Shown: piece after piece, positions 1 through 64,000 of the stretch
Layout: the number at the start of each line of letters is the position of its first letter
How positions within the stretch are numbered: the first letter of the stretch is position 1
Origin: Patescibacteria group bacterium
GTDB lineage: Bacteria > Patescibacteriota > Patescibacteriia > Patescibacteriales > JBAZCA01
Assembly: GCA_041661405.1 (NCBI GenBank)
Contig: JBAZUL010000004.1
Location: 15,309-79,308 of the forward strand
Direction of reading: 5' to 3'
Length of the DNA stretch: 64,000 nt
The notes under the pieces: generated by a model
Database searches by the model: none
Seen by the model: the letters and a program-made list of their open reading frames with translations, nothing else
Told to the model about the DNA's origin: nothing
Made by a program: the position numbers and the translations under genes

Positions 1-2
1 CC

Positions 3-3000
3 TTGACATGCACAGGCTTTTTTATGCTGAGAGGAATTGGCTACGGCACCTTTGCCGCTCTAGAGCGGGGAAAAGGCGAGTGGGATAAATATTCCAGATC
101 AGCTTTTAAAGCCAGAAAAGACGAAGGCGAGCAGGCCGGCGACTGGAAAAGCGCGTATAACGAAGTTTCAGCGGAAAAAATGAAAGCTGTGTTAAGAGGA
201 ACAACCGTTAACGCCGCCCGGGAAACCTACAATGAAATAATACACGGAAGAAAAGAGGGAAAGCTAGGCGCGGAAGAAATGAAAAAAAAGCTTGAATTTG
301 AAAAAGCGGAAATGGAAAGGCTGGAAAAAGATGGAGCAGGCCATTTTGGCAAAGCCTGGCATAAAATTAAAATGCGCTCGCCTGAATATCTGGCGAGATT
401 GCGGGGACTGGGAACCGTCGCCCGGGCTTTTGGCATTGGAGGTGTGTCTTACATGGCTTACGCTACCGAAGGCGCTTCTTTAGTCCAGCCATACAATCAG
501 CTCATAGACAGTATAGAACAACATAGAGTCTTAGATACGGCTGGACAAAACATTGTTGGCGGAGTTGACCGGACTATAAAATTATTTGATCTGGAGGAAT
601 GGCAAAAGCGGGTCGATTTGGTTAGCCAGAGAGCCAGCGGCCATACGCTGAGTGAAAATTTCGCCAAGCTGAGGAATTCCTGGCAGGAAATGGGAGTGGC
701 TTATGCCGGAGAAAAGCCGGAAGCATTAGCGAGAGCTGAGGAGGAATATTTTAGATGCGAAGACAATATTAAGCGCCTGGAAGAATCATATAACAATTTT
801 AAAAAAGATCTCTCAGTAAGCGAAAAGGATTATCTTGACGCAACAAAAAAATTAGCGGGCACCGACCCGTCCAGCCCTGAATACGCCAAAGCCAAGGCGG
901 ATGCTGACGCGAAAGAAGAAAAATTTGATGCTTTAAAGGAGCAGGAAGAAGGGACTGAAAAAATTTATGAAGGAAAAAAACCGTTTTACGAAAAGTTGTT
1001 AAAATCGTCTAAATCCGAGTTGGAAGCTGAAAGTAAGAAAGTTACGGGCGGCGAACCGGTTTCTCCCGGCGCGCCGGAAGCCGAGACTCCTGAAATTCCA
1101 GTTTCTGCCGCCCCGTCCAACGCGGAAACCATTCCGCCTCCTGATACTTCGGCTCAAGTCTCCGCTAATAAAGCTCCTGCGGAAGCAACGTCCGCTCCTG
1201 CTTCTAAAGAGGAAGTTTTGCCGGTTCCGCCGGATTCTTCAGCGCCGCAAAAAGAAATTTTAGAAAAATACGGGTTGGATTTAAAAGAACAGCCGTCTCC
1301 GGAAAAAGTTAAAGAATTTGAGCAAATTTACAAAGCGCTCTCTGAAGAGAGAAAATTAACGGCCAGTCAGTCAAAAGAGGTTATGGCTTTGTATTATGGC
1401 GGTGACGCAAATACATTTTCAGGCGAACACTTATTAAAAGTATCGGAACTCGCCAAAGGCAGTAAGGGACTGGACGCGGAGTCATTAGGAAGGATCGCCA
1501 ATGTTTTAGACGAGGAAACGGTCAACCAGCTGGAATATATGCTTGACGAAAAAAACAGGATAACCGGCGCGGGCAATCAAAAAAAACTAAGGGCGGCAAT
1601 ATTGGAAAATTTTTTAAAGACAGGAAATATTAATGATTCACTCGCTACTGTTTACGATGGCGAGGGGGTTGAACATGGGTTAAGAAGATTGATTGAGGCA
1701 AGCCCCAATGAATACGGTTTTAAAAAAGATTTGGTGAACGATTTTGGCGGAAATAAAGGTAAATTTTTAAAAGCTTTGCGGGATTATTCGGGCAAGGAAG
1801 CGCACCGGCTGGCCATTAACGGCGGATTGGCTGAAATCCAGGGTAAAGGCAAAATGAAAGAATTAAGAATTAAAGAAGCTAATAAATATTCAATCAGCGC
1901 TTATGCCGATTATAATAATGAGGGTGAACCGGAAAATGTTAAAGTACGAGTATTGGAACTGGAGAAAGCGGGCGATTACCGGAATTATAAAACAATAGCG
2001 GTAGCGAGAAATGGCGAGATTTACGACGGTAACGAGGAAGTGATGAAAAAGTATGATAAAAAAAGCCTGGTTGAGGCTTTAAAAGGCGAAAAGATAGTTA
2101 ACGAGCCCAGGTCGGAACAGACGAAAAAATCAGCAATATTGGGAGAAAAAAAACCGGAGAAAAGCCAAACTGCCTCCGAGGCTGATAAACCGGTCGTGCT
2201 GGAAGAAGCCGGCAAAAAAGAAGTAGAAGCGAAACAGCGGGCCGCTATTAAAGAAGAATTGAAAAAAGCGGAAGATCAGGAGAGAGCCGAAGCCCGGAAA
2301 ATATTGCCGGAAGAGAAAAAAATAATAAGGGCAGGATCAAGACAAGCCGAAATCCAAAAAGATATACAGGAGGCGGCGGAAGAATTAGGGATTACGGACA
2401 GGGCAAAGGAAATTAATGCCCGGATTAGAATGAGGGAAGCGGAGGCGGCCGGGCAGGCTGGATTAAAAGAACCCGCGGCGCTTAAAGAAGAAACCATAAG
2501 TCCGGCGGATGCGATAAGGGCGGACGATTATTATTATGATGACCATCACGAAGCTATCGCAGATCAGAACGAAGCGTTGCCTGAGGCGAAAGTTGAACCC
2601 GGGCACGGGCATGAAACCGCGAAAACGAGCGAGACGGAAATAAAGGATAATAACGAGCGCGATGTTTTAAGGCATTTTAATATTAATTCGGGGCATTACG
2701 AAAAAATTAAAGACATGACCGCGGCCGAATTCGCCGAACTCATAAGACAGCGGGACGCCGGAGAAAAAGTAAAAGTCCTCTATAAAAGCGGATTCTGGCC
2801 CTGGAACGCGAAGGAAAGGAAAGCTGAGATGCTGGAACAGACGCACCTTAAAGATTTCATATTTTTCCATAAAGCCGAAACGAGCGGGATGACGGTTGAA
2901 GAAGTTTTAAGGAATTACGGGGTAAGCCGGGGCGGAAGGATTGCTTCGGCAGGATTGGGAAGCTCAGGAGCTAGAACTAGAGCGGGGATTGAAGACTTAA

Positions 3001-3545
3001 CACAAGGAAGGGATAGTTGGAAAATTCAAGAATCCGGAGGCCAGCCGGTTGCTCCTCAGCCGAAAAATTTGGATGGCGGCCAGTCAATAAAGCCTGGCGT
3101 TGAAATAATAGAACTTGACGCTCTATCTCCTGAGACTGGAAAGGAAATCCCGGATATCTCGAGACTTTTTTACAGCCCGGAAGGAAAACCGCTTGACCGA
3201 CCCGAAATTATTGCCAGGGCGGTTAAGGAAAGGGAAGCGACGATTGATGATGTTTTTAGCTATTACTCGAAAGAGACCGGATTAAAAGCCGGATCAAAAT
3301 CATATATAAGAGCCAAAACAGATTTTGTTAATTATATAAACATAAAAGGTTCTGAAAACGCAGAATTAAACGGCAACCGGGCGATTAACGCCTATAAAAG
3401 AATGGGAAAATATCTTGAAAAACTTCCGGAAGCGACGGGCTCAAGCAATATTGATTATGTTGATTTAGATAAATTAGGCGTTGATACGCGAGGCAAGACC
3501 CGGGCCTTAAATCCGTCGCCGGATCTTCCATTACCGAGATATTAG
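3..3545 (+). CDS. Large Lys/Glu/Ala/Pro-rich hypothetical protein (low-complexity, coiled-coil-like); 5' end may lie outside the window
   Basis: Open frame from the window edge to TAG at 3543-3545 (1180 codons in the ORF track). There is no upstream in-frame stop, and the first ATG is at 24. A hairpin plus T-run terminator follows. No family recognised. Confidence 0.6.
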   Translation: MTCTGFFMLRGIGYGTFAALERGKGEWDKYSRSAFKARKDEGEQAGDWKSAYNEVSAEKMKAVLRGTTVNAARETYNEIIHGRKEGKLGAEEMKKKLEFEKAEMERLEKDGAGHFGKAWHKIKMRSPEYLARLRGLGTVARAFGIGGVSYMAYATEGASLVQPYNQLIDSIEQHRVLDTAGQNIVGGVDRTIKLFDLEEWQKRVDLVSQRASGHTLSENFAKLRNSWQEMGVAYAGEKPEALARAEEEYFRCEDNIKRLEESYNNFKKDLSVSEKDYLDATKKLAGTDPSSPEYAKAKADADAKEEKFDALKEQEEGTEKIYEGKKPFYEKLLKSSKSELEAESKKVTGGEPVSPGAPEAETPEIPVSAAPSNAETIPPPDTSAQVSANKAPAEATSAPASKEEVLPVPPDSSAPQKEILEKYGLDLKEQPSPEKVKEFEQIYKALSEERKLTASQSKEVMALYYGGDANTFSGEHLLKVSELAKGSKGLDAESLGRIANVLDEETVNQLEYMLDEKNRITGAGNQKKLRAAILENFLKTGNINDSLATVYDGEGVEHGLRRLIEASPNEYGFKKDLVNDFGGNKGKFLKALRDYSGKEAHRLAINGGLAEIQGKGKMKELRIKEANKYSISAYADYNNEGEPENVKVRVLELEKAGDYRNYKTIAVARNGEIYDGNEEVMKKYDKKSLVEALKGEKIVNEPRSEQTKKSAILGEKKPEKSQTASEADKPVVLEEAGKKEVEAKQRAAIKEELKKAEDQERAEARKILPEEKKIIRAGSRQAEIQKDIQEAAEELGITDRAKEINARIRMREAEAAGQAGLKEPAALKEETISPADAIRADDYYYDDHHEAIADQNEALPEAKVEPGHGHETAKTSETEIKDNNERDVLRHFNINSGHYEKIKDMTAAEFAELIRQRDAGEKVKVLYKSGFWPWNAKERKAEMLEQTHLKDFIFFHKAETSGMTVEEVLRNYGVSRGGRIASAGLGSSGARTRAGIEDLTQGRDSWKIQESGGQPVAPQPKNLDGGQSIKPGVEIIELDALSPETGKEIPDISRLFYSPEGKPLDRPEIIARAVKEREATIDDVFSYYSKETGLKAGSKSYIRAKTDFVNYINIKGSENAELNGNRAINAYKRMGKYLEKLPEATGSSNIDYVDLDKLGVDTRGKTRALNPSPDLPLPRY

Positions 3546-3568
3546 CTATTTTTATCAAAAAGAAAAAA

Positions 3569-3602
3569 CCCCGAGCGGTGAATTGCTTGGGGTTTTGTTT
3601 TT
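3569..3602 (+). terminator. Rho-independent terminator
   Basis: CCCCGAGC (3569-3576) pairs with GCTTGGGG (3585-3592, one G-U pair), followed by TTTTGTTTTT and preceded by an A-run. Confidence 0.7.
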
Positions 3603-3694
3603 CGGCAGGACGCCCGAGGATGGGCGTTGGATGGATTGGAAAGAACGGGGGAGTGGTCCCGTTGGGAAACGGGACGCGAGGTTGGGCGGGGGGG

Positions 3695-4423
3695 CTACCA
3701 CGTCCCGGTAACACCGGCGATGTTGCTAAGTGCCGGTATGCCAGGACGGCCCTTATAGGATACTTCAACTTCAACTCCTTTCTCCTTGAAGTAATCCTTC
3801 AGGGCACTGGCCCGTTTTTCTGCCTCAGCGTCGGCTTCCGCCTTTGGTTTTTGTGGGTCACTATAGACCGCGATCTCCTCCGGCGTAATTTCTTTCTTTT
3901 CGGCATAGGTAAGCAGGGCATCAGCCTGCTTTTTTTGCCGATCCGAAAGAGAAGTTACTCCCGCCTCGAAAGGCGAGAGAAGCCAACACTTTTTGCCCGG
4001 TTTGGCCAGTTCAAGGCGGGTGGCCGTTGAGCACCCGCCTTTGGCGCATTTTTTGCGGGCAACCGCCCTTTTGGCCTTGCTGGCTGCGAGATCCTTTCCT
4101 ATCGCTGCCACCAACGACTCAAGAGAGTCAAGACGAGAGTCCACCGTGGGCCGCCAGGTTTCCAGGGCGGTTACCCGGGCCTCCAGGTCGGAGGTGGGGG
4201 CGACGAGGGCGGGAGGCGGGGGTGGGGCGAGGGTACCTTCGGCACATTTGCCGTCGGCGCACTCGGCCGGGGCTGGGAGAGCCCCGGTCAAGTAGGGGGA
4301 GGGGGGGACCTCAGAGAGGGGGTGCGCGGGGGCGGCCGGTCCTGAACGCGTTCCAGCGCATCCGGAGAAAATGTTTACTGCAAAAAAAACAAAAAAAACT
4401 GCCAACAGGCTTTTCGTCTTCAT
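3695..4423 (-). CDS. Putative lipoprotein with Pro-rich linker, coiled-coil and weak OmpA-C-like tail (GC-rich islet 1)
   Basis: The ORF track gives 3695-4525. The internal ATG at 4423 has an AGGAG 5 nt upstream and yields MKTKSLLAVFFVFFAVNIFSGCAG (signal peptide plus lipobox Cys). The tail AEKRASALKDYFKEKGVEVEVSYKG resembles the OmpA C-terminal motif only loosely. Confidence 0.6.
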   Translation of the reverse strand: MKTKSLLAVFFVFFAVNIFSGCAGTRSGPAAPAHPLSEVPPSPYLTGALPAPAECADGKCAEGTLAPPPPPALVAPTSDLEARVTALETWRPTVDSRLDSLESLVAAIGKDLAASKAKRAVARKKCAKGGCSTATRLELAKPGKKCWLLSPFEAGVTSLSDRQKKQADALLTYAEKKEITPEEIAVYSDPQKPKAEADAEAEKRASALKDYFKEKGVEVEVSYKGRPGIPALSNIAGVTGTW

Positions 4424-4648
4424 AATATCTCCTTTCTTGAGAATTGAAGACAGATTTTTGTTTGCGAGGGCGCTACCGCTGGCCGAAAAAACAGGCGGGC
4501 CGTCCTCATGAACGAAAAAACACACTATCCCTCAATCAAGAAATAATATTTCGCTAATATTGCTTAATTTACTCTTAATGAAGAGTTAATATTATTAGCC
4601 TGATCAAGAGATAGTGGGTATATGCCAATTTTAAAGAGCGAACTGGCT

Positions 4649-4708
4649 ACTTTAGCAGATATTGATGAGAATGTCAAGGTTGACAAAAATATGAAAAATT
4701 GTTAAAGT
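4649..4708. promoter_or_regulatory. Back-to-back divergent sigma70-like promoters
   Basis: Plus strand: TTGACA (4680-4685), 17-nt spacer, TAAAGT (4703-4708). Minus strand: TTGACA (4677-4672), 17-nt spacer, TAAAGT (4654-4649). The two -35 boxes form TGTCAAGGTTGACA. This lies in the only AT-rich stretch of the islet. Confidence 0.5.
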
Positions 4709-4906
4709 CGTGTGTTAATTGAGGGTAAATTTTCTCTCTAAATTAGATTCATATTTATAATTATTATGAATATGGGCATGCGTTAGGGAGGAAAAATTCG
4801 TTCTTTGAAAATGAATTCCTTAGACAATTTTGCGGGGAATTTTTTGTCCATAAAATTGTCTAAGGAATTCGAAATATCAACCCATCCACCCCTTTTGGAG
4901 GAAGCC

Positions 4907-6097
4907 ATGTTTAAGAATTTTTGTCGGCAATTGACAGTCGCGTTCGCCGTGTTTTTTTGCGGTTTGAGCGTGACAGTGGCCGCCCTTGCGGCCGATCCGT
5001 CAACCTCAGCCCCCGGCCAGTTTGGCTGGGGCGCGGCCATAATGCTCGTGTACACCGTAGTTGTTTTAATCCCTCTGGTCGGTTGCATTTTGTACCGGCT
5101 CTGGAGGGATTGGCCTCGGGGCGCGCCTGCCCCGAAGGCCGAAACGGCTAAAGAGAAGCCAGCCTGCACCTTTCGGGCGTGGGCCATGGCTTTGGCGGCG
5201 CTGTTCCTATCGACCGCCTGTGCAGGGAACCCCTACCGGATGCCTGTCCGGGAGTGGGCATACGCCCCTCCGTCGCAGGAAGTGGCATCCGCCCCGAAGT
5301 CGTCCCAGCAGGCGGCCAGTAGCAAACCGAAAGGCTACTATTTGGTCGTTTTTGACCGCTGGGACTCGCCTTGGCCCGAAGCGGGGGTGTTTTGGTATAT
5401 TCACTTCGGGCCGAGTCTGTGGCAGGAAAACTACGGCATCATTGCAATGGATGCCGACGGGGACGGACGCTTGGAAGCGCTTGTGCCCGAACAATTCTTT
5501 TGTTACAGATTCGTCTTGGTCTCTCATGCCGGCACGTTTTATTCGCCGGCCGGAGAGATTAAAGCACCCGTTGGTTCAGACGGGTGCCGCAGGGACCTCA
5601 AAATCCCTGAAGATCTGAACCAGCTGGCGCCGTTGGTGTCACCTACGTCTTGTCGGTTCATCTCTTTTGGGAGCGAACTGGACAAGCAGGTGCAACAGCG
5701 GTGGGTCGCGGCGCTTCAGAGATTGGGGTTGTGCAAGCAACTCACCCCGTCTCAAATTGAGGCACTGCGGCGGACGGATCCGGAAATGGCCCACCGGATC
5801 CTGAACGTGGCCGGGAACTTGAGCGCCATTGCGGGGCTCTGGTTCCCGGCTCTTTGGGCCATGGATCCGTTTAGAGCCCTTCGGACTCTAATTGAGTTAA
5901 ATTACGCGGCTCAAAGCGTGCCTAAAAAGCACGTTGACAAGTCCATGTATTTTGACTCAACGGTGTCGCGGTTTGATTACCGCGACCTGCGCCGGAAGGA
6001 GATCTTTCTCCAGAAGGCTCAGGAGTCCGAAGACAGCGGACACCTCGGGTTTTTTTACCGGGTGTTCACCGGCGGAAACGGGTCCGCACCGAAGTAG
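4907..6097 (+). CDS. Hypothetical membrane/secreted protein (GC-rich islet 1)
   Basis: The ORF track gives 4805-6097. The ATG at 4907 is preceded by GGAGG (4897-4901) and gives the signal-like MFKNFCRQLTVAFAVFFCGLSVTVAALAA. A TM segment follows, then a second lipobox-like segment ALFLSTACAG. No family recognised. Confidence 0.55.
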   Translation: MFKNFCRQLTVAFAVFFCGLSVTVAALAADPSTSAPGQFGWGAAIMLVYTVVVLIPLVGCILYRLWRDWPRGAPAPKAETAKEKPACTFRAWAMALAALFLSTACAGNPYRMPVREWAYAPPSQEVASAPKSSQQAASSKPKGYYLVVFDRWDSPWPEAGVFWYIHFGPSLWQENYGIIAMDADGDGRLEALVPEQFFCYRFVLVSHAGTFYSPAGEIKAPVGSDGCRRDLKIPEDLNQLAPLVSPTSCRFISFGSELDKQVQQRWVAALQRLGLCKQLTPSQIEALRRTDPEMAHRILNVAGNLSAIAGLWFPALWAMDPFRALRTLIELNYAAQSVPKKHVDKSMYFDSTVSRFDYRDLRRKEIFLQKAQESEDSGHLGFFYRVFTGGNGSAPK

Positions 6098-6236
6098 AGG
6101 AGAAGTGGGGTGGGTCGGCCGACCAGTAGGCAAGACCGCATAGTGCATGACGCCAGAGACATCGGCGCCTGCCCCGAGCAACACGAACCGCCCGATGCCG
6201 CGAGAGGCACGGGCAAGTCACAAAAAGGAGTCAGAA

Positions 6237-6731
6237 ATGAAAAGGTTGTTGGTAGTTCTGGTGGCCATCTTGGCCGCCGTGGCAATGGCACCCGCCGATC
6301 TTTTGGCGGGGAATTCGGTAACCTGTGCCGGTGGAAAGGTTTCGTATACCGTGGAGTTGCAGTTCATTAGCAACACCCCGGGAAAACGGAACATGGATCC
6401 GGCAACCTGGGAAGGAAAAACCGTTTCATCATTCTCCGCGTCGTTTGACGATCCGGTTGCAACCGGAACAGTCAAGAGTGGGCGCGTCTCCTTCACGGAG
6501 AACGCCACCAACGACCGCGAACGTCGGTTTTTCCGGATTCAGGGCATCCCGGGCTTTGAATGGGCTATCCCAGCCGACGACGGCTGGATGGTGGCTCGGC
6601 AGAGCCAGGGGCGAGTTGATAGTTCCGCGCCTATCAACTGGAGGAAAATCGGGCTGGAATGGATGCCCGGTTGCAAGGAGGTGCCTGACGGCGCGGAATG
6701 GAACCCCTGGGACAACGGGGCTGTGAAATAG
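6237..6731 (+). CDS. Hypothetical secreted protein (GC-rich islet 1)
   Basis: The ORF track gives 6147-6731. The ATG at 6237 is preceded by AAGGAG and gives the signal peptide MKRLLVVLVAILAAVAMAPADLLA. No family recognised. Confidence 0.55.
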   Translation: MKRLLVVLVAILAAVAMAPADLLAGNSVTCAGGKVSYTVELQFISNTPGKRNMDPATWEGKTVSSFSASFDDPVATGTVKSGRVSFTENATNDRERRFFRIQGIPGFEWAIPADDGWMVARQSQGRVDSSAPINWRKIGLEWMPGCKEVPDGAEWNPWDNGAVK

Positions 6732-6840
6732 CCCTCCGATCCAGGTCTTTTGGAGTAAACCTTTTGGGCGGCGGCGCGTATGAGTATGTTTGGATAACTA
6801 CTCTCGCGCCCCGCCCTCATCAATTTTCAATTGTCTAAAC

Positions 6841-6897
6841 CACTGACCTGCCTGCCGGTAGGCAGGTTATCACTGAAGACACTGATTTCACTGATTC
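6841..6897. repeat. Word-plus-palindrome module (CACTGA words around core ACCTGCCTGCCGGTAGGCAGGTT)
   Basis: The 23-mer core at 6846-6868 is identical to 59329-59351. CACTGA words occur at 6841, 6871, 6881 and 6891. Confidence 0.85.
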
Positions 6898-6963
6898 TTA
6901 TTAGCGTTAATTTTTAAAATTTTAGTTTAATACAAAAAATCAAAAAAATAGCGTTTCTGTTTT

Positions 6964-8550
6964 ATGAAAACTTTGACTTTAGAAAAAAATCAAATTTTAT
7001 ATATACTTTTGGCTTTGGCTATGTGTTTTTTATTGCTTTTAGCTTTAGCGCCGGCGGGGATCAGCGTTTCGGTTGCGGCTTTTTTAATACTTGGAATGCT
7101 GGCTTTCAAAAACACGGAAATATTTTTATTTTTTCTTACTATCTATATTCCGCTGGAGCCGTTTCTTTTAAAATTCACGAGCGATGAGATTTATCCTTAT
7201 TTAAGATTATTGAGCGAGGGATTGGTTTTAATTTTGTTTTTAACCGCGATTTTAAAGCATATTAATACTAACGGCTTTAAATATATCCGGACGCCGATTG
7301 ATTTGCCGCTCGCCGTTTTTATCGTTATTACAGCCATATCCGCTCTGGTGAATTTTGAAAATCCGTCATTCTGGGTTATAGGGCTAAGGCAGATTTTCCG
7401 TTATGCGCTTTTATATTACGCCATAATCTATTCCGGCATTTCCCGGGCTGCCGCGAAAAAACTGGTTACGGTTTTAGCGGCGCTTCTCGCCCTGGAAACG
7501 ATAATCGGTTTAAGTCAGGCGATAATCGGGTCAACGGCCGACGCTTTACTCTTGCCCGGCGAACGCCGGGAATTCGGCAACTTAGTCACTCCGGATTATG
7601 TCCGCCAATTCTTATTTTCCGGCGAGAGGATTTTTGCCACCATGGGCCGCTACGACCGGCTGGGGACTTTCCTTAGCTTTGGGCTGATTTTAATCGCCGG
7701 ACTCGCCTATGAATTAAAGAATGAAAGATTAAAAAGAATTTTAAAAACGATTTTTCTTTATTCGCTCTCGGCCTTGGTTTTGACTTATTCGCGGATGTCC
7801 TGGCTCGGACTGGCTTTGGGAATCGGCATAATCGGAATTTTGATAAAAAAAGATAAAAAACTTATATTCGGATTGACCTTGGCTTCAGTCGCTGTCGCCG
7901 GTTATCTTGGCTTGTATTTATTTTTAAACGGCGGAAACGTAAATAATATTTCCAATAAGGCTGACATGCCTCTGGCCGAACGGGCGCTCGCGCTTTTTTC
8001 CGCGAGAGAACTCCGCGACAGCTATTATGGCTATGGCCGGTTATATTTTATAGCCAATACCCCTAAAAAAATCGTCAAAAATAACCCGTTATTCGGGGTG
8101 GGGCTAGGGCAATACGGCGGCGGAGTGGCCGCGGCTCTGGGAAATAACATTGAATACAGGAAGGCCGGACTGCCTTTCGGCATCGGCGGAGAAGCCGGCC
8201 AGATTGATAATAACTGGTTTTCTATTTGGGGGGAATCGGGAACGCTCGGAGTTTTAGCTTTTGGCTGGATTATTGTAAGTTTGTTTATCTTTAGCTATAG
8301 GACGTATAAAAGCGAAAATAACGATTCGTTTAAGAGGGGGCTGTCCTTGGCTATGCTGGGGATTATTCCGGTCATAAGTTTCCAATCATTTTTGGGTCCT
8401 TATTTTGAGGTACGGCCGCTTTCTTATAATTTTTGGCTTTTGGCCGGATTGATGGCCGGATTGGCGTTAAACGAAAGGAACAGAAATATTGAAGAATTAA
8501 CTGTCAACCGATTAACAATGGCTGATAAATTCGCTCATGACAAACAATAA
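6964..8550 (+). CDS. O-antigen ligase / O-antigen polymerase family polytopic membrane protein
   Basis: 528 aa with many TM segments. The TYSRMSWLGLALGIGIIG region is typical of the Wzy_C/O-antigen ligase domain, and the C-terminal loop is glycine-rich. Confidence 0.7.
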   Translation: MKTLTLEKNQILYILLALAMCFLLLLALAPAGISVSVAAFLILGMLAFKNTEIFLFFLTIYIPLEPFLLKFTSDEIYPYLRLLSEGLVLILFLTAILKHINTNGFKYIRTPIDLPLAVFIVITAISALVNFENPSFWVIGLRQIFRYALLYYAIIYSGISRAAAKKLVTVLAALLALETIIGLSQAIIGSTADALLLPGERREFGNLVTPDYVRQFLFSGERIFATMGRYDRLGTFLSFGLILIAGLAYELKNERLKRILKTIFLYSLSALVLTYSRMSWLGLALGIGIIGILIKKDKKLIFGLTLASVAVAGYLGLYLFLNGGNVNNISNKADMPLAERALALFSARELRDSYYGYGRLYFIANTPKKIVKNNPLFGVGLGQYGGGVAAALGNNIEYRKAGLPFGIGGEAGQIDNNWFSIWGESGTLGVLAFGWIIVSLFIFSYRTYKSENNDSFKRGLSLAMLGIIPVISFQSFLGPYFEVRPLSYNFWLLAGLMAGLALNERNRNIEELTVNRLTMADKFAHDKQ

Positions 8551-9514
8551 AGTAAACAAAATAAAAGAAGCAATAATCGCCGTTACTTATCGGTGCAATT
8601 CGCGATGCCGGATGTGTAATATCTGGCAAAGTAAAGAATGGAATGAAATTTCCCCGGAATTGCTCGCGAATTTGCCGAAAAATATTAAAGACGTGAATCT
8701 AACCGGCGGGGAGCCATTTTTGTATTCTGATCTTCCAGGAGCGGTTCGCGCTATTTCCGGCCGCCTGCCAAAGGCGAGGATTATTATTTCCACTAACGGA
8801 TTCTTAACCGGCCGGATTACCGAGGCGATGAAAAAAATTATTAAGATTAAGCCCGATATCGGCGCAGCAGTCTCTCTTGACGGCATTGGCCGGGCTCATG
8901 ACGAAATCCGGGGAATTCCTGGAGGATTTGAAATGGCGTTGACCACCATAAAGGAATTAAAAAAAATCGGGGTTAAACATTTAAAAATCGGATTTACTAT
9001 CGGCGATTATAATTATAAAGAACTGCCGAAAGTGTACGCGCTTTCCAAAGAACTGGGAACCGAATTTACTATCGCTTTGGTTCATTCAAGTGAAAGCTAT
9101 TTTCAAAAAGAAAACGCAACCCATAAAAAGAATGAAATCAGGGAAATACTAGAATGGCTGAAGCATGAAGAACTGAGAAGCTGGTACCCAAAGCGCTGGG
9201 CTCGGGCGTATTTTACTCACGGGTTAATTGAGTTTTTGGATTATGAAAAAAGAATCTTGCCCGATTATTCCGGCCAGCTGAATATTTTCATTGATCCGGC
9301 GGGAAAAATTTTTCCTTGCGATGTTTCCGGCGAAGATTTGGGAAGCCTGGCTGATAATCCCTTAAAATGGCGGTCCATCGGCGTCTGCACGGCCGGAGAA
9401 AAGAGCTGGATGATCTGCACGGCCCGGCAGTCTATGAAAAAACACTGGGTTAAGGCCGGGAGTTGGATAATTTTTAATAAATTCAGGAGTTTAACGGGCG
9501 TGAATCCGGTTTAA
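8537..9514 (+). CDS. Radical SAM protein (unknown substrate) in glycan cluster
   Basis: CNSRCRMC is a CX3CX2C motif near the N-terminus, with TGGEPF nearby and additional C-terminal cysteines. The start overlaps the upstream gene by 14 nt. Confidence 0.75.
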   Translation: MTNNKVNKIKEAIIAVTYRCNSRCRMCNIWQSKEWNEISPELLANLPKNIKDVNLTGGEPFLYSDLPGAVRAISGRLPKARIIISTNGFLTGRITEAMKKIIKIKPDIGAAVSLDGIGRAHDEIRGIPGGFEMALTTIKELKKIGVKHLKIGFTIGDYNYKELPKVYALSKELGTEFTIALVHSSESYFQKENATHKKNEIREILEWLKHEELRSWYPKRWARAYFTHGLIEFLDYEKRILPDYSGQLNIFIDPAGKIFPCDVSGEDLGSLADNPLKWRSIGVCTAGEKSWMICTARQSMKKHWVKAGSWIIFNKFRSLTGVNPV

Positions 9515-9553
9515 TAAATTTTTAATGATTACGAAATAAGCTGAACAATTAAA

Positions 9554-10855
9554 ATGAAAATACTGCAAGTAAATAAATTCCATTATTTAAAAGGCGGGGC
9601 CGAGCGCTACTATCTTGAACTTGCCCGGATGTTGCGCCGGAACGCACACCAAGTCTCGGAATTTTCCATGGAAGATCCGGCCAATTTGACGAGCGCTTAT
9701 TCTAGGTATTTTGTTTCCAATTTAAGCAAAGAGCCAGGATTAAAAAATTGGTTTTTTTATCCCTTTAGGGTTATCTACGGTATTGAGGCAAAAAAGAAAT
9801 TTGAAAAGCTGATAATAGAATTCCGTCCGGATGTGATCCATATCCATAATATTTATCATCAGATTTCGCCGTCAATACTTGGGGCGGCCAAGAAGCACGG
9901 AGTTCCGGTTATAATGCATTTGCACGACTACAAGCTGGTCTGTCCGAACGCCAAGATGTTTTGTAAAGGAAAAGTATGTGAAAAGTGTAAAGGCGGGAAA
10001 TTTTATAACTGTTTTTTAAACCGCTGCATTGATAATTCAGCGGCTAAAAGCCTTATCGCGACCATAGAGATGTATTTTCACCGCTTGGCCGGTTTGTATG
10101 AGAAAAATGTTAATTTATATATCGCTCCTTCAAATTTTTTAAGAGATAAAATAATTGAGTGGGGAATTGATGCCGAAAAAATCATTTATTTTCCGTATTT
10201 CGTTGACGAGATTGAGTCTGGCGATAATGAGAAAGGAAATAATAAAAATAAAGGAAATGATTATTTTTTGTACTATGGAAGATTGAGCGAGGAAAAAGGA
10301 GTTGGCGTAATAATTGACGCGCTGGCCTTGATGGACAAAAAACCAAAACTGCTGATAGTAGGAACCGGACCGATGGAATCTCTATTAAGAGATAAAACGA
10401 AGGAGCTTGATCTTCGGGATCATGTGGAATTTACAGGCTACAAAAGCGGACAGGAACTCGGTGAAATTATCAAGAAAGCGAAAGCCGTTATTATTCCTTC
10501 GGTCTGGTATGAAAATATGCCCTTTACCGTTACTGAAGCCATGCTGGCCGGAAAAATCGTAATCGCCTCCGATATCGGCGGCATAAGCGAGTTGGTTCAG
10601 GGCGGAAAATCAGGTAAGTTATTTAAGCCCGGGTCGGCCGGTGATTTGGCCGGAAAAATTTCAGCGGTTTATAATAATGAAGATGCCGCCGAAAAAACAG
10701 GTTTTTTCGGATCAGATTATATAAAAAACAGCTTTAACGGGGCTGATCATCTTGCGAGAATAGAAAAAATTTACGCTGAAATTGTTGATATAAAAAACCG
10801 AACGGTCGGGAGACGGCCGGGAGAAGGGTTGACAAAACCGCTAAAAATCAGCTAA
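9554..10855 (+). CDS. Glycosyltransferase family 4 (GT-B) with Cys-rich insert
   Basis: The N-terminus MKILQVNKFHYLKGGAERY and the C-terminal TEAMLAGKIVIASDIGGISELV (EX7E-type region) fit GT4. There is a Cys cluster, CPNAKMFCKGKVCEKCKGGKFYNC. Confidence 0.8.
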   Translation: MKILQVNKFHYLKGGAERYYLELARMLRRNAHQVSEFSMEDPANLTSAYSRYFVSNLSKEPGLKNWFFYPFRVIYGIEAKKKFEKLIIEFRPDVIHIHNIYHQISPSILGAAKKHGVPVIMHLHDYKLVCPNAKMFCKGKVCEKCKGGKFYNCFLNRCIDNSAAKSLIATIEMYFHRLAGLYEKNVNLYIAPSNFLRDKIIEWGIDAEKIIYFPYFVDEIESGDNEKGNNKNKGNDYFLYYGRLSEEKGVGVIIDALALMDKKPKLLIVGTGPMESLLRDKTKELDLRDHVEFTGYKSGQELGEIIKKAKAVIIPSVWYENMPFTVTEAMLAGKIVIASDIGGISELVQGGKSGKLFKPGSAGDLAGKISAVYNNEDAAEKTGFFGSDYIKNSFNGADHLARIEKIYAEIVDIKNRTVGRRPGEGLTKPLKIS

Positions 10856-10891
10856 GATAATAAGCCTTTAAGTAATTAAAACATCTCGTTT

Positions 10892-12187
10892 ATGAAAAGA
10901 TTCAAACAATGGAGTCAATGGAGTTCAGCCCTTATTTTCGCGTCCTTAATGGGAGTTTTTCTGGTTGCTCCCGCGCCAGCGGCTCTGGCTAAAATTAAGC
11001 CTTATTATTCGGGCAAAGCCGCGAGTTATAACGGTAATCTTATAATCGGAACCGCCGATATGGGAGAAATTGAGATTTTCAGGCTGGACAGCGGCGAACT
11101 TGTAAAAACCGCGACCATCCAGCCGGAATGGGATCGCTATTCGCGAACCGCGATTTTGTATGATTTGGCATTTTCCGAGGAAAACGGAAAATTGTATCTT
11201 TACGCGGTAACCGGAAACGAGCTTTTAAAATACGATATTACCGAAGTCCGCCTGCCGATTTTGACTAAACGTTCGGCCAATACTTCCTGGGACTGGTTTA
11301 CCGGCGTTGGAACGTTAGGGGATAAAATATATACCGTGGGAAAATTCGGAATAAAAATTTGGACTCCGGACATGGTTGTTATCAATAGCTATGCCATAAA
11401 CAATCCTGCTCCAGCCAATCTATCCTTTGATCAAGGCGGCAATTACATTTTTAGCATCTTGAATAAAGAAGGAAAAATTGACATTTATGATACCAATACC
11501 CGGCAGGTGGTTTCTTCCATCCCTTTCCGAGCCGATAACATTTATAACCGCGGATTATACACCAGCGGCGGTTATGTATATTTTATTGACGACTCGGCCG
11601 TTAAAAAAACCGATTTTTCCGGAAAGTCCGGCGCCAATTTCGTTTTTAAAAGTAAGAATGGCTATGATGTCCGGCCTTCGGCTGATCCGGCTTATTTCTA
11701 CTTTACCGACGGTGTCGGAGTGGTAAAAGCGAGAACGAGCGACCTTGAGCCGGTTAAATGGGCCTGGACTACGAATATCGGTCAAAACTGCTGGGCGATG
11801 GGATTGAGAATTGTGAAAGCCGGCGCGAGCGAGTACGCGGTTGTATTTAATAACAGCAATATTCTTGTCTTAGACGGCGATCTTAAGCTGGTTACTTCAT
11901 ACGAAAGCCAGGAAGACTTGATGCAGTTGGGCGAATCTTTAGCGCTTTCGGTAGATAAAGCTCGGGCGCCGTCCGGAGCAATGATCTCTCTTCACGGCCA
12001 GGGGTACGGATTTAACGAACCTCTGGATATTTTTTGGGCTGACACAAAATACGAAATCAGGGCGGATGACCAGGGAAGATTCCGGGTATTTTTGGAAGTA
12101 CCGAAGGCTAAGCCCGGGGGGCGCGATATCACCGTGACCGGAAAATTCACCGGAGCTAAATACAGTCTGGGCTTTCAGGTTGAATAA
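10892..12187 (+). CDS. Secreted repeat protein (beta-propeller-like) with C-terminal Ig-like domain
   Basis: A signal peptide ends in APAALA. Repeated motifs of the type GxxIYxxxxxGIxIxD recur. No enzymatic motif recognised. Confidence 0.5.
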   Translation: MKRFKQWSQWSSALIFASLMGVFLVAPAPAALAKIKPYYSGKAASYNGNLIIGTADMGEIEIFRLDSGELVKTATIQPEWDRYSRTAILYDLAFSEENGKLYLYAVTGNELLKYDITEVRLPILTKRSANTSWDWFTGVGTLGDKIYTVGKFGIKIWTPDMVVINSYAINNPAPANLSFDQGGNYIFSILNKEGKIDIYDTNTRQVVSSIPFRADNIYNRGLYTSGGYVYFIDDSAVKKTDFSGKSGANFVFKSKNGYDVRPSADPAYFYFTDGVGVVKARTSDLEPVKWAWTTNIGQNCWAMGLRIVKAGASEYAVVFNNSNILVLDGDLKLVTSYESQEDLMQLGESLALSVDKARAPSGAMISLHGQGYGFNEPLDIFWADTKYEIRADDQGRFRVFLEVPKAKPGGRDITVTGKFTGAKYSLGFQVE

Positions 12188-12238
12188 TCGGGTTTAGATA
12201 TTCTTGTCGGCGAGGCATAGACAGACCTAGTCAAAAAT

Positions 12239-13420
12239 ATGAAAATAGTTTTTATCGGGCAAAAAGGAATACCGGCCGTTTCCGGAGGAGTGGAAAAGCA
12301 TGTGGAAGAATTATCCGTCCGCTTGGTTAAGCTTGGCCATGAAGTTTCGGTTTACGTCCGGCCGAATTATACCGATCCTGGTATAAAGGATTTTAAAGGG
12401 GTAAATCTTATCTCACTGCCGAGCGTTCCGACCAAACGTCTGGACGCGATTACCCATACTTTTTTTTCCTGCCTGCACTTGATTTTTTTCAAGCGGAGAA
12501 CCGATATTGTCCATTTCCATTCTATCGGCCCGTCGTCGCTCATTGGCCTTGTAAAAATTTTTCTGCCCAGGACAAAGGTGATTACTACATTTCATACCCA
12601 GTGCTATTTCCATAAAAAATGGAGCCGGCTTGACGGCGCTTACCTTAAATTCGGCGAATGGGCCTGCCATAAATTCGCTGACGAGGTTATTGTTGTGTCA
12701 AAAAATCTGAAAAATTATTCTGAAAAAAAATACGGCCGAAAAGTAACCTATATACCCAACGGAGCTGAAATAAAAGAGAATTCGCCGGTCACGGAAATTA
12801 CTAGCCTCGGCCTCCAAAAAGAAGGTTATATCCTTGCGGTTTCCCGTCTTATCCGTCATAAAGGAGTTCATCATCTGATCAGAGCCTATGGCCGAATCAG
12901 CACGGACGTGAAGTTGGTGATTGTCGGCGATGGATTTTATACTGATAATTATGTGAGCGAACTGAAAAAACAGGCCGCCGGAAACCCGAATATTATTTTC
13001 ACCGGCCGGCAATCAGGCGCGGTTTTAGATGAACTTTTCTCTAATGCCTTGTTTTTTGTCCAGCCATCCGAGTCCGAGGGTCTTTCAATCGCTCTTTTGG
13101 AAGCCATGTCTTTCGGCTTGCCGGTTCTTACTTCGGACATTGCCGAGAACCTGGAGGCGGCTGAAGGAGCGGGTTATGCCTTTAAAAATAGAGATGCCGA
13201 AGATTTAGAAAAAAAACTTGAGTTTTTACTGAACCCGGCTAACCGGAAAGCCATGAAAGCGCGCGGAGAAAAAAATCGGGAAAGAATAAGGGATCATTAC
13301 AGTTGGGATAAAATCGCCGAGACTACTGATGAATTATACGCGACTACCGGAGGGCGCAGGGAATTAAAGAATTTTTTTCCGTTGAGGATCGCGAGAAAGC
13401 TATTGTTTTTTTACCGGTAG
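12239..13420 (+). CDS. Glycosyltransferase family 4
   Basis: MKIVFIGQKGIPAVSGGVEKHVEEL at the N-terminus and SESEGLSIALLEAMSFGLPVLTSDI in the C-terminal half. Confidence 0.8.
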   Translation: MKIVFIGQKGIPAVSGGVEKHVEELSVRLVKLGHEVSVYVRPNYTDPGIKDFKGVNLISLPSVPTKRLDAITHTFFSCLHLIFFKRRTDIVHFHSIGPSSLIGLVKIFLPRTKVITTFHTQCYFHKKWSRLDGAYLKFGEWACHKFADEVIVVSKNLKNYSEKKYGRKVTYIPNGAEIKENSPVTEITSLGLQKEGYILAVSRLIRHKGVHHLIRAYGRISTDVKLVIVGDGFYTDNYVSELKKQAAGNPNIIFTGRQSGAVLDELFSNALFFVQPSESEGLSIALLEAMSFGLPVLTSDIAENLEAAEGAGYAFKNRDAEDLEKKLEFLLNPANRKAMKARGEKNRERIRDHYSWDKIAETTDELYATTGGRRELKNFFPLRIARKLLFFYR

Positions 13421-13587
13421 TAGCTGTTCTTTTTAAATAACTTGAATATCGGGTTGCGGCCGTAAAATTTATGGCCATGGCCCGGTGTTCAAGGTTTTTT
13501 GCATAGGTACCGGAAAGGTCGGTTGCCAGCCAACGAGTTGGTTTGGCGAGGCACCCGAGATGTCAATCGTTTAAAGGAGGTTCTTAG

Positions 13588-14217
13588 ATGTTACGGAAAG
13601 TGTTTTTTGCTTTTTTGGCAATCGTTGGCCTGAGCGTTCTTTGCTCGGTCTATGTTGGCTCGGTAATTTTGGAGACGGCATGGGCCGACGAGCGGCCCAT
13701 AAAGATCGAGCCAGTTGACACAACCGGCGCCGATGTTTATCTTTTGGTTGGTCAAATGTGCAAATACGGGGATGGCCTGTGGTATAAGCAGGTCATATTG
13801 CTAAATGGGACACCTGCCCCGCCGGTAAACCACCCGATATATGCATACTTGGCCACACTGACCCTGCCGGCGGACGGGCAGGGAACAATCGGGGAGATCC
13901 GCTCCCCGAAAACGTTCGCTTTCACAAAAAACCAAACTGCTCTCATTCCCCGGTGCCAGATCATCGGCACCGAAGCCCGGGTCAATTTCGCTCAACAGTG
14001 GTTCCAAGGGAGGAAACTTCCTCTGAAAATCACGACCCGGGCAACGGAAGTGAAAGGGCGAGGAACGGTGGGTATCCTGGTCTACCCGCCGCATTCGTTT
14101 GACTACGCTTTTGTTCCAATTTCTGACCAGGAAATTGAGGCGAACGACTTTCGAATGTTTGACAACATCTGGAACTTGATCGCCTCTGAGCACCTCAAGG
14201 CCGCGACTGGTAACTAG
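13588..14217 (+). CDS. Hypothetical secreted protein (GC-rich islet 2)
   Basis: AAAGGAGG lies upstream of the ATG. The N-terminal signal is MLRKVFFAFLAIVGLSVLCSV. The gene is GC-rich relative to its neighbours. No family recognised. Confidence 0.55.
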   Translation: MLRKVFFAFLAIVGLSVLCSVYVGSVILETAWADERPIKIEPVDTTGADVYLLVGQMCKYGDGLWYKQVILLNGTPAPPVNHPIYAYLATLTLPADGQGTIGEIRSPKTFAFTKNQTALIPRCQIIGTEARVNFAQQWFQGRKLPLKITTRATEVKGRGTVGILVYPPHSFDYAFVPISDQEIEANDFRMFDNIWNLIASEHLKAATGN

Positions 14218-14545
14218 GTCAAGGCTTTGAGGCTGCCCCGTCGGCAAGCGCATCTGTTTGCCACGCTGACGCCCGGCTCACCCGGCCGCGGCTCAACCCG
14301 ACTTTGCCGTCGGGGCGGAAATGTTTTTTCAAAGTCAATTAGTTGCCCTCGTCCGTTTTGGCGGCCGTGGCGTCCAGCGAGGACGTCCTACAGCCAAGCC
14401 CCAGCCGAAGCGGACAGGGCTTACCAAACCCTCCTTTAGCCAGTCAGCGAATCTCGGAGCCCCGGATTCAAAGACAATTTTTACGGCTTTTAGGAGGGTG
14501 TTTTATTTTTGGGAGGTTTTATGAGGTTGTTTTTTCTCTTAAATA

Positions 14546-14554
14546 TGCTATAAT
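14546..14554 (+). promoter_or_regulatory. Extended -10 element (TGcTATAAT) 7 nt before the ATG at 14561
   Basis: TGCTATAAT at 14546-14554. No SD-like sequence precedes the ATG, so a leaderless transcript is possible. Confidence 0.35.
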
Positions 14555-14560
14555 TTTATT

Positions 14561-14764
14561 ATGTATAATTGGTCAGTTAATACAACTGAATTAAAAAAAG
14601 ACAAGAAAAAATATGCTGTTTGGCGCTTGGAGCAAATGGTTAATTTTGGTTTGGGCGGAAAGAAAATCAACCGGGAAGAAATAAAAAAATATTGGAAGAT
14701 ACTTAAAATGGACCATAATAAAAAGCGGTATTTAAAGATGATTTTATGGCCCAAACAATCCTGA
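14561..14764 (+). CDS. Small conserved-looking protein upstream of and overlapping the AbiEii-type gene (candidate antitoxin partner)
   Basis: 67 codons. It overlaps the downstream start by 19 nt. Composition is basic and Trp-rich (WRLEQMVNFGLGGKKI). It lacks the length expected of a canonical AbiEi. Confidence 0.45.
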   Translation: MYNWSVNTTELKKDKKKYAVWRLEQMVNFGLGGKKINREEIKKYWKILKMDHNKKRYLKMILWPKQS

Positions 14765-15405
14765 GCGCTAATCAAGTTAAAGTTTTGGAGGCAATCAGCA
14801 AAGACGCGGAAATTTGCCGAATTTTTTATTTGACCGGCGGAACGGCTTTGGCGGAGTATTATCTGCAACATCGCTTATCCGAAGACCTGGATTTTTTTTC
14901 GGAAAAAGAATTCGATATTATGGCGATAAATGTTTTTTTTGCGAAGAATAGAAAAGCATTGGGAATAAAAAAGATTGATTTTCAAAAAAGCTTTAACCGC
15001 AATTTGATTTTTCTGCATTTAAAAGATGAGATAATTAAAACTGAGTTTACCTATTTTCCTTTTCCGAGGATTGAAAAAAAAGCTAAGATGAATAAGCTGT
15101 TTGTGGACAGCCTCGGAGATATTGCTGTGAATAAATTGTTTACCATATATCAAAAACCGCGTTCCCGGGATTTTATTGATTTATATTTGATAATAAAGAA
15201 AACCGGCTGGAAGATGAATGACTTGATTAAAAAAACAAAAATTAAGTTTGACTGGCATATTGATTATTTGCAATTAGGCAGCCAATTTATATTGGCTAAA
15301 GAAGTTAAAGATTATCCGCGGATGATCTTTAAACTTGAAAATAAAAAGTGGCAAAATTTTTTTATTAATGAAGCTAAAGTTTTCAGCGGAAAGATTATTG
15401 ATTAG
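14746..15405 (+). CDS. Nucleotidyltransferase, AbiEii/AbiGii toxin family (DUF1814-like)
   Basis: FYLTGGTALAEYYLQHRLSEDLDFF matches the family's N-terminal NTase motif (GG...DLDF). 219 aa. Confidence 0.7.
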   Translation: MAQTILSANQVKVLEAISKDAEICRIFYLTGGTALAEYYLQHRLSEDLDFFSEKEFDIMAINVFFAKNRKALGIKKIDFQKSFNRNLIFLHLKDEIIKTEFTYFPFPRIEKKAKMNKLFVDSLGDIAVNKLFTIYQKPRSRDFIDLYLIIKKTGWKMNDLIKKTKIKFDWHIDYLQLGSQFILAKEVKDYPRMIFKLENKKWQNFFINEAKVFSGKIID

Positions 15406-15550
15406 ATTATTCCAGTCAACCAGCTCCCTCGCGGGCGTTTTTTTGCGTTTTATTTTCGGGAGTTTTTTAAAATTGAGGACTGACATGATGTAGTTATGTC
15501 AGATTTTGGTTAAAAATAACTAAAAAAAGAAATAAACAGAAGTTAAAAGC

Positions 15551-16102
15551 ATGATCCTCCGTATTAATACAATAAAAAACAATTCCACCGAAATTGAAAT
15601 CGGATTGCGCGACAAGGCGGGGAAGTGGATTGTAAAAAAATATGTTAAGGCGGACCGCAAACAGGCGGAGAAGCTCCTGCCCTTGATTGAGAAGGTTGTG
15701 GCTGGCGCAGGCGGAAAGAAGGGCAAGACGGATCTAAAACAGAAGTTTAAAGTTAAAAGTATCCCGTCTCAATCTCGGCGAGCCGAGGCGGAAAAGTTAA
15801 AAGTTTTTGATTTTATTGAATCCATTGAAGTCGTGAATCAGGGCGGGACATTCACCTCTCTGCGCATCGGCGTAGCGACCGCGAACGCGCTGGGGTATGC
15901 GCTAAATGTTCCAGTTGTTGGAGTTAGTGAATTTGAAAAAGTGGGTATAAAGTCCAGGCCGGATGATGCGCATTGTGAAAAGTTCAAAGTTACCTTGCCT
16001 GCCGACAGGCAGGAAAGTCCAAAGTCCAAAGTTAATTTTGATATCGTCGCGCCGGAATACGACAAAGAACCGAATATTACGCTCAAAGTTCATAACCCGT
16101 AA
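15551..16102 (+). CDS. tsaB: TsaB-like (t6A biosynthesis, YeaZ family) mini-protein carrying two repeat-derived inserts
   Basis: NQGGTFTSLRIGVATANALGYALNVPVVGV matches the TsaB GPGSFTGLRIG...P..GV core. The N-terminus MILRINT resembles the family start. Confidence 0.55.
   Translation: MILRINTIKNNSTEIEIGLRDKAGKWIVKKYVKADRKQAEKLLPLIEKVVAGAGGKKGKTDLKQKFKVKSIPSQSRRAEAEKLKVFDFIESIEVVNQGGTFTSLRIGVATANALGYALNVPVVGVSEFEKVGIKSRPDDAHCEKFKVTLPADRQESPKSKVNFDIVAPEYDKEPNITLKVHNP
15737..15808 (+). repeat. In-frame repeat module A inside tsaB-like CDS
   Basis: The palindromic core ATCCCGTCTCAATCTCGGCGAGCCGAGGCGGA (15761-15792) is flanked by a perfect 12-nt direct repeat AAAGTTAAAAGT (15749-15760 and 15793-15804). 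The core recurs at 21719-21754. Confidence 0.85.
15977..16034 (+). repeat. In-frame repeat module B inside tsaB-like CDS
   Basis: The core TGCCTGCCGACAGGCA (about 15996-16013) is a variant of the 6846/59329 core. It is flanked by AAAGTTCAAAGTT / AAAGTCCAAAGTCCAAAGTT words, and the direct repeat CAAAGTTA occurs at 15985 and 16027. Confidence 0.8.
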
Positions 16103-16163
16103 CTCGTAATTTGAGCTTGTGTGAATTAAAGGGTGATAATTAAGATTTGAGATACGAGTTACG
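16098..16163 (+). repeat. Hairpin whose left arm contains the tsaB-like stop codon
   Basis: CGTAACTCGTA (16098-16108, including TAA at 16100-16102) pairs perfectly with TACGAGTTACG (16153-16163). TTTGAG words lie inside. Confidence 0.75.
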
Positions 16164-16240
16164 CGGTTCTGTGCATTACCTGTTGATAACTCTGTGGATA
16201 AACTCGTCTGTTAACTGAAAAAAATAAAATAAGTTATTTA

Positions 16241-16273
16241 TTCCTTCTGTGGAAAACGCGGAAGGATTTTTTT
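16241..16273 (+). terminator. Rho-independent terminator
   Basis: TTCCTTC (16241-16247) pairs with GAAGGA (16261-16266), followed by TTTTTTT. Confidence 0.6.
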
Positions 16274-16335
16274 ATTGGTCATGATTTGTTTAATATTAGT
16301 AAAAATATTTGCGTAAAAATCGTGGCAGGAAATAA

Positions 16336-16364
16336 TTGACCGGAGGCATTTAATGGTGTATAGT
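16336..16364 (+). promoter_or_regulatory. Candidate dcw (Pmra-like) promoter
   Basis: TTGACC (16336-16341), 17-nt spacer, TATAGT (16359-16364), about 40 nt upstream of mraZ. Confidence 0.55.
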
Positions 16365-16370
16365 AAAATC

Positions 16371-16400
16371 ATGTTGGTGAAAAGTGGGGAAGTGTGGAGA
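16371..16400 (+). promoter_or_regulatory. Three 10-nt-phased GTGG-type direct repeats (candidate MraZ boxes)
   Basis: ATGTTGGTGA / AAAGTGGGGA / AGTGTGGAGA at 16371, 16381 and 16391 share A..(T/G)TGG.GA. They lie between the -10 element and the mraZ ATG. Confidence 0.45.
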
Positions 16401-16405
16401 ATTAT

Positions 16406-16837
16406 ATGTTCATAGGTGAATACAGCCACAACATAGACGAAAAAGGCCGGATGGCTATCCCGGCTAAGTTCAGGGCGCTTTTAAAAAAAGGCGCGGTCGT
16501 TACCCGGGGGTTGGATAATTCGCTTTCCCTTTATCCGAAAGAAGCCTGGGCCGAGCTCGCGAAAAAATTGGCGGCTCTCCCGATCGGGCAGGCCAAAGCC
16601 CGGGCTTTCGCGCGCCTCATGCTCGCCGGCGCCATGGATGTTGATTTTGATTCGCAGGGCCGGATCGTCCTGCCGGAATATTTAAGGAAATACGCGAGCC
16701 TCAGAAAGAAAGCCGTAGTGGCCGGATTATACGACCGGCTGGAAATCTGGGACGAAGAGTCTTGGGAGAAGTTTAAAAAGGGAACTGAAGCAGCCTCAAA
16801 TGATATAGCAGAGGCGATGGGAGAACTGGGAGTTTAG
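16406..16837 (+). CDS. mraZ: Transcriptional regulator MraZ
   Basis: MFIGEYSHNIDEKGRMAIPAKFR and a second SpoVT/AbrB-like half (GRIVLPEYLRKYA). The ATG at 16406 is preferred over the GTG at 16394. Confidence 0.9.
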   Translation: MFIGEYSHNIDEKGRMAIPAKFRALLKKGAVVTRGLDNSLSLYPKEAWAELAKKLAALPIGQAKARAFARLMLAGAMDVDFDSQGRIVLPEYLRKYASLRKKAVVAGLYDRLEIWDEESWEKFKKGTEAASNDIAEAMGELGV

Positions 16838-16869
16838 AACAATTTTCAATTATAAATTTATCCCCAATA

Positions 16870-17868
16870 ATGGAATATAATCACATACCGGTAATGCTCA
16901 ACGAGGCTTTGGAATATCTAAACCCGAAGCCCGGCGGTTACTATATTGACTGCACTTTGGGAGGAGGAGGATATACCCGGGCGATAGCTGAACGAATCGG
17001 TGAAGCGGGAAAAGTATTAGCCATTGATGCCGATGAGCTGGCGATAGAAAATTCAAAGTTAAAAGTTCAAAGTTTAAAGTTAGAGAATATTATTTTATCC
17101 CATGCGAATTTCAGGAATTTATCAACAATTATCAAGGAAAATTTCCCTGAGCCAGGCGTTAAGTTTGACGGCGTTGTATTTGATCTTGGTCTATCAAGCG
17201 CTCAGCTCTCGCGTGAAACCGGAGGTTTTTCTTTTAAAATGGCTGAAGCTGGATTAGACATGGCTTTTGGAATGCCGAATGGCGGATGCCGAATGGCGGA
17301 TGATGGAAGCCGGAGGCCGGAAAACGGTTGCCGAAGCACGGAAGAAATTGTTAATTCGTGGCCGAAAGATGATCTGGCTGGGATATTTATGGAATTCGGC
17401 GAAGAAAGGTTTGCCTGGCGGATTGCCGAAAAGATTGCCGAAAAAAGGAAAAAGAAAAAAATAAAAACCGTCGGTGAGCTGGTTGAGATAATAAACATGG
17501 CGGTGCCGGCCTTTTACAAGAGAGGAAAAATTCATCCGGCGACGAAAGTTTTTCAGGCGTTAAGAATTGCCACTAATGACGAACTCGGGGCTTTAAGCGA
17601 AGTCCTGCCGCGGGCGGCGGATTCCTTAAAAGAAGGAGGCAGGCTGGTTATTGTTTCTTACCACAGTCTTGAGGACCGGATAGTAAAAAAGTTTTTTAAA
17701 GATAACTCGCTGAAAAACGTAAAACAATCAAAATACGGCGAAAAAGAGGATAGCAGAAAAGCCGATTTAAAAATTTTAACGAAAAAAGTCATTATCCCCT
17801 CCTACGAAGAAATAAAAAATAATCCGCGGTCGCGAAGCGCGAAGCTAAGAGCGGCGGAGAAATTATAA
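16870..17868 (+). CDS. rsmH: 16S rRNA (cytosine1402-N4)-methyltransferase RsmH, with low-complexity inserts
   Basis: HIPVMLNEALEYL, DCTLGGGGYT, FDLGLSSAQL, VSYHSLEDRIVK and NPRSRSAKLR motifs are all present. Confidence 0.9.
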   Translation: MEYNHIPVMLNEALEYLNPKPGGYYIDCTLGGGGYTRAIAERIGEAGKVLAIDADELAIENSKLKVQSLKLENIILSHANFRNLSTIIKENFPEPGVKFDGVVFDLGLSSAQLSRETGGFSFKMAEAGLDMAFGMPNGGCRMADDGSRRPENGCRSTEEIVNSWPKDDLAGIFMEFGEERFAWRIAEKIAEKRKKKKIKTVGELVEIINMAVPAFYKRGKIHPATKVFQALRIATNDELGALSEVLPRAADSLKEGGRLVIVSYHSLEDRIVKKFFKDNSLKNVKQSKYGEKEDSRKADLKILTKKVIIPSYEEIKNNPRSRSAKLRAAEKL

Positions 17869-17955
17869 TTTTCAATGATTTAATAATCTTCATGCAGAAA
17901 TTAATTCATTAAAGATTGGAAGTTGTTTAAAAATTAAAAATTTGAAATTATTGTT

Positions 17956-18285
17956 ATGTCCTCATTCAAAGAAAAAAAAGACCTGCTCATAAAAATGAAA
18001 GAAGGTTTGAGCCTGAGAATTATAAACCGGATTATTTTTTCCATTATTTTTATGGCTTTCGGCGTGTTTCTTTTTGGCGCGAATTCGCTTTCAGTCAAAG
18101 GTTTTGAGCTCGGGGAAATAAACAAGAAAATTAATGACCTTAACGCCGAGAACACTGAGCTGGAATTAAAGATCATGAAGCTTCAATCGTATTCAAAAAT
18201 TAATGAGGAAGTAAAAAAACTGGGATTAGTTAAAGCTGATGCGATTGATTACATTACCCCGTCAATGGGAGTGGCGAAAAGATAG
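17956..18285 (+). CDS. FtsL-like small bitopic cell-division protein
   Basis: It sits between rsmH and ftsI. It has a single TM segment followed by a coiled coil (ELGEINKKINDLNAENTELELKIMKLQ). Confidence 0.55.
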   Translation: MSSFKEKKDLLIKMKEGLSLRIINRIIFSIIFMAFGVFLFGANSLSVKGFELGEINKKINDLNAENTELELKIMKLQSYSKINEEVKKLGLVKADAIDYITPSMGVAKR

Positions 18286-18327
18286 TTGCTTGTCGTGCTA
18301 ACATAAAAGCTAAAACAAAATGAGAAC

Positions 18328-20391
18328 ATGAAACCCTGGAAGAAAAATAAAAATTCACGAATGAACCGGCCGGGTAAGAGCGGAAGGGCGGAAAAAAATA
18401 ATCGCGCGAATTTTCTTCTGGCGATTATTTTTTTATTGGCCGCCGGCCTTTTGTACAAGCTTTTTTATCTTCAGGTAATAAGGAAAGATTATTATTCGGC
18501 GCTGGCGGCCGGCCAACATGAAGTTTTCCGCGAACTGGAACCCGACCGGGGAAGGATTTTTATTGAAGATACCGGAGAAAACGACGGCAAAGAACTCTAT
18601 CCGGTCGCGACTAATAAGGAATTCGCCCTTTTTTACGCCAAACCGGCGGAAATACCGTCCAACAAAACGGAAGACGACGCCAGAATAATATATGATTATT
18701 TTGACCGGGCTAAAAATGAAAAAGAGACTGACAAAGAAATAGAAAGGCTCAGGAAGGAATTTTTCCTGCTTCATGAGAAAGAAACCGAAGACAAGGCGGC
18801 GCTTGACGAAAAAATAAGGATGAATGAAGATTTTTTAAGAATCAAGCGGGATCTTCTGCTTGAAGAGCGCGAGCAGGCGGGAATCGCCGGTTACGTGAAA
18901 ATCCTCGGGAAAGAAAATGACCCCTATGAACCGATTAAAACCAAGGTGGACGAAGAGGATTTAAAAAATATTTATCTCGCTTTGGCAAAAAGCGAAGGGC
19001 TCGCGATCGGGCGGGATGGAATCAAAATAAAAGGCAATAAAATCTATTTCGCCGGCGACAGCAAGGAGCTGGAATTTGCGTTGCCGGGATTCGGCCACGC
19101 CATGGAAACTTTCCGCTATTACCCTGAAGGAAATATGGGCGCGAATATTCTCGGTTTTGTCGGTTATGAGGGAGAAAAAAAGGAAGGCCGCTACGGCCTG
19201 GAAGAATATTTTAACGAAGAGCTGGCCGGAAAGCCTGGGTCGCTAAAGACCGAGAGGGACGCGACCGGCGACTTAATTATCATCAATGACCGGCAGTTTA
19301 CCCGTCCGGAACCGGGCGCGGACATGGTTTTAACTATTGACCGCAATATCCAGTTCGCCGCTTGCCAGAAATTGAACGCCGCCGTTTCCCGCCACGGCGC
19401 CGACGGAGGCTCGGTGATAATCTTAGAGCCGGAAAGCGGGCGAGTAATCGCCATGTGTTCCTCGCCGGATTTTGATCCGAATAATTACAAGGAAATTAGC
19501 AACATAAAATATTACAACAATTCGGGTATTTTCGGCCTTTACGAGCCGGGATCAATTTTTAAAGTAATTACCATGGCCGCCGGCCTGGACCAGGAAAAAA
19601 TAACTCCAGAAACGACTTATACCGATTCGGGAGTGGTAAAAATCGCCAACTATGAGATAAAAAATTCGGATTTAAAGGCCCATGGGGAATGCACCATGAA
19701 TAAAGTACTTGAACAATCCCTGAATACCGGCGTAATATATGTTATGAGGAAAACCGGGCCGGAGGTTTTCGCGGATTACGTTAGAAATTTTGGTTTTGGC
19801 GAGCGGACCGGCATTGAACTATCGGCTGAAGGAAAAGGCGATATTGGCAATCTGTCCTTAAAGGAAAATGAAGAGCTTTACGCGGCGACGGCCTCTTTCG
19901 GCCAGGGCATTAGCGCTACGCCCCTTCAAATGGTAACGGCCTACGCCGCTATTGCCAACGGCGGCATATTAATGAAGCCTTATATAGTAAAGGAAATAAT
20001 CCGGCCGAACGGGGAAAAAATAACGGCTGGCGCGAAAGAGATCCGCCGGGTCATTTCCGAACGGGCGGCGGCCCTTCTCGGGGGGATGATGGTGAATGTC
20101 GTGGAAAACGGACATGGGAAAATGGCCGGAGTCAAAGGCTACTTTGTAGCCGGAAAAACCGGAACCGCCCAGGTTCCCCGAAGCGACGGGCGGGGATATG
20201 AAACTAATTCGCATGTCGGCTCTTTCGCCGGATTCGCCCCGGCTGATGAACCGAAGTTCGTCATGATCGTGAAAATTGATCATCCCCGCGACGTGGAATG
20301 GGCGGAGTCGTCGGCCGCGCCGCTGTTTGGGGAAATCGCCGATTATGTTTTGCATTATTATAAAGTGCCGGCGGAGAGGGAAGTGAAGTGA
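18328..20391 (+). CDS. ftsI: Penicillin-binding protein 2 / FtsI-type transpeptidase
   Basis: N-terminal TM segment, SxxK (GSIFKV), KTGTA (GKTGTAQV) and dcw-cluster context. Confidence 0.85.
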   Translation: MKPWKKNKNSRMNRPGKSGRAEKNNRANFLLAIIFLLAAGLLYKLFYLQVIRKDYYSALAAGQHEVFRELEPDRGRIFIEDTGENDGKELYPVATNKEFALFYAKPAEIPSNKTEDDARIIYDYFDRAKNEKETDKEIERLRKEFFLLHEKETEDKAALDEKIRMNEDFLRIKRDLLLEEREQAGIAGYVKILGKENDPYEPIKTKVDEEDLKNIYLALAKSEGLAIGRDGIKIKGNKIYFAGDSKELEFALPGFGHAMETFRYYPEGNMGANILGFVGYEGEKKEGRYGLEEYFNEELAGKPGSLKTERDATGDLIIINDRQFTRPEPGADMVLTIDRNIQFAACQKLNAAVSRHGADGGSVIILEPESGRVIAMCSSPDFDPNNYKEISNIKYYNNSGIFGLYEPGSIFKVITMAAGLDQEKITPETTYTDSGVVKIANYEIKNSDLKAHGECTMNKVLEQSLNTGVIYVMRKTGPEVFADYVRNFGFGERTGIELSAEGKGDIGNLSLKENEELYAATASFGQGISATPLQMVTAYAAIANGGILMKPYIVKEIIRPNGEKITAGAKEIRRVISERAAALLGGMMVNVVENGHGKMAGVKGYFVAGKTGTAQVPRSDGRGYETNSHVGSFAGFAPADEPKFVMIVKIDHPRDVEWAESSAAPLFGEIADYVLHYYKVPAEREVK

Positions 20392-20402
20392 TAAAAAGAT
20401 AA

Positions 20403-21695
20403 ATGCAGCATTTTATGAAATTAATTATTCAATACATATTAAAAATCATTGCCAGACGGATATATCGGAAATATAATCCCGAGGTAATTGGCATTACCGG
20501 AAGCGTAGGGAAAACGAGCGCTCGAGAAGCGGTTTACGCGATCCTGAAAGGAAAATATGACGTCCGGCGAAGCAGGAAAAATTACAACAACGAAATCGGC
20601 CTGCCCCTAACCTTGATCGGAGAAGAGGCAAGGGGCAAGGATTTATTCGGCTGGATAGAAGTATTTTTAAAAGGCCTTAGGCTCATTTTTAAACATGACC
20701 CGAACTATCCGAAGATTCTTATTCTGGAAATGGGCGCCGACAAGCCGGGCGACATCGCGTATCTTTTGGGGATTGTTGACTGCAAGATCGGGATCATCAC
20801 CAGGATCGGTGAAGCGCATCTCGCGGCTTTTAAAACGGTTGAAAAGATTAAAAAAGAAAAAGCCCTGCTGATAAAAGGTCTTTCCGAATCCGGCTGGGCG
20901 ATCATGAATTTTGACGACGAGCGGATAAGAGAGACGGCAAAAGATTTAAAAATAAACTATATTTCTTACGGCTTGGAACATGGCGGAACAAAAGCCGATC
21001 TTGAAGCGTCGGATGCCGGGATCGTTAAGATGGATGGCGGCTGGGGCATGAGCTTTAAGATGCGCTATAAAGGCGCGGCGGTTCCGGTAACGCTTCCCGG
21101 AGCAATAAGCCTGTCTTCGGTTTACGCCAGCCTCGCCGGAGCGGCAGTCGGGATTATTTACGGAATGAACCTGATTGAAATTTCTGGCGCCCTAAAATTA
21201 TTTAAAAACCAGAGAGGCAGGCTGAATTTTATTGCCGGAGTCAAAGGGACTTTAATTATTGATGACACTTACAATTCATCGCCGCAGGCTTGCCTTATCG
21301 CGCTGGATGTACTAAAAAGTCTTGAGCAGGAGAGCGGGAAAAAGTGGGCGGTTTTCGGCGACATGCTTGAGCTCGGGAGCTATACTTCGGCCGGACACAG
21401 GGAGGTAGGCGCGCGAGCGGCGGAGATCGGAATTGACTATCTTGTAACGGTCGGCGAAAGGGCGCGGGATATCGCCCGCGGCGCTAAAGAGGGGGGTATG
21501 GACGAAGGCCGGATTTATTATTTTGACGAAAACCCGGTCGCGGGAAAATTCATTGAAGACCGGATAAAAAAAGGGGACATGATCCTAATCAAAGGCTCGC
21601 AGGGCGCAAGGATGGAAAAGGTGGTTAAGGAAATTATGGCCGAACCGCTCCGGGCGGGAGAACTGCTCGTCAGACAGGGAGAGGAGTGGGAATAA
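20403..21695 (+). CDS. murF: UDP-MurNAc-tripeptide--D-alanyl-D-alanine ligase MurF
   Basis: GITGSVGKTS P-loop, Mur ligase middle and C-terminal regions (DDTYNSSP), and dcw context. Confidence 0.85.
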   Translation: MQHFMKLIIQYILKIIARRIYRKYNPEVIGITGSVGKTSAREAVYAILKGKYDVRRSRKNYNNEIGLPLTLIGEEARGKDLFGWIEVFLKGLRLIFKHDPNYPKILILEMGADKPGDIAYLLGIVDCKIGIITRIGEAHLAAFKTVEKIKKEKALLIKGLSESGWAIMNFDDERIRETAKDLKINYISYGLEHGGTKADLEASDAGIVKMDGGWGMSFKMRYKGAAVPVTLPGAISLSSVYASLAGAAVGIIYGMNLIEISGALKLFKNQRGRLNFIAGVKGTLIIDDTYNSSPQACLIALDVLKSLEQESGKKWAVFGDMLELGSYTSAGHREVGARAAEIGIDYLVTVGERARDIARGAKEGGMDEGRIYYFDENPVAGKFIEDRIKKGDMILIKGSQGARMEKVVKEIMAEPLRAGELLVRQGEEWE

Positions 21696-21718
21696 ACAAA
21701 TTGAACGAAAAATAAAAA

Positions 21719-21754
21719 ATCCCCGTCTCGCTCTCGGCGAGCCGAGGCGGAAAA
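21719..21754 (+). repeat. Intergenic copy of tsaB module-A palindromic core
   Basis: ATCCCCGTCTCGCTCTCGGCGAGCCGAGGCGGAAAA compared with 15761-15796 shows 2 substitutions and 1 indel. Its 3' end (GAGGCGG) supplies the SD for mnmA. Confidence 0.85.
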
Positions 21755-22927
21755 ATGGAGAATGACAGAGATAAAATGAAAAATAAAAAATCAAAAATTA
21801 TCGTCGCCATGTCGGGAGGAGTGGATTCATCGGTTTCCGCTCTTCTTTTAAAAAAGGCCGGTTTTAACGTGGAGGGGCTTTATATGAAACTGCCGGGCGC
21901 TGATTCGGGTTCGCTCCGGGCGGCCAAAGAAGTGGCGAAAAAACTGGGCATAAAATTCCATGCCATTAGCATGGAAAAAAAATTCAGGAGAGAAATCATC
22001 GGATATTTTCTTAAAAGCTATAAGCGCGGCATTACCCCAAACCCGTGCGTCCGATGCAACCAGCGGATTAAATTCGGCGAACTGTTAAAAACCGCGGAAA
22101 AATTGGGTGGTGATTATCTCGCGACCGGACACTATATTCAATTGGCAATTAATGAATCAAAAGTTCGGCTAAAGAAGCCGATTAAGCTGTTAAAAGCGAA
22201 AGATGTTTTAAAGGATCAAAGTTATTTTTTGTATACATTGACCCAGAAGAGACTGAACAGGGTTATGTTTCCTTTGGGCGGGATGTTAAAAGAAGACGTA
22301 AAAAAAATCGCTGAAAAAGCCGGCTTGCCGAATATAAAAAAAGAAAGCCAGGATATTTGTTTTTTACATTGCGACGGCAAGGCGGTCCAGCATAACGAGT
22401 TTTTAAGAAAAAACCTGAAACTAAAACCCGGGTCAATCATGCTTTTGGAAAAGGAGATTAACGAAAAAACAGGAGAACGGAAATCTGTCCGGCTCACGTC
22501 CGGTAAAAATCCTGTGGAGCATCAGGGTCTGCCGCTCTATACTATCGGTCAGCGCCGGGAAATAAGAATCGGCGGAACCGGGCCTTACTACGCCGCCCGG
22601 TTTGACGTAAAGAAAAATATTTTATACGTTGTGAAAAATTTTGACGACCCGGTTTTGTACCAAGATGGATTAAATGCCAAAGGCGTAAGCTGGGTCGCCG
22701 GCATCGCGCCGAAAATGCCGCTTAAATGCGAAGCTGTAATCCGCTACCGCCACGCGCCTATAAAATGCGAAGTTGTGAAAAAAGGCAGCTCATACATGGT
22801 AAAATTTAAAAAACCCCAGCGCGCCGTAACTCCCGGACAAAGCGTAGTGTTTTACCAAGGTCGGGAGGTTTTGGGCGGGGGCGAGATAACCTTGTCAAAA
22901 CAGAAAATCTTCGCTACAATTAAGTAA
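21755..22927 (+). CDS. mnmA: tRNA 2-thiouridine(34) synthase MnmA
   Basis: IVAMSGGVDSSVSA PP-loop, NPCVRCN, KDQSYFL and YTIGQR motifs. An alternative start lies at 21776. Confidence 0.9.
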   Translation: MENDRDKMKNKKSKIIVAMSGGVDSSVSALLLKKAGFNVEGLYMKLPGADSGSLRAAKEVAKKLGIKFHAISMEKKFRREIIGYFLKSYKRGITPNPCVRCNQRIKFGELLKTAEKLGGDYLATGHYIQLAINESKVRLKKPIKLLKAKDVLKDQSYFLYTLTQKRLNRVMFPLGGMLKEDVKKIAEKAGLPNIKKESQDICFLHCDGKAVQHNEFLRKNLKLKPGSIMLLEKEINEKTGERKSVRLTSGKNPVEHQGLPLYTIGQRREIRIGGTGPYYAARFDVKKNILYVVKNFDDPVLYQDGLNAKGVSWVAGIAPKMPLKCEAVIRYRHAPIKCEVVKKGSSYMVKFKKPQRAVTPGQSVVFYQGREVLGGGEITLSKQKIFATIK

Positions 22928-22952
22928 ATTTAAAACAAAATAATTACTTAAT

Positions 22953-24851
22953 ATGACCTCAAAAGAAATACGCCAAAAATACCTGGATTTTTTTAAAGCC
23001 CGGGAGCATGCCATAATTCCTTCGGCTTCCATTATGCCGGATAATGATCCGACAACGCTTTTCACGAGCTCGGGCATGCAGCCTCTTGTGCCATACCTTC
23101 TCGGCGAAAAGCACCCGGAAGGCAAAAGGCTCGCCAACTCGCAAAAATCATTCCGGGCCGAAGATATTGAAGAGGTCGGCGACAACCGGCATACGACTTT
23201 TTTTGAAATGCTCGGCAACTGGTCTTTGGGCGACTATTTTAAAAAAGAGCAGTTAAGATGGTATTTTACTTTTATTACGGAGGAACTCGGGATTGACCCT
23301 AGCCGCCTTTACTCAACCGTATTCCGCGGCAATAAGGAAATCGGCATTGATAAGGACAGCGAAGCGGTCGGAATCTGGAAAGAACTTTTTAAAGAAAAAG
23401 GCATTGACGCTAAAGACGTTGATTTTGCCGAGCGGGACGGGATGCGAGCGGGGAGGATTTTTTATTATGACGAGCGGAAAAACTGGTGGTCAAGATCGGG
23501 AATCCCGGCCAACATGCCGGTCGGCGAACCGGGCGGGCCGGACTCAGAACTGTTTTACGACCTTGGCGCGGATTTAGGCCGCCACGAAAATTCCCAATGG
23601 AAAGATGAACCTTGCCACGTAAATTGCGATTGCGGCCGGTTTATTGAAATCGGCAACAGCGTGTTTATGGAATTCAAAAGGACTGAGAACGGCTTTGAAA
23701 AACTCGCCCAGCAGAACGTTGATTTCGGCGGCGGGCTGGAGCGGACGACCATGGTTGTCCAGAATCTTGACAATATTTTTGAAACTGACCTTTTTAGTAA
23801 TATCCTTAATAAAATCAGCGAGCTCTCAGGCGGAAAAAAATATCGGGAGCATATGAAAGAATTTGAAGTGATTGCCGAGCATCTGCGAGCCGCTACCTTT
23901 ATTATCGGCGACGACAAAGGCGTTGGCCCGGGGAATACCGGCCAGGGTTATATCGTTAGGAGGCTTATAAGAAGAGCGATTCGCTACGGCCGGCTCTTAG
24001 GCATTAGCGAAGAATCATGGACCAAAGAAATCGCCAAGATTGTCGCCCATGATTATGGCGAAGCTTACCCGGAACTCCGACGGAACATTGATTTTGTTAT
24101 TGGCCAGTTAAAGGAAGAAGAAGATAAGTTTAGCAGGACCCTTGAGAAAGGATTAAAAATTTTTGAAGAAAGATTTAGAGAAATAGGGGAATATGAAACC
24201 CCTCCGGCAAATAACATGATTAGCGGTGAAGAGGCGTTTAATTTGTATCAGACTTATGGCTTTCCGATTGAGATGACCCGGGAGCTGGCGGCGGAACACG
24301 GCCTGAAAATTGACGAGCAAGGCTATAAGAAGGAAGCGGAAAAACACCAGGCTCTTTCCCGCACCGCTTCAGCCGGAATGTTTAAAGGCGGTTTGGCTGA
24401 CGCAAGCGAGGAAACAAAAAAACTCCATACAGCAGCTCATCTCCTTCTCGCGGCCCTGCGAAAAGTCTTAGGCGATCATGTTACGCAAAAGGGCAGTAAT
24501 ATAACGAGCGAAAGGATGCGCTTTGATTTTTCCCATCCGGAAAAGATGACTAAAGAGCAAATTAACGAAGTGGAAAAATTAGTAAACAGCGCTATTGAAA
24601 AAAAGCTTCCGGTGGCTTCTGAAGAAATTCCTCTTGAAGATGCAAAGAAAAAAGGCGCCATGGGTGTTTTTGAATCAAAGTACGGGGAAAAGGTAAAAGT
24701 TTACAAGGTTGGCGAAGGAAATAACGTTTTTTCTTATGAAATCTGCGGCGGTCCGCACGCGGAAAATACCGGCGAACTCGGGCATTTTAAGATAACCAAA
24801 GAAGAAAGCTCCAGCTCCGGTGTTCGGAGAATTAAAGCGGTTTTGGAGTAA
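22953..24851 (+). CDS. alaS: Alanine--tRNA ligase, short form ending after the editing domain
   Basis: MTSKEIRQKYLDFFKAREH...DPTTLFTSSGMQ, then HTAAHLL and CGGPH editing-domain motifs. At 632 aa there is no C-Ala/DHHA1-like tail. Confidence 0.9.
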   Translation: MTSKEIRQKYLDFFKAREHAIIPSASIMPDNDPTTLFTSSGMQPLVPYLLGEKHPEGKRLANSQKSFRAEDIEEVGDNRHTTFFEMLGNWSLGDYFKKEQLRWYFTFITEELGIDPSRLYSTVFRGNKEIGIDKDSEAVGIWKELFKEKGIDAKDVDFAERDGMRAGRIFYYDERKNWWSRSGIPANMPVGEPGGPDSELFYDLGADLGRHENSQWKDEPCHVNCDCGRFIEIGNSVFMEFKRTENGFEKLAQQNVDFGGGLERTTMVVQNLDNIFETDLFSNILNKISELSGGKKYREHMKEFEVIAEHLRAATFIIGDDKGVGPGNTGQGYIVRRLIRRAIRYGRLLGISEESWTKEIAKIVAHDYGEAYPELRRNIDFVIGQLKEEEDKFSRTLEKGLKIFEERFREIGEYETPPANNMISGEEAFNLYQTYGFPIEMTRELAAEHGLKIDEQGYKKEAEKHQALSRTASAGMFKGGLADASEETKKLHTAAHLLLAALRKVLGDHVTQKGSNITSERMRFDFSHPEKMTKEQINEVEKLVNSAIEKKLPVASEEIPLEDAKKKGAMGVFESKYGEKVKVYKVGEGNNVFSYEICGGPHAENTGELGHFKITKEESSSSGVRRIKAVLE

Positions 24852-24864
24852 TAGAGGAAAGGTG

Positions 24865-24893
24865 TTGACAGGTTCTAAGTTTTTCTATATAAT
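24865..24893 (+). promoter_or_regulatory. Consensus sigma70-type promoter upstream of infA operon
   Basis: TTGACA (24865-24870), 17-nt spacer, TATAAT (24888-24893). Confidence 0.65.
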
Positions 24894-24931
24894 TATCGTG
24901 CAATCAAAAAACGTAATTTAAACTGAATTTT

Positions 24932-24964
24932 GTCCCGAGCTCTCGGGACTGAGTTTTTGCGTTT
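24932..24964 (+). terminator. Terminator-like hairpin plus U-run, located between the promoter and infA
   Basis: GTCCCGAG CT CTCGGGAC (24932-24949), followed by TGAGTTTTTGCGTTT. Confidence 0.6.
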
Positions 24965-24975
24965 CCCCAGCATTA

Positions 24976-25212
24976 ATGTCTGACGAAAACAAACCATTGG
25001 ATTCAAAGGAATTTATAGAGATGAGAGGTGAAGTGGTCGAGGCCATGCCTTCGGCCACTTTTAAAGTTATATTGGAAAACGGCCATGAAATAATGGCTTA
25101 CCTGTCCGGCAGGATGAGAATGCATAAAATCAGGCTTCTTCCTGGCGACCGGGTTAAGGTTCAGATCAGTCCTTATGACCTTACCAAAGGAAGAATCACT
25201 TACCGGCTCTGA
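24976..25212 (+). CDS. infA: Translation initiation factor IF-1
   Basis: 78 aa with an S1-like fold sequence ([47 protein letters not shown]). Confidence 0.95.
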
Positions 25213-25306
25213 TGAGCATTAGATCGGAAATAGTTTTATAAAATTCATTAGTAAAACATTTAAAGAAATCCGTGACATTGTCTTGTTAAAAGCGGAATTA
25301 AAATAT

Positions 25307-25420
25307 ATGAAAGTGAGGTCTTCGGTAAAAATTGTATGCAAAGATTGCAAGATTGTCCGGCGCAAAGGCCGGCTTTGGGTAACCTGCAAAAATCCGAAGC
25401 ATAAGCAGAGGCAGGGATAG
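25307..25420 (+). CDS. rpmJ: Ribosomal protein L36 (absent from the ORF track)
   Basis: Manual translation gives [37 protein letters not shown] followed by TAG. It lies between infA and rpsM as in the canonical operon. Confidence 0.9.
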
Positions 25421-25506
25421 TGATTAGTTAATTAGGAAATTAGTTAATTAGTTAATTAGGAAATTTATCTATTCCCAAATTAACCGATTAACTAATCAAC
25501 CAATCC
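25421..25506 (+). repeat. TTAGTTAATTAGG word hairpin directly after the rpmJ stop
   Basis: GATTAGTTAATTAGGAAATTAGTTAATTAGTTAATTAGG opposes AATTAACCGATTAACTAATCAACC. Same word family as 28163 and 43991. Confidence 0.8.
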
Positions 25507-25899
25507 ATGGCATTAAGAATAGCGGGGGTTACGCTCCCTAACGAAAAAAGAATAGAAATCGCTTTGACCTATATTTTTGGCATTGGGAAAAAAAAATCCA
25601 ATGATATTTTAACGGCGGCCAAAGTAAATCCTGACACGAGGGTTAAAGATATAAACGAAGAAGACGCCAATCGGGTTCGTGAAATTGTTGAAAAGAATAA
25701 CAAGGTTGAAGGGGAGTTAAAACGGGACATCATAAGCAATATTAAAAGGCTTAAAGAAATAGGCAGTTACCGGGGTAGCCGCCATATCAAAGGACTGCCC
25801 TCAAGAGGGCAACACACCAAAACCAATACCCGGACCGTCCGCGGCAACATAAGAAAAACCATGGGATCGGGAAGAAAGCCGGCCGGACAAAAAACATAA
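25507..25899 (+). CDS. rpsM: Ribosomal protein S13
   Basis: [11 protein letters not shown]...[20 protein letters not shown]. Confidence 0.95.
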
Positions 25900-26018
25900 A
25901 TCAATCTTCAATTTTTAAATCTTCAATCTGCAACTATTGAATTTGTGATTCACTTGACTGATTAAAAATACTGAATTTTAGATAATTGAAGATTGAAGAT
26001 TGAAAAATTGAATAAATT
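25900..26018 (+). repeat. TCTTCAAT / ATTGAAGA word hairpin directly after the rpsM stop
   Basis: It begins TAAATCAATCTTCAATTT, nearly the same as TAAATCAATCTACAATTT at 45287. The right arm is AATTGAAGATTGAAGATTGA. Confidence 0.8.
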
Positions 26019-26609
26019 ATGACTGAAGAAAAAAATATAAAAACCGAAGATAAAAACGCAGGAGAAGCGGCTGAAGAGTTAACTTCCGCGGTCGCTAATG
26101 ATTCCGCGCCTTTGTCTGATCCGGAAGAAGAAAAAGAAAGCCGCCGGCCCATGAGCGGCCTTGTTGAACTGCCTGACAGCGTGAAAGAGAAGCTGGAAAA
26201 AAGAAAAGAGAAGGGGCCGAGCCGGTCAAAGAAAAAGAAAGGCAAGAAAAAAGACCGGAGGGTTCCGGCGGGCAAAGCTTTTATCAAATCCAGCTATAAC
26301 AATACGATTGTAACTTTGACCGATTTGGGAGGTAATGTAATTTCCTGGGCTTCGGCTGGAATTGCCGGATTCAAGGGACCGAAAAAAGCCACCCCTTACG
26401 CCGCGCAGATTATTACCCGCATTGCCTGCACGAAAGCGAAAGAGGATTACGGTTTGAAAGAAGTGAGCGTGTTTGTCCGGGGAGTGGGCATCGGCCGCGA
26501 CGCCGCGGTTCGGGCTTTGAACGCCAACGGACTGTTAATAACTTCCATTAAGGATATTACGCCCATCCCGCATAACGGATGCAGGCCGAAGAAGCCAAGA
26601 AGAGTGTAA
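26019..26609 (+). CDS. rpsK: Ribosomal protein S11 with about 65-aa acidic/basic N-terminal extension
   Basis: The conserved core starts at [30 protein letters not shown]. An internal ATG at 26151 is an alternative start. Confidence 0.85.
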
Positions 26610-26615
26610 AAAATG

Positions 26616-26682
26616 AGTTAAAAGTTCAAAGTGTAATGTTAAAAGTTGCGATTCCTTAACTTTCAACTTTGAACTTTTAACT
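26616..26682 (+). repeat. Perfect 17-bp AAAGTTCAAAGT word hairpin between rpsK and rpsD
   Basis: AGTTAAAAGTTCAAAGT (26616-26632) is the exact reverse complement of ACTTTGAACTTTTAACT (26666-26682). The same words occur in rsmH and tsaB. Confidence 0.9.
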
Positions 26683-26696
26683 TGAGCGAAGCGATT

Positions 26697-27329
26697 ATGG
26701 CCAGAAATTTAGATCCAAAATGTAAACAGTGCCGGAGGGCCGGCGAAAAATTGTTTTTAAAAGGCGAACGTTGCGGTACGCCGCGTTGCGGTATCGTAAA
26801 GAGGAATTTTCCTCCCGGACCCCATAGCGCCAAAGGCCGTCCGCCGCGGGTGAGTGAATACGGAATTCAGCTTAAAGAGAAACAGAAAGCCAGAAAAACG
26901 TACCATCTCTTAGAAAAGCAGTTTGTCTTAACTTTTGAAAAAGCCGGAAAAGAAAAGGGCGACAAAGGAAAAAATTTCATAAAATTGCTTGAGACCCGGA
27001 TGGATAACGCGGTTTACCGGATGGGATTCGCCCCTTCAAGGGATTTGTCCCGCCAGCTTGTAAACCATGGCCACTTTACCGTTAACGGCAAGAAAGTTAA
27101 CATTGCTTCATTTAATCTTAAATCCGGCGATACGGTTAAGGTAAAAGAGTCATCCAGACGCCAAAAGTATTTTCGCGAGCTTCAGGAAAAGAAAGCCGAT
27201 GGGAATCTCCCGAGCTGGCTTAATGTTGACCGGAAAACGCTGGAAGCCAAAGTCGTTTCCGTGCCGTCAGACGATGATATTCCGGGAAACATTAACACGG
27301 CCATGATCGTGGAATTTTATTCAAGATAG
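26697..27329 (+). CDS. rpsD: Ribosomal protein S4
   Basis: MARNLDPKCKQCRRAGEKLFLKGERC. The ATG at 26697 is preferred over the TTG at 26682, which lies inside the hairpin. Confidence 0.9.
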   Translation: MARNLDPKCKQCRRAGEKLFLKGERCGTPRCGIVKRNFPPGPHSAKGRPPRVSEYGIQLKEKQKARKTYHLLEKQFVLTFEKAGKEKGDKGKNFIKLLETRMDNAVYRMGFAPSRDLSRQLVNHGHFTVNGKKVNIASFNLKSGDTVKVKESSRRQKYFRELQEKKADGNLPSWLNVDRKTLEAKVVSVPSDDDIPGNINTAMIVEFYSR

Positions 27330-27346
27330 TAATTCTAAATAACACT

Positions 27347-28162
27347 ATGGAAACCATAGCTTTACCCCAGAACGTGGAATTTAACAAAGGCGCCGGACCC
27401 CATGAATCTCTGGCGTCCATTTATCCCTGCTACCCAGGCTACGGAATTACTCTCGGCAATTCGCTTCGCCGGGTGCTTCTTTCCAGTCTGCCGGGAGCGG
27501 CTGTAATCGGTGTAAAAATAAAAGGAGCGGACCATGAATTCATGTCGCTTCCGCACGTCAAAGAAGATGTTCTGGAAATAATTTTGAATTTAAAAAAATT
27601 GAGACTGAAAGTTTTTTCCGACGAACCAATAATACTTAAACTTAGCGCTCATGGCGAGAAAAAAGTAAAAGCCGGGGATATCGCCAAATCCAGCCAGATT
27701 GAGATAATTAACCCGGAGCTTGTTATCGCCGGAATCACCGACATGGCCGGCAATCTGGAGATGGAAATTCACGTCGCCCAGGGCAAAGGCTATGAGCCGG
27801 TTGAAGCCAGGGAAAAGAAAAATTCTGAAATCGGCTATATTGAGATAGATTCCATTTTTACGCCGGTGCTCAAGGTCGGAATTGACATTGAAAACATCCG
27901 CGTCGGCAAGATGACTAACTGGGAAAAGCTTAAACTGGACATAAAAACCGACGGGACCATGGAACCCGAAGAAGCTTTTGAAAAAGCGGCTAAAATATTG
28001 ATTGAACAGTTTAAAGCTTTAGTCGGAAAAGAAAAAGCGACGGACGAAGCCGGGGAAGCGAAAGAAGTTTTGGAAAGCGAGGCCGGCGACGGCGACGCGT
28101 CCGAGGCTGAAGAAGGAGTTAAAGAATCCGGAAAGAAGCGGGGAAGGCCGAAGAAAGGATAA
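27347..28162 (+). CDS. rpoA: RNA polymerase alpha subunit, N-terminal domain only, with acidic tail and terminal AT-hook-like KKRGRPKKG
   Basis: Alpha-NTD motifs are present (GYGITLGNSLRRVLLSSLPGAAV). The protein is 271 aa. No helix-hairpin-helix alpha-CTD sequence follows about residue 225. Confidence 0.85.
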   Translation: METIALPQNVEFNKGAGPHESLASIYPCYPGYGITLGNSLRRVLLSSLPGAAVIGVKIKGADHEFMSLPHVKEDVLEIILNLKKLRLKVFSDEPIILKLSAHGEKKVKAGDIAKSSQIEIINPELVIAGITDMAGNLEMEIHVAQGKGYEPVEAREKKNSEIGYIEIDSIFTPVLKVGIDIENIRVGKMTNWEKLKLDIKTDGTMEPEEAFEKAAKILIEQFKALVGKEKATDEAGEAKEVLESEAGDGDASEAEEGVKESGKKRGRPKKG

Positions 28163-28218
28163 TTAGTTGATTAGTTAATTGGTTAATTAGGATTGCGTTA
28201 ATAACTAATTAACCAAGG
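28163..28218 (+). repeat. TTAGTTGATTAG word hairpin directly after the rpoA stop
   Basis: TTAGTTGATTAGTTAATTGGTTAATTAGGA differs at 1 of 30 nt from 43991-44020. The right arm is CTAATTAACCAA. Confidence 0.85.
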
Positions 28219-28246
28219 AGCCAGTCCGCAATTTAAATAAATACGT

Positions 28247-28597
28247 ATGAGACACAGGAACAAAAATAAAATACTGGACAGAAAAAAAGCGCCACGGGAG
28301 CTCATGCTCCGCAATCTGGCTTCAAGTATTTTGATTTACGAAAAAGTAAAAACCACCAAAGCCAAGGCCCAGGCAGTAAGGCCGCTTCTTGAGCGGGTGA
28401 TTACTTACGCCAGAAAAAATGACCTGGCTTCTAAAAAAAGGATTATGTCAATTCTGCCGCAAAAAATGGCGGCTAAAAAGGTCATTGAGGTTATCGGCGG
28501 CCGCTATAAGGACCAAAATGGCGGCTACTGCCGGATCGTGAAGCTCGGAGAGAGACAGGGAGACGGCGCCGAAGTGGTGCAGATTGAATTGGTATAA
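28247..28597 (+). CDS. rplQ: Ribosomal protein L17
   Basis: MRHRNKNKILDRKKAPRELMLRNLA, 116 aa, in the canonical position after rpoA. Confidence 0.9.
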   Translation: MRHRNKNKILDRKKAPRELMLRNLASSILIYEKVKTTKAKAQAVRPLLERVITYARKNDLASKKRIMSILPQKMAAKKVIEVIGGRYKDQNGGYCRIVKLGERQGDGAEVVQIELV

Positions 28598-28637
28598 CCG
28601 GAAACCTGGAATAAGAAATATAAAAATAAGAAATATT

Positions 28638-28997
28638 ATGTCGGTTAAAATAGAAAGAAAACATTATAAAATTGACGCGGAAGGCAAGTCTGTCGGCCGG
28701 CTGGCGACCCAAATCGCCCTGGTTTTGCGCGGAAAAAATAAGCCGGAATACACCCCGAACATTGACGCCGGGGATATTGTTGAAGTGGGCAACATCGCCA
28801 GATTGAAGTTTACCGGCAAGAAACTGGAGCAAAAAAAATATTTCCGCTATTCAGGCTACCCGGGCGGCTTAAAAACCGTAAAAATGAGGGACGTAATGCA
28901 AAATAAACCGGCTGAAATTTTAGTCCGGGCGGTGCGGGAAATGCTTCCTCCTAACCGGCTCCGGAACGGCATGATGAAGAGACTGATAATCAGATAA
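28638..28997 (+). CDS. rplM: Ribosomal protein L13
   Basis: The ATG at 28638 gives MSVKIERKHYKIDAEGKSVGRLATQIALVLRGKNKPEYTP. The ORF-track start at 28584 overlaps rplQ and the 16-nt tandem AATAAGAAATAT words. Confidence 0.9.
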   Translation: MSVKIERKHYKIDAEGKSVGRLATQIALVLRGKNKPEYTPNIDAGDIVEVGNIARLKFTGKKLEQKKYFRYSGYPGGLKTVKMRDVMQNKPAEILVRAVREMLPPNRLRNGMMKRLIIR

Positions 28998-29000
28998 GCG

Positions 29001-29060
29001 TTTAGGGTTTAGCGTATAGAGTACAAGAACTAAACTCTGTACGCTGAACCCTATACCCTA
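29001..29060 (+). repeat. 18-bp hairpin between rplM and rpsI with plus-strand-specific G-U pairs
   Basis: GGGTTTAGCGTATAGAGT (29005-29022) pairs with ACTCTGTACGCTGAACCC (29034-29051). The two non-Watson-Crick positions are U-G on the plus-strand RNA and would be A-C on the other strand. Confidence 0.85.
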
Positions 29061-29069
29061 TAAAACATT

Positions 29070-29525
29070 ATGGCAGAAACAAAAAATACAACTAAAAGCG
29101 CCGTAGCGGAAGAAAAAGCTAAAAACGACATTTTTAAAGGCCGCTATATCGCGGCGATCGGCCGGCGAAAAAGAGCCATCGCCCAGACCCGGCTCTACGA
29201 AAAAGGCAAGGGCGTTATCATTATAAACGGAATGAAAGCGACCGATTATTTTCCAGCCGGACTCATGATGACCGTCAACCAGGCCATAAAATTAACCGGC
29301 CGCAACAAAGATTTTGATTTTTCAATCATGGTTTCCGGCGGAGGCAAATCCGGTCAGTCCGAAGCGGTCCGCCTCGGAATTTCCCGGGCTCTCATAAAAT
29401 TTGATCCGGAGCTTCGCCCGGCTTTAAAAGCCAAGGGCTATCTGACCCGCGACTCCAGGGAAGTGGAACGGAAAAAACCGGGTTTGAAAAAAGCCAGAAG
29501 GGCTCCCCAGTGGTCAAAGAGATAG
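29070..29525 (+). CDS. rpsI: Ribosomal protein S9
   Basis: The C-terminus is RDSREVERKKPGLKKARRAPQWSKR, with GGGKSGQSEAVRLGISRAL in the core. Confidence 0.95.
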   Translation: MAETKNTTKSAVAEEKAKNDIFKGRYIAAIGRRKRAIAQTRLYEKGKGVIIINGMKATDYFPAGLMMTVNQAIKLTGRNKDFDFSIMVSGGGKSGQSEAVRLGISRALIKFDPELRPALKAKGYLTRDSREVERKKPGLKKARRAPQWSKR

Positions 29526-29562
29526 TCTCTTTGCGCTATTCTTCATATATCTTTGAGATATC

Positions 29563-29595
29563 AAAAATCCCGCCTCTTCGGGGTTTTTGCTTTTT
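29563..29595 (+). terminator. Weak rho-independent terminator after rpsI
   Basis: An A-run, then CCCG (29569-29572) pairing with CGGG (29579-29582), then TTTTTGCTTTTT. Confidence 0.45.
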
Positions 29596-29651
29596 GGCGG
29601 CTTGTAGTATAATGTATTAAGGCTTTGCCAGCCTTTTATTTTTTTATTATT

Positions 29652-31118
29652 ATGCCGGGAAAAGTCGCCAATATCGCCAAAAACACCTCTTACTTTACTG
29701 TCGCCCTTATCTTGCAGAAGGTGATATCTTTCAGTTATTTCATAATCCTGGCGCGCTACCTGGGGCCGGAAGACCTTGGGAAATATTATTTTGCCATTTC
29801 TTTTACCACGATTTTTTCCATAATCATTGACCTTGGTTTTGCCGGGGTTTTAATCCGGGAGGTGGCCAAAGACAACGCTAAAGCGGAAAAATTTTTAGGA
29901 AGCATTCTGGCCATGAAAATCCCTTTGACAGCCGTATCTTTCGCGGCGGCGGCGATTTTGATAAACGCGCTCGGCTATCCGGACATAACTAAATACCTCG
30001 TTTACCTGTCAATGCTTTGCATGGCCATGGACTCGTTCACTTTATCATTTTTTTCCACCATCCGCGGATTCCATAACCTCGCGTACGAAAGCGCCGGGTC
30101 AGTTATTTTTCAGTTGATCGTAATCGGCGCTGGAGCGGCACTCGTTAAAGCCGGCGCCGGATTAAAATGGATGTTTCTGCCGTTAATCGCCGCGAGCGCC
30201 TTTAACTTTTTTTATTCCATGTATCTTGTCGCGATAAAGTGGAAGATAAAAATCAGGCCGGACTGGGATTTTTCGCGCATAAAATATATCGTCGGCATTT
30301 CCATTGCCTTTACTTTGTACGGCGTCTTAAACCGGGTTTATACTTTTCTTGATTCAGTGCTTTTATCGCTTTTGTCGGGCGACCGGGCGGTAGGAATTTA
30401 TCAGGTGGCCTTTAAGATGATTATCGCCCTGCAGTTTCTGCCAATGGCTTTCGCCGCTTCTCTTTACCCGGCGCTTTCTCTTTATTGGATAAAAAATAAA
30501 TCGCAGTTATCCGTCACTTTTGAGCGGGCGATGAATTATTTAATAATCATTTCCGTACCGATAAGCGCGGGCATTATCATGATTGCCGATAAGATTGTTT
30601 TGATTTTTAAATCCGGTTATTCGGAAGCCATATTGCCTTTGCAAATTACTATCGCCCAACTGCTCTTTACTTTCGTAAACTTTCCGATCGGTTCTTTGCT
30701 GAATGCCTGCGACCGGCAAAAGCAAAATACCTATATTATGGGAGTTGTCGCCTTGACGAGCGCTGTTTTAAACCTGATTTTAATTCCCCGAATCGGGGTA
30801 ATCGGCGCGAGTATCGCCTCGTCGGTTTCGGGGGTCATTCAAGTTTCGCTGGGAATGATCATGGTAAAAAAAATTATAGATTACCGGCTCAGGAAGAATC
30901 TAATAATTCTCGCTAAGTCGCTTTTCTCGGCCGGAATGATGGCCTTGGCAGTATATTATTTTAAGGTCGACCTGAATATATTTATCGTTTCAGCGCTGGG
31001 CGCGGCGGTTTATTTCGCCGTTCTCTTCCTGCTCGGCGGATTAAAGAAAGAAGATGTTATGAGCATACTGGAGTCGTTTAGAAAAAAAGCGGAGATTGAA
31101 AGTGAAAATCATTTATAA
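29652..31118 (+). CDS. Polysaccharide/oligosaccharide flippase (MOP/Wzx family)
   Basis: About 14 TM segments. The N-terminus KNTSYFTVALILQKVISFSYFIILARYLGPEDLGKY is typical of polysaccharide biosynthesis (PST) proteins. The ATG at 29652 is preferred over the TTG at 29625. Confidence 0.7.
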   Translation: MPGKVANIAKNTSYFTVALILQKVISFSYFIILARYLGPEDLGKYYFAISFTTIFSIIIDLGFAGVLIREVAKDNAKAEKFLGSILAMKIPLTAVSFAAAAILINALGYPDITKYLVYLSMLCMAMDSFTLSFFSTIRGFHNLAYESAGSVIFQLIVIGAGAALVKAGAGLKWMFLPLIAASAFNFFYSMYLVAIKWKIKIRPDWDFSRIKYIVGISIAFTLYGVLNRVYTFLDSVLLSLLSGDRAVGIYQVAFKMIIALQFLPMAFAASLYPALSLYWIKNKSQLSVTFERAMNYLIIISVPISAGIIMIADKIVLIFKSGYSEAILPLQITIAQLLFTFVNFPIGSLLNACDRQKQNTYIMGVVALTSAVLNLILIPRIGVIGASIASSVSGVIQVSLGMIMVKKIIDYRLRKNLIILAKSLFSAGMMALAVYYFKVDLNIFIVSALGAAVYFAVLFLLGGLKKEDVMSILESFRKKAEIESENHL

Positions 31119-31128
31119 AATTTAATTT

Positions 31129-32232
31129 ATGCGTTTTCTTTTATTTACCCTTGAATACCCGCCATTCAAAGGCGGGGTAGCTGATTATTACGAAAAAATC
31201 GCTGAACACTGGCCGGAAAAGGAAAATATTTTTGTTCTCAATAATAACAAAGGCCGGCTTATTTCGCGGGCTCTGCCTTTTTTTAAATGGCTTCCATCGC
31301 TCTGGCGGCTGGCGATTTTCTGCAAGGCGAAAAAAATCAACCACGTGCTGGTCGGGAACATCCTGCCGCTCGGCATACCGGCTTATGTCCTCCATAAAAT
31401 ATTTTCCCTTAAATATTCGGTTATTCTTCACGGTCTAGATTACAATTTCGCTTTTAAGACCGAGCGGAAATCTTTTATCACCCGGAGGATTCTTGCCTCA
31501 GCGGAAAAAATAATCTGCGCCAACAGCTATGTGGCCGGCCTGGTATTGGAAGAAAACGGCGGACCGCTTAAAGAAAAAATTATAGTGTCTAACCCGGGAA
31601 TAATCGTTACCGGCTTTAACCCGCTAGAAATCGGTCCGGATCCGGCGGAAAAAATTCGCGAAGAATATAATCTCAAAGGAAAAACCGTTATGCTTTCGCT
31701 TGGACGGCTGGTAAAAAGAAAAGGGGTGGACTATGTATTAAAAATTTTTCCCAAAGCCCTTGAGGCGGCGCCGGATCTGGTTTATATTATAGCGGGCGTC
31801 GGTCCTGACGAGAGTTATTTAAAAGATAAATGGCTGGCTTTGCCGGATAAAGTGAGAGACAGGATTGTATTCGCGGGCAAACTATCGAATGAAGAAAAAT
31901 TGACCTGGCTCTCCCTCTGCGATTTTTTTATCATGCCTTCAAGAAAAATAAACGGCGATGTTGAAGGTTTTGGCATAGTTTATCTTGAAGCGAGCCTGGC
32001 GGGTAAGCCGGTTATCGCCGGCGATTCGGGAGGAGTGCGGGACGCAGTGGCTGACGGTGTGAGCGGACTGCTCGTTAACCCGGATGAAAAAAGGGAAATT
32101 TTGGCGGCGGTAATTAAGCTGGCAAAAGACGGCGAATTCCGGAAAGAACTTGGCGAGGCCGGAAAAAGGCGGGTGCTGGACGAATTTGACGCCAGGAAGC
32201 TGGTTTATAAGCTTTACGAGGCGTTAAAGTGA
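31129..32232 (+). CDS. Glycosyltransferase family 4
   Basis: VEGFGIVYLEASLAGKPVIAGDSGGVRDAV is an EX7E region. Confidence 0.8.
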   Translation: MRFLLFTLEYPPFKGGVADYYEKIAEHWPEKENIFVLNNNKGRLISRALPFFKWLPSLWRLAIFCKAKKINHVLVGNILPLGIPAYVLHKIFSLKYSVILHGLDYNFAFKTERKSFITRRILASAEKIICANSYVAGLVLEENGGPLKEKIIVSNPGIIVTGFNPLEIGPDPAEKIREEYNLKGKTVMLSLGRLVKRKGVDYVLKIFPKALEAAPDLVYIIAGVGPDESYLKDKWLALPDKVRDRIVFAGKLSNEEKLTWLSLCDFFIMPSRKINGDVEGFGIVYLEASLAGKPVIAGDSGGVRDAVADGVSGLLVNPDEKREILAAVIKLAKDGEFRKELGEAGKRRVLDEFDARKLVYKLYEALK

Positions 32233-32418
32233 GAAAATAAAAGGCGGGCTTGGCCGTGGTAATAATCGCTCCGGATGGCTTTGACGGAGATATTTCACTG
32301 TGTTATCATAATTGTATAAGTAAAATTTATCCAATAAAGTTTATTGCGCCGGTAAACGCGTTATTGACAAAAATTAGCGTTTCCGGCTTGTATTTTTAAT
32401 TTGAAATTAAATAGCCAT

Positions 32419-33735
32419 ATGATATCTGAAAACGCGCCAAAGAGGAAAATTTGGAAAAAAATAAGCATTGGCTTTATTATACTGATTCTTTTAGCCGCTT
32501 CTTTCGGGGCGGGCGGTTATTTTTCACAGAAGAATGAAGTTATAAAAGAACTGGCTAAAAAGGAAGTGGTTTATCTTGGCAAGCTTACCGGAAAGTATTC
32601 GGCCGCCGAATCGGGAAAACTATCCCAGGACGTTGATTTCAGCCTCTATTGGAAAGTTTGGGATCTTCTTCATGAACAGTACGTTGATCGCGATAAGCTG
32701 AATGAGAAAGAACTTTTTTATGGATCATTAAAAGGACTCGTGGCCGCCGCCGGGGATCCTTATACGGTTTTCATGGATCCCAAAATTTCTGAGGATTTTT
32801 CCAATGATTTGGCCGGAACTTTTGAAGGTATTGGAGCGGAAATCGGCATGAAGGACGAAATAATAACCATTGTCGCGCCGCTTCCGGAGATGCCGGCCGA
32901 AAAAGCCGGACTTAAGGCCGGGGACAAGATTTACGCCATTGACGGGAAAACCACATCCGGCATGTCGGTTGACGAGGCGGTTTCAAAAATTCGCGGCCCC
33001 AAGGGAGCTGAAGTGACTTTGACTATTTTTCGCGAAGGGTTTTCCGAAACTAAGGATTTTAAATTAAAGAGGGATAAAATTGTCGTAAAAAGCGTAAGGA
33101 CGGAAACGCGCGAAAACGGAGTTTTTGTGATAAAAGTAACTAATTTTAATGACGACACCAAGGAACTGTTTGATAAAGCCGCGGCAGAAGCCGTAAAAAA
33201 TAACCCCAAGGGCATTATTCTTGATTTAAGAAATAATCCGGGCGGTTATCTTGAAACGGCCATAGAAATGGCGAGCGAATGGATTGAGGAAGGCGTGGTC
33301 GTGACCGAAAAATTTTCCGAAGATAAGAAGAATGAATATCTTTCCCGGGGGCGCGCCAGATTAAATAATTTTTCCACGGTTGTGCTTGTTAACCAGGGAA
33401 GCGCCTCGGCTTCGGAAATCGTTTCCGGCGCCCTGCAGGATACGGGCGAAGCGGCGATTATCGGCCAGCAAACATTTGGCAAGGGATCGGTGCAGGCGAT
33501 GGAAGACCTGCCGGACGGATCATCGGTAAAAATTACGGTTGCTAAATGGCTTACGCCCAAGGGTAATAATATAACCGAAAAGGGCGTTACTCCGGATGTT
33601 TTAGTTGATTTGACGCCGGAGGATTTTGATAAGGGTAAAGACCCGCAGATGGACATGGCGGTGAACATTTTAACGGGTAAAACTACTGTGGACGCGGAAA
33701 AAGCCAAACAAAAGGAAGCGGAGCCTAAGAAGTAG
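32419..33735 (+). CDS. ctpA: S41 family C-terminal processing peptidase
   Basis: N-terminal TM segment, PDZ region (PAEKAGLKAGDKIYAIDGK), LDLRNNPGGYL, NQGSASASEI and FGKGSVQ motifs. Confidence 0.9.
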   Translation: MISENAPKRKIWKKISIGFIILILLAASFGAGGYFSQKNEVIKELAKKEVVYLGKLTGKYSAAESGKLSQDVDFSLYWKVWDLLHEQYVDRDKLNEKELFYGSLKGLVAAAGDPYTVFMDPKISEDFSNDLAGTFEGIGAEIGMKDEIITIVAPLPEMPAEKAGLKAGDKIYAIDGKTTSGMSVDEAVSKIRGPKGAEVTLTIFREGFSETKDFKLKRDKIVVKSVRTETRENGVFVIKVTNFNDDTKELFDKAAAEAVKNNPKGIILDLRNNPGGYLETAIEMASEWIEEGVVVTEKFSEDKKNEYLSRGRARLNNFSTVVLVNQGSASASEIVSGALQDTGEAAIIGQQTFGKGSVQAMEDLPDGSSVKITVAKWLTPKGNNITEKGVTPDVLVDLTPEDFDKGKDPQMDMAVNILTGKTTVDAEKAKQKEAEPKK

Positions 33736-33772
33736 CTTGCTTTTAGCGCGAAAATAAAATAAAATTACAGAT

Positions 33773-35443
33773 ATGGCCAACCCAAAAGCAAAAAAGAAAA
33801 TTTCCACCAAATACATCTTCGTCGTCGGCGGAGTAATGAGCGGCGTAGGAAAAGGCATTACCTGCGCTTCGGTCGGCCGGGTTTTAGAAGGCAAAGGATA
33901 TGACGTGAGCGCCATTAAAATTGACCCCTACATTAACGTTGACGCGGGAACCATGAATCCGGTTGAACACGGCGAAGTTTTCGTTACTGAAGACGGCGAC
34001 GAAACCGATCAGGACGTGGGTAATTATGAAAGATTTTTAAACAAGAATATTTACCGGGAAAACTATATGACCACCGGCCGGGTGTATATGTCGGTGATTC
34101 AAAGGGAAAGAAACCTTGAATACGCGGGCAAATGCGTTGAAGTCGTGCCGCATATTCCAATGGAAGTTCTCCGAAGAATCAATGAGGCGGTGAAAAAAAG
34201 CCAGTGCGAAATAATGATCATAGAAATCGGCGGTACGGTCGGCGAATACCAGAACCTGCTGTTTTTGGAAGCCGCCCGGATGCTGAAGCTCCAAAAACCC
34301 AAAGACGTTTTGTTCGTCATGGTGAGCTACCTGCCGATTCCGGACAAGGTAGGTGAAATGAAAACCAAACCGACCCAGTACGCGATAAGAACCCTGAACG
34401 CCGCCGGCATCCAGCCGGATTACGTGGTCGGCCGTTCCAGCCATCCGGTGGATGAGCCGCGCCGTAAAAAAATCGCGGTAATCGGCAACATTTCCTCGGA
34501 CGACATAATTTCCGCGCCTGACGTGGATTCGGTTTATGATGTGCCTCTTAATTTTGAAAAAGACAGGCTGGGAGAAAATATTTTAAAAAAATTCGGCCTG
34601 AAGCCGCGAAGAAAAGACCTGGCTGACTGGAGAAAAATGGTGGATAGTTATAAAAATGCCGGCCGTGAAGTAAATATCGGCATTGTTGGCAAATATTTTA
34701 CCACCGGCGATTTTTGTCTTGGCGATTCCTATATTTCGGTGATAGAAGCGATAAAGCACGGCTGTATGGCTAATAAATGCCGGCCGAAAATTCACTGGGT
34801 CAATACCGATGAAATAGAAAAAAACGGTATTAGCGAACTGAAAAAGTACGACGGCATTATAGTTCCGCAAGGCTGGGGTTCGCGCGGCTCGGAAGGAAAG
34901 ATTAAAACTATTGAGTATTGCCGAAAAAATAAAGTTCCGTATTTCGGCCTTTGCTACGGCATGCAAATGGCGGTGATTGAGTTCGCGAGGAACGTTTTAG
35001 GCTATAAAGACGCCAACTCGGAAGAAGTCAACCCGAGAACAACGCATCCGGTTATCCATATCATGCCGGAGCAGAAAGAACTGATCGCGAAAAAACAGTA
35101 CGGCGGAACAATCCGCTTAGGTGGCTGGCCGTGTAAAATTATTTCCGGTACGCATTTAGAAAAGGCTTACCGCCGATCCGGAGTGAAAGATGATATTATT
35201 TCCGAACGACACCGCCATCGCTATGAATTTAATAACGCTTTTCGCGAGGAAATGGAAAAAGCCGGGCTAAAAATCGCCGGCACCTCGCCGGACGGGTTGA
35301 TCGTTGAAGCGGTGGAAATAAAAGATCATCCGTTCTTCATCGGCACCCAGTTCCATCCCGAATATATTTCCCGGCCGCTTAATCCGCATCCTTTGTTCGT
35401 TGAATTTGTCCGGGCGTGCTTGGTAACAGTTAAGAAAAATTAG
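33773..35443 (+). CDS. pyrG: CTP synthase
   Basis: KYIFVVGGVMSGVGKGI at the N-terminus and the GATase region GLCYGMQ...HRHRYEFN. Confidence 0.95.
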   Translation: MANPKAKKKISTKYIFVVGGVMSGVGKGITCASVGRVLEGKGYDVSAIKIDPYINVDAGTMNPVEHGEVFVTEDGDETDQDVGNYERFLNKNIYRENYMTTGRVYMSVIQRERNLEYAGKCVEVVPHIPMEVLRRINEAVKKSQCEIMIIEIGGTVGEYQNLLFLEAARMLKLQKPKDVLFVMVSYLPIPDKVGEMKTKPTQYAIRTLNAAGIQPDYVVGRSSHPVDEPRRKKIAVIGNISSDDIISAPDVDSVYDVPLNFEKDRLGENILKKFGLKPRRKDLADWRKMVDSYKNAGREVNIGIVGKYFTTGDFCLGDSYISVIEAIKHGCMANKCRPKIHWVNTDEIEKNGISELKKYDGIIVPQGWGSRGSEGKIKTIEYCRKNKVPYFGLCYGMQMAVIEFARNVLGYKDANSEEVNPRTTHPVIHIMPEQKELIAKKQYGGTIRLGGWPCKIISGTHLEKAYRRSGVKDDIISERHRHRYEFNNAFREEMEKAGLKIAGTSPDGLIVEAVEIKDHPFFIGTQFHPEYISRPLNPHPLFVEFVRACLVTVKKN

Positions 35444-35462
35444 TGTTTAATTCATGGAACAG

Positions 35463-35501
35463 AAAAACATCCCGCCGAATTGGCGGGGTGTTTTGGCTTT
35501 T
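35463..35501. terminator. Bidirectional terminator between convergent pyrG and the 659-aa membrane protein gene
   Basis: AAAAA, then ATCCCGCC GAATT GGCGGGGT, then TTTTGGCTTTT. Confidence 0.7.
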
Positions 35502-35515
35502 AAATGATTTCAGCT

Positions 35516-37495
35516 CTATTTTACCCCATACTTAAACACGTAATCCTGTCCGTTGCAAAAGGCCTTAAAAGAATCAGCCGAGAGTTTAGCCTCGTCTAAA
35601 ACTTTGGGAAATTCAAACCAGTATTTGTTTAAGACAAAATAGCCGGTTTTAACGTCCGCCAGGTTCATGGCCTTATTTATCCTTACGGCCGTCGGCTTAT
35701 CGTAAACCATGGCTAAATAATACTGGTAAAGCGCGCCGCCGGTCGGAATCGGGTAATTAAAAATTTCTTCGCCGGTTTTCGTTTTTACGTAATTAGTAAA
35801 GCCGAATTCGTAAAGAGCCCCGGCCGAAACCTGCTGGTTGGCAAGGACAATATATTTTTCTCCGGCCGCGTCCGCGTTAATCCACTTTATCGCTTCTAAA
35901 TCACAGGCTCCGGTTGAATAGCCCCGGGAATTAAAATAAGCGTCATAGCGCGGGTAAGAAATATAGAGCGAGGCAATGATAAGAACCGCGAAAAATATCA
36001 GGTTGGAATAAAGGACAAGTCCCGCGGAAGTGGTGATTTTTTTGACATACCAGCCAAAGATTAGAAAAATGAACGGTAGGAGAAACATGAAAGAAAGAAA
36101 TAAAATCCGGTCCGAATAAGCTGAGCGTTCGTAATTTATAAGAAAGCTGAAAGAAAGGGCTTCGGTCAAAAGATAGGAAAAAAAGAGCGAGATTGCCATG
36201 AAAAAATATGCCTGGTATTTTTTAAATCGCTTTTGGTAAATCGCGAAACCGATCCCGGTTAGCGCGATAAGCAGAAAAATTTTTGCTCCGTTTTGGGTGA
36301 TCAAATAGGCAAAATTAAGAAAAATGTTCTCGCGGTTGGGAAAGCTTAAAAAAAGATTAGCCGCGATTGAAGTAAAAATTTCCGAAAGACCGGCAAGGGG
36401 GGTTTCGCGCGGCCCGGCGGTCTGCTTTTCAAAAATATAAAAAGCGGCCGGGAGCGACAAAGCGGACGAGGAGTAAATTAAGAGATAGATATATTTTCTA
36501 AACAACGGCATTAAAATTTTTAATTTTTGCCCGTCTTTCGCGAGATACGCGTGAAGCAGACCAGCCAATGAAAAAAATATGAGCGGCAGACCGGCCAGCG
36601 GATGGATTATAAAGGCGGCCAGCGATAAAAGAAGGAGAAGGAAAAAATCCGCCGGTTTTTTCGCCCGAAGCCCGAGGAGAATGACGATGAGGGCAATAAG
36701 GAAAGCCAGGTTCTGCGGCGTGGTTTGGATTAAAAAAGAAAAGGGAAAGATCAGAAGCAGAGCCGCGGAAAAAACCGGGTTTTCATGGCCTTCGGAGCGG
36801 AAAGTTTTTACGGCCAGGGCGGGTAAGACAAGGGCGGCGAGCGCCGGAACCAGGAAAGTATTTATCCAGCCAAGCGGAATGAAAAATAGTTTATGGAGAA
36901 TTATGGCCAGTCCGTAATAGCCTGAGTAGTAGATGGTTTTCGGCGCGATAAAGCCGGCCGCGCCAATCACTTTCAGGGCGGCGGCGTGGATGAAAGGATC
37001 AAACCCGTAGCCTATTTTGTAAATTATGACGGCGACAGCGAATGAAAGGAAAAAGTGAAAGAAAATAAGTATTATGTATTTTGTATTATGTATTTTGTAT
37101 TTGAAAAATTGAGAAGTCAAGTATATAAGTAATAACGAGGCGAGAAAATAAAATACGAAAAAGTAAGCCGGTATAACCTGCCAGGGCGAGATTATGGCCT
37201 GATTCGTGCGGCTAATAAATAAAGAATAGAAAGCCATTCCCGAAAAGATTAAATAGAGGCTGGCCGGTAAAATGGCTGTGAGCCAGTTTTTCAGGCTGAT
37301 TTTTTTTTCAGCCGGTTCATACAAAGCCGCGAGTTTTTCTTCCCCGAGGACAAAATAGGGAAGAAACTTCCAGCCAAAAGCAATAGTAATGGCGGCGCTA
37401 AGAAAGATTCCGATAGAATCAAGCCGGTAAAAATAATAAACCAGTCCGCTGGAAAGCGATAAAATTGAGACAAAAGCCAGGACTATGTTTAGCAT
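35516..37495 (-). CDS. Polytopic membrane protein with C-terminal soluble domain (possible GT-C-like, unassigned)
   Basis: 659 aa with more than 12 hydrophobic segments. No motif recognised. It contains an exact 14-nt tandem duplication at 37070-37097. Confidence 0.6.
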   Translation of the reverse strand: MLNIVLAFVSILSLSSGLVYYFYRLDSIGIFLSAAITIAFGWKFLPYFVLGEEKLAALYEPAEKKISLKNWLTAILPASLYLIFSGMAFYSLFISRTNQAIISPWQVIPAYFFVFYFLASLLLIYLTSQFFKYKIHNTKYIILIFFHFFLSFAVAVIIYKIGYGFDPFIHAAALKVIGAAGFIAPKTIYYSGYYGLAIILHKLFFIPLGWINTFLVPALAALVLPALAVKTFRSEGHENPVFSAALLLIFPFSFLIQTTPQNLAFLIALIVILLGLRAKKPADFFLLLLLSLAAFIIHPLAGLPLIFFSLAGLLHAYLAKDGQKLKILMPLFRKYIYLLIYSSSALSLPAAFYIFEKQTAGPRETPLAGLSEIFTSIAANLFLSFPNRENIFLNFAYLITQNGAKIFLLIALTGIGFAIYQKRFKKYQAYFFMAISLFFSYLLTEALSFSFLINYERSAYSDRILFLSFMFLLPFIFLIFGWYVKKITTSAGLVLYSNLIFFAVLIIASLYISYPRYDAYFNSRGYSTGACDLEAIKWINADAAGEKYIVLANQQVSAGALYEFGFTNYVKTKTGEEIFNYPIPTGGALYQYYLAMVYDKPTAVRINKAMNLADVKTGYFVLNKYWFEFPKVLDEAKLSADSFKAFCNGQDYVFKYGVK

Positions 37496-37597
37496 AAAGA
37501 TTTGCTAAAATTAGTATAAAATGATAAAATAGTTTTGTCCGCGAGCTGGCGGACAATATTGGAATTTTATCAGTAAAGTTGGTGATTTTTAAGGGTT

Positions 37598-39511
37598 ATG
37601 AAATATAAGCTAGGGAACGGAATAATACTTCTTGCTTTGGCCGTCGGTTTTTTTATTTCCACTGGCGCCTACATCCATCTCTCTCAAAAAGGGGGCTTTT
37701 TAAAATGGGGGTCGCCGGATGAAACCGCCAATTATTATTTTTCCCGCCTTTACGCCCGGGAAGGGAAGTTGTCGGTTTTTGAAAAATATAACCCAAGAGC
37801 CGGGGAAATAATTCATCCCCGGAGTTTCCGGAGCGATTCAGGCGAGCTAAAACCGGTGAGCTTCCTCGGCCTGCCTTTAGTTTACGGCATAATCGGCTCC
37901 TTTACAACCGAAAAAATCATCGGCTATCTTACCCCGTTTTTCGCGGCAATCGGGATAATTTATTATTACTTTTTTTTAAAAATATTTTTTTCCTGCCGCG
38001 TTGCCCTGCTTTCAGCCTCTATTCTTTCGGTTTTTCCGGTGTATTTTTATTACAGCGCCCGGAGCATGTTCCATAATGTTTTATTCATGGTGTTTTTAAT
38101 TGTCGGCTCATATTACGCCGTAATTTCCGTTATTTCGAAAAATACGAAAGGCGCGAAAGAAAACGAAAGGCGCGAAGAGACCAGGGAGGAAAAAAATAAA
38201 ACCGGCAATGGCGCTGAAAAAAATGAAAGGCGCGAAGCGGAAAAGGCGGAAATCGCCGATAACGCTAATAGCGAAGAGCCGAAAATCAAGAAAGGGATTT
38301 GGCCTCTGGTTAAAGGATTGATTTTTGCCGCTTTGGGCGGGCTTTTTATCGGCCTGGCAATTGCCGTCCGGTCTTCGGAACTTTTATGGCTCGGTCCGGC
38401 GCTGTTTATCGCCTGGGCGTTAAACTTTTGGCGTTTCGGATTGGCGCGGCTGGTTATTTTTATATCATTTTTCGCTTTGGCTCTGCTCCCGGTATTTTAC
38501 TGGAACAATATTCTTTACGGTTCGCCGACGAGCGGCGGCTATCCGGCCATGAATGAATCAATCGTCGCTGTAGCCGGGGGCGGCAAAGATTTCGTTAAAT
38601 CAATTCCTGGCCTGGCGAGCGGGGGAACAGGACGAGTCAGAGAGCTCGCCATGACAATTGAAAAAGCTATTTTCAGCTTTGGAATTAATGTTCCCCGGTC
38701 AATAAAAATTTTCCAGCTTTATTTCATAAAAATGTTTTACTGGATTTTTTGGCCAGCGCTCGCGGGCTTACTGCTTTTTGTTCTCAATTTTAAGAAATTT
38801 AAGAAAAAGCATTTTATCTATATCCTTACTTGGATTTTTTTCTCGGCAATATTGGTTTTATATTACGGAAGCTGGGAATTTTACGATAATCCGGATAAAA
38901 ACGCCGCGACCATCGGCAATTCCTACACCCGCTACTGGCTGCCGGTTTATCTCGGCGCCATTCCGTTCGCTTCATACCTGATTTTTAAAATTATTGATTT
39001 ACCAGCGCTGTTAACAGGCCTTTTGGGGAGAATCCATATTTTTAAATCATTAATAGAAGATACCCGGCGGCTCCAAAAAATTTTTCAGGGCTTCCTTTTG
39101 GGACTCGTGATTCTGTCGCTCTTTTACGTGAGCGCTAATTTCACATTGTTCGGCTCGGAAGAGGGTCTCGCGTTCTCTTATTACAAGGGAGTTGCCGCCA
39201 GGCTGGAATACGAAAAAGTCCTCGGACTTACGGAAGCTAACGCGGTAATTCTTACCCGCTACCACGACAAGATATTTTTTCCCGAAAGAAAGGTAATAGT
39301 CGGACTGTTTGACGACCCAAACATGATCGCCGCTTACGCCCGCGTCGCTGAAAATCTTCCCCTGTATTATTATAATTTTACTTACCCGGAGTCCACTGTT
39401 AATTACCTTAATAGCGGCCCTTTGGGAAAAGTGAATTTGAAAATGGAAAAAGTAGAAATGATCACTGATGATTTTACTTTATACAGGTTCAAGCTTACAA
39501 ATCAGAAATAA
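37598..39511 (+). CDS. Polytopic membrane protein, GT39/ArnT-like glycosyltransferase candidate
   Basis: The N-terminal loop GSPDETANYYFSRLYAREGKL...HPRSF...FLGLPLVYG resembles PMT_2/ArnT-family first loops. Multiple TM segments. A charged repeat insert lies at 38143-38240. Confidence 0.5.
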   Translation: MKYKLGNGIILLALAVGFFISTGAYIHLSQKGGFLKWGSPDETANYYFSRLYAREGKLSVFEKYNPRAGEIIHPRSFRSDSGELKPVSFLGLPLVYGIIGSFTTEKIIGYLTPFFAAIGIIYYYFFLKIFFSCRVALLSASILSVFPVYFYYSARSMFHNVLFMVFLIVGSYYAVISVISKNTKGAKENERREETREEKNKTGNGAEKNERREAEKAEIADNANSEEPKIKKGIWPLVKGLIFAALGGLFIGLAIAVRSSELLWLGPALFIAWALNFWRFGLARLVIFISFFALALLPVFYWNNILYGSPTSGGYPAMNESIVAVAGGGKDFVKSIPGLASGGTGRVRELAMTIEKAIFSFGINVPRSIKIFQLYFIKMFYWIFWPALAGLLLFVLNFKKFKKKHFIYILTWIFFSAILVLYYGSWEFYDNPDKNAATIGNSYTRYWLPVYLGAIPFASYLIFKIIDLPALLTGLLGRIHIFKSLIEDTRRLQKIFQGFLLGLVILSLFYVSANFTLFGSEEGLAFSYYKGVAARLEYEKVLGLTEANAVILTRYHDKIFFPERKVIVGLFDDPNMIAAYARVAENLPLYYYNFTYPESTVNYLNSGPLGKVNLKMEKVEMITDDFTLYRFKLTNQK

Positions 39512-39527
39512 TATTCCAGAACATACT

Positions 39528-40475
39528 ATGCGAAGAATATTTTTAAAAATAAAAGAAAAGTTGGGCGCGGCTTTTTATTTAAAGCCGCAAGAATACGCGG
39601 TTAGCTATAGCGTTCGGCTGAATAATCTGTCCGCCGAGTCAAATATGATTACTTTGGTTTTACCGGTGCCGGAAAATTTAAGCAATCAGAAAATTTTAAA
39701 AGCTCCGGAATTCGATATCAAGCCGGACGATTTTGGAATTGAAAAGGAGTACGGCAATAATTACGCGGCCTGGAAGTTCGCGATGCAAGCCGGTGAAGAA
39801 AAAGAAATCAAGATGGATTTTTCCGTTAATGTCAAACCGCTTACATCTGAGCCGAAAAAAAAGTTTGGCATTAACGATTATGCCGGAGATGAAATTTATA
39901 AGCTTTATACCCGGCCGAACAGCCTGATCCATCCGGAGGACGAAAAAATAAAAAGCCTGGCTAAAAAAATAAGAGGGACTCAGGATGATGTAAAAGAAAT
40001 TTTGGCGGCCATAAACGCGTACGTTGTATTCAACCTGAAATATGGCGCTCCGATTAAGGGGCTTTATTCGGATATTGACGCTTTGGAAAAGGATGAAGTG
40101 GATTGCGGCGGTTTTGCCGCGCTTTACTCGTCATTGGCGATAGCCTCCGGCGTCCCATCGCGCGTAGTATCCGGTTTTTGGGCCGGTTATGAAAATAATA
40201 CCATGCACGCCTGGGCAGAGTCGCTTATGCCTGATAAAACCTGGCTTTCGGCTGATCCGGCTACCGAACAGCTTCGTAGAAATGGCCGGACGAAAAAATT
40301 CGGTCGGCTGGGTAAAACCGGAAGCGACCGGATTATTTTATCCAAAGGCTGTGATTTGGAATTGGTTGTCGGTGATGATATGATAAAAACAGAGATTCTG
40401 CAGAATCCGATCGTGATTGCGGAAAAGGGGAGAGAATCAATAGAGTGTTTATGGGAATTTAAAACATTATCATGA
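39528..40475 (+). CDS. Transglutaminase-like (Cys-His-Asp) domain protein
   Basis: DCGGFAALYSSLAIASGVPSRVVSGFW...MHAWAE...WLSADP. The ATG at 39528 is preferred, since the ORF-track start at 39468 overlaps the upstream gene. Confidence 0.7.
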   Translation: MRRIFLKIKEKLGAAFYLKPQEYAVSYSVRLNNLSAESNMITLVLPVPENLSNQKILKAPEFDIKPDDFGIEKEYGNNYAAWKFAMQAGEEKEIKMDFSVNVKPLTSEPKKKFGINDYAGDEIYKLYTRPNSLIHPEDEKIKSLAKKIRGTQDDVKEILAAINAYVVFNLKYGAPIKGLYSDIDALEKDEVDCGGFAALYSSLAIASGVPSRVVSGFWAGYENNTMHAWAESLMPDKTWLSADPATEQLRRNGRTKKFGRLGKTGSDRIILSKGCDLELVVGDDMIKTEILQNPIVIAEKGRESIECLWEFKTLS

Positions 40476-40482
40476 TAAATTT

Positions 40483-41292
40483 ATGCGGGAGGGAAACAAT
40501 CAAATCATAATCTACAATAGTGAAGACGGAGAAACTAAGATTGAGGTCAAGATGGAGAATGAGACAGTTTGGCTTAGCCAGAAACAGATGGCCGAGCTTT
40601 TTGATAAAGATGTCAAAACTGTCAATGAGCACATAAAAAATGTGTTTTTTGAGGGAGAATTAGCGGAAAATTCAGTTATCCGGAAATTCCGGATAACTGC
40701 TTCGGACGGGAAAAGTTATGAAACGATGTTTTATAATCTTGACGTTATTATATCTGTCGGTTACCGCGTTAAATCGCATCGCGGCACGCAATTCCGCATC
40801 TGGGCGACGCAAAAATTGCGGGAGTATATAATTAAAGGGTTTGCTATGGACGACGAGCGATTAGCCGGTGGCGGAATAAAGAAGACTTATTTTAATGAAT
40901 GGGAAGAACGGATCAGGAAAATCCGTACTTCGGAAGCTAATTTTTACCAGAAAGTCAGGGACGTATTCGCGACCAGCGTTGACTATAATCCGAAGCTAGA
41001 TTACGCCAGGCGATTCTTCGCGACAGTGCAGAATAAATTCCATTACGCGATTACTGGTTTGACGGCGGCCGAAATTGTCAGCAATCGGATTGATAGCCAA
41101 AAAGAAAATATGGGATTAACGAACTGGAAAGGGGAAATTATTGTCCGCGAGCAGGCGGAAATCGCCAAGAATTACCTTAAAGAGCTGGAACTGAAAAGAC
41201 TGAATTTATTGGTTGAGCAATTTTTATCTTTTGCTGAATTGCAAAGCGTGGAGCAGAGAGTGATGTATATGAAAGACTGGAAAATAAAATAG
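40483..41292 (+). CDS. RhuM-family protein, apparently C-terminally truncated
   Basis: WLSQKQMAELFDKDVKTVNEHIKNVF...YNLDVIISVGYRVKSHRGTQFRIWAT is typical of RhuM. The ORF stops right after MYMKDWKIK, where family members (from memory) continue for roughly 50-60 more residues. Confidence 0.65.
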   Translation: MREGNNQIIIYNSEDGETKIEVKMENETVWLSQKQMAELFDKDVKTVNEHIKNVFFEGELAENSVIRKFRITASDGKSYETMFYNLDVIISVGYRVKSHRGTQFRIWATQKLREYIIKGFAMDDERLAGGGIKKTYFNEWEERIRKIRTSEANFYQKVRDVFATSVDYNPKLDYARRFFATVQNKFHYAITGLTAAEIVSNRIDSQKENMGLTNWKGEIIVREQAEIAKNYLKELELKRLNLLVEQFLSFAELQSVEQRVMYMKDWKIK

Positions 41293-41314
41293 TCCAACTC
41301 TAACAGATAATTTT

Positions 41315-41650
41315 ATGCAATTTTTAGTTATTGGTAAAGACGGAAAAGATAAAAATGCCATGAAGAGAAGAATGTCTTCAAGAGAAGCGCATATTAAATT
41401 CGGGGACGAAATGGAAGCTTTAGGTAATAGATGGTATGGTTGTGTAATGCTGGATGACAATAGTAAAATGATTGGATCTATGGCGGTAATGGATTTTCCC
41501 ACGGAGAGAGAGTTTAAAAAATGGTTAAAAAAAGAGCCGTATGTTACTGGTAAGGCATGGAAAAAGATTGAAGTTTTTAAGTGTAATGTTAAAAGGCCTT
41601 GGAAATTCAATAGGCCTGAATCATTTTTTGAAAATAGAAATAAAGTATGA
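41315..41650 (+). CDS. YciI-like protein
   Basis: MQFLVIGKDGKD...RREAHIKFGDEM...GSMAVMDFPTEREFKKWLKKEPYV matches the YCII fold pattern. The stop overlaps the next start (ATGA). Confidence 0.65.
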   Translation: MQFLVIGKDGKDKNAMKRRMSSREAHIKFGDEMEALGNRWYGCVMLDDNSKMIGSMAVMDFPTEREFKKWLKKEPYVTGKAWKKIEVFKCNVKRPWKFNRPESFFENRNKV

Positions 41651-42891
41651 TCTTTACCGGATTTTCGCCAAATTTAACAGGAAGGGACGCGCTTAAAGCT
41701 TTGGGCTGGCTTTTTTTGCCATGGAACTGGAAAAAGCTGGCCAAAGGCGGAAACGTGGAAAAAGCGGAAAGAGAATTGGAAAAATATTTTGGCGTAAAAA
41801 ATGCCCTGGCTTTTGACAGCGGGCGGACAGCCTTGTATTTTGCTTTGAAGGCGCTGGATGTGAAACAAGGCGACGAAGTCTTGGTTCAGGCGTTTACCTG
41901 TGTGGTCGTGGCGAACGCCATAAGATGGACGAGAGCCAAACCGGTGTATGTTGACGCAAGGGATGACTTTAATATGGATCCGGAAGATCTCCAAAAGAAA
42001 ATTTCACCTAAAGCCAAAGTTATAATTATTCAACACACTTTTGGTTTGCCGGCGGACATGGAAAAAATTATGGCTTTGGCGGATAAATATGGCTTGCGCG
42101 TGGTTGAAGACTGCGCTCATAGCTTTGGGGCAAGACATGGCGGGCGGTTAACCGGAACCATCGGCGATATCGGCATGTTTTCTTTCGGTAGCGACAAAAT
42201 TTTATCCTGCGGCCGGGGTGGGGCGCTCATAACCGACAACGCGGAACTTTATCAAAAGCTAAAACAATATCAGTCCGGACTGGAACCGCTCACAGGGAAA
42301 GACATAACCCGGCATCTTTTGCATTTTCCGGTTTTTTATATCGGCAAACCTTTATATGGGTTATTTATCGGCAAAGCTGTATTGTGGCTTGCGAAAAAAA
42401 TGTATTTCGTGAACCGGATTATCACACAGAAGGAAAAAACTGGCGAAAAAGATGAATTATTCGGTCGGCTTTTGCCGAACGCATTGGCCGGCATATTGCT
42501 CGGCCAGCTTAAAGATGTTGACAGTATGAATAAACAAAGAAGAAAGACCGCCGCTTTGTATGACACTGAAATTTCGGAAAAGATTGAAAGACCGCTCGTT
42601 AAAGCCGCGAATAAGGATGAATGCGTTTATCTGCGTTATCCGATTTTAACTGACCGGCCGAAAGAATTGATGAAGGACGCGAAAAGGCATAAAATAATTC
42701 TAGGGGACTGGTATGATTCGGTTATCGCGCCGCGGGATTTAAGAATGGATAAGACCGGATATGAAAAGGGTAGCTGTCCAAGAGCCGAATTACTGTCAGA
42801 GCGAATCGTAAATTTACCTACTGACAGGAATGTGAACGAGAAAAAAGCGCGGAGAGTGGCGGAAGTTGTTAATAGATGGGTTAATGGGTGA
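41647..42891 (+). CDS. DegT/DnrJ/EryC1/StrS-family PLP aminotransferase
   Basis: FDSGRTALYFALKAL, VVEDCAHSFGA and FSFGSDKILSCGRGGALIT (PLP lysine). Confidence 0.8.
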   Translation: MIFTGFSPNLTGRDALKALGWLFLPWNWKKLAKGGNVEKAERELEKYFGVKNALAFDSGRTALYFALKALDVKQGDEVLVQAFTCVVVANAIRWTRAKPVYVDARDDFNMDPEDLQKKISPKAKVIIIQHTFGLPADMEKIMALADKYGLRVVEDCAHSFGARHGGRLTGTIGDIGMFSFGSDKILSCGRGGALITDNAELYQKLKQYQSGLEPLTGKDITRHLLHFPVFYIGKPLYGLFIGKAVLWLAKKMYFVNRIITQKEKTGEKDELFGRLLPNALAGILLGQLKDVDSMNKQRRKTAALYDTEISEKIERPLVKAANKDECVYLRYPILTDRPKELMKDAKRHKIILGDWYDSVIAPRDLRMDKTGYEKGSCPRAELLSERIVNLPTDRNVNEKKARRVAEVVNRWVNG

Positions 42892-42926
42892 GTATTTTGG
42901 TATTCGTTTTTACATTAATTGAATTC

Positions 42927-43994
42927 ATGCCTATAAAAATAAAACCAATCACTGACGAAAAATCCTGGCAAGATTTTGAGAAGATTCGCGCGCCGCATAC
43001 TTTTCTGCAAACCTGGGAATGGGGAGCCGCGCAGGAGCTTCTTGGCAATAAAATTTTTCGGCTGGGGATTTACGGCAACGGCAAAATTCAGGGAACCGCT
43101 TTTGCTTATAAAATCAGCGCCCGGCGGGGATCGTTTTTGTTCTGTCCGCACGGCCCGTCAATTGACTGGAAATGCTCTGAATTTCCGCAAAATACGAAAA
43201 AAACAAAATACGAAAATTTTGATAATTTTCGGGCGCTGGCCGGTTATTTGCGCGAACTGGGAAAAAGCGAGAGAGTGGGATTCGTTCGGATTAGTTCGCT
43301 GGCTCCGGATAATGATGACATGAAAAAACTTTTTCGGGATTCCGGTTTTATTTCGGCGCCGGTTCATATGATGCATCCGGAAAACGCCTGGATCCTTGAT
43401 ATTGACCGGCCGGAAGAAGAAATAATCGGCGCCATGAAAAAAAGAACCCGCTATTCAATCCGCAAAGCGGAAAAAGACGGCATAAAAATTACGACATCAG
43501 CCAATCCGGCCGACGTGAGGCTATTTTATGAAATGTATCTTGAAACCGCCAGACGGCAGAAATTCGTCCCGTTTTCGGAGAGCTATATCCGGCGCGAATT
43601 TGAAATATTCCGGAAAAATAATAAAGCCCTGATGTTTTTTGCTTATTTTAAAGGGAAACTCATTTCCGCGGCTGTAATTATTTTTTCTTCTAAAATGGCT
43701 TTTTATCATCACGGCGCTTCAATCCGGTCGGATAATTCCGGCCTCACGGCCTCGGAATTACTGCAATGGAACGTCATCCTTGAAGCCCGGCACCGGGGAC
43801 TCGCTAGCTATAATTTTTGGGGCATCGCGCCGGAGAATTGCCCGAAACATCCTTGGCACGGTTTGACAACTTTTAAAAAAGGTTTTGGAGGACATCCGGA
43901 AAATTATCTGCACGCCCAAGACCTTGTAATTTCGCCGAAATATTGGTTAAATTACATAGTGGAAACGGTAAGACGGTGGAAGAGGGGATATTAG
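42927..43994 (+). CDS. FemAB/FemX-family aminoacyl-tRNA-dependent peptidyl/aminoacyl transferase
   Basis: FLQTWEWGAAQE, MKKRTRYSIRKAEKDGI, YHHGAS, LQWNVILEARHRG..YNFWGI and TTFKKGFGG motifs. The ATG at 42927 is preferred over the GTG at 42888. Confidence 0.8.
   Translation: MPIKIKPITDEKSWQDFEKIRAPHTFLQTWEWGAAQELLGNKIFRLGIYGNGKIQGTAFAYKISARRGSFLFCPHGPSIDWKCSEFPQNTKKTKYENFDNFRALAGYLRELGKSERVGFVRISSLAPDNDDMKKLFRDSGFISAPVHMMHPENAWILDIDRPEEEIIGAMKKRTRYSIRKAEKDGIKITTSANPADVRLFYEMYLETARRQKFVPFSESYIRREFEIFRKNNKALMFFAYFKGKLISAAVIIFSSKMAFYHHGASIRSDNSGLTASELLQWNVILEARHRGLASYNFWGIAPENCPKHPWHGLTTFKKGFGGHPENYLHAQDLVISPKYWLNYIVETVRRWKRGY
43188..43218 (+). repeat. 16-nt-period AAAATACGAAAA word repeat translated inside femX-like CDS
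   Basis: CAAAATACGAAAAAAACAAAATACGAAAATT differs at 1 of 31 nt from the intergenic 51560-51590. Here it encodes QNTKKTKYENF. Confidence 0.9.
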
Positions 43995-44074
43995 TTGATT
44001 AGTTGATTGGTTAATTAGGAAAAATATATTAACCAACCAACTAATTAACTAATCAACCAATTAACCAATTAACT
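43991..44074 (+). repeat. TTAGTTGATTAG word hairpin spanning the femX-like stop to the next ATG
   Basis: The left arm TTAGTTGATTAGTTGATTGGTTAATTAGG contains the TAG stop (43992-43994). The right arm is TTAACCAACCAACTAATTAACTAATCAACC. Confidence 0.85.
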
Positions 44075-45289
44075 ATGTTTGAGCGAACAAAAGATCTAAA
44101 ACTCTCGGTAATCAAGCAGATGGAATTAAAGGCGGCGAAAATCCCCGACGTGATATCACTCGCTCAGGGCGTGCCGAGCTTTGACACTCCGCAGTTCATA
44201 AAAAGGCGGGTGGAAAAAGAATTGAAAAATCAGGTAATTTCAAAATATTCGCTCTCGCCCGGGATGATGGAACTGCGGGAGCTTTTTGAGGCGCATCTGG
44301 CTAAGGAAAACATGCATTACGACTGGGAAACGGAGATTCTTGTTACGGTCGGAGCGATTGAAGCGCTAACCGCGACTATCCTGGCGCTTACCATGCCCGG
44401 CGATGAAATTCTCGTTCCTGAGCCGGCTTATACTTCCTATCGCGAAGTGATTACCCTTGCCGGATGCAATCCGGTTTACGCGCCGTTAAACGAAGAAAAA
44501 GACTGGGGGCTTGAGATGGCTGAAATTGAAAATGCCATCACCCCGAAAACCAAAGCCATAATCTATTCCAACCCTTCCAATCCGACCGGGACGATTTTCT
44601 CCAAATCTCAACTTTTAGAACTCGTGGAATTCGTAAAAAAACACGATATTTTCCTTATTACCGACGAGCTTTACAAGGATTTTGTTTTTGATCCTTCCTA
44701 CCTTGAAAACGGCCGGCTCTTTTCGGTCGCCGAGATTCCTGAGATCCGGGAAAAGGTAATCCGAATTTTTAGCCTCTCAAAATTATTCGCCATGACTGGC
44801 TGGCGGGTCGGCTTTCTCCATAGCGACGCCAAAAACGTCAAGGAGATTTTAAAAGTCCATGACTGCCTTGTTACTTGCGCGCCGGTAATTTCCCAGGTCG
44901 CGGCTATGGGCGCACTTGAGGGTTGCGAGGAAAATATTACTAATTTTAACGTTGAATTCCAGAAACGTCGGGATCTGATCTGCGCGCGACTTGATAAGCT
45001 CGCCAAATATTTCAGTTACGCCAAGCCTCAGGGAGCCTATTATATTTTCCCGAAAATTAAACCTGAGGCTTTTCCAAAAATGAAAAAGGCCGTAAATTCA
45101 AAAGGCGCGGAAGTGATTGATTCATGGGAATTTTGCGTTGATCTCCTGGAAAAAGCCAAAGTCGGCACTGTTCCCGGGTTTGCTTTTGGGCCATCAGGCG
45201 AAGGGCATTTCCGAATGAATTTTGCCAAGAGCGAGGAAAACATCAATGACGCTTTTGACCGGATAGAAAAATACTGTGAGAATCAATAA
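44075..45289 (+). CDS. Class I/II PLP aminotransferase (aspartate/aromatic-type)
   Basis: LAQGVPSFDTP, NPSNPTG, and SLSKLFAMTGWRVGF (SxSK lysine). Confidence 0.8.
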   Translation: MFERTKDLKLSVIKQMELKAAKIPDVISLAQGVPSFDTPQFIKRRVEKELKNQVISKYSLSPGMMELRELFEAHLAKENMHYDWETEILVTVGAIEALTATILALTMPGDEILVPEPAYTSYREVITLAGCNPVYAPLNEEKDWGLEMAEIENAITPKTKAIIYSNPSNPTGTIFSKSQLLELVEFVKKHDIFLITDELYKDFVFDPSYLENGRLFSVAEIPEIREKVIRIFSLSKLFAMTGWRVGFLHSDAKNVKEILKVHDCLVTCAPVISQVAAMGALEGCEENITNFNVEFQKRRDLICARLDKLAKYFSYAKPQGAYYIFPKIKPEAFPKMKKAVNSKGAEVIDSWEFCVDLLEKAKVGTVPGFAFGPSGEGHFRMNFAKSEENINDAFDRIEKYCENQ

Positions 45290-45350
45290 ATCAATCTACA
45301 ATTTGCAACGGCTTATTAATTGATAATTGTAGATTGAAGATTGACTTATT
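45290..45350 (+). repeat. TCAATCTACAATT word hairpin directly after the stop
   Basis: TCAATCTACAATT pairs perfectly with AATTGTAGATTGA. The right side continues AGATTGA as in 25990-26010. Confidence 0.85.
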
Positions 45351-45356
45351 GATCCA

Positions 45357-45431
45357 AGGGCTTGTAGTACAGTGGTAGTACGCCGCATTCGCATTGCGGA
45401 GACGGGAGTCCGATTCTCCCCAAGTCCACCA
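45357..45431 (+). tRNA. tRNA-Ala(CGC)-like gene with encoded CCA and non-canonical features
   Basis: Hand-folded cloverleaf: D stem GTAC/GTAC with GG in the loop; anticodon arm CCGCA-TTCGCAT-TGCGG (anticodon CGC); T arm GGGAG-TCCGATT-CTCCC; 3' end CAAGTCC-A-CCA. The acceptor 5' strand reads GGGCCTTG. That gives either a C3-U70 mismatch, or G3-U70 with a bulged C. The T loop has C at position 55. Confidence 0.7.
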
Positions 45432-45445
45432 TTTATAAGAATCTT

Positions 45446-47077
45446 CTAAATATCGCAAACCAGGTTGCCGAGCTCTTCGGAAAAAACTTCAAAATTTAAA
45501 GAGTAGTCAACCGGAACGTCAATCACGGTTAATTTGTTTGACAAAAGCGCTTCGCGGAGCAGTCCGTCAAATTCTCCGGCTTTGGTTACTTTCATGCCGA
45601 CGGCGCCGTAGCTTTCGGCGTATTTTTTAAAATCAGGGTTGCCGAGATCCATGCCGAAATCCGCGAGTTTCATATTTTTTTGCTTCCATTTTATAAAGCC
45701 GTAAGCGTCGTCGCGGATTATGACAACCACGACCGAAATCTTATTGCGCAGGGCGGTTTCCAGTTCCTGCGAATTCATCATAAACCCGCCGTCGCCGACC
45801 ACGGCGACGACTTTTTTTTCAGGATAAACCAATTTGGCGGCAATGGCGGCGGGCAGTCCGGCGCCCATGGTCGCGAGCGCGTTATCAAGAATCAGGGTGT
45901 TCCGCCCGTAAGTTTTATACATCCGGGAAAACCAAAGTTTATAAATCCCGTTATCAAGCGTAACAATATCTTCCTTTCTAAGGGCGTTTCGCGCGGATTG
46001 GACGATCTCGGGAGGAGTGAGCGGGAATTTTTTTTCCGCTAAGGCCATAGTTTTTTCTTCAATGAGCGCGCGGGTTTTTCTAAAACGGGGAAAATCCCTT
46101 TTGGGGATAAGGGATGAAAGTTCATGGAGCGCGCCCGAAACATCGCCGATAATTTCAACATCCGGGTTGAAATATTTATCCGGTTCAGCCGGGGAAAAAT
46201 CAATATTGATTATTTTTTTTTGAAGTTCCCGGTTCCAGACAAAAGGCGGATATTCCACTATGTTGTAGCCGATAGTGATGATGAGATCAGCCGCGTCAAT
46301 GCCGCAATTAACATAATCCCGGCGGTGCATGCCGGTGGAAAACAGACTAAAAGGAGAATCATCGGAAAGGACGCCTTTGCCCATCTGGGTATGCACGGCG
46401 TAGATGCCGGTTTTTTCCGTAAAAGATGATAAATTCGGCGTGATATTTTTCCGGTTGGCGCCGGAGGAGAGGATGATGAGGGGATTTTTCGCCCAATTAA
46501 TCATTTCCGCCGCCTGCCGGAGCGCCTCCGTGTCCGGAGCTGGTTGCCTTGGCTCATGCCTTGTCTGGATCAGCGCGCCGGTTTCTTCTTCAGCGACATC
46601 TTCAGGCAGTTCAATGTGGACGGCGCCGGGCCGTTCGTCTTCGGCCAGTTTAAAAGCGGTCCGCAGTCCGGTCGGTATGGCGCCGGGATCAATGATGGAA
46701 AAAGATTTTTTGGTTATCGGCCGCATCAGCGAAACAACGTCAACCATCTGGAATTTTGCCTGCCAGTTTTCTTTTATCGCTTTTTGGCCGGAAATCGTTA
46801 TAAGCGGCGCGCCGGTAAGCTGGGCGTGGGCTACCCCGGTTACGAGATTCGCGGCGCCCGGCCCGAGAGTGGAAAGCGCTACTCCGGCCCGGCCGGTAAG
46901 CCGGCCGTAAGTCGCGGCCATGAAAGCGGCGGCCTGTTCATGCCGGGTAACAATGAACTTAATTTTTGAATTCCTTATGGCTTCCATGAGCGCCAGGTTT
47001 TCTTCGCCCGGCAGACCGAAAATATATTCCACCCCTTCTTCTTCCAGTTGTTTTACGAATAATTCTGAAGCCTTCAT
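45446..47077 (-). CDS. Thiamine-diphosphate enzyme, acetolactate-synthase-like
   Basis: The N-terminal TPP-pyrimidine domain is GLPGEENLALMEAI...RHEQAAAFMAATYGRLTGRAGVALSTLGPGAANL. The C-terminal TPP motif is VVGDGGFMMNSQELET. Confidence 0.8.
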   Translation of the reverse strand: MKASELFVKQLEEEGVEYIFGLPGEENLALMEAIRNSKIKFIVTRHEQAAAFMAATYGRLTGRAGVALSTLGPGAANLVTGVAHAQLTGAPLITISGQKAIKENWQAKFQMVDVVSLMRPITKKSFSIIDPGAIPTGLRTAFKLAEDERPGAVHIELPEDVAEEETGALIQTRHEPRQPAPDTEALRQAAEMINWAKNPLIILSSGANRKNITPNLSSFTEKTGIYAVHTQMGKGVLSDDSPFSLFSTGMHRRDYVNCGIDAADLIITIGYNIVEYPPFVWNRELQKKIINIDFSPAEPDKYFNPDVEIIGDVSGALHELSSLIPKRDFPRFRKTRALIEEKTMALAEKKFPLTPPEIVQSARNALRKEDIVTLDNGIYKLWFSRMYKTYGRNTLILDNALATMGAGLPAAIAAKLVYPEKKVVAVVGDGGFMMNSQELETALRNKISVVVVIIRDDAYGFIKWKQKNMKLADFGMDLGNPDFKKYAESYGAVGMKVTKAGEFDGLLREALLSNKLTVIDVPVDYSLNFEVFSEELGNLVCDI

Positions 47078-47096
47078 GAGTTAATTTTTTACATTT

Positions 47097-48464
47097 TTAA
47101 TTATTCACAACAATTGTTTTAACATTAACGAATTCCTTTAATCCGTAATGGGACAGTTCCCGTCCGACGCCGGAATTTTTTACTCCGCCAAAAGGCAGGC
47201 GCGGGTCGGATTTTACCATATCATTAATAGAGATGAATCCGGCATCAATTTTAGCGGCGATTCTTTCCGCTTTCTCAATATTTTCGCTCCAGACTGAAGC
47301 CCCGAGACCGTATTCAGTCGCATTGGCGATCTGTATGGCTTCTACTTCGGTTTTTACGATTATAACCGGAGCGATTGGCCCGAAAACCTCTTCGTTCATT
47401 ATTCTCATCCGGCTGTCGGCGCCGGCGACAATGACCGGGCGAAAAAAGAAACCCTTGGCAGATTTTATTTCCGGACCCCAAAAAGCCTTTCCGCCCAAAG
47501 CGAGCGAATCGTTAAGCTGCCTCTCTAAAAGTTCAACAAAGCGCTCTTGGGCGAGCGGCCCGATGTCGGTCGCCGGATCCATGGGGTCGCCGGTGTTCAA
47601 TTTCAAAAGATTTTCCCTGAATTTTTCCAGGAAGCCGACCGCCGCTTTTTCCATGACAATAAATCTTTTAGCGGCGATACAGCTTTGCCCGGCGTTAACA
47701 AATCTTGATTTAACAGCGAATTTGGCGGCGCGGGAAATGTCCGCGTCTTCCAAAACCAGAAAGGGGTCTGACCCGCCGAGTTCAAGCACGGCTTTAATTA
47801 TTTTCTTACCGGCCAGCGCGCCGATTTGGGAGCCGGCGCGGTTTGATCCGGTGAGCGACACGCCGTCAACTTTATTGTCTTCAATAAGCTTCATGGCCGC
47901 GGCTTCGTCTATAAGCAGGGCGCGGAAAGCATGTTCCGGGAGTCCGGCTTCTCTCATAAGTTTTTCAATGGCCAGGGCGGAGATTGGAACGCTTGGGGCG
48001 TGTTTTAATAAAACCGTATTGCCGACGGCTAAAGCGGGTATTGCAAAACGGAAAACCTGCCAGAAAGGGAAGTTCCAGGGCATGATAGCGAGTATTACTC
48101 CAAGAGGCTCAAAGGAAGCGTAAGATTTTTTCGCTTCGGTCGGAATTATTTCCGGCTGGAGGAATTTTTCCGCGTTGTCACCGTAATAATCGCAGACCAG
48201 CGCGCATTTTTCTATTTCCGCGGCAGACTCTTTTATCGGTTTTCCCATTTCCTTCGTGATTAGGGCGGAAAAATGATTTTTGTTTTTTATTAGCAGGCGG
48301 CCGATATTTTTAATAATCGCAACCCTTTGACCCTGGGTTGTTAATTTCCAGCGGACGAATTCTTTTCTTGATTCAGTGACAATAGTCTCAATTTCCCGGC
48401 CAGAGTAATTTTCAAACTCAGCGTTAATTTCTTCGGTAAAAGGATTAATAGAAGTCATTTTCAT
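47097..48464 (-). CDS. NAD(P)-dependent aldehyde dehydrogenase (succinate-semialdehyde dehydrogenase-like)
   Basis: LELGGSDP, NAGQSCIAAKR (catalytic Cys) and EEVFGP motifs. Confidence 0.85.
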   Translation of the reverse strand: MKMTSINPFTEEINAEFENYSGREIETIVTESRKEFVRWKLTTQGQRVAIIKNIGRLLIKNKNHFSALITKEMGKPIKESAAEIEKCALVCDYYGDNAEKFLQPEIIPTEAKKSYASFEPLGVILAIMPWNFPFWQVFRFAIPALAVGNTVLLKHAPSVPISALAIEKLMREAGLPEHAFRALLIDEAAAMKLIEDNKVDGVSLTGSNRAGSQIGALAGKKIIKAVLELGGSDPFLVLEDADISRAAKFAVKSRFVNAGQSCIAAKRFIVMEKAAVGFLEKFRENLLKLNTGDPMDPATDIGPLAQERFVELLERQLNDSLALGGKAFWGPEIKSAKGFFFRPVIVAGADSRMRIMNEEVFGPIAPVIIVKTEVEAIQIANATEYGLGASVWSENIEKAERIAAKIDAGFISINDMVKSDPRLPFGGVKNSGVGRELSHYGLKEFVNVKTIVVNN

Positions 48465-48542
48465 AATAGAAGTGAGTGAACCCCGCGTTATGCGGGACGA
48501 GCGAGCATAGTATTGGATTAAAATTGCGCGAAAAAATAAACA

Positions 48543-48570
48543 TTTATAAAGATTATTTAAAGTATGTCAA
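48543..48570 (-). promoter_or_regulatory. Candidate promoter of the ALDH/TPP operon
   Basis: On the minus strand: TTGACA (48570-48565), 16-nt spacer, TATAAA (48548-48543). Confidence 0.4.
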
Positions 48571-48689
48571 AGCGCGATTAAGCAATGATTAAGGAGCTTT
48601 GCCGGATTGCTGATAATAGCGCGTATCTGCTATTTACCGGCAGAAGAGGGAAAAAATAGAGTAAAACGGCTACCAAACATAGCTCATGA

Positions 48690-48718
48690 TTGACAAAATC
48701 ATGCATTTATGCTAGAAT
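48690..48718 (+). promoter_or_regulatory. Candidate promoter of the 933-aa protein gene
   Basis: TTGACA (48690-48695), 17-nt spacer, TAGAAT (48713-48718), 30 nt before the ATG. Confidence 0.6.
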
Positions 48719-48748
48719 GATTAGTCTAGTGCTAAAAATATCAATTTT

Positions 48749-51550
48749 ATGCAAAATTATTTAAAGTTAGCCAAAAAATATTCACGAAAAAGAAGCGCCA
48801 GTTTGCTTGAATGGCACAGTAATGCGCTTGCGGTCATTTTTAAGCTAGCTTTCTTCGCTTTAACCCTGGGGTTGTCATTTAATGCTTTTTCTTTTGACGT
48901 TTCAGCCTCAAGCGGACTTAGCGCTGATATAAAGCAGGTAAAAACCGCAAATAGCGCGACTGTTTATTATCTTGACCACGCGCGCGCCCTGAAAAAAGCT
49001 TATGTTTCAGCTGAGTCATATTTGTCCTACGGAAACCGTTGGTCAGATATTAAGATTATATCCCCAGAAAAATTGGCTTTATGGAAGGACGCCGAATTAA
49101 TTAAAGCCGCGGGCAATGCCGGAGTTTATTACATCCGCGACGGAAAAAAAGCGCTTATCAGGTCTGAGAAAGAATTTATCGGACTGGGCTTTAACTGGAA
49201 TGATATTATTACGCTTTCCGCGATTGATTTCAATTCTTATAAAGAAACCGGCTTGAGCGAGCTTTACACTTCTTCCGTCAACAAAATTTCGGCTGAGGAA
49301 TCTCGGACGGATTATTCCGGACTTGGAGTTTATCTTGATTCAATGAGTCCTAAAGAAGGCTATGCCGTGATTAACACCAGGGATAACCTGGCGGCGGTTT
49401 TTGATCTAATTTCCCGTTCAGAAAAAACCATAACAATAAAAAGTTTTTCTTTTGACCTCAAAGGCGTGTATTCGGACGACCTCGTAAAAGATATTTACCT
49501 TGCCAATGACGCTGGCGTAAAATACGAAAATTTCATCGCCAACCGGATTGGGCACAAAGTAACATTCAGTTTTAGGAACCCCGGCTTGGCGCTTGCTCCC
49601 GGAGAAGTAAAAAAAATATCCGTCTATATTGACCTCGGCGGTTCAAAAACCAACGAAGGCCAGGCTTACCAGGTTGCCATGGAAAATACCGGCTATGTTT
49701 TTGCTGATTGTCCGGTAGCCGGAGGATTTCCCCTTGTCTCAGCGCGCCAAAAAATTCTTATCGGCGATGGTGTATTGGGAAAACTTCGGGCTGACGAAGA
49801 AAGCCTCAGCGGCTATAACAAGCGGGCGGTTATCGGGTCAACCGACCAGCCGATAATTAAGTTCAGCCTGAAAGAACTGACTAAAAATGAAGATCTGGCC
49901 GTAAAAAAAATAACTTTCACCAGCTTCGGTTCAACCGGGCCGGACATGATAAAGAATTTTAAGCTGAAAAACAGTTCTGGCAAAATTATCGCGCAGACCG
50001 CGGCGCTTAATGAGGATAATAAGCTATATTTCAACGTCAGCGATTACATAATCAGCAAAGACTCAAAAGAAACGTTTTTGGTGACGGCCGATATTGTTGA
50101 CGGCGAAGAAAAAACTTTTGATTTTAATATCCTTGAAGTTAAAGTCTCAGACAGAAATACCGGCCTCGGTCTTTCGGCCGATATTTATAATATTGACGAG
50201 AGCCAGACCATAAAAAGAGAATATATCGGAGTAATCGCCAAGGATTTAAAAACCAATACCAAGGTTTTTTCAAAACAAAAAGGCGTGATTGTCGGCAATT
50301 TTGAGATAAGGAATAATAATAAAAAAATCACCCTGCAGAGCCTTGAATTTGAACTGCAAAAAAATTCATCTGCTCCGCGGATTGAGGCCACGGTTTACCT
50401 CGTTAATTACGCCACGGGCGAAATTTACGGACACGCCGAAGGGATAGAGCTTAGCGCCGGACCGGCTGTCATAAACATGGTTCCGGTCAAGATGGAAGCG
50501 AAAAAAAGCCTAACCGTAACGCTAATTACTGATATTCCAAAGGATACATCGGCCGGAGATTATTACCTGGCCATTCTGAACAAAATAAATTACGAATCAG
50601 AAAACGGCGCTCATTACAGCGATTCGGTGAAGGCGCCGGGCGCAAAATTGAATGTAACGAGTTCCGGGCTGTATGTTTACCCGAACCACGAACTGGAAGG
50701 GCTTACTTATATTAAGGGCGAAGGCGGAGTAACTGTCGCGAATTTTATTCTTGAAGCCTCGTCCGGCGAGGATATTGTCATTAACGGGATTACTGTCGCG
50801 CAGGGCGAGACTTCGGGAGCGATAACTTACGATAACGGTTTTTCAGGACTCCGGGCGTATATCAACGGAAAACGGGCAGGCCAGGTTATTTACGAGCCGA
50901 CCGGAGCCACTTTCGCTTTAAGCGGTTTCAACTATGTCCTTAAAAACGGCAGCCGGGTTAAGCTCATTATCGTCGCTGACACGACGCGCGACTTAAGGGT
51001 ATCGGAAACCCAAATGGCTTTAAGCGAACTGATCGCCGTTGGCTATAAGTCGGGAATTCCGACCAGCGCCGCGGGGCTTCCCAGCCAAAGCTATCCGGTA
51101 TTCTTTGACATCACCGCGCTGGATGTTGCTGCGGTGAATGGCGGAGCCGCTATACTGGATTCGGACAATAACCTTGTCGCCAGCTTCAGCGTTGCTAACT
51201 TAGGGATTGAAGATATCAGGTTAAGACAAATTGAAATAACCACCTCTGACGCCGGATTCACCTCAAGTTTAGGGTTTTATAACTTGAGAATCGCTGAAAA
51301 AGCGTCCGGCCGCAAGCTGGGAAGCGTTAGCCGTCCGGTCGCCGGAGCCAACGTGGTTTCCATGGGAAATATCACCGTTAAAGCCGGAGAAAAATTATAC
51401 TTTGACGTTTATGTTGATACTGACGGCCGGGTTTTAGCCGGAAGTTTCCAAGTGTATTTTAACGTCCTCAGGGCTGAGGGCGCGGTATCGCGGCTATCGC
51501 CCGACATAACCGGCGACCCGACCGATCCGGTCACGGTAACGGTGAATTAA
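48749..51550 (+). CDS. Large membrane-anchored extracellular repeat protein (Ig-like beta-sandwich repeats), unknown function
   Basis: 933 aa. There is an N-terminal TM anchor (LAFFALTLGLSFNAF), then two VYY(L/I)xD...W.DI motifs, then repeated units of about 90-100 aa. No family recognised. Confidence 0.65.
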   Translation: MQNYLKLAKKYSRKRSASLLEWHSNALAVIFKLAFFALTLGLSFNAFSFDVSASSGLSADIKQVKTANSATVYYLDHARALKKAYVSAESYLSYGNRWSDIKIISPEKLALWKDAELIKAAGNAGVYYIRDGKKALIRSEKEFIGLGFNWNDIITLSAIDFNSYKETGLSELYTSSVNKISAEESRTDYSGLGVYLDSMSPKEGYAVINTRDNLAAVFDLISRSEKTITIKSFSFDLKGVYSDDLVKDIYLANDAGVKYENFIANRIGHKVTFSFRNPGLALAPGEVKKISVYIDLGGSKTNEGQAYQVAMENTGYVFADCPVAGGFPLVSARQKILIGDGVLGKLRADEESLSGYNKRAVIGSTDQPIIKFSLKELTKNEDLAVKKITFTSFGSTGPDMIKNFKLKNSSGKIIAQTAALNEDNKLYFNVSDYIISKDSKETFLVTADIVDGEEKTFDFNILEVKVSDRNTGLGLSADIYNIDESQTIKREYIGVIAKDLKTNTKVFSKQKGVIVGNFEIRNNNKKITLQSLEFELQKNSSAPRIEATVYLVNYATGEIYGHAEGIELSAGPAVINMVPVKMEAKKSLTVTLITDIPKDTSAGDYYLAILNKINYESENGAHYSDSVKAPGAKLNVTSSGLYVYPNHELEGLTYIKGEGGVTVANFILEASSGEDIVINGITVAQGETSGAITYDNGFSGLRAYINGKRAGQVIYEPTGATFALSGFNYVLKNGSRVKLIIVADTTRDLRVSETQMALSELIAVGYKSGIPTSAAGLPSQSYPVFFDITALDVAAVNGGAAILDSDNNLVASFSVANLGIEDIRLRQIEITTSDAGFTSSLGFYNLRIAEKASGRKLGSVSRPVAGANVVSMGNITVKAGEKLYFDVYVDTDGRVLAGSFQVYFNVLRAEGAVSRLSPDITGDPTDPVTVTVN

Positions 51551-51559
51551 AACACTCTA

Positions 51560-51590
51560 CAAAATACGAAAAGAACAAAATACGAAAATT
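51560..51590 (+). repeat. Intergenic copy of the AAAATACGAAAA 16-nt-period repeat
   Basis: 30 of 31 nt identical to 43188-43218. Confidence 0.9.
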
Positions 51591-51594
51591 AATT

Positions 51595-51626
51595 AAAACG
51601 TCCCGTAAGTACGGGACGTTTTAATT
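51595..51626. terminator. Bidirectional terminator between the 933-aa gene and clpB
   Basis: AAAACGTCCCGTAAGTACGGGACGTTTT is a perfect palindrome flanked by an A-run and a T-run. Confidence 0.8.
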
Positions 51627-51671
51627 TTAGTAGTTGGTTCCGAGAACTCGGGATTTGTATTTTGTGGATTT

Positions 51672-54299
51672 CTATTTAACATTCACAAGCACTTCGTTTT
51701 TGGCGCCAAGATCAATCGTCACTTTGTCGCCTTCTTTTATTTTACCTTCAATGATTCGCATAGCCAGCTCATCCAGAATCTGGTTTTGGATAACCCGTTT
51801 AAGCGGCCGGGCGCCGAAGGTAATATCATAGCCTTTGTCAGCAAGCATCTTCTTTACCTTACCGCCGACTTTAACGGTTATGAGCTTATTCTTCAGGCGC
51901 TTTTCCACCTTAGCCAGTTCCAGATCAACGATTTTCATAAGATCCGTTTTGTTAAGGCTCTTGAAGATGACAATTTCATCAATCCGGTTTAAGAATTCCA
52001 GCTTGAAATTTTCCCGGAGAATGCCGTCAATTTTTTCTTTCATTTCATTTTCCCGGACATCCTTTACATTTTCCCGGTCAGACTCGTCGATAAAACCGAT
52101 GGTGTATTCCTTAATAACCTCGTTACCTAAGTTGGAAGTCATTATAATGATGGTATTTTTAAAATTAACTACCCGGCCTTTGGCGTCGGTAAGACGGCCG
52201 TCTTCAAGAACCTGTAAAAGGATATTAAAGACTTCCGGGTGGGCTTTTTCAATCTCGTCAAACAATATTACGCTGTAGGGCCGTCGCCTGATTTTTTCCG
52301 TGAGTTGTCCGCCTTCTTCGTAGCCGACATAGCCCGGAGGCGATCCGATGAATTTAGCGACCGAGTGCTTTTCCATGAATTCGCTCATGTCCACTCGTAT
52401 TAAAGAGTTTTCATCATTGAACATGAATTCGGCCAAAGCCTTGGCCAGCTCGGTTTTCCCGACTCCGGTCGGTCCGACAAAAAGGAAAGAGCCGATTGGC
52501 CGTTTTTCTTCGGAAATCCCGGCTCGTGAACGCCGGAGGGCGTTGGCGATTACGGTTATGGCTTCGTTCTGGCCGATAACCCGGGATTCCAGCGCTCCTT
52601 CGGTTTTAACGAGTTTTTCTTTTTCGCTTTCAAGCATTTTTATTGCCGGGATTCCGGTCCAGCGGGAAATGATTTTAGCGATATCTTCGTCGTCTATTTC
52701 CTCCTTTAAAAGCCGGCGTCCGCTTTTCTGCATTTCCACCAGGTCGCTTTCCAGCTTTTTAAGATCATTTTCTTTGGCCGGAATTTCCGCGTAACGAATT
52801 TCCGCCACCCGGGCGAGATTATCGCCCCGGCGCTCGGTTATTTCCGCCTGCGACCGGAGGCTTTCAATGTCTTTTTTTACGGAACGCATATTAGAAATTA
52901 TTTCCTTTTCATTTTTCCAAGCCAGCTCAAGATGATTAGCGCGCTCCCTTAGTTCCTGGAGCTGGCGGTTAATCTCCTTTATTTTCTGTCCGGCCCGTTT
53001 TTCGCGCGAAAGTCCGGCTTTTTCAATTTCCAGCCTTCTTATTTCCCGGTGGAGATTGTCCAATTCGGCCGGCGAAGAATCAATTTCCATCCTTAACGCC
53101 GAAGCGGCCTCGTCTATTAAGTCAACCGCCTTATCCGGGAGGAATCGGTCGCTGATGTAACGGGAGGAAAGCGATGCCGCTGATATGATAGCGTCGTCGG
53201 TTATTTTTACGCCGTGATGGATCTCATATTTTTCCTTGATTCCGCGCAGGATGGCAATCGTATCTTCAACGCTCGGTTCAGTTATGTAAATCGGCTGAAA
53301 CCTTCTTTCCAGGGCCGCATCGCGCTCTATGTATTTTTGGTATTCTTTTGTAGTCGTGGCGCCGACAGTCCTTATTTCGCCTCTCGCTAACGCCGGTTTA
53401 AGCATGTTTGATGCGTCCATGGCTCCTTCGGAAGCGCCGGCGCCGACAAGGGTATGGAGCTCGTCGATAAACAAGACAACTTTTCCGTCCTGGGATTTTA
53501 CTTCTTTTAAAACTGCTTTTAACCGTTCCTCAAATTCGCCCCGGAATTTTGAACCGGCCAAAAGCGAGCCGAGATCCAGGCTTAAAATTTCTTTATTTTT
53601 TATGGTTTCCGGAACGTCGCCTTCAACAATCCGCTGGGCCAGACCTTCAACAATGGCGGTTTTTCCGGTACCGGCTTCGCCGATCAAGACCGGATTGTTT
53701 TTTGTCCGGCGCGAAAGAACTTGCATAATCCGCCTTATTTCGTTATCCCGGCCGATTACCGGATCAAGTTTTTTTTCGCGGGCGAGCTTTGTAAGATTGT
53801 TGGTGTATTTTTCCAGTACCTGGTATTTTGATTCCGGTTCCGGATCGCTTATGCGCTGGGAACCGCGCAGTTCGGATAATACTTTAAGCACTTTCGCGTA
53901 TTCAATTCCATGCCGAAGAAGAACTTCCTGGGCGGATGATTTTACGCCGATTAACGAAAGAAAGAGATGTTCGGTGGATATGTATTCGTCTTTAATCTGG
54001 TCAGCCTCCTTTTTCGCCCGGTCAAGGACAGCCGCCACTTCCGAGGTGCCCTGCACCATGCCGATTTTTCCGGCCACGCGGGTTTTTGGCAGGCGGAGAA
54101 GCTCCCGATTGACGTCTTCGACCGCGTCTTTAACCGAAACCTGAAGTTTTTCAAGAATCGGAATTATAATGCTGTCAGTCTGCTCCAACAGGGCGTCCAA
54201 AAGATGGATGGCCTCAATATACTGCTGGCCGTTTTCCTGGGCGATGGTTTGGGCGTTTACGATCGCCTCCTGGGATTTATGGGTGAATTTATCAAACAT
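51672..54299 (-). CDS. clpB: ATP-dependent chaperone ClpB
   Basis: 875 aa. Two AAA+ modules ([15 protein letters not shown]; [15 protein letters not shown]), a long coiled-coil middle domain and a Clp N-domain. Confidence 0.95.
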
Positions 54300-54302
54300 A
54301 AA

Positions 54303-54388
54303 TAAGTTATAAAGTTATAAAGTAAAAAGTTTAAAGTATTATATTTATACTTTTAGCCTTATACTTTATAACTTTAAACTTTATAACT
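54303..54388. repeat. GTTATAAAG / CTTTATAAC word hairpin in the clpB leader
   Basis: AGTTATAAAGTTATAAAGTAAAAAGTTTAAAGTAT opposes ATACTTTATAACTTTAAACTTTATAACT. Confidence 0.8.
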
Positions 54389-54401
54389 ATAAAAACATTA
54401 T

Positions 54402-54428
54402 TTAGCACTCTAATACTTTGACTGCTAA
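54402..54428. promoter_or_regulatory. CIRCE (HrcA operator) upstream of clpB
   Basis: TTAGCACTC-TAATACTTT-GACTGCTAA compared with the consensus TTAGCACTC-N9-GAGTGCTAA shows 1 mismatch. It lies immediately downstream of the -10 element. Confidence 0.7.
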
Positions 54429-54430
54429 TT

Positions 54431-54459
54431 ACTATATAGCCTGTTGTTTTTATTGTCAA
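54431..54459 (-). promoter_or_regulatory. clpB promoter
   Basis: On the minus strand: TTGACA (54459-54454), 17-nt spacer, TATAGT (54436-54431). Confidence 0.6.
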
Positions 54460-54528
54460 GACTTGCGATATATATGACGCATCGCCTGTTTATAATTTAC
54501 CAGAAAAAAAGGGAAAAGGGAAGGTAAA

Positions 54529-54557
54529 TTGCAATATTCATGATATTAAACTACAAT
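54529..54557 (+). promoter_or_regulatory. Candidate promoter for wecG/tagA-like gene
   Basis: TTGCAA (54529-54534), 17-nt spacer, TACAAT (54552-54557). The leader is about 95 nt. Confidence 0.45.
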
Positions 54558-54659
54558 TTATTCAGGTGAATTCGGCATCTGGGACAGTAAGGGGGCGATA
54601 ATCATCCGGCGCAGTCCAGGCGCTTAGCGAAGATGCATTAATTAAGTGTGATCAATCGT

Positions 54660-55379
54660 ATGGAAAAGATTAACATTCTTGGAGTAGGGCTGGCAAAGGC
54701 CGGAAAAAAGGCAATCTTAAGGATCATTGAGGGGTTTTTAGCTGACGGAAAAAAGCATATCCTTGCCACGCCTAATCCGGAAATACTCCTCGCCGCGTTA
54801 AAAGATGAGGAATTTTTTCGAATTTTAAACAAAGCGGACATGGCCATTCCCGACGGGACGGGCCTTAAATTCGCGGCTCTGGCCATGGGGCAAAGCCTGA
54901 AAATCATTGCCGGCTCGGATTTAATCGGCGATATTTTGGAGCTTTCCCGGAAGAAAAAAATGAAAGTCGCGATCATGAACTGGGAAAAATCCCTTTCGCG
55001 AAAAGAAGACATTGCCCGGGCGCTTAATAAGAAATATCCGGGATTGTGTTTTGAAGTGCTGGCAGTCCGGCGGTCCGCCGAGGACGCGCCCGCTACGAAC
55101 GCCGAAATAATTTTTGCCAATCAGGGAGCGCCTTTTCAGGAAAAATTCATTTATTACGGCCTCGCTGGCTGGCCGAACGCGAAACTGGCGATCGGGGTGG
55201 GCGGCTCGTTTGATTTTTTAACTGGAAAAATTAAGCGGGCACCCCGGTTTATGCGCGCTTTAGGACTGGAATGGCTCTGGCGCTTTATTCTTGAGCCGAA
55301 ACGCTATAAGAGGATAATTAACGCGGTGATTGTGTTTCCGGCGAAATTTATCGCCTGGAGATTTTTTAAAGTAAAATAA
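54660..55379 (+). CDS. WecG/TagA/CpsF-family glycosyltransferase
   Basis: INILGV, ATPNPEILL, PDGTGLKFAA and GVGGSFDFLTGKIKRAPRFMRALGLEWLWR motifs. The ATG at 54660 is preferred over the GTG at 54648. Confidence 0.85.
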   Translation: MEKINILGVGLAKAGKKAILRIIEGFLADGKKHILATPNPEILLAALKDEEFFRILNKADMAIPDGTGLKFAALAMGQSLKIIAGSDLIGDILELSRKKKMKVAIMNWEKSLSRKEDIARALNKKYPGLCFEVLAVRRSAEDAPATNAEIIFANQGAPFQEKFIYYGLAGWPNAKLAIGVGGSFDFLTGKIKRAPRFMRALGLEWLWRFILEPKRYKRIINAVIVFPAKFIAWRFFKVK

Positions 55380-55390
55380 TTAATGTGAAG

Positions 55391-55461
55391 AAATTAATGC
55401 GCGCGAAGAGATCCCGCCCCGCAAGCGGAGCGGGATAATTTGCTCGCACGCAAATTAATTT
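55391..55461 (+). repeat. Nested imperfect hairpin filling the wecG-GT4 spacer
   Basis: The outer arms are AAATTAATGCGCGCGA and TCGCACGCAAATTAATTT. The inner stem is ATCCCGC...GCGGGAT. Confidence 0.7.
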
Positions 55462-56625
55462 ATGCGAATCGGCGTTGACATCAGGACTTTAATGGACGCA
55501 AAATATAGCGGCGTATCACTCCACAATTTTAACCTGATAACGGCCATGACCAAGCTGGATAATGATAACCATTACCGGCTTTACTATAATTCTTTTAAGG
55601 GGAGAGGATTAAATCTTCCTGATTTAAGAAAGAATAATATAGAGATAATCCGGAGTAAGTATCCCAACCGACTCCTTAATTACGTCCTGTTTAAAATTTT
55701 TAAGCGCCCGTGGATTGACGAAACACTCAAGGCGGACATTTATCTTATGCCGCACATTAATTTTATCGCTCTTTCCGGCCGGGCGAAAAGCATCCTCATT
55801 GTTCATGACCTTTCATTTCTCCGCCATAAGGATTTTTTTTCTTTTAGGAAAAATATCTGGCATAAATTCGTAAACGCCAGGAAGCTGGTAAAAAATTTTG
55901 ACCGCATTGTCGCGGTGAGCGAGAGCACGAAAAACGATATTGCCGAGCTTTGCGGGATTCATGAAACTAAAATAAAAGTTATTTATCCCGGCGTAGGGCG
56001 GGAATATCGGCCTTTGGAAAAAAATCACCCCCGGTTGAAGCGTATCAGGGAGAAATACGGCCTGCCGGAAAAATTTATTTTGTCGCTCGGAACCCTAGAA
56101 CCGAGAAAGAACATTCCCGGACTGATCCGCGCTTTTGACCTCTTAAAAAAGATCGCCTCCGCGGCCGGGCCGGCGACGGACTGCGAATTGGTAATCGCCG
56201 GAGGGAAAGGCTGGAAAGCCGGCAAAATTCTCGAAGAATTCAGTCGGGCCGCGCATAAACGAAGTATCCGTTTTCTCGGCTATGTTCCGGAAAATGAAAA
56301 AGTTTATCTTTATAACCTTGCCTCGGTTTTCGCCTTTCCTTCATTTTACGAAGGCTTTGGCTTTCCGCCGCTTGAAGCTATGGCTTCCGGGGTTCCGGTA
56401 GTGGCCGGGTTTTCTTCCAGCCTGCCGGAAATAACCGGCGGCGCGGCTTTAATGGTTGACCCTTATGATGTTAATGATATAAAAAACGGCCTAAGGGAAG
56501 CGCTTTCGAACACCGGTTTAAGGGAAAAACTGATTGTCCGGGGGCTTATTAGGGCGAAATTTTTCAGCTGGGAAAAGTGCGCGCGGGAATATCTTGGGCT
56601 ATTTGAGGATGATTATCGGACATGA
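55462..56625 (+). CDS. Glycosyltransferase family 4
   Basis: YEGFGFPPLEAMASGVPVVAG is an EX7E region. Confidence 0.8.
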   Translation: MRIGVDIRTLMDAKYSGVSLHNFNLITAMTKLDNDNHYRLYYNSFKGRGLNLPDLRKNNIEIIRSKYPNRLLNYVLFKIFKRPWIDETLKADIYLMPHINFIALSGRAKSILIVHDLSFLRHKDFFSFRKNIWHKFVNARKLVKNFDRIVAVSESTKNDIAELCGIHETKIKVIYPGVGREYRPLEKNHPRLKRIREKYGLPEKFILSLGTLEPRKNIPGLIRAFDLLKKIASAAGPATDCELVIAGGKGWKAGKILEEFSRAAHKRSIRFLGYVPENEKVYLYNLASVFAFPSFYEGFGFPPLEAMASGVPVVAGFSSSLPEITGGAALMVDPYDVNDIKNGLREALSNTGLREKLIVRGLIRAKFFSWEKCAREYLGLFEDDYRT

Positions 56626-56769
56626 CAAAATGTGGTATAATAAATAACGGAAAGCAATTTTTTTAACAACCCGCTCTCCGCTGTCTAAGTTATAACCCAC
56701 CCCGCCCCGCAAATGCGGGGCGCTCATCCTGAGAGGGGAATTCCTTACTTTCTGTTATCTGTTTTTATT

Positions 56770-57273
56770 ATGCTTGAAAGAGTAAATTTGAATTATTTTA
56801 ACCTGCAGAAGATGATGGTGATAGTTATGATGATCTGCCTGACGGTCATTTTGTTTTCTTATTTTTCCGATTACCGCTCAAAAGCGAGGGACGTAAAAAG
56901 GAAGGCCGACCTTCAAATCCTCATGCAGGCCCTGGATATTTATCACGACAGACACGGAGTTTACCCTCAATCGGACGATGATTACAAAGGCTGGGATTTA
57001 AGCTACGTCGGCGGTAAAGAAAGAGTTTTTCTGCCAGCGTTGGAAAAGGAAGGCATTATTGACCGAGGAGTTTTAGATCCCCTAAATAACGATAAGACTT
57101 TTTATCGCTACCAGAAATTCACCAAAGGAGGTTATGGTTGTTCCAAGCCATTTTATATTCTTCAGATAATGAGTTTTGAGACACTTACTTCGGACAAAGG
57201 CATGGGTAAATGCAAGGATTTTGACTGGACAAAACTGGCGCCGTACGGCTATACCTTGCAGGGATATGATTGA
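56770..57273 (+). CDS. Type IV pilin / GspG-like domain protein with degenerate N-terminus
   Basis: ARDVKRKADLQILMQALDIYHDRHGVYP matches the pseudopilin core helix, but no G-F-T-L-I-E prepilin cleavage motif is present. The ORF-track start at 56713 lies inside a hairpin (CGCCCCGC AAAT GCGGGGCG). Confidence 0.45.
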   Translation: MLERVNLNYFNLQKMMVIVMMICLTVILFSYFSDYRSKARDVKRKADLQILMQALDIYHDRHGVYPQSDDDYKGWDLSYVGGKERVFLPALEKEGIIDRGVLDPLNNDKTFYRYQKFTKGGYGCSKPFYILQIMSFETLTSDKGMGKCKDFDWTKLAPYGYTLQGYD

Positions 57274-57281
57274 ATCAATTA

Positions 57282-58235
57282 TCAATTTTCAATTAATGTT
57301 TTTTCAGATAGATGTAAGATTAGTAATCTGTTATGACCCTTGAGGTCTTTTTTTATTTCCAGCCGCGCGTCCGGCAGATATTTTTTTATTATTTTTTTTA
57401 ATATTATGGTCTGCCGGGGGTCAAACTCAAAAAAGCAGGTAATGTTTTTTTTGTAGCTTGATGCAAGAACAGTAATTTGTTTTAACAACTTTTCGTAAAG
57501 TTGTAAGCCGTTTTTTCCAGTGTAAAGGGCGACAGGAGGCTCAAATTTTAAACCGATAGAGTCCTGGGAGCAGTTATTTTTCCAGGCCTTCCAGCCGTAG
57601 GGAAGATTGGCAGTGATTATTATTTTTGATTTTAGATTTAAGATTTTAGATTTAAGAATCGGTTCCAGCAGGTTGCCGCGAAAGAATTTAATTTTTTTTT
57701 CAACGCCGTGAAGTTTGGCGTTTTTTTTGGCGACAGAAAGGGCGGGTCTGGAAATGTCAGTGGCGAGGAAAGTGAATACTGAATGATGATTGATGAATAG
57801 AGGGTGATCAGCGGAAGACAAAAAAGAGTTGTGATTTATCAGCTTAGCTAGTGTTATTGCAATACAGCCTGAGCCTGTTCCGACATCAATAATTATGGTG
57901 TTATTATTAGTTTTAGGTTTTTGATTGCGAGTTATGGGTTGCGAGTTATGAATCGTGAGATTTAGAACTTCATCCACCATTAATTCTGTTTCCGGGCGGG
58001 GAACCAGGACATTATTATTGACTATGATATCCAACCCGTAAAATTCTTTGTGGCCGAGAATGTAGGCCAGAGGTTCGCCTTTTAATCTTCGCTCAATAAA
58101 ACTATCCAGCTTTCTTTGCCTGGCAGGCGATAATTTTATTTTTGGATAAGTCAAAACCCACTCCCTTGATTTATTGAGAATATGGGCTAATATAAGGTCT
58201 TTTTCAAGGGGAGAAATTTTATTCTTTACCCGCAT
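57282..58235 (-). CDS. prmC: Release-factor glutamine N5-methyltransferase PrmC with three repeat-derived inserts and NLPY in place of NPPY
   Basis: PLAYILGHKEFYGLDI, PRPETE, DVGTGSGCIAI and FEPPVAL motifs. It lies immediately downstream of prfA. Confidence 0.8.
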   Translation of the reverse strand: MRVKNKISPLEKDLILAHILNKSREWVLTYPKIKLSPARQRKLDSFIERRLKGEPLAYILGHKEFYGLDIIVNNNVLVPRPETELMVDEVLNLTIHNSQPITRNQKPKTNNNTIIIDVGTGSGCIAITLAKLINHNSFLSSADHPLFINHHSVFTFLATDISRPALSVAKKNAKLHGVEKKIKFFRGNLLEPILKSKILNLKSKIIITANLPYGWKAWKNNCSQDSIGLKFEPPVALYTGKNGLQLYEKLLKQITVLASSYKKNITCFFEFDPRQTIILKKIIKKYLPDARLEIKKDLKGHNRLLILHLSEKTLIEN

Positions 58236-58244
58236 TTGAATGTC

Positions 58245-59276
58245 TTAATTCAATCCTTTTTTTAGCTCTCCGATCATCTCGTCTAAATCGCCGTCCATCA
58301 TCCGGGAGATTGAATGCCAGGATATTTTTACGCGATGGTCGGTTACCCGGTCTTGCGGGAAATTGTAGGTGCGGATTTTTTCCGAACGGTCGCCCGAGCC
58401 GATCTGGCCTTTTCTTTCGGCGGCTTCGCGGGCGTGCCGGTCTTCTTCCATTTTCTGCAAAATCCTTGAGCGCAGAACCAGCATAGCCTTGTCTCTATTC
58501 TGCCTTTGGGATTTTTGATCCTGGCATTGCACAACGACGCCGGTCGGGAGATGAGTAATCCTGACGGCTGAATTAGTCGTATTGACTTTCTGGCCGCCCG
58601 GACCGGATGCCGCGTAGGTGTCAATCCTTAAGTCTTCCGCTTTAATTTGGACGTCAATTTCATCAGCTTCGGCGAGGACGGCGACTGTCGCGGCCGAGGT
58701 ATGGATGCGGCCGGCTTTTTCGGTCTCCGGCACGCGCTGGACTCTATGAGTTCCGGCTTCGTATTTTAAACTGCTGTAAACATTTTTTCCTTCAATGGAA
58801 AAAGTTATATCTTTAAATCCGCCGAGTCCGATTTGCGAAGAGTCAAGGATGTTTATTTTCCAGCCTTTTCTTTCGGCAAAGCGCGAATACATTCGGAATA
58901 AATCAGCGGCGAACAACGCCGACTCGTCGCCGCCTGTTCCGGCCCGGATTTCCATAATGATGTTTTTTTTATCAAAAGGATGAGCCGGAGTCAGTTCGGA
59001 TTTAATAAGTTCTTCCAGCTCGGATTTTCGCGTTTCCAGTTCGGTGAGTTCGGCCTGGGCCATTTCGGCCAGCTCTCCGGTCTCGGTTTTTATGATTTCA
59101 TCATTTTCTATTATTCGTCCGGCTATGGCTTTAAATTCCATGATAAACCCGGCCGCGGTTTTTAAGTCGGAATGTTCCTTTGAAACGGCTTTTAATTTTT
59201 CCGGGTTGGATATTACGGCCGGATTGGAAAGTTCGGTTTCAAGGTTTTTGAATTTTTGGAGTATGTCGTCGTACAT
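58245..59276 (-). CDS. prfA: Peptide chain release factor 1
   Basis: GGQKVNTTNSAVRITHLPTG (GGQ) and the PET tripeptide (RVQRVPETE) in the codon-recognition region. Confidence 0.9.
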   Translation of the reverse strand: MYDDILQKFKNLETELSNPAVISNPEKLKAVSKEHSDLKTAAGFIMEFKAIAGRIIENDEIIKTETGELAEMAQAELTELETRKSELEELIKSELTPAHPFDKKNIIMEIRAGTGGDESALFAADLFRMYSRFAERKGWKINILDSSQIGLGGFKDITFSIEGKNVYSSLKYEAGTHRVQRVPETEKAGRIHTSAATVAVLAEADEIDVQIKAEDLRIDTYAASGPGGQKVNTTNSAVRITHLPTGVVVQCQDQKSQRQNRDKAMLVLRSRILQKMEEDRHAREAAERKGQIGSGDRSEKIRTYNFPQDRVTDHRVKISWHSISRMMDGDLDEMIGELKKGLN

Positions 59277-59286
59277 ATTTAGAAAA

Positions 59287-59375
59287 ATGAATTATGATTT
59301 ATGAATTATACAAATTTTTAAACTCATTACCTGCCTGCCGGTAGGCAGGTTCATAATTCGCAATTCATTATTCAA
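59287..59375. repeat. ATGAATTAT word hairpin around core ACCTGCCTGCCGGTAGGCAGGTT
   Basis: The core at 59329-59351 is identical to 6846-6868. The left words have a 14-nt period (ATGAATTATGATTT ATGAATTAT). The right words are complementary (CATAATTCGCAATTCAT). Confidence 0.85.
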
Positions 59376-59383
59376 GTAAAAAC

Positions 59384-59440
59384 AAAAGACTATCTTCCCT
59401 TTATATTTTAACAAATATAAAACATGGAAGATAGTCTTTT
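59384..59440 (-). terminator. Long hairpin after rpmE
   Basis: AAAAGACTATCTTCC (59384-59398) is the perfect reverse complement of GGAAGATAGTCTTTT (59426-59440). A-runs and T-runs lie at the ends, and the hairpin is 8 nt downstream of the rpmE stop. Confidence 0.7.
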
Positions 59441-59448
59441 GAGAGTAG

Positions 59449-59808
59449 CTACTTTTCGGATTTTTTTTCTGTTGGTTTAACAGCGGTTTTGGCTGTTTTG
59501 ACGGCTGCGGTTTTTCCAGCCGATACTTTGGCTGAGGCCGGTTTTTTAGCGGCCGATCTCGCGGCGCGCTTTACTCTTTTTCCTTTTTTTCCGGCTGAGG
59601 CGGTTCCTTTGGCCGCTACCCGGGCGCGGAATTTTTCTACCCGGCGGGCGGTATCAACGATTTTCTGCTTGCCGGTATAAAAAGGATGGCAGGCCGAACA
59701 AACCTCGGTTTTAATTTCAGAGGCGGTTGAGCCGGTCGTAAAAGTGTTGCCGCAAGAACAGGAGACTTTTACGTTGTCGTTGTATTTCGGATGGATTTTG
59801 TCTTTCAT
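59449..59808 (-). CDS. rpmE: Ribosomal protein L31 with about 50-aa Ala/Lys-rich C-terminal tail
   Basis: [28 protein letters not shown]...[13 protein letters not shown], followed by an [30 protein letters not shown]... tail. Confidence 0.9.
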
Positions 59809-60063
59809 AATTCTGCTAATTTACGAATCAGCTACGAATTTACGAATCCCGAATTCCCGGGATGTGTTTATATTTATAGCGATCGATGATTTTTTTGTTT
59901 ATTAAGATAAACAAAATTTAGCATATATTCCGGGAAAATGCAAGAATAAGCCGTAAAAACAATACACCCGTTTTTCGGGTGTATTGTTTGGAATAGAATT
60001 TTTTGGTGTTTTTACCTTTTTGCCCTTAAGTAATCTATCACTCTAACAATATCCTCCTACTTC

Positions 60064-60124
60064 GTCCCGCCTCTCACGAGAGGCGGGACTGCGCAGAACA
60101 ACCTGCCTGTCGGCTGTGGCAGGG
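60064..60124 (-). terminator. Two GC-rich hairpins downstream of the giant surface-protein gene
   Basis: GTCCCGCCTCTC AC GAGAGGCGGGAC (60064-60089) and ACCTGCCTGTCGGCTGTGGCAGGG (60101-60124). Neither has a clear U-run. Confidence 0.4.
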
Positions 60125-60128
60125 CAAG

Positions 60129-63100
60129 CTAGCGTTTAGCGCCGCTATAGGCTATAGCGCGAACCACATCCCAAGCGGTAGCGGATTCCGGCGCGTAGCC
60201 GTAAATCGCTTTGAATGATTTTATGGCCGCGGCTTCGCTCGCTACGTTTCTTTGAGCCGGCCTTAATCCGTAAGCGATAACGGTTACGGCCGCGTCGTCA
60301 TTGGGGTTAGTCCGATCAGCCGCTCGCCGGTAAATTTTCCGGAAAGCCAGACTGGCGTTTGCTTCGGTGGTTTTATTAATTTCGGAAGGCCAGCGGCCGT
60401 TGGCGATTTTTATCGCGTCGCTCCATTCCGATTCCTTTGCCGGCAGTTTGCCAAAAGCGGATTTATAGGAATTAAGCACTCCAGCCCGTTCGCCGGCGCC
60501 GAGTTTTATTGTTGTTTCGGTTCCGTAAGAAATAAAGTTGGTTATTGCGGACTGGTCTTTCGCGGCCACTTTAAGATTCTTTATGAGCATTTTGGTAAAC
60601 TTATTGGCGATTTTTTGCTCCTCAGTCACGCTGCGTTTTATTCCGAGTTTTTCCAGGAGCGTGGAAACCGAAGCTTTTATGATTTCCGCGGCGTCAGAAG
60701 CGATAGTAGCGATCTTATCAGCGTAAGCTTTGGCGGTTTCTTCGGTTTTGGCTTTAACTTCGGCTACTGTTTCTTTGGCTTCACTGACAATTTCCTCGGC
60801 TTTTTCCGCTATCGGTGATTCTTCGGCTAAAGACGGGCAGGAACGTTTTCTTTCCGCTTCCTGGCTCGCGCTTAGGGAGCAGCCGGAAGGGGAAAAACTC
60901 TTGATGTTCCGGTATTGATAACCGTCGGCGGCGCAGGATGCCTGCCATTCATCAAATACGACCGAGGAGCAATGAGTAGTGTTCCCGGAAGCGGCGGCGG
61001 GTCCGCCGGCCGCGTTACAGCTATTGCCGCTTCTCGTATAGTTCGTATTGCAGGAAATGGAGCAATCAGCGGCGACCAGCCCGTTAGAAACAGAATTGGT
61101 TGAGCAAACCTGAAGCGCCGAGGAATAAGCTGATTCATTGCCGCCGTCATCAGCCGCGGTAATTTTGTAGTAATAGCTCGTGAAAGCCGCGGTTGTTGAA
61201 TCAGTGTAAGCGATGCCGGAAACGTCGGAAGCGTTAACCTGAGTATAAGTTGTCCCGTCGGTTGAACGATAAACTTCATATCCCAAAAGATCAGTTATGC
61301 CGGACGCGTCAGCGTTGGTTGAAACAGCGGTCCAGCCGAGGACAACTGATGAACCTCCGCCCGAAGTTTGCGCCAGACTGGCCGGAGCGGCCGGAGCGAC
61401 AGCGTCCGGCGGGTTAATAGCCGAGAATACGGTTAAGTGATTGGTCTTTCCGATAAATACCAGCTTAAAATCATAGTAGCCGCCCGTCCCGTTAGCCGCT
61501 AAATCGTCAATAAACTCTTCATAACCGGTTTGGGTCGCGCTGTCGGATTTCATTGTCCATTCGGTCGCGTTGGCGGCCAGCTTGTAATAAGCCTTTCTCG
61601 TGGTATTCAAGTTTACCCAGTTATTAGCGGTATTATCCCAATAGCCGAGAGTCTGGGTTTTTAATTTTGAATAATCCACCAGGTTCATGGCCGCGATATC
61701 GGCTTTGTAATATACAATTTCAATATCAACGTAATCGCTTAAGTTCGTTATAGCCTGGCCGGAATTATCGGTCGCGGTAACAACTTTTCCGATCCCGCCC
61801 AAAGGCTCAAAACTGGTAGTCTCGGTGACGGCTGATGTTTCCTGAATGCCAAGATTGCCGGAGGATTGGCTGGATCCGAGAGCGTTCGGCGGGGCGGTGA
61901 TCTTTACGCCAGTAGCCGAGGCGGCCGTATCATCAACTGTACCGCCGGAAGACGGGGTAATGGATTTTGATTTGGTTTTCATGGTCCAGCTCGCGTTGGC
62001 TTCCAGGATAATATTAATACTGCCGGCCGGAGTCTGAGTAGCGCCGGAGACAGTTACATTGGTCTTGGTATTGCCCGCTTTATAATTACCGTCCTTATAA
62101 CCGTCAGCGCCGGCCATTATCGCCCAAGCGCCGTTGGTAACTGGCAGGGAATAGTAGCCATTCGCGTCGGCCGGGGTATGGGCCATATTGCCGGTAGTCG
62201 CTTCCTTGGCCCAGACATAAGCGTTCGGAATATTGGTACCGCTCTCATTCTTTACATAACCGGTGATGTTCCGGGCGGCCGCGCCTAAAGCCACAGTGTT
62301 GTCCTCGCTATTAGTCGTAGCGGAAACTGAAGCCGGAGCAGAAGACATATAGCCGGACTTGTCAGCGCCTAAATTGTAATTGCCGCTTTCTAGCTTGGGC
62401 ACGGTAATAGAGAAAGTTCCGTTTGAACCGGTTTCCGCGCCAGTATGATAACCGGTATTCGGGCTGCCAATCCAAACCCAGGCGTTAGCGAGACCAGCGG
62501 AACCGTCGGTAACGGTGCCGCTAACCGTAATCATTCCAGTGGAAGCGTTTGGCAGGGTAAAGTAAACCGCCCGAGCCGCGTCAGTAACTTTTATACAGTC
62601 CTTGTCGTTAGAAAGCGCTTGGCGGCTGGCAGTATCCGGAGAGAAAAAGCCATATCCAGGGACATCCAGTCCGAAGAAATAGTATTTGCCTGCTGAAGCG
62701 CCTTTAATTTTAATCGTAGAGGTAGCGTTAAGGCCGTCAATTTTCGTTGAAAAATGATAGCCGGTCGGTTTCGGGTTGGCTCCGTCAAAGGTTACTTCAT
62801 CAACGTTTAAGAAGCCGGTTTGGGCGGCCGCGCCGTTGTTAAACTGCAGTGAAATGGTCTCTAATTCCGCGGCGGAAACCAGGATATTAGCGGTAGTCGT
62901 CGCGGCATTGACGTTAATATTGGCTGAGGAATTAGCGACCTGGTCATAAACCAGCTCCACTTCGCCGTAATTTTGGGTCCAGGTGTCAATCCGGTAATAG
63001 CCGGCCGGCAGAGACAGGCTGTAAGTTCCGTTTGAATCCGTGGAAGCGCCGTAGTCGCGTCCCTGGTAATTGCCGTTCGCGTCATAAAGCACGGCTCGGA

Positions 63101-64000
63101 GGGGGATATAGCTTTGAGCCGAACCGTCAATAGTAATACTGCCGGAAACCGTGTAATAGGTGGCGGTTCCCGAGGGTCTTAAATTAATATTGGACTGGGA
63201 GGCGGTTGAAACGGCAACGTCCGGAGAATATTGCATCCAGCCGACGTTCGGAGCGTCAGCTTCAATCCGCCAGGTTCCTGCATCAACGTATAATATGTAA
63301 TTGCCGGATGAGTCGGTCATGGTGTCGGAATGCCCGGAGCCGGTCGGCTGATACGCCCAGACCGGCGCGTAAGGGACCGCCTGGCCGCCGGAATTTAAGA
63401 CCTTGCCGGAAATGGTGAATTCGGGCCGTTTTAGTTTTAGCCTTAAGGGGTTGGTTCCGGCATTATTATTGCTCGCGTCGGATATGATCGCGCCGTCAAG
63501 ATAAATATCAGCCGTTGTATTTCCGTCAGTGCCGACTGAATTATCTTTTACTTCAACGGATTTTTCTTTGGAGCTCGGCATACCCGGCTTAAACGCGCCA
63601 ATGGTCCAGACTCCGGTAGTGCCGATTTTTAAGGTGAACTTTCCGGCAGTATCAGCCGTGGTATGGGCGCCGCCGAATCCTTGGGGCTGGTAAGCGTACA
63701 CTTCGGCATTGCCAAGACCGGAGCCGGAAGCGTCCAGCACAAAACCTTTTATTTCCTTAGTTACCTGAGATGAAATACTGAAATGGACTTTTTTGTCATT
63801 CGGCCCGGCGGAAGATTCGCGGACAGATGTAATAGTATCATTTATTGCCGGCAGAGTCGTCCAGTTGCCTTGCGGAGTCACAGTAATTGAAGTGTTCACC
63901 GCGAGCGAAGTTATCGTGCTGGTAGCCGCGGCCGCGCCGGTAGCGAAAGTTACAACATCGCCGACTTTAAAGAAATTGGTGCTCGCGACGCTTAGTGTTG
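60129..64000 (-). CDS. Giant surface protein (CarboxypepD_reg-like repeats, FN3-like domain, Cys-rich region, conserved-looking C-terminal triple repeat); 5' end outside the window
   Basis: The ORF track starts at the GTG at 63899, but the frame stays open to position 64000. At least five units are of the type (I/V)SGxV.D..G..(L/V).NA.V(W/Y)A....G.....TD..G.(F/Y).L....G.(W/Y). An FN3-like segment reads LGYEVYRSTDGTTYTQV...YYYKITAADDGGNES. Confidence 0.75.
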   Translation of the reverse strand, partial: TLSVASTNFFKVGDVVTFATGAAAATSTITSLAVNTSITVTPQGNWTTLPAINDTITSVRESSAGPNDKKVHFSISSQVTKEIKGFVLDASGSGLGNAEVYAYQPQGFGGAHTTADTAGKFTLKIGTTGVWTIGAFKPGMPSSKEKSVEVKDNSVGTDGNTTADIYLDGAIISDASNNNAGTNPLRLKLKRPEFTISGKVLNSGGQAVPYAPVWAYQPTGSGHSDTMTDSSGNYILYVDAGTWRIEADAPNVGWMQYSPDVAVSTASQSNINLRPSGTATYYTVSGSITIDGSAQSYIPLRAVLYDANGNYQGRDYGASTDSNGTYSLSLPAGYYRIDTWTQNYGEVELVYDQVANSSANINVNAATTTANILVSAAELETISLQFNNGAAAQTGFLNVDEVTFDGANPKPTGYHFSTKIDGLNATSTIKIKGASAGKYYFFGLDVPGYGFFSPDTASRQALSNDKDCIKVTDAARAVYFTLPNASTGMITVSGTVTDGSAGLANAWVWIGSPNTGYHTGAETGSNGTFSITVPKLESGNYNLGADKSGYMSSAPASVSATTNSEDNTVALGAAARNITGYVKNESGTNIPNAYVWAKEATTGNMAHTPADANGYYSLPVTNGAWAIMAGADGYKDGNYKAGNTKTNVTVSGATQTPAGSINIILEANASWTMKTKSKSITPSSGGTVDDTAASATGVKITAPPNALGSSQSSGNLGIQETSAVTETTSFEPLGGIGKVVTATDNSGQAITNLSDYVDIEIVYYKADIAAMNLVDYSKLKTQTLGYWDNTANNWVNLNTTRKAYYKLAANATEWTMKSDSATQTGYEEFIDDLAANGTGGYYDFKLVFIGKTNHLTVFSAINPPDAVAPAAPASLAQTSGGGSSVVLGWTAVSTNADASGITDLLGYEVYRSTDGTTYTQVNASDVSGIAYTDSTTAAFTSYYYKITAADDGGNESAYSSALQVCSTNSVSNGLVAADCSISCNTNYTRSGNSCNAAGGPAAASGNTTHCSSVVFDEWQASCAADGYQYRNIKSFSPSGCSLSASQEAERKRSCPSLAEESPIAEKAEEIVSEAKETVAEVKAKTEETAKAYADKIATIASDAAEIIKASVSTLLEKLGIKRSVTEEQKIANKFTKMLIKNLKVAAKDQSAITNFISYGTETTIKLGAGERAGVLNSYKSAFGKLPAKESEWSDAIKIANGRWPSEINKTTEANASLAFRKIYRRAADRTNPNDDAAVTVIAYGLRPAQRNVASEAAAIKSFKAIYGYAPESATAWDVVRAIAYSGAKR

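Follow-up and report, generated by a model that had tools for sequence, protein, structure and literature searches.

The GC-rich stretch at positions 3603 to 6830 of the window (the whole 64,000-nucleotide stretch of DNA analyzed here) is probably, on balance, a native piece of a Patescibacteria chromosome, located at the 5' edge of a conserved locus for cell-envelope glycans, and not a mobile island or an assembly artefact. It encodes three exported proteins, referred to here as P1 (minus strand), P2, and P3 (both plus strand). Judged from their sequences and those of their homologues, P2 and P3 constitute a fast-evolving yet conserved gene pair, and P1 appears to exist as two anciently diverged alleles at one locus in the same communities. 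For the elevated GC content, we favor recombination-linked processes, namely, the import of alleles from GC-richer relatives, GC-biased gene conversion, or a combination of the two. The window supplies a chromosomal context (MraZ, MraW, PBP, a Mur ligase, AlaRS, ribosomal proteins, RpoA, RF1, and ClpB) and elsewhere encodes a Wzx-like flippase and further glycosyltransferases.

The gene neighborhood of P2 (4907 to 6097) and P3 (6237 to 6731) bears on this conclusion. The pair is followed, on the same strand, by genes of normal GC content that Pfam matches identify as encoding a Wzy_C (O-antigen ligase/polymerase-like) membrane protein (6964 to 8550), a radical SAM enzyme (8537 to 9514), and a GT4 glycosyltransferase (9554 to 10855). 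All five loci that carry a P2 homologue encode the P2-like protein and then a small protein without a Pfam match. As far as the contigs reach, the pair is followed by Wzy_C in L007 to L010, by the radical SAM enzyme in L007 to L009, and by GT4 in L007 and L008; the contig of L011 ends after the pair. Identity to the proteins of the window is 48 to 57% for Wzy, 44 to 52% for the radical SAM enzyme, and 42% for GT4, compared with 27 to 37% for P2 and about 22% for P3. The divergence of P2-P3 ranks with that of the neighboring genes; P2 and the radical SAM enzyme differ most from those of the window at L007, where identity is also lowest, narrowly, for Wzy and GT4. The five syntenic genomes are uncultivated and probably Patescibacteria; the contig of the window alone is deposited under that name, and L008 is deposited as "bacterium." P1 has no counterpart in these loci, and the 1465-aa protein encoded upstream of P1 shows no homology to the PKD-rich proteins that precede the P2 homologues elsewhere. 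Overall, the arrangement resembles Wzy_C/GT4 surface-glycan, O-antigen, and protein-O-glycosylation loci in that P2-P3 are conserved neighbors of Wzy_C, radical SAM, and GT4 genes. It differs in that neither the P2 nor the P3 family has been described as part of such loci; the Wzy_C protein may be a polymerase, a ligase, or an oligosaccharyltransferase. We found nothing specific in the literature on this cluster in Patescibacteria.

Sequence comparison defines two small uncharacterized families, a ~300-aa lipoprotein and its secreted partner, both associated with the conserved envelope cluster of Wzy_C, radical SAM, and GT4 genes in these uncultivated genomes, which are probably from Patescibacteria. 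P2 (396 aa) belongs to the first, a rare family for which only five remote homologues (29 to 41% identity) were recovered from 1.84 billion representative proteins. The protein carries a lipobox whose cysteine (C105) is invariant in all six aligned family sequences and, in P2, is unusually distant from the predicted start. P2 alone has an additional 93 aa at its N terminus, which contain a signal-like and a transmembrane segment; a DADGDG motif is also present. The AF2 model built from the six-sequence alignment has a mean pLDDT of 59 and is only partly confident (core residues 140 to 270, mostly 70 to 92); it suggests a beta-sandwich plus a helical domain, and Foldseek against the PDB returned no significant match, only a generic beta-sandwich likeness (E of at least 0.76). 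P3 has 164 aa and a signal peptide and is a short representative of the second family, small secreted proteins whose genes immediately follow those of the P2 homologues; it aligns with the five syntenic small proteins at an hhalign probability of 96.6% (E of 5.3e-10). Its single-sequence AF2 model is unusable (pLDDT of 41.5). The initial annotation had described three genes for exported proteins with good Shine-Dalgarno sites, which we confirm (AAGGAG, GGAGG, and AAGGAG), and had called all three proteins orphans, which is wrong for P2 and P3. Its view that none is recognizable holds insofar as no curated family threshold is reached, and fails insofar as families exist for P2 and P3 and a sub-threshold OmpA-like match exists for P1. 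The profile and structure searches that it proposed yielded a family for P3, weak OmpA-like matches for P1, and a P2 fold without a significant match.

P1 (3695 to 4423, minus strand) is a predicted 242-aa lipoprotein with the lipobox FSGC at residues 19 to 22 (FAGC in the second allele). It also has a Pro/Ala-rich linker, a short coiled coil, a Cys-rich segment, and a C-terminal OmpA-like segment of ~70 residues. The last is probably a degenerate OmpA/Pal-like peptidoglycan-binding domain. It scores 16.4 bits (E of 0.011) against Pfam OmpA (PF00691), below the gathering cutoff of 27.2, and the precomputed match of the second allele to the same family is graded "weak." Profile matches to Pal, MotY, and PA0833 in the PDB (E of 0.36 to 2.2) and to MotY, YiaD, and OmpA in NCBIfam (E of 0.004 to 0.04) are likewise weak. 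The segment follows the pattern F..G...L...(I/V).(V/A)Y.D...RA...(L/V)...GV, in which D189 and R204, in a YxD...(K/A)RA context, are the same in both alleles and, judged from weak alignments, may correspond to the Asp and Arg with which Pal binds the stem peptide of peptidoglycan. P1 thus shares an N-terminal lipobox and a C-terminal OmpA-like segment with Pal, YiaD, and MotY, but all its matches lie under curated thresholds, the N..LS motif is not evident, and the Pro/Ala linker, coiled coil, and Cys-rich segment are additions. The setting would also be unlike that of Pal, as the group to which the organism belongs is thought to lack an outer membrane. No relatives of P1 were found in species-representative genomes.

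From these features and the gene neighborhood, we infer a surface role for all three proteins. The lipid anchor of P1 would hold the protein at the membrane, and its degenerate OmpA-like domain would bind peptidoglycan, with the coiled coil acting as a spacer. P2 and P3 would reside outside the membrane as partners or substrates of the Wzy_C/glycosyltransferase machinery, which may build or attach a surface glycan. Selection on exposed structures, imposed by phages or by the host cells of an epibiont, could account for the rapid divergence of P2 and P3 and the dimorphism of P1. The surface location and rapid evolution are compatible with the initial annotation's suggestion of a host-interaction cassette.

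The GC-rich block is not uniform, as a 483-nt AT-rich (0.35) control region at 4424 to 4906, between P1 and P2, divides it. A promoter scan predicts back-to-back promoters here, each TTGACA-17-TAAAGT (4680 to 4708 on the plus strand and 4677 to 4649 on the minus strand), whose -35 boxes form the palindrome TGTCAAGGTTGACA and from which P1 is predicted to be transcribed divergently. The P2 leader (~190 nt) contains a perfect 19-bp inverted repeat (4813 to 4831 and 4852 to 4870) and has a fold z-score of -6.94. On the other side, the P1 3' UTR (3603 to 3694, minus strand; GC of 0.68) contains stem-loops at 3656 to 3675 and 3610 to 3627, with a fold z-score of -5.56. This element is single-copy in the window, has no Rfam match and no copy in species-representative genomes, and, like the P2 leader, gave only chance hairpin matches to known RNA families. 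An integron cassette was considered and rejected, as no integrase family was matched among the window's ORFs of at least 120 aa and the hairpin element, unlike repeated attC sites, is single-copy in the window.

Two P1 forms, the number found among the matches listed, sit within nearly identical flanks in two metagenome assemblies. In one of these, the JGI contig carrying the form in the window (L005) and its counterpart (L002) have identical end points and therefore represent an assembly bubble; ENA ERZ27249449 also contains both alleles. The second allele (P0003) has 54 to 59% amino acid identity to P1, varying with the alignment, with a dS of ~1.3 and a dN/dS of ~0.27. Along the locus, identity between haplotypes passes from 97 to 100% (4470 to 4782), through 30 to 80%, 90 to 100% (3560 to 3677), and 43 to 67%, to 100% upstream of 3390. 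Thus, the P1 3' UTR is nearly identical between haplotypes, whereas the coding sequence on either side of it is strongly diverged. The second variable segment (3400 to 3545, plus strand) is the hypervariable C-terminal tail (~37 codons) of the 1465-aa protein encoded upstream, and has normal GC content (0.44). Scattered SNPs occur in the flank common to both haplotypes. Diverged alleles within nearly identical flanks indicate gene-sized replacement by homologous recombination at the locus, and the divergent forms, conserved flanks, and saturated dS together suggest a hypervariable locus of the replacement type. In situ hypermutation and a diversity-generating retroelement were both rejected as the source of the divergence: dS is saturated at a dN/dS of ~0.27, the differences comprise indels and every substitution type spread over the whole gene and do not follow the adenine-specific pattern, and no reverse transcriptase family was matched among the window's ORFs of at least 120 aa. 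To this extent, a strain-level dimorphic surface lipoprotein is documented in bacteria whose way of life is believed to rely on contacts at the cell surface.

Islands for exposed structures that are replaced by homologous recombination have been reported (PMC4033161). With such replacement flexible genomic islands and hypervariable surface-protein loci, the P1 locus shares deeply diverged alleles, saturated at synonymous sites, at the same locus in nearly identical flanks, a predicted exposed envelope product, and a position adjoining a glycan biosynthesis cluster. It differs in that the unit is one ~1-kb gene plus the tail of a neighboring gene rather than a multigene cluster, in that a ~120-nt noncoding element in the middle of the unit stays conserved, and in that the region is GC-richer rather than GC-poorer than the genome, with two alleles among the matches listed.

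The abrupt change in composition reported by the initial annotation is real, and its hand counts are exact (45 G+C at 4141 to 4200 and 22 at 7141 to 7200). GC content is 0.550 in 3603 to 6830 and 0.449 in the rest of the window, and among 251 sliding 1.5-kb windows, 5001 to 6500 is the top outlier for both GC (0.583; z of 3.7) and tetranucleotide distance (z of 4.1). GC3 is 0.61, 0.68, and 0.68 in P1, P2, and P3, compared with 0.492 ± 0.047 in 37 other ORFs. With background codon usage as the baseline, at least about two-thirds of the excess is due to amino acid composition (+0.08 to +0.10 in the three genes; background standard deviation of 0.025, maximum of 0.053) and the remainder to synonymous sites (+0.032 to +0.045; standard deviation of 0.017 and maximum of 0.027 in 36 genes). 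The amino acid part reflects Ala/Gly/Pro/Arg-rich proteins. P2 and P3 orthologues in L007, L009, and L010 have GC contents 0.04 to 0.10 above those of their own Wzy and radical SAM neighbors, and the second P1 allele is GC-richer still (GC3 of 0.75). In bacteria generally, recombination has been reported to be linked positively to gene GC content (PMC4450053). If recombination proves to drive the excess here, the locus would offer a clear case, in nature, of GC-biased conversion within a streamlined genome. Against the conversion reading, an effect of +0.13 over 3 kb exceeds what is typically reported.

Recent transfer of the entire 3.2-kb block, or of its two GC-rich halves, from a high-GC source beyond the lineage, with amelioration still to come, is unlikely. 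Such an origin would explain why the block deviates more in GC and tetranucleotide composition than any other part of the window, why the excess extends to synonymous sites and noncoding parts, and why the boundaries at the terminator and palindrome are sharp; as P1 is missing from the five syntenic loci, this gene may be a foreign insertion specific to the lineage. However, P2-P3 occupy an ancestral syntenic position and are diverged on a par with their neighbors, the block is interrupted in its middle by the AT-rich promoter region, and two separate imports would be needed, as both diverged P1 alleles are GC-rich. The only homologues among the 1.84 billion representatives are low in GC and at most 41% identical, so the search for a donor lineage gave no candidate, and the one-off high-GC donor that had been proposed is unsupported for P2-P3. 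The islet resembles horizontally acquired genomic islands in its deviant composition, sharp boundaries, and exported proteins of unknown function. Unlike them, it lacks, as the initial annotation had noted, an integrase, a tRNA, and border repeats: no integrase, transposase, or reverse transcriptase family was matched among the window's ORFs of at least 120 aa, the only tRNA gene in the window (tRNA-Ala) is at 45358, and direct repeats flanking the islet did not exceed chance expectation. Searches for a phage or plasmid origin gave no DNA match, no viral-contig relatives, and no PHROG hit. Nor is the presence of two of its three genes sporadic, as five related loci, from which P1 is absent, carry P2-P3 at the corresponding site in conserved synteny. 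In a metagenome-assembled genome, a sudden shift in GC that is not accompanied by mobility genes need not signify contamination or foreign DNA, which removes a false lead.

It is rather improbable that the GC excess is purely a by-product of exported-protein composition and selection, with no recombination or transfer. The amino acid sequences predict about two-thirds or more of it, the GARP residue fraction is 0.32 to 0.36 in the three proteins compared with 0.23 to 0.28 in their neighbors, and the gap at 4-fold sites is small for P1 and P3 (0.65 to 0.66, against 0.61 to 0.62 in neighbors). However, the synonymous excess lies above all 36 background genes, and transcribed noncoding segments of the islet are also GC-rich (0.68 in the P1 3' UTR and 0.63 in the P2-P3 spacer; other intergenic regions, 0.22 to 0.48). 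Homologous proteins from other genomes have GARP fractions of only 0.19 to 0.23, and thus the composition of the islet proteins is not dictated by their fold.

We give little credence to the alternative that the two P1 forms are paralogues in one genome, with a duplicated segment and its identical flanks collapsed during assembly. The two assemblies that yielded either form do contain both, and the short bubble-like contigs hold no linkage information. Against this, the 64-kb window contains no second copy, contigs of 91 kb and 17 kb pass straight through with one form, the identical end points of the twin contigs are as expected for a bubble, and the scattered SNPs in the flank fit strain haplotypes. 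Patescibacteria genomes are also small, with few duplications.

A more elaborate version of the recombination reading is a long shot in our estimation. The P1 locus would be a dedicated cassette-exchange site and a GC-biased conversion hotspot, and P2-P3 would be undescribed extracellular components of a lineage-specific, Wzy_C-dependent surface glycosylation system. The 3' UTR hairpins, GC-rich and invariant, and the likewise invariant promoter region would serve as fixed anchors of homology; between them, Patescibacteria populations would swap whole surface-lipoprotein genes, plus the tail of the neighboring giant protein, and intense GC-biased gene conversion would have left the local GC enrichment as its footprint.

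A chimeric join at 3600, 6830, or both, an option raised by the initial annotation and supported solely by the abrupt change in composition, can be dismissed with near certainty, as four contigs from Logan SRR18595301, Logan SRR6484324, and ENA ERZ27249449 cross one or both boundaries at 99.97 to 100% identity, a fifth (JGI 3300014208) crosses the left one, the other P1 allele is likewise GC-rich within the same AT-rich flanks, and the genes downstream of the islet are conserved partners of genes within it. These contigs correspond to positions 1 to 14264 (Logan; 99.986%), 3251 to 5704 (ENA; 100%), 3269 to 4710 (JGI; 100%), 5963 to 13413 (the separate run SRR6484324; 99.987%), and 6143 to 18550 (99.968%) of the window. 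The terminator at 3602 and the palindrome near 6846 named in the initial annotation are both present at these boundaries. The former is a bidirectional intrinsic terminator hairpin (3565 to 3596; terminator scan and RNA fold) common to the upstream gene and P1. The latter, a near-perfect palindrome read directly in the sequence (ACCTGCCTGCCGGTAGGCAGGT, 6846 to 6867), is not a canonical terminator, as it has no T-tract, and marks the point where AT-rich sequence resumes.

We conclude that the GC-rich islet (3603-6830) is native: its envelope-protein genes evolve rapidly and are joined to a conserved glycan locus, one of them is dimorphic, with two putative alleles, and the composition of the islet is anomalous. 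Two known kinds of thing are represented, namely envelope protein families that are uncharacterised and a variable surface locus of the replacement type. The compositional observation made in the initial annotation was confirmed, whereas its reading of the islet as orphan and possibly foreign or chimeric is largely unsupported, given independent assemblies and the synteny of two of the three genes.

The models of all three exported-protein genes proposed for the islet were verified, as were the terminator (3565-3596) and the palindrome (6846-6867) at its edges. P1 (3695-4423, minus strand) encodes a 242-aa lipoprotein with the lipobox FSGC, P2 (4907-6097, plus strand) a 396-aa member of a lipoprotein family, and P3 (6237-6731, plus strand) a small secreted protein of 164 aa with a signal peptide; each gene has a correctly spaced AAGGAG or GGAGG site. 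Public annotations give P2 as 428 and 430 aa, from upstream starts that lie inside the P2 leader hairpin; the GGAGG-ATG start at 4907 is the more likely one. Public gene calls give P3 as 126, 164, and 178 aa, and the 126-aa NCBI call lacks the signal peptide.

P2 and P3 had been described as orphans, a label that does not survive deeper searching. A word-indexed search with either protein found nothing beyond the proteins themselves; HMMER, run exhaustively against 1.84 billion representatives, recovered five P2 homologues (29-41% identity, 282-306 aa), located in other uncultivated genomes (loci L007 to L011). The start of four of these five carries a clear lipoprotein signal, and the fifth (P0007) looks N-terminally truncated. 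C105 of P2, one of only twelve invariant columns, aligns with the lipobox cysteine of the homologues; it ends up at residue 105 because P2, alone within the family, has a 93-residue N-terminal extension (4907-5185) with signal-like and transmembrane segments. Each of the five loci has, directly after the P2 homologue and in the same orientation, a gene for a secreted protein of 204-266 aa with no Pfam match. P3 matches the profile of these five proteins (hhalign probability 96.6%, E 5.3e-10, 141 columns) and shares with them the motifs ER.(F/Y)F, W.AIP, and (V/I)P(N/D)G. Scored as far as each contig reaches (L011 stops after the pair), the surface-glycan genes downstream are Wzy_C in L007-L010, radical SAM in L007-L009, and GT4 in L007-L008. 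The order in the window is identical: P2, P3, Wzy_C (at 6964), radical SAM (at 8537), and GT4 (at 9554). P2 (27-37% identity) and P3 (about 22%) are far more diverged from their counterparts than are Wzy (48-57%), radical SAM (44-52%), and GT4 (42%); identities are lowest in L007 for P2 and radical SAM and, by a narrow margin, for Wzy and GT4 as well. Given the conserved position, the clear orthology of the neighbors, and the high divergence, P2 and P3 are fast-evolving but ancestral members of the cluster. The fold predicted for P2 from the six-sequence alignment comprises a beta-sandwich at residues ~143-253, in blocks mostly of pLDDT 70-92, followed by helices; Foldseek found no significant match to this model in the PDB. 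A conserved DADGDG loop suggests, from its motif only, calcium binding.

None of the five syntenic loci encodes a counterpart of P1; there, a PKD-rich surface protein takes the place before the P2 homologue, and this protein shows no kinship with the 1465-aa protein encoded upstream of P1. All OmpA-like matches of P1 are below threshold: Pfam OmpA (E 0.011), MotY in NCBIfam (YiaD and OmpA for the second form of P1), and, among the top 20 PDB profile matches, Pal, MotY, PA0833-PD, and an "outer membrane associated protein." As these matches recur, and as the protein also has a lipobox, a linker rich in Pro and Ala, and a short coiled coil, P1 is probably a Pal-like, peptidoglycan-binding lipoprotein.

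The second form of P1 (P0003) is its sole homologue among the matches listed and is 54-59% identical, depending on the alignment. It occurs on short contigs from ENA ERZ27249449 and JGI 3300014208, assemblies that both contain the window form too, and the two JGI contigs, one per form, start and stop identically at 3269 and 4710, the signature of an assembly bubble. Identity between the two haplotypes is a mosaic, at 97-100% across the promoters and the start of the leader (4782-4470), 30-80% across P1 including its SD region (4470-3678), 90-100% across the P1 3' UTR hairpins and terminator (3677-3560), 43-67% across the final ~37 codons of the 1465-aa protein encoded upstream (3558-3400), and 100% in that protein below 3390. 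The two forms, to judge from their sequences, are putative alleles, old and functional, set into a young common background by recombination. The pattern agrees with replacement-type surface loci swapped by homologous recombination, as described in PMC4033161. That the two are instead collapsed paralogues is quite improbable, as the 64-kb window holds no second copy of P1. Local hypermutation as the source of the divergence was rejected on a dS of about 1.3, which is saturated, with a dN of 0.35 and a dN/dS of about 0.27. The second variable block, at 3400-3545, is of normal GC, and the conserved 3' UTR and terminator lie between it and P1; the rest of the 1465-aa protein is identical between haplotypes.

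Between the two variable blocks, the P1 3' UTR and the terminator make up a conserved segment of ~120 nt, which folds as two hairpins plus the terminator (z -5.56). The 3' UTR itself (3603-3694, ~90 nt, GC 0.68) is near-invariant between haplotypes, whereas the adjoining coding sequences are saturated with substitutions. The element matched no Rfam family, and no further copy was found in the window or in species-representative genomes. Between P1 and P2, two consensus-like promoters stand back to back (4680-4708, plus strand; 4677-4649, minus strand), each with TTGACA, 17 nt, TAAAGT, and a TG, and their -35 boxes together form the 14-nt palindrome TGTCAAGGTTGACA. The P2 leader, placed at 4715-4906 (~190 nt), is much more stably folded than shuffled sequences (z -6.94) and contains a perfect 19-bp inverted repeat (4813-4831/4852-4870). 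A second hairpin of the leader sequesters an AGGGAGG motif, and this may be a regulatory element.

The abrupt change in composition is real and strong. GC is 0.550 in the islet versus 0.449 in the remaining window, and the two hand counts of G+C in the initial annotation were exact on recount. Among 251 sliding 1.5-kb windows, 5001-6500 ranks first both by GC (0.583, z 3.7) and by tetranucleotide distance (z 4.1), and GC3 is 0.61, 0.68, and 0.68 in the three islet genes versus 0.492 +/- 0.047 in 37 other ORFs. The islet is bipartite: between its two GC-rich halves lies an AT-rich control region of 483 nt (GC 0.35). Next in rank as a tetranucleotide outlier (z up to 3.5) is a 1256-aa protein with CarboxypepD_reg repeats (60129-63899, minus strand; GC 0.51, GC2 0.51), probably another surface protein of unusual composition.

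Amino-acid-driven and synonymous GC were split by recoding the islet proteins with background codon usage, which predicts a GC of 0.536-0.558, compared with an observed 0.581-0.591 and a background of 0.457. The amino-acid-driven part, which reflects abundant Ala, Gly, Pro, and Arg, is thus about +0.08 to +0.10 and the synonymous part about +0.032 to +0.045, each above all 36 background genes. The transcribed noncoding parts are also GC-rich (P1 3' UTR, 0.68; P2-P3 spacer, 0.63; other intergenic regions, 0.22-0.48), and therefore protein composition alone is insufficient to account for the excess. Acquisition from a high-GC donor had been proposed. The second P1 allele is GC-richer still (GC3 0.75), the P2 and P3 orthologues exceed their Wzy and radical SAM neighbors in GC by 0.04-0.10 in L007, L009, and L010 (with no excess in L008), and neither a GC-rich nor a close homologue of the islet proteins was found in the searched collections, all of which speaks against one recent transfer from an unrelated source of high GC. 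The excess fits a locus-linked cause. Repeated allele replacement from GC-richer relatives would be one candidate; GC-biased gene conversion, reported in PMC4450053 to link recombination with GC content across bacteria, would be another. A second GC-rich exported protein (209 aa, GC3 0.62, signal peptide, no family match) is encoded at the other end of this glycan cluster (13588-14500); after it come 283 nt of GC-rich (0.60) noncoding sequence, an abrupt fall in GC to 0.28, and the gene of an AbiEii toxin (14746-15405).

A chimeric MAG join is excluded for practical purposes, since both islet boundaries recur in independent contigs. A Logan contig from SRR18595301 (1-14264, 99.986%) spans both; the left one is also reproduced in an ENA megahit contig (3251-5704, 100%) and a JGI contig (3269-4710, 100%), and contigs from the separate run SRR6484324 (Logan, 5963-13413, 99.987%) and from ENA (6143-18550, 99.968%) span the right. 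The ENA megahit assembly breaks at 5704, in the 3' part of P2, and at 6143, in the P2-P3 spacer, perhaps owing to low coverage or to additional variation among strains. As initially annotated, the islet has no associated mobility signals: the sole tRNA of the window is at 45358, no flanking repeat stands out, and no window ORF of at least 120 aa matches integrase, transposase, or reverse transcriptase families. The deposited islet proteins come from a contig of 91,395 bp in a "Patescibacteria group bacterium" MAG, and the window is core chromosome, with genes for MraZ, MraW, PBP, Mur ligase, AlaRS, ribosomal proteins, RpoA, CTP synthase, ClpB, and RF1. In an otherwise housekeeping context, a gene for a RhuM-family "virulence protein" (40483-41292; Pfam E 3e-87) adjoins a transglutaminase-like gene.

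Follow-up and report, generated by a model that had tools for sequence, protein, structure and literature searches.

Short GC-rich hairpin repeats in frame within a half-size tsaB gene of a Patescibacteria group bacterium

The 64-kb stretch of DNA analyzed here (referred to as the window) contains a tsaB-like gene with two segments that a first-pass annotation of the sequence had considered alien to the TsaB family and had described as palindromic modules, A and B, flanked by short repeated words and translated along with the gene. This raises the question of what these modules are and how they came to reside within the reading frame of a conserved gene.

Host gene and structure of the two inserts

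The host gene encodes a half-size TsaB/YeaZ protein, as judged from its sequence and from the fold of its N-terminal (ASKHA) domain. Its 183-amino-acid product matched the Pfam TsaD profile (PF00814) with 35 bits, compared to a cut-off of 24.8. The match to the TsaB equivalog TIGR03725 reached 52.9 bits, which is under the cut-off of 69.3, and covered profile positions 11 to 120 of 212; an assignment as a full-length, two-domain TsaB was rejected on these grounds. The AlphaFold model aligned with crystal structures of YeaZ/TsaB over ~125 columns, and its top Foldseek matches were YeaZ/TsaB throughout (E = 3e-7). The TsaB proteins of related Patescibacteria are all half-size and mostly comprise 117 to 131 residues, versus 183 in the window, and in the family alignment the surplus residues map to two gaps that correspond to two loops. 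In agreement with the initial observation, the mini-TsaB core is conserved, and the two segments were added to it in a lineage-specific manner. The model confidence (pLDDT) was below 55 at residues 58 to 72 and 129 to 165, compared to ~88 in the core; according to this model, sites A and B are disordered surface loops that appear permissive for inserts. Loop A is located between helix alpha-1 and the GGTFTS strand, and loop B lies beyond the last core strand. The same protein, identical in sequence, is encoded on four independent assemblies (ENA, Logan, JGI, and NCBI), which argues against misassembly. The features identified in the window are listed in Table 1.

Table 1. Coordinates of the host gene, hairpins, and heptamer arrays in the window
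Feature	Position	Strand	Remarks
Mini-TsaB gene (YeaZ N-terminal domain only), host of both inserts	15551..16102	+	183 aa; profile, fold, and family-length evidence
Site-A heptamer array, left part: AAGTTTA AAGTTAA AAGTAT	15743..15762	+	Read from sequence; similar array at the empty site of L001
A-family GC-rich hairpin, 30 nt, CCCGTCTC-N11-GCCGAGGCGGA, translated (I)PSQSRRAEAE	15763..15792	+	Exact pattern match; missing in L001
Site-A heptamer array, right part: A AAGTTAA AAGTTTT	15793..15807	+	In phase with left part after removal of the 30-mer
Site-B heptamer units, left: AAAGTTC AAAGTTA	15979..15992	+	Read from sequence
B-family hairpin, 21 nt, CCTTGCCTGCCGACAGGCAGG, translated within TLPADRQE	15993..16013	+	Located by pattern; common to L001
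Site-B heptamer units, right: AAAGTCC AAAGTCC AAAGTTA	16014..16034	+	Read from sequence
B-family 20-nt palindrome, intergenic, upstream of Wzy_C-like gene	6847..6866		Pattern match
AAAGTTN heptamer array in frame in rsmH (KLKVQSLKL), without hairpin	17047..17084	+	Word search
Second A-family 30-mer, murE-mnmA spacer	21722..21751	+	Pattern match
Hairpin of AAAGTTN array and inverted copy, between rpsK and rpsD (S11, S4)	26616..26685	+	Fold z = -5.0
B-family 20-nt palindrome between rpmE and prfA (both minus strand)	59330..59349		Tip of long ATGAATT-word hairpin

At site A, the exact direct repeat of 12 nt, AAAGTTAAAAGT, was found as reported at positions 15749 to 15760 and 15793 to 15804. The enclosed core, proposed to be a 32-nt palindrome, does exist, but it is an imperfect hairpin with an 8-bp outer stem (CCGTCTCG/CGAGGCGG), one G-T pair, and a small inner stem, and the unit of what we term family A measures 30 nt (15763 to 15792) and not 32 nt. 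Its claimed intergenic recurrence was located in the murE-mnmA spacer (21722 to 21751), where the sequence matches the tsaB copy by 83% over 47 nt. This copy stops 4 nt before the mnmA start codon (ATG at 21755), and the GAGG of its 3' arm is found 7 nt before the ATG. The two A-family 30-mers observed in 64 kb compare to a chance expectation of 0.02.

Module B contains TGCCTGCCGACAGGCA at positions 15996 to 16011, and its core is shared with two intergenic sites, as had been noted: the 20-mer CCTGCCTGCCGGTAGGCAGG occurs at 6847 to 6866 and 59330 to 59349, and the coding copy in tsaB is 2 mismatches away from it. The tsaB hairpin corresponds to the 20-nt palindrome plus one T, so that its length is divisible by 3. 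Three family-B copies were present in the window, for an expectation of 0.00. The region from 59280 to 59375, which comprises a B copy and the ATGAATT-word hairpin, folded with a z-score of -5.5, and the z-scores of the tsaB modules folded in their context were weak (-1.3 to -1.5). All six frames of the family-A unit and of the family-B core are free of stop codons, and the translations initially quoted for both modules are correct.

The words that flank module B were also detected in rsmH and in the rpsK-rpsD hairpin, as stated in the first-pass annotation. The window contains 11 copies of the sequence AAAGTTNAAAGT, versus 0.1 expected; among them are those at 17055 to 17080 in rsmH and at 26621 to 26677 in the rpsK-rpsD hairpin. 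AAAGTTN arrays were identified at no fewer than five loci. Among tandem repeats, only those of period 7 and 8 were enriched in the window.

Filled and empty sites in orthologous genes

We then compared the tsaB gene with its relatives at the loci L001, L004, L005, and L176 and at the more distant loci L174 and L175. This alignment of orthologs, which had been suggested along with the initial observation, revealed presence/absence polymorphism of the inserts. In the closest relative, L001, whose TsaB protein is 66% identical to that of the window, the site-A hairpin is absent, leaving a clean gap of 30 nt and an intact array of five heptamer units. At the same place L004 has an unrelated 36-nt hairpin, L005 has the array alone, and L176 has a perfect palindrome of 42 nt. 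The lengths of filled and empty sites differ by exactly 30 nt (window/L001) and 36 nt (L004/L005), the number of array units is equal within each pair, and the phase is kept across the insert. Accordingly, the window array devoid of its 30-mer stays in phase (AAGTTTA AAGTTAA AAGTAT/A AAGTTAA AAGTTTT, with the slash at the junction). Since the empty site also has the heptamer array, insertion leaves no duplication. The interpretation of the 12-nt repeat as a target-site duplication thus had to be abandoned: the repeat is part of the AAGTTNA heptamer array, and a core of 32 nt with a duplication of 12 nt would result in a difference of 44 nt instead of the 30 nt found between the window and L001.

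A similar variety was observed at three further sites. (i) At site B, the hairpin is present in the window and in L001 (CCTTGCCTGCCGGCAGGCAGG), L004 contains the array alone, L005 a degenerate A-like hairpin, and L176 a 38-nt palindrome. (ii) In rsmH, the window has a GC-rich insert, L001 has an A-family 30-mer that is read in another frame (PVSPDARRGG), and L005 has nothing. (iii) The murE-mnmA spacer harbors an A hairpin in the window, a B-like hairpin in L001, and none in L005. In L174 and L175, Lys-rich inserts were found at the two TsaB sites, with no obvious hairpin. Different hairpins thus occur independently at the same sites, and because unrelated hairpins share one site, the vertical inheritance of ancestral hairpins followed by losses only is unlikely.

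Distribution of the hairpins and search for a mobilizing enzyme

The family-A pattern, CCCGTCTC-N11-GCCGAGGCGGA, was retrieved from at least 119 stretches of the genome collection. Among the matches listed, 110 distinct copies were located in loci whose GC content does not exceed 55%, for which composition predicts fewer than about 5. The carrier contigs were labeled Patescibacteria, Omnitrophota, Planctomycetota, and Bdellovibrionota, among others, these phylum names being the labels that the depositors gave to the metagenome-assembled genomes (MAGs). Several copies per MAG were found in other lineages. The ends of family A are set by the search pattern, and their invariance is therefore partly a matter of construction; the inner 11 bases, left free in the pattern, still gave the consensus GCC-NNN-GGCT. 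With the same proviso for family A, the unit ends are sharp and identical across phyla despite wholly different flanks, and the flanks outside the hairpin showed neither conserved sequence nor terminal inverted repeats. About half of the A copies among the matches listed (58 of 110) fall within open frames 150 codons or longer, and all six frames are used. Among these listed genic copies, 38 are in the sense and 20 in the antisense orientation (p = 0.025). The host genes elsewhere include those for a class-I aminoacyl-tRNA synthetase, DnaX, TsaD, MurG, a MurD-like ligase, a GT4 glycosyltransferase, and PGK.

Family B recurs in loci of other phyla, one of them labeled Nanoarchaeia, and in 47 stretches of viral contigs, in one case within the variable arm of a tRNA-Met; no match to family A was obtained in viral contigs. 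The search of related genomes that the first-pass annotation had proposed thus revealed that both cores are widespread across many phyla, and in the case of B also in phage contigs, and are neither private to the source genome nor unique to two or three loci. A direct 6-mer common to both flanks was present in 31% of the A copies and 25% of the B copies, as compared to 9.5% of the controls, and the spacing between these shared 6-mers clusters at 7, 14, 21, and 28 nt. We relied on this shared-6-mer test for the flanks; a strict periodicity of the joined flanks at a threshold of 0.70 was too stringent to be informative. The sharing of 13-mers between the window and foreign loci was too noisy to reveal further families. 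Scans of the window and of four loci from other phyla against Rfam, at gathering as well as relaxed thresholds, returned nothing on the elements, and nothing specific emerged from a literature search that covered the core sequences as well as REP and palindromic elements of CPR bacteria.

To identify a mobilizing enzyme, we inspected the window and the hairpin loci for transposases. In the 64-kb window, neither Y1_Tnp nor any other transposase was detected, and an all-against-all clustering of 3,092 open reading frames (ORFs) from 166 hairpin loci returned phage structural and housekeeping families and no candidate enzyme. A Y1 transposase is encoded near the hairpins at L176; a tblastn search with this protein gave nothing in the window or the hairpin loci except a weak match of 34 amino acids in L106, and no A or B hairpins were present at the ends of 80 metagenome loci that contain its relatives. 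A REP/REPIN-RAYT system was rejected, since no repeat-flanked cognate Y1 gene was found in the window or across the loci tested.

Possible origin and relation to known systems

We consider it likely that both modules are mobile hairpins comparable to REPs or to the palindromic elements (RPEs) of Rickettsia, free of stop codons and tolerant of translation. According to this proposal, GC-rich hairpin repeats that are in themselves noncoding (A, 30 nt; B, 20 or 21 nt) would act as selfish DNA, and new copies would arise at intergenic as well as genic places of the genome. Insertion would be precise, would occur without target duplication, and would often take place within earlier, A-rich tandem heptamer arrays. 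A genic copy would survive only if its length is a multiple of 3, if it contains no stop codon, and if the protein region accepts extra residues, and the two putatively disordered surface loops of mini-TsaB would serve as such permissive sites. The inserts would then pass through transcription and translation, giving the peptides IPSQSRRAEAE and LPADRQE, and the arrays would contribute the Lys-rich stretches on either side. Mobility is the process suggested by the sequence patterns, translation is predicted from the open frame, the length of 3n, and the lack of stops, and the inserts are presumably selectively neutral. As to the agent, our leading guess, a tentative one, is a trans-acting HUH/Y1 enzyme of the IS200/RAYT type that recognizes single-stranded DNA hairpins, since such an enzyme would be in keeping with insertion free of duplication, with the imperfection of the hairpin, and with the strand bias.

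Other explanations account for part of these data. The word arrays, as DNA prone to slippage and breaks, might seed the copying of hairpins between loci through recombination, gene conversion, or template switching, in which case no dedicated element would exist and the arrays would explain the repeated use of the same sites. The in-phase position of the hairpins inside arrays, the lack of target duplications, the presence of arrays already at empty sites, the possible microhomology provided by the AAAGTTN arrays of the window, and the absence of an associated transposase in the searches of the window, the hairpin loci, and the Y1 loci are all consistent with this idea. We nevertheless judge it unlikely, because one and the same core is found between unrelated flanks (the words next to core B are CACTGA at 6847, ATGAATT at 59330, and AAAGTT in tsaB; the A copy at 21722 is free of any word flanks) and because copying driven by homology does not predict identical unit ends across phyla. 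Quite unlikely, in our view, is a function of the hairpins as cis-acting RNA or DNA signals under selection, such as a processing or stability site, an attenuator, an antisense terminator, or a protein-binding site, with the coding copies being regulatory. A G-U pair does improve the hairpin on the CCCGTCTC strand, which is the sense strand in 38 of the 58 listed genic copies and in all three in or near the window, intergenic copies reside in short spacers of co-directional genes, with one overlapping the Shine-Dalgarno region of mnmA, and a conserved binding partner would suit the conservation across phyla. This is countered by the silence of Rfam even at relaxed thresholds, by a terminator scan that flagged neither module on either strand, by orthologous sites that are freely empty or occupied by unrelated hairpins, by the remaining 20 listed genic copies in antisense orientation, and by the weak folding of the tsaB modules in context. 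Finally, the length of both TsaB sites is hypervariable among family members, and the Lys-rich inserts of L174 and L175 would be in line with a locally arisen, low-complexity linker that resembles a repeat by coincidence; this notion and that of an assembly artifact are highly improbable and essentially refuted by the exact 30-mer and 20-mer families, which recur much more often than expected by chance both in the window and in public collections, and by the identical gene on four assemblies.

Beyond the proposal of REP- or RPE-like mobile hairpins, it is conceivable, albeit doubtful, that families A and B represent a hitherto undescribed type of extremely short invasive element whose host range is exceptionally broad (many bacterial phyla, DPANN archaea, and phages), with near-identical cores, seamless insertion into heptamer arrays, protein-coding genes, and tRNA genes, and no adjacent transposase. 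If so, the agent would be either a trans-acting enzyme common to many hosts or a replication or repair mechanism that is independent of the host and targets slipped repeat DNA, and the word arrays of period 7 or 8 could belong to, or result from, that mechanism.

These data are relevant in several respects. (i) The tiny, streamlined genomes of Patescibacteria still hold junk-like hairpin DNA in the essential genes tsaB and rsmH, where it is predicted to be translated, and the genes for aminoacyl-tRNA synthetase, dnaX, tsaD, murG, and pgk likewise carry hairpins in other lineages; this bears on the origin of lineage-specific loops and extensions in proteins of reduced genomes. (ii) Such inserts lengthen proteins and yield spurious "novel" motifs (PAGRQ, PSR..AEAE, and PVSP..RGG) in annotation. 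(iii) A unit of 20 to 30 nt that is conserved across phyla and is also encountered in phage contigs and in tRNA genes demands a novel mobilization mechanism. (iv) At a given site, scoring a hairpin as present or absent provides a handy strain-level marker.

Several known systems share features with these hairpins. MITEs are elements of 70 to 300 bp with terminal inverted repeats of 15 to 30 bp that generate target-site duplications, and the hairpins resemble them in being small, nonautonomous, dispersed, and possible within genes. The initial suggestion of a miniature element family able to land in coding sequence holds as far as DNA-level repeats, intergenic copies, and the preserved frame are concerned, but the MITE model does not, since the units measure 20 to 42 nt, consist of the hairpin only, lack terminal inverted repeats, and, in the alignments of orthologs, left no target-site duplication. 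In yeast mitochondria, a GC cluster is reportedly present in frame in the protein gene var1. Such clusters and related hairpin elements of organelles are short, GC-rich palindromic units with AT-rich repeat flanks that spread in an AT-rich genome (PMC4478555), and the hairpins likewise are short GC-rich palindromes beside AT-rich repeats and occasionally in frame. Yeast clusters are, however, organellar and eukaryotic, and the sequences are unrelated, so that the analogy is one of behavior and not of homology.

REPs are GC-rich imperfect palindromes of 20 to 40 bp that are mostly found between co-directional genes and occasionally in ORFs (Di Nocera et al. 2013, PMC3733652). The hairpins described here are equally dispersed, GC-rich, imperfect, and 20 to 40 bp long, and they share with REPs, including intragenic ones, the use of the same site in orthologous genes without target duplication. 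CGTC REPs have no known dedicated transposase (PMC3733652), and none was found beside the hairpins; furthermore, family A has CGTC at positions 3 to 6, reminiscent of the CGTC tag. In CGTC REPs, however, the terminal tag is unpaired, the stem of 8 to 9 bp begins with A-T pairs, and a CCA tail is present (PMC3733652), whereas in family A the CGTC is paired in the outer stem and there are neither A-T pairs nor a CCA tail, so that membership was rejected. In family B, GTAG is found in the loop and the 3' arm of some copies only, which does not amount to a GTAG tag. The head-to-head dimers of REPINs were not seen here, and no flanking RAYT, as in RAYT-linked REPs, was found in the window or the loci tested. 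REP families are, moreover, largely specific to a species or genus (PMC3733652), whereas the cores described here are common to several phyla. Copy numbers of REPs are high, with tens to hundreds per genome; the 64-kb window contains 2 A and 3 B copies, a modest number, and MAGs of other lineages contain several copies each.

A parallel in terms of coding sequence is provided by RPEs, which, in the summary that PMC3733652 gives of Ogata et al. (2000), are palindromic repeats inserted in frame in functional and often essential genes. According to the same summary, the RPE peptides are thought to be surface located, and RPEs also occur in noncoding regions and contain no stop codons. The hairpins studied here are likewise in-frame DNA in conserved genes and absent from orthologs (tsaB and rsmH, and elsewhere the genes for aminoacyl-tRNA synthetase, DnaX, TsaD, MurG, the MurD-like ligase, and PGK). 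They differ in size, with units of 20 to 42 nt compared to about 100 to 150 bp for the RPE-1 type, which that summary places in Rickettsia only, and in that near-identical cores occur in Patescibacteria and many other phyla, frequently inside tandem heptamer arrays.

The tsaB gene and its two variable loops

The product of the tsaB ORF matched the Pfam TsaD family PF00814 with 35 bits (cutoff, 24.8) and, over its N-terminal half (profile positions 11 to 120 of 212), the TsaB equivalog TIGR03725 with 52.9 bits, which is under that model's cutoff. An AlphaFold model, for which 26 homologues served as input, had a confident core (pLDDT ~88), and its best PDB matches were YeaZ/TsaB throughout (E = 3e-7; 125 aligned columns). 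Among 5.8 billion proteins, we found 117 relatives, nearly all from Patescibacteria and mostly of 117 to 131 amino acids. The profile matches, the YeaZ/TsaB-like model, and these short relatives thus place the ORF in a "mini-TsaB" family. The window protein is about 60 residues longer than this family and, in agreement with the first-pass annotation, which had described a tsaB-family core with two extra segments, the surplus is confined to two alignment gaps, sites A and B, modeled as low-confidence coil (pLDDT <50 at residues 58 to 72 and 47 to 55 at residues 130 to 160). Since the identical gene is present in four independent assemblies, the hairpin inserts are real and not an artifact, which answers the question of misassembly raised in that annotation. 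Directly upstream of tsaB is the gene of an AbiEii-family toxin (14746-15405), with a small ORF (14561-14764) ahead of it and overlapping it; AbiEii also adjoins tsaB in the related metagenomic loci L004, L172, and L173 and not in L001 or L005.

Features in the window (positions in nucleotides unless stated otherwise)
Feature	Position	Size or strand	Context or basis
Mini-TsaB ORF	15551-16102	+; 183 aa	Pfam, TIGR03725, predicted fold
Site A	residues ~57-85		between helix alpha-1 (QAEKLLPLIEKVV) and the strand preceding GGTFTSLRIG; homologue alignment
Site B	residues ~127-162		after the VPVVG strand; homologue alignment
Direct repeat AAAGTTAAAAGT	15749-15760 and 15793-15804	12 nt	exact
Family A unit in tsaB	15763-15792	30 nt	between the two AAAGTTAAAAGT words
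Family A intergenic copy	21722-21751		murE-mnmA spacer; ends 4 nt ahead of the mnmA ATG
Family B core CCTGCCTGCCGGTAGGCAGG	6847-6866 and 59330-59349		intergenic; recurrence of the tsaB module B core
Word AAAGTTNAAAGT	tsaB; rsmH 17055-17080; S11-S4 intergenic hairpin 26621-26677; 54326-54382		word search
Related hairpins	25423-25505, 28158-28215, 43988-44076		intergenic; period-8 ATTAGTTA-type arrays plus inverted copies
Hairpin set	59957-59989 / 60064-60114		strong intergenic hairpin, 17-bp-class AT/GC stem AAACAATACACCCG..CGGGTGTATTGTTT; second hairpin, 12-bp GC stem GTCCCGCCTCTC..GAGAGGCGGGAC, then CCTGCCTGTCGGC, a family B-like half site
S11	26019-26270		~84-aa N-terminal extension ahead of the Pfam domain
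L31	59452-59620		~55-aa extension beyond the Pfam domain

Core A had been annotated as a 32-nt palindrome; the core is real, but it is an imperfect hairpin of 30 nt, whose 8-bp outer stem (CCGTCTCG/CGAGGCGG) includes one G-T pair and whose inner stem is small and variable. The exact repeat around it, the intergenic recurrence of both cores, and the return of the flanking word AAAGTTNAAAGT in the S11-S4 hairpin and in rsmH (11 occurrences in the window versus 0.1 expected) were all found as annotated. Given the distance of the intergenic A copy from the mnmA start codon, its GAGG can act as the Shine-Dalgarno sequence. The core of family B has 20 nt, and the tsaB coding copy (window and L001) has 21 nt through one additional T within its 5' arm, as a frame-preserving survivor would need.

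We took tsaB with its flanking DNA from six related metagenomic genomes and aligned or dissected them, as the annotation had proposed; presence or absence and different hairpins were evident at both sites.

Occupation of the two TsaB loops in the window and related loci
Locus	Site A	Site B
Window	family A 30-mer in array	family B hairpin (21 nt) in array
L001 (protein 66% identical)	clean 30-nt gap; five-unit array AAGTATG AAGTAAG AAGTAAG AAGTTAG AAATTTT	family B hairpin, CCGGCAGG in place of CCGACAGG
L004	unrelated 36-nt hairpin CCTGCCCGCAATGCTACGCATAGCGTTGCAGGCGGG, fold -29.8 kcal/mol	AAGTCTN array only
L005 (sister of L004)	only array AATTATG AATTAAG AATTAAG AATTACG	GC-rich insert, loose alignment to family A
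L176	42-nt perfect palindrome	38-nt palindrome

Without the 30-mer, window site A reads AAGTTTA AAGTTAA AAGTAT/A AAGTTAA AAGTTTT (the slash marks its place). As this sequence and L001 both have five units in phase, the 12-nt direct repeat is two pieces of a preexisting heptamer array, and insertion occurred without duplication. The annotation's idea of a palindromic mobile element was thus broadly right, but its reading of the repeat as the target-site duplication of a MITE-like element was wrong: L001 differs by the clean 30-nt gap and carries the array at the empty site. Moreover, a 12-nt duplication with a 32-nt core would add 44 nt, no multiple of 3, and the observed difference is 30 nt. 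By this comparison, unrelated hairpins have entered the two loops at least 5 or 6 times across a handful of related genomes.

Other sites vary as well. At one rsmH site, the window has a GC-rich in-frame insert (~17270-17340, MPNGGCRMADDGSRRPENGCRS) with a 14-nt tandem duplication (GCCGAATGGCGGAT x2), L001 has a family A 30-mer, and L005 has nothing. The 30-mer is read as PVSPDARRGG in L001 rsmH versus PSQSRRAEAE in window tsaB; that one family is translated in a frame that varies with the gene shows that DNA, not peptide, is the unit of propagation. The murE-mnmA spacer has an A hairpin in the window, none in L005, and in L001 (12180-12250) a B-like hairpin (ACCTGCCGGCAGGCGGGT) flanked by direct AATGATT words and followed by a second hairpin (CCTGAATAAGTTCAGG).

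Distribution of the hairpin families and their word arrays

A scan of 596 Gb, with one genome per species, for the pattern CCCGTCTC-N11-GCCGAGGCGGA retrieved at least 119 stretches. Among the matches listed, 110 distinct copies were in loci of at most 55% GC, composition predicting fewer than ~5 for the whole collection; a dozen matches in loci of 60 to 72% GC are probably due to chance. The labels, as deposited, comprise many Patescibacteria classes (including Saccharibacteria, Berkelbacteria, and Doudnabacteria), Omnitrophota, Planctomycetota, Bdellovibrionota, Ignavibacteria/Bacteroidota, uncultured Gammaproteobacteria, and one Nanoarchaeia MAG. The 11 inner bases left unspecified have their own consensus, GCC-NNN-GGCT or else CTCGC-N5-GCGAG, so that the family is real, although the invariance of its ends is partly imposed by the search pattern. 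The flanks past the 30-mer are nearly without information content and are specific to lineage; Omnitrophota-labeled copies are nested in a larger palindrome whose outer arms (CCTGCCTGCC/GGCAGGCAGG) are family B arms, and a third flank class has CCCCCTT..AAAGG and GGGGTTGGGGGGATT.

Among the matches listed, 58 of the 110 copies were unambiguously within open frames 150 codons or more in length, in all six frames (38 sense versus 20 antisense; p = 0.025), and 47 were intergenic; random 30-mers were 80% genic. Pfam-confirmed housekeeping hosts were a class I aminoacyl-tRNA synthetase, DnaX, TsaD, MurG, a MurD-like ligase, a GT4 glycosyltransferase, and PGK. Tandem 30-mers abut directly in three loci (L051, L058, and L038), and a 701-codon ORF in L055 has three, spaced by the word AAATTCA; such tandems would encode 10-residue protein repeats.

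Family B is present in the same foreign loci, the copy in the Nanoarchaeia-labeled locus being identical to the window 20-mer, and in 47 stretches of IMG/VR viral contigs, among which family A had no match. The cores thus extend beyond the window's genome; confinement to two or three loci is what the annotation had named as speaking against its reading. The B 20-mer also lies within tRNA genes of viral-classed contigs. In L155, ARAGORN called a 92-nt tRNA-Met (2239-2330) whose variable arm it forms, and L127 (~8590-8660) has it in the same context; in the third such contig, L166 (~490-560), a D-arm-like GGTAGCTCAGTTGGTA precedes it, and no tRNA was called there.

Tandem arrays in the window were enriched at periods 7 and 8 only (seven each), with none at periods 4 to 6 or 9 to 12 or in shuffles. 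Most of these arrays are located between genes and have an inverted partner copy, with which they form long AT-rich hairpins, in ribosomal-protein operon spacers and elsewhere. The period-8 ATTAGTTA-type hairpins are a separate dispersed AT-rich repeat family that fills short codirectional gene spacers and reaches the downstream ATG, two being just upstream of ORFs starting at 25507 and 28247. A direct 6-mer was common to both sides of the element for 31% of the family A and 25% of the family B copies versus 9.5% of controls, at distances clustering at 7, 14, 21, and 28 nt, and in phage contigs L126 and L154 (60 to 68% GC) the B palindrome breaks a heptamer array in phase. Both families are associated with heptamer arrays well beyond the window's genome. 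Since arrays without hairpins and hairpins without arrays both exist, the two are separable.

Possible mobilization and comparison with known systems

The hairpins are dispersed units of defined sequence; they are present or absent at orthologous sites, have seamless junctions, and have repeatedly and independently occupied the same permissive sites; they are indifferent to reading frame and depleted in coding sequence, yet not excluded from it. Taken together, these properties correspond to the behavior of selfish DNA of the REP or RPE type, with selection filtering genic copies for 3n length, lack of stops, and structural tolerance. A function at the RNA level is not supported, as the hairpins had no Rfam match and no terminator call, fold z-scores in the tsaB context were weak, and orthologous sites freely lose or exchange the hairpin.

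Enzymes of the IS200/IS605-RAYT class (Y1 HUH) produce duplication-free insertion, imperfect hairpins, and strand bias. L176 has an IS200-type Y1_Tnp gene (440-1050; PF01797, 147 aa) 1 kb upstream of tsaB, bracketed on both sides by its own GC hairpins (CCCCGTCCGCTTGCGGCGGGG, of the form CCCC(G/A)TCCGCTTGCGG(C/T)GGGG), with two more GC hairpins upstream. Of this gene, 119 relatives were found in metagenomes. The insertion traits fit such a mobilizer, but the 64-kb window has no Y1 gene, a comparison of the hairpin loci gave no protein family that is repeatedly their neighbor, and 80 loci with relatives of the L176 enzyme lacked A or B hairpins at their ends, so that we regard it as a tentative and rather unlikely candidate. 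In the main rival explanation, array-seeded recombination or template switching would move the hairpins, and there is a moderate chance that the mechanism is something new.

In-frame palindromic repeats are known as RPE in Rickettsia and, more rarely, as REPs of other bacteria, and different REPs at one site of orthologous genes are on record (PMC3733652). Family A contains CGTC, yet it is outside the definition of the CGTC-REP families, and the behavior of both families parallels that of yeast mitochondrial GC clusters. A literature search, incomplete in coverage, returned nothing on such elements in Patescibacteria or on the A and B core sequences. Compared with known REP and RPE, the new aspects are (i) the very small size of the unit, (ii) the location of hairpins within essential genes of ultrareduced genomes, (iii) the near-identical cores across deposited phylum labels and in phage contigs, and (iv) the tie to period-7 arrays.

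Follow-up and report, generated by a model that had tools for sequence, protein, structure and literature searches.

We consider it likely that the exact 14-nt tandem pair in the rsmH gene of a Patescibacteria group bacterium is the latest copy correction, or a compensated duplication, within a slippage-born tandem array of heptanucleotides that occupies a tolerant loop of an intact gene. On this reading the repeats of the gene are mutational footprints, not a device. The whole stretch of DNA analysed, referred to here as the window, is 64,000 nucleotides long and holds rsmH at 16870–17868 on the forward strand.

The gene itself looks normal and apparently functional as judged from its sequence, with N4-methylation of C1402 as its predicted activity. 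In a family profile search its intact, 332-residue product matches PF01795 (MraW/RsmH) over profile positions 2–308 of 309 (E 3.7e-97), scoring 326 bits against a curated cut-off of 27. It is identical to the annotated RsmH of a Patescibacteria MAG (NCBI MFA6106450.1), the same 332-residue record being held by both JGI/IMG and NCBI. An AlphaFold (AF2) model of the protein, computed with 120 homologues as input (pLDDT 88.4, pTM 0.84), finds its best Foldseek matches in the PDB in 1n2x, 1wg8 and 3tka (E 1e-27 to 1e-29), and is predicted to share the two-domain fold of the solved RsmH structures (target-normalised TM 0.88–0.92); the nearest solved relatives are the RsmH structures from Thermus, Thermotoga and E. 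coli, together with METTL15. All 36 columns that are invariant across 120 sequences are retained, as is the RsmH motif set of G-rich SAM loop, DxD, DLG-x-SS, HSLEDR and NPR-x-RSA. The gene follows mraZ in a dcw cluster of the order mraZ – rsmH – ftsL-like – PBP transpeptidase, with a Mur ligase (murE) next, as read in the near-identical contig L001. Three overlapping open reading frames on both strands, at 17202–17498 (−), 17254–17535 (−) and 17267–17464 (+), gave no significant family match and are taken as shadows.

In fold, motifs and gene neighbourhood the window protein is like canonical RsmH/MraW (E. coli 3TKA, T. maritima 1N2X, T. thermophilus 1WG8) and METTL15, from which it differs in having LDMAF for LDMRM, as does the rest of its clade, and about 17 additional loop residues after LDMAF. 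It also lacks a segment typical of its own clade: in both of our alignments (A1 and A3) most Patescibacteria RsmH sequences show a CxCx6CxC cluster (DCLCPPxxPxCQCxH) ahead of the C-terminal strand, and in the window protein and its three nearest relatives this is replaced by the Cys-free, low-confidence segment SLKNVKQSKYGEKEDSRKAD (residues ~279–299; 17704–17766). The LDMAFG motif (residues 129–134; 17254–17271, forward strand) does stand in the place of LDMRM, as had been read from the sequence, aligning with LDMRMG of Thermus 1wg8; the further suggestion of an altered motif fails, LDM-x-F-G being the Patescibacteria RsmH consensus (LDMAFG in A1, LDMxFG in A3), in which M131 is invariant and at least 90% of these proteins have F133. 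On the evidence of these alignments LDMAF is the clade form of LDMRM(D/G) and not a damaged version of it.

The exact duplication that the original prediction placed at 17272–17299 (site 2) is borne out by TRF and by direct check: ATGCCGAATGGCGG stands at 17272–17285 and again, unchanged, at 17286–17299 on the forward strand, with the periodicity running to 17302 (2.2 copies), and the same repeat is found in L001. The two copies are read in different frames, as MPNGG and CRMA, and the translations quoted earlier for this site and for site 1 (see below) are correct. What had been missed is that the exact 14-mer belongs, as its youngest part, to a decayed ten-heptanucleotide array with the approximate consensus ANGCCGG (17272–17341, forward strand), which encodes loop residues 135–158. 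From 17272 its first five units read ATGCCGA, ATGGCGG, ATGCCGA, ATGGCGG and ATGATGG, and the second five, ending at 17341, AAGCCGG, AGGCCGG, AAAACGG, TTGCCGA and AGCACGG; only 2.2 copies are exact, the other eight heptamers having diverged. The fraction of matching positions is 0.60, 0.73, 0.67 and 0.60 at lags of 7, 14, 21 and 28 nt, against about 0.3 at other lags, values that none of 5000 shuffles reached, also with one young copy removed. Since three heptamers make 21 nt, the peptide is built of 7-residue units (MPNGGCR, MADDGSR, RPENGCR), and TRF likewise reports a period of 21.

Alignment and model further uphold the view that the insert at site 2 is specific to this lineage and occupies a surface loop immediately following the LDM motif. 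The residues encoded by site 2 (135–144) fall within a coil that the AF2 model places at residues 122–156 with a pLDDT of only 52–62, and the loop from F133 to I160 measures 8–42 residues in 120 relatives, with a mode of 10 and 26 in the window, which by alignment makes this the most length-variable part of the family. The nearest relatives, at 80–81% amino-acid identity and with none closer in the databases searched, carry unrelated loops: P0003 (81% identical) has a minimal one of 10 residues and P0002 one of 32 residues. The latter begins with RPEDGRQ, a resemblance to the last array unit, RPENGCR, which suggests to us that a similar ancestral unit was probably the starting point of the array. 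Tandem words occur in the same loop of other relatives too (CGGAAGA twice in L002; MNQELGI/RNQELGM in P0059). Heptamer periodicity in the relatives' loops is nevertheless weak in L002 (lag 7, reached by 41 of 2000 shuffles) and absent in L005, which by this comparison marks the strong 7-nt array as specific to the lineage of the window. A point against our account is that the collections searched yielded no allele standing between the window and relatives at 80% identity. The METTL15 structure paper makes no statement on the loop after the LDM motif.

The mismatch between a 14-nt unit and the reading frame, which the original prediction had pointed out, is real: with one copy removed a TGA follows directly after GMPNGG, and with one copy added the frame is shifted. 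A lone 14-nt duplication thus cannot have yielded the present allele from a working one, and either a length-neutral copy correction or a compensated indel is needed, so that any account of site 2 calls for a second, unobserved step. A short-lived null intermediate is conceivable in this regard, since deletion of rsmH in E. coli is viable and slows doubling by 15% (PMC2831307). We propose that in this lineage replication slippage or transient template misalignment creates and remodels short heptanucleotide tandem arrays, and that the ten-unit array would have lengthened the loop that joins the methyltransferase core (after LDMxFG) to the helical insert domain. Given the disorder of this loop and its variable length within the family, almost any in-frame sequence would be tolerated there. 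The exact 14-nt pair would be the most recent event in the array, produced either by the copying of one array unit over a diverged neighbour, with length unchanged, or by a duplication paired with a compensating indel, while selection would have removed out-of-frame intermediates. Both routes appear, from sequence comparisons, to be documented elsewhere in the same genome: correction at site 1, at 17421 and in a membrane-protein gene, and compensated frameshift in that same membrane-protein gene. The order and type of the events at site 2 are what we deduce, and the insert is assumed to be selectively neutral. Site 1 and the 12-nt repeat at 17421 would reflect the same process without change of length, acting on a surface helix and on an IAEK-IAEK segment, respectively.

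Site 1 is a heptamer array of four to five TTNAAAG units that encodes residues 61–70 (NSKLKVQSLK; 17048–17082, forward strand). Direct check and TRF agree with the 14-nt period originally described, in which TTCAAAGTTAAAAG at 17052–17065 and TTCAAAGTTTAAAG at 17066–17079 are identical at 13 of 14 positions; TRF reports a period of 14 at 17048–17081 (2.4 copies, 90%) and a period of 7 at 17055–17082 (4 copies). The reading of site 1 as an insert, by contrast, has to be abandoned: the segment A58–L76 is 19 residues long in the window and in 93 of 120 relatives, so that no length change is seen, and in the AF2 model the site lies within a confident surface helix of the Rossmann core (residues 56–68, pLDDT ~95). 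The orthologous 33 nt align without indels, with AAGTT in all four units of the window and AAATT-type heptamers throughout the same stretch in L002, L004 and L009, a unit-wise difference that points to homogenisation. There is no sign of RNA structure at either site (z −0.68 and −0.56 for the two), and no inverted partner or complementary arm of site 1 occurs anywhere within rsmH. A third exact repeat of the gene, also missed before, was found by TRF at 17421–17444 (forward strand), where GATTGCCGAAAA stands twice in frame as IAEK IAEK with no length change. Its second unit is imperfect in relatives (GATTACTGAGAA in L004), and all three of the clustered differences make the second unit of the window equal to its first. 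We also observe that rsmH accounts for four of the window's repeat hits within 1 kb (17048, 17272, 17421 and an A-rich one at 17440–17467) and holds CGCGAAG twice at 17831, a repeat density that is a local excess over the other 50 open reading frames.

Both word repeats of rsmH are real and far beyond chance. The window holds four exact tandem duplications whose unit measures 12 nt or more, where dinucleotide shuffles give 0.01. It also holds 11 near-exact tandem stretches, defined by at least 18 matches out of 20, and shuffles preserving the composition of each 30-nt block again give 0.01. Four of these 11 have a period of 14, two of them being sites 1 and 2, and none of the four falls outside coding sequence. 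From simple slippage with a filter on frame one would expect periods in multiples of three, and this observation counts against the slippage account. An exact 14-nt repeat of 2.4 copies (37069–37101, reverse strand) lies in a 659-residue membrane-protein gene (35516–37495, reverse strand) with 90.6% nucleotide identity over the gene to its orthologue in L010. The latter (~8664–8694) has an exact 14-nt repeat of 2.2 copies in the same place, with 5 of 14 positions different from the window and identically so in both copies. Indels of −1 and +10 bracket the repeat, so the frame of the segment differs between the two species, leaving a patch of divergent residues in proteins that are otherwise 90% identical. 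Another exact 14-nt repeat, of 2.1 copies in prmC (57628–57657, reverse strand; gene 57282–58235), consists of five TCTWAAA heptamers and codes for KSKILNLKSKII, a conserved peptide immediately ahead of the NLPY motif. The orthologue in L013 (501–1394) carries both copies and matches the window over the whole repeat except for one insert, a 21-nt GC-rich palindrome CCTGCCTTGCCGGCAGGCAGG that lies in frame within copy 1 and yields SLPCRQAG. With both copies kept in a relative and a conserved peptide encoded, this comparison suggests that such repeats can be stable. A further tandem array, GAAAAAT in seven copies at 21750–21798, lies at the very start of an mnmA-like open reading frame (21755–22927), the true start codon of which may be downstream of it.

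How stable the copy number at site 2 is bears directly on two very different readings of the repeat. L001 comes from a second assembly (ENA ERZ27249449, contig k141_316777) and is 99.97% identical to the window over 15.3 kb, with 4 SNPs and, further on, a 30-nt indel; both rsmH repeats are unchanged in it, with the same copy number, though L001 is maybe not an independent sample. A one-residue variant of the window RsmH (P0001) was found with a contig, an exact-sequence look-up returned no DNA for the window RsmH or for P0241, and exact-pattern scans of the upstream and downstream junctions over JGI metagenome and GTDB genome contigs returned nothing and no copy-number variants. In these assemblies and records we find no sign of artefact or phase variation. 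It is very unlikely that site 2 is a contingency switch, in which 14-nt copies are gained and lost at a high rate and turn rsmH, m4C1402 and decoding fidelity on and off within a population. The immediate TGA or frameshift upon a change of one copy, the tolerance of rsmH loss in E. coli and the exact 14-nt repeats in two more genes of the window would all suit such a device; known phase-variable switches, however, use long tracts, and site 2 has just 2.2 exact copies, a number that the window shares with L001 and with the protein records at NCBI and JGI, while the prmC repeat, kept between species, suggests that repeats of this type are stable and the collection scans hold no variant allele. 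The comparison with contingency loci and "phasevarions" leads to a similar picture: the repeat unit, of a length not divisible by three, falls within the reading frame of a methyltransferase, such that a change of copy number means off, but there are only two exact copies with no copy-number polymorphism seen, and the target is neither a surface gene nor one of restriction-modification but that of a housekeeping rRNA methyltransferase. Even less credible, and to our mind extremely improbable, is that an assembler error created the second 14-nt copy or the open frame. Short tandem copies are indeed prone to assembly errors, yet the same sequence stands in L001, which does differ from the window by SNPs and the 30-nt indel elsewhere, the 332-residue protein is recorded at NCBI and JGI/IMG as well, the repeat, at 28 nt, falls well below the length of a read or of a k-mer of 141, and an erroneous 14-nt copy would break the frame, which is open and followed by sequence that aligns with the family.

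We see only a slim chance that the insert at site 2 is adaptive, the longer loop GMPNGGCRMADDGSRRPENGCRS having gained a function such as contact with the 30S subunit or helix 44, or replacement of the CxCx6CxC cluster. The loop is basic and Gly-rich, with two Cys and several Arg, it lies where the catalytic and helical domains meet, and the clade of the window is without the Cys cluster of most Patescibacteria RsmH; on the other hand, the loops of the nearest relatives are unrelated in sequence, 10 and 32 residues long and free of Cys, no structure is modelled there at a pLDDT of 52–62, and both Cys come from the repeated units and belong to no conserved motif. The specific idea that these two Cys replace the lost cluster was rejected because sister loops are without Cys. 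For site 1 only, the DNA repeat could follow from the encoding of a K/L-rich amphipathic helix by a small set of A/T-rich codons, with no repeat-specific mutation needed, and this we hold to be unlikely: the segment has the length typical of the family, its K-L-K-x-x-x-L-K pattern is conserved and the prmC repeat also encodes a conserved peptide, but shuffles of local composition give 0.01 such repeats against 11 observed, independent point changes are a poor explanation for AAGTT in four of four window units against AAATT throughout the orthologue, and the site matches a hairpin arm elsewhere at 24 of 25 positions.

The preferred reading, a slippage-born array with a length-neutral or compensated last event, has parallels among known processes. 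Site 2 resembles slippage duplications in surface loops of conserved proteins in its exact head-to-tail copies, its disordered and variable loop, its absence from close relatives and its net in-frame length. It departs from them in having a unit of 7 or 14 nt, which is not divisible by three, in preserving the frame only over the array as a whole, and in the different reading frames of its two copies. Templated quasi-repeat correction by transient misalignment is known from the misalignment-mutagenesis literature; as in such concerted evolution, the units at site 1, at 17421 and in the membrane-protein gene are similar within a lineage and differ between lineages with no change of length, although here this is deduced from comparisons of only two or three species and concerns very short units within coding sequence.

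For rsmH itself there is little consequence, in that the enzyme looks intact and the insert lies where the family tolerates anything; our verdict is that the event at site 2 is an ordinary, known kind of mutational footprint, and that the side observations are mildly more interesting. In practical terms, LDMAF should not be taken for a damaged motif, nor the site 2 repeat for a pseudogene, a frameshift site or an assembly error. The wider pattern, composed of concerted 14-nt coding repeats, compensated frameshifts around them and small in-frame GC-rich palindromes, could bear on how loop insertions are gained in reduced, uncultured bacteria. A speculative extension, to which we attach a low probability, is that a distinct mutational regime may operate here, in which 7- and 14-nt arrays in housekeeping genes (rsmH, prmC and the membrane-protein gene) are copy-corrected, their copies staying identical though read in different frames, and the same word arrays also build the intergenic hairpins; more boldly still, the rsmH pair would be a low-rate on/off switch of m4C1402 methylation.

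The words of site 1 do recur, as had been stated, in the rpsK-rpsD intergenic hairpin outside rsmH (26616–26682, no strand assigned; −24 kcal/mol, z −5.2), which is made of AAAGTTN words and the arms of which are matched by the 25-mer at 17057–17081 at 23 and 24 of 25 positions. Covariation of site 1 with this hairpin across species was considered and rejected, the orthologous spacer of L009 being without such a hairpin. In L009, AAATTAA words recur just upstream of rsmH and at its 3′ end. In our reading, heptamer arrays of the AAAGTT and AAATT types are frequent in these genomes, in spacers as well as in coding stretches rich in K, L and I, and we see no specific link between rsmH and the hairpin. 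An Rfam search over the whole window returned only one tRNA. Very stable hairpins were seen in the intergenic spacers at 25420–25460, 25901–26012, 26615–26683, 28160–28215, 43990–44073 and 54304–54393 (z −2.5 to −6.6), with arms made of tandem 7- or 8-nt words (AGTTAAA, ATTGAAG, ATTAGTTG, AAGTTATA); three of them have ATTAGTT/AATTAGG words in common, and these elements could act as terminators or belong to a dispersed repeat family.

Variable loops of the RsmH, PrmC and membrane-protein homologues (P0008, P0036, P0122, P0128, P0143, P0144, P0211, P0266 and others) repeatedly contain peptides of the LPxGRQ, AGRQ or RQAG type, and across those three families GRQ is observed 18 times against 8 expected. 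These peptides fit in-frame insertions of small CTGCC...GGCAG palindromes, with one example checked at the DNA level. Within the mnmA-like gene, at ~22145 of the window, L001 (15281–15310) has an additional 30 nt in frame that contain the perfect palindrome GGCAATCCCGAG-TG-CTCGGGATTGCC and are flanked by CAATTGG/CAATTGC direct repeats; this difference is a strain-level indel inside a coding gene.
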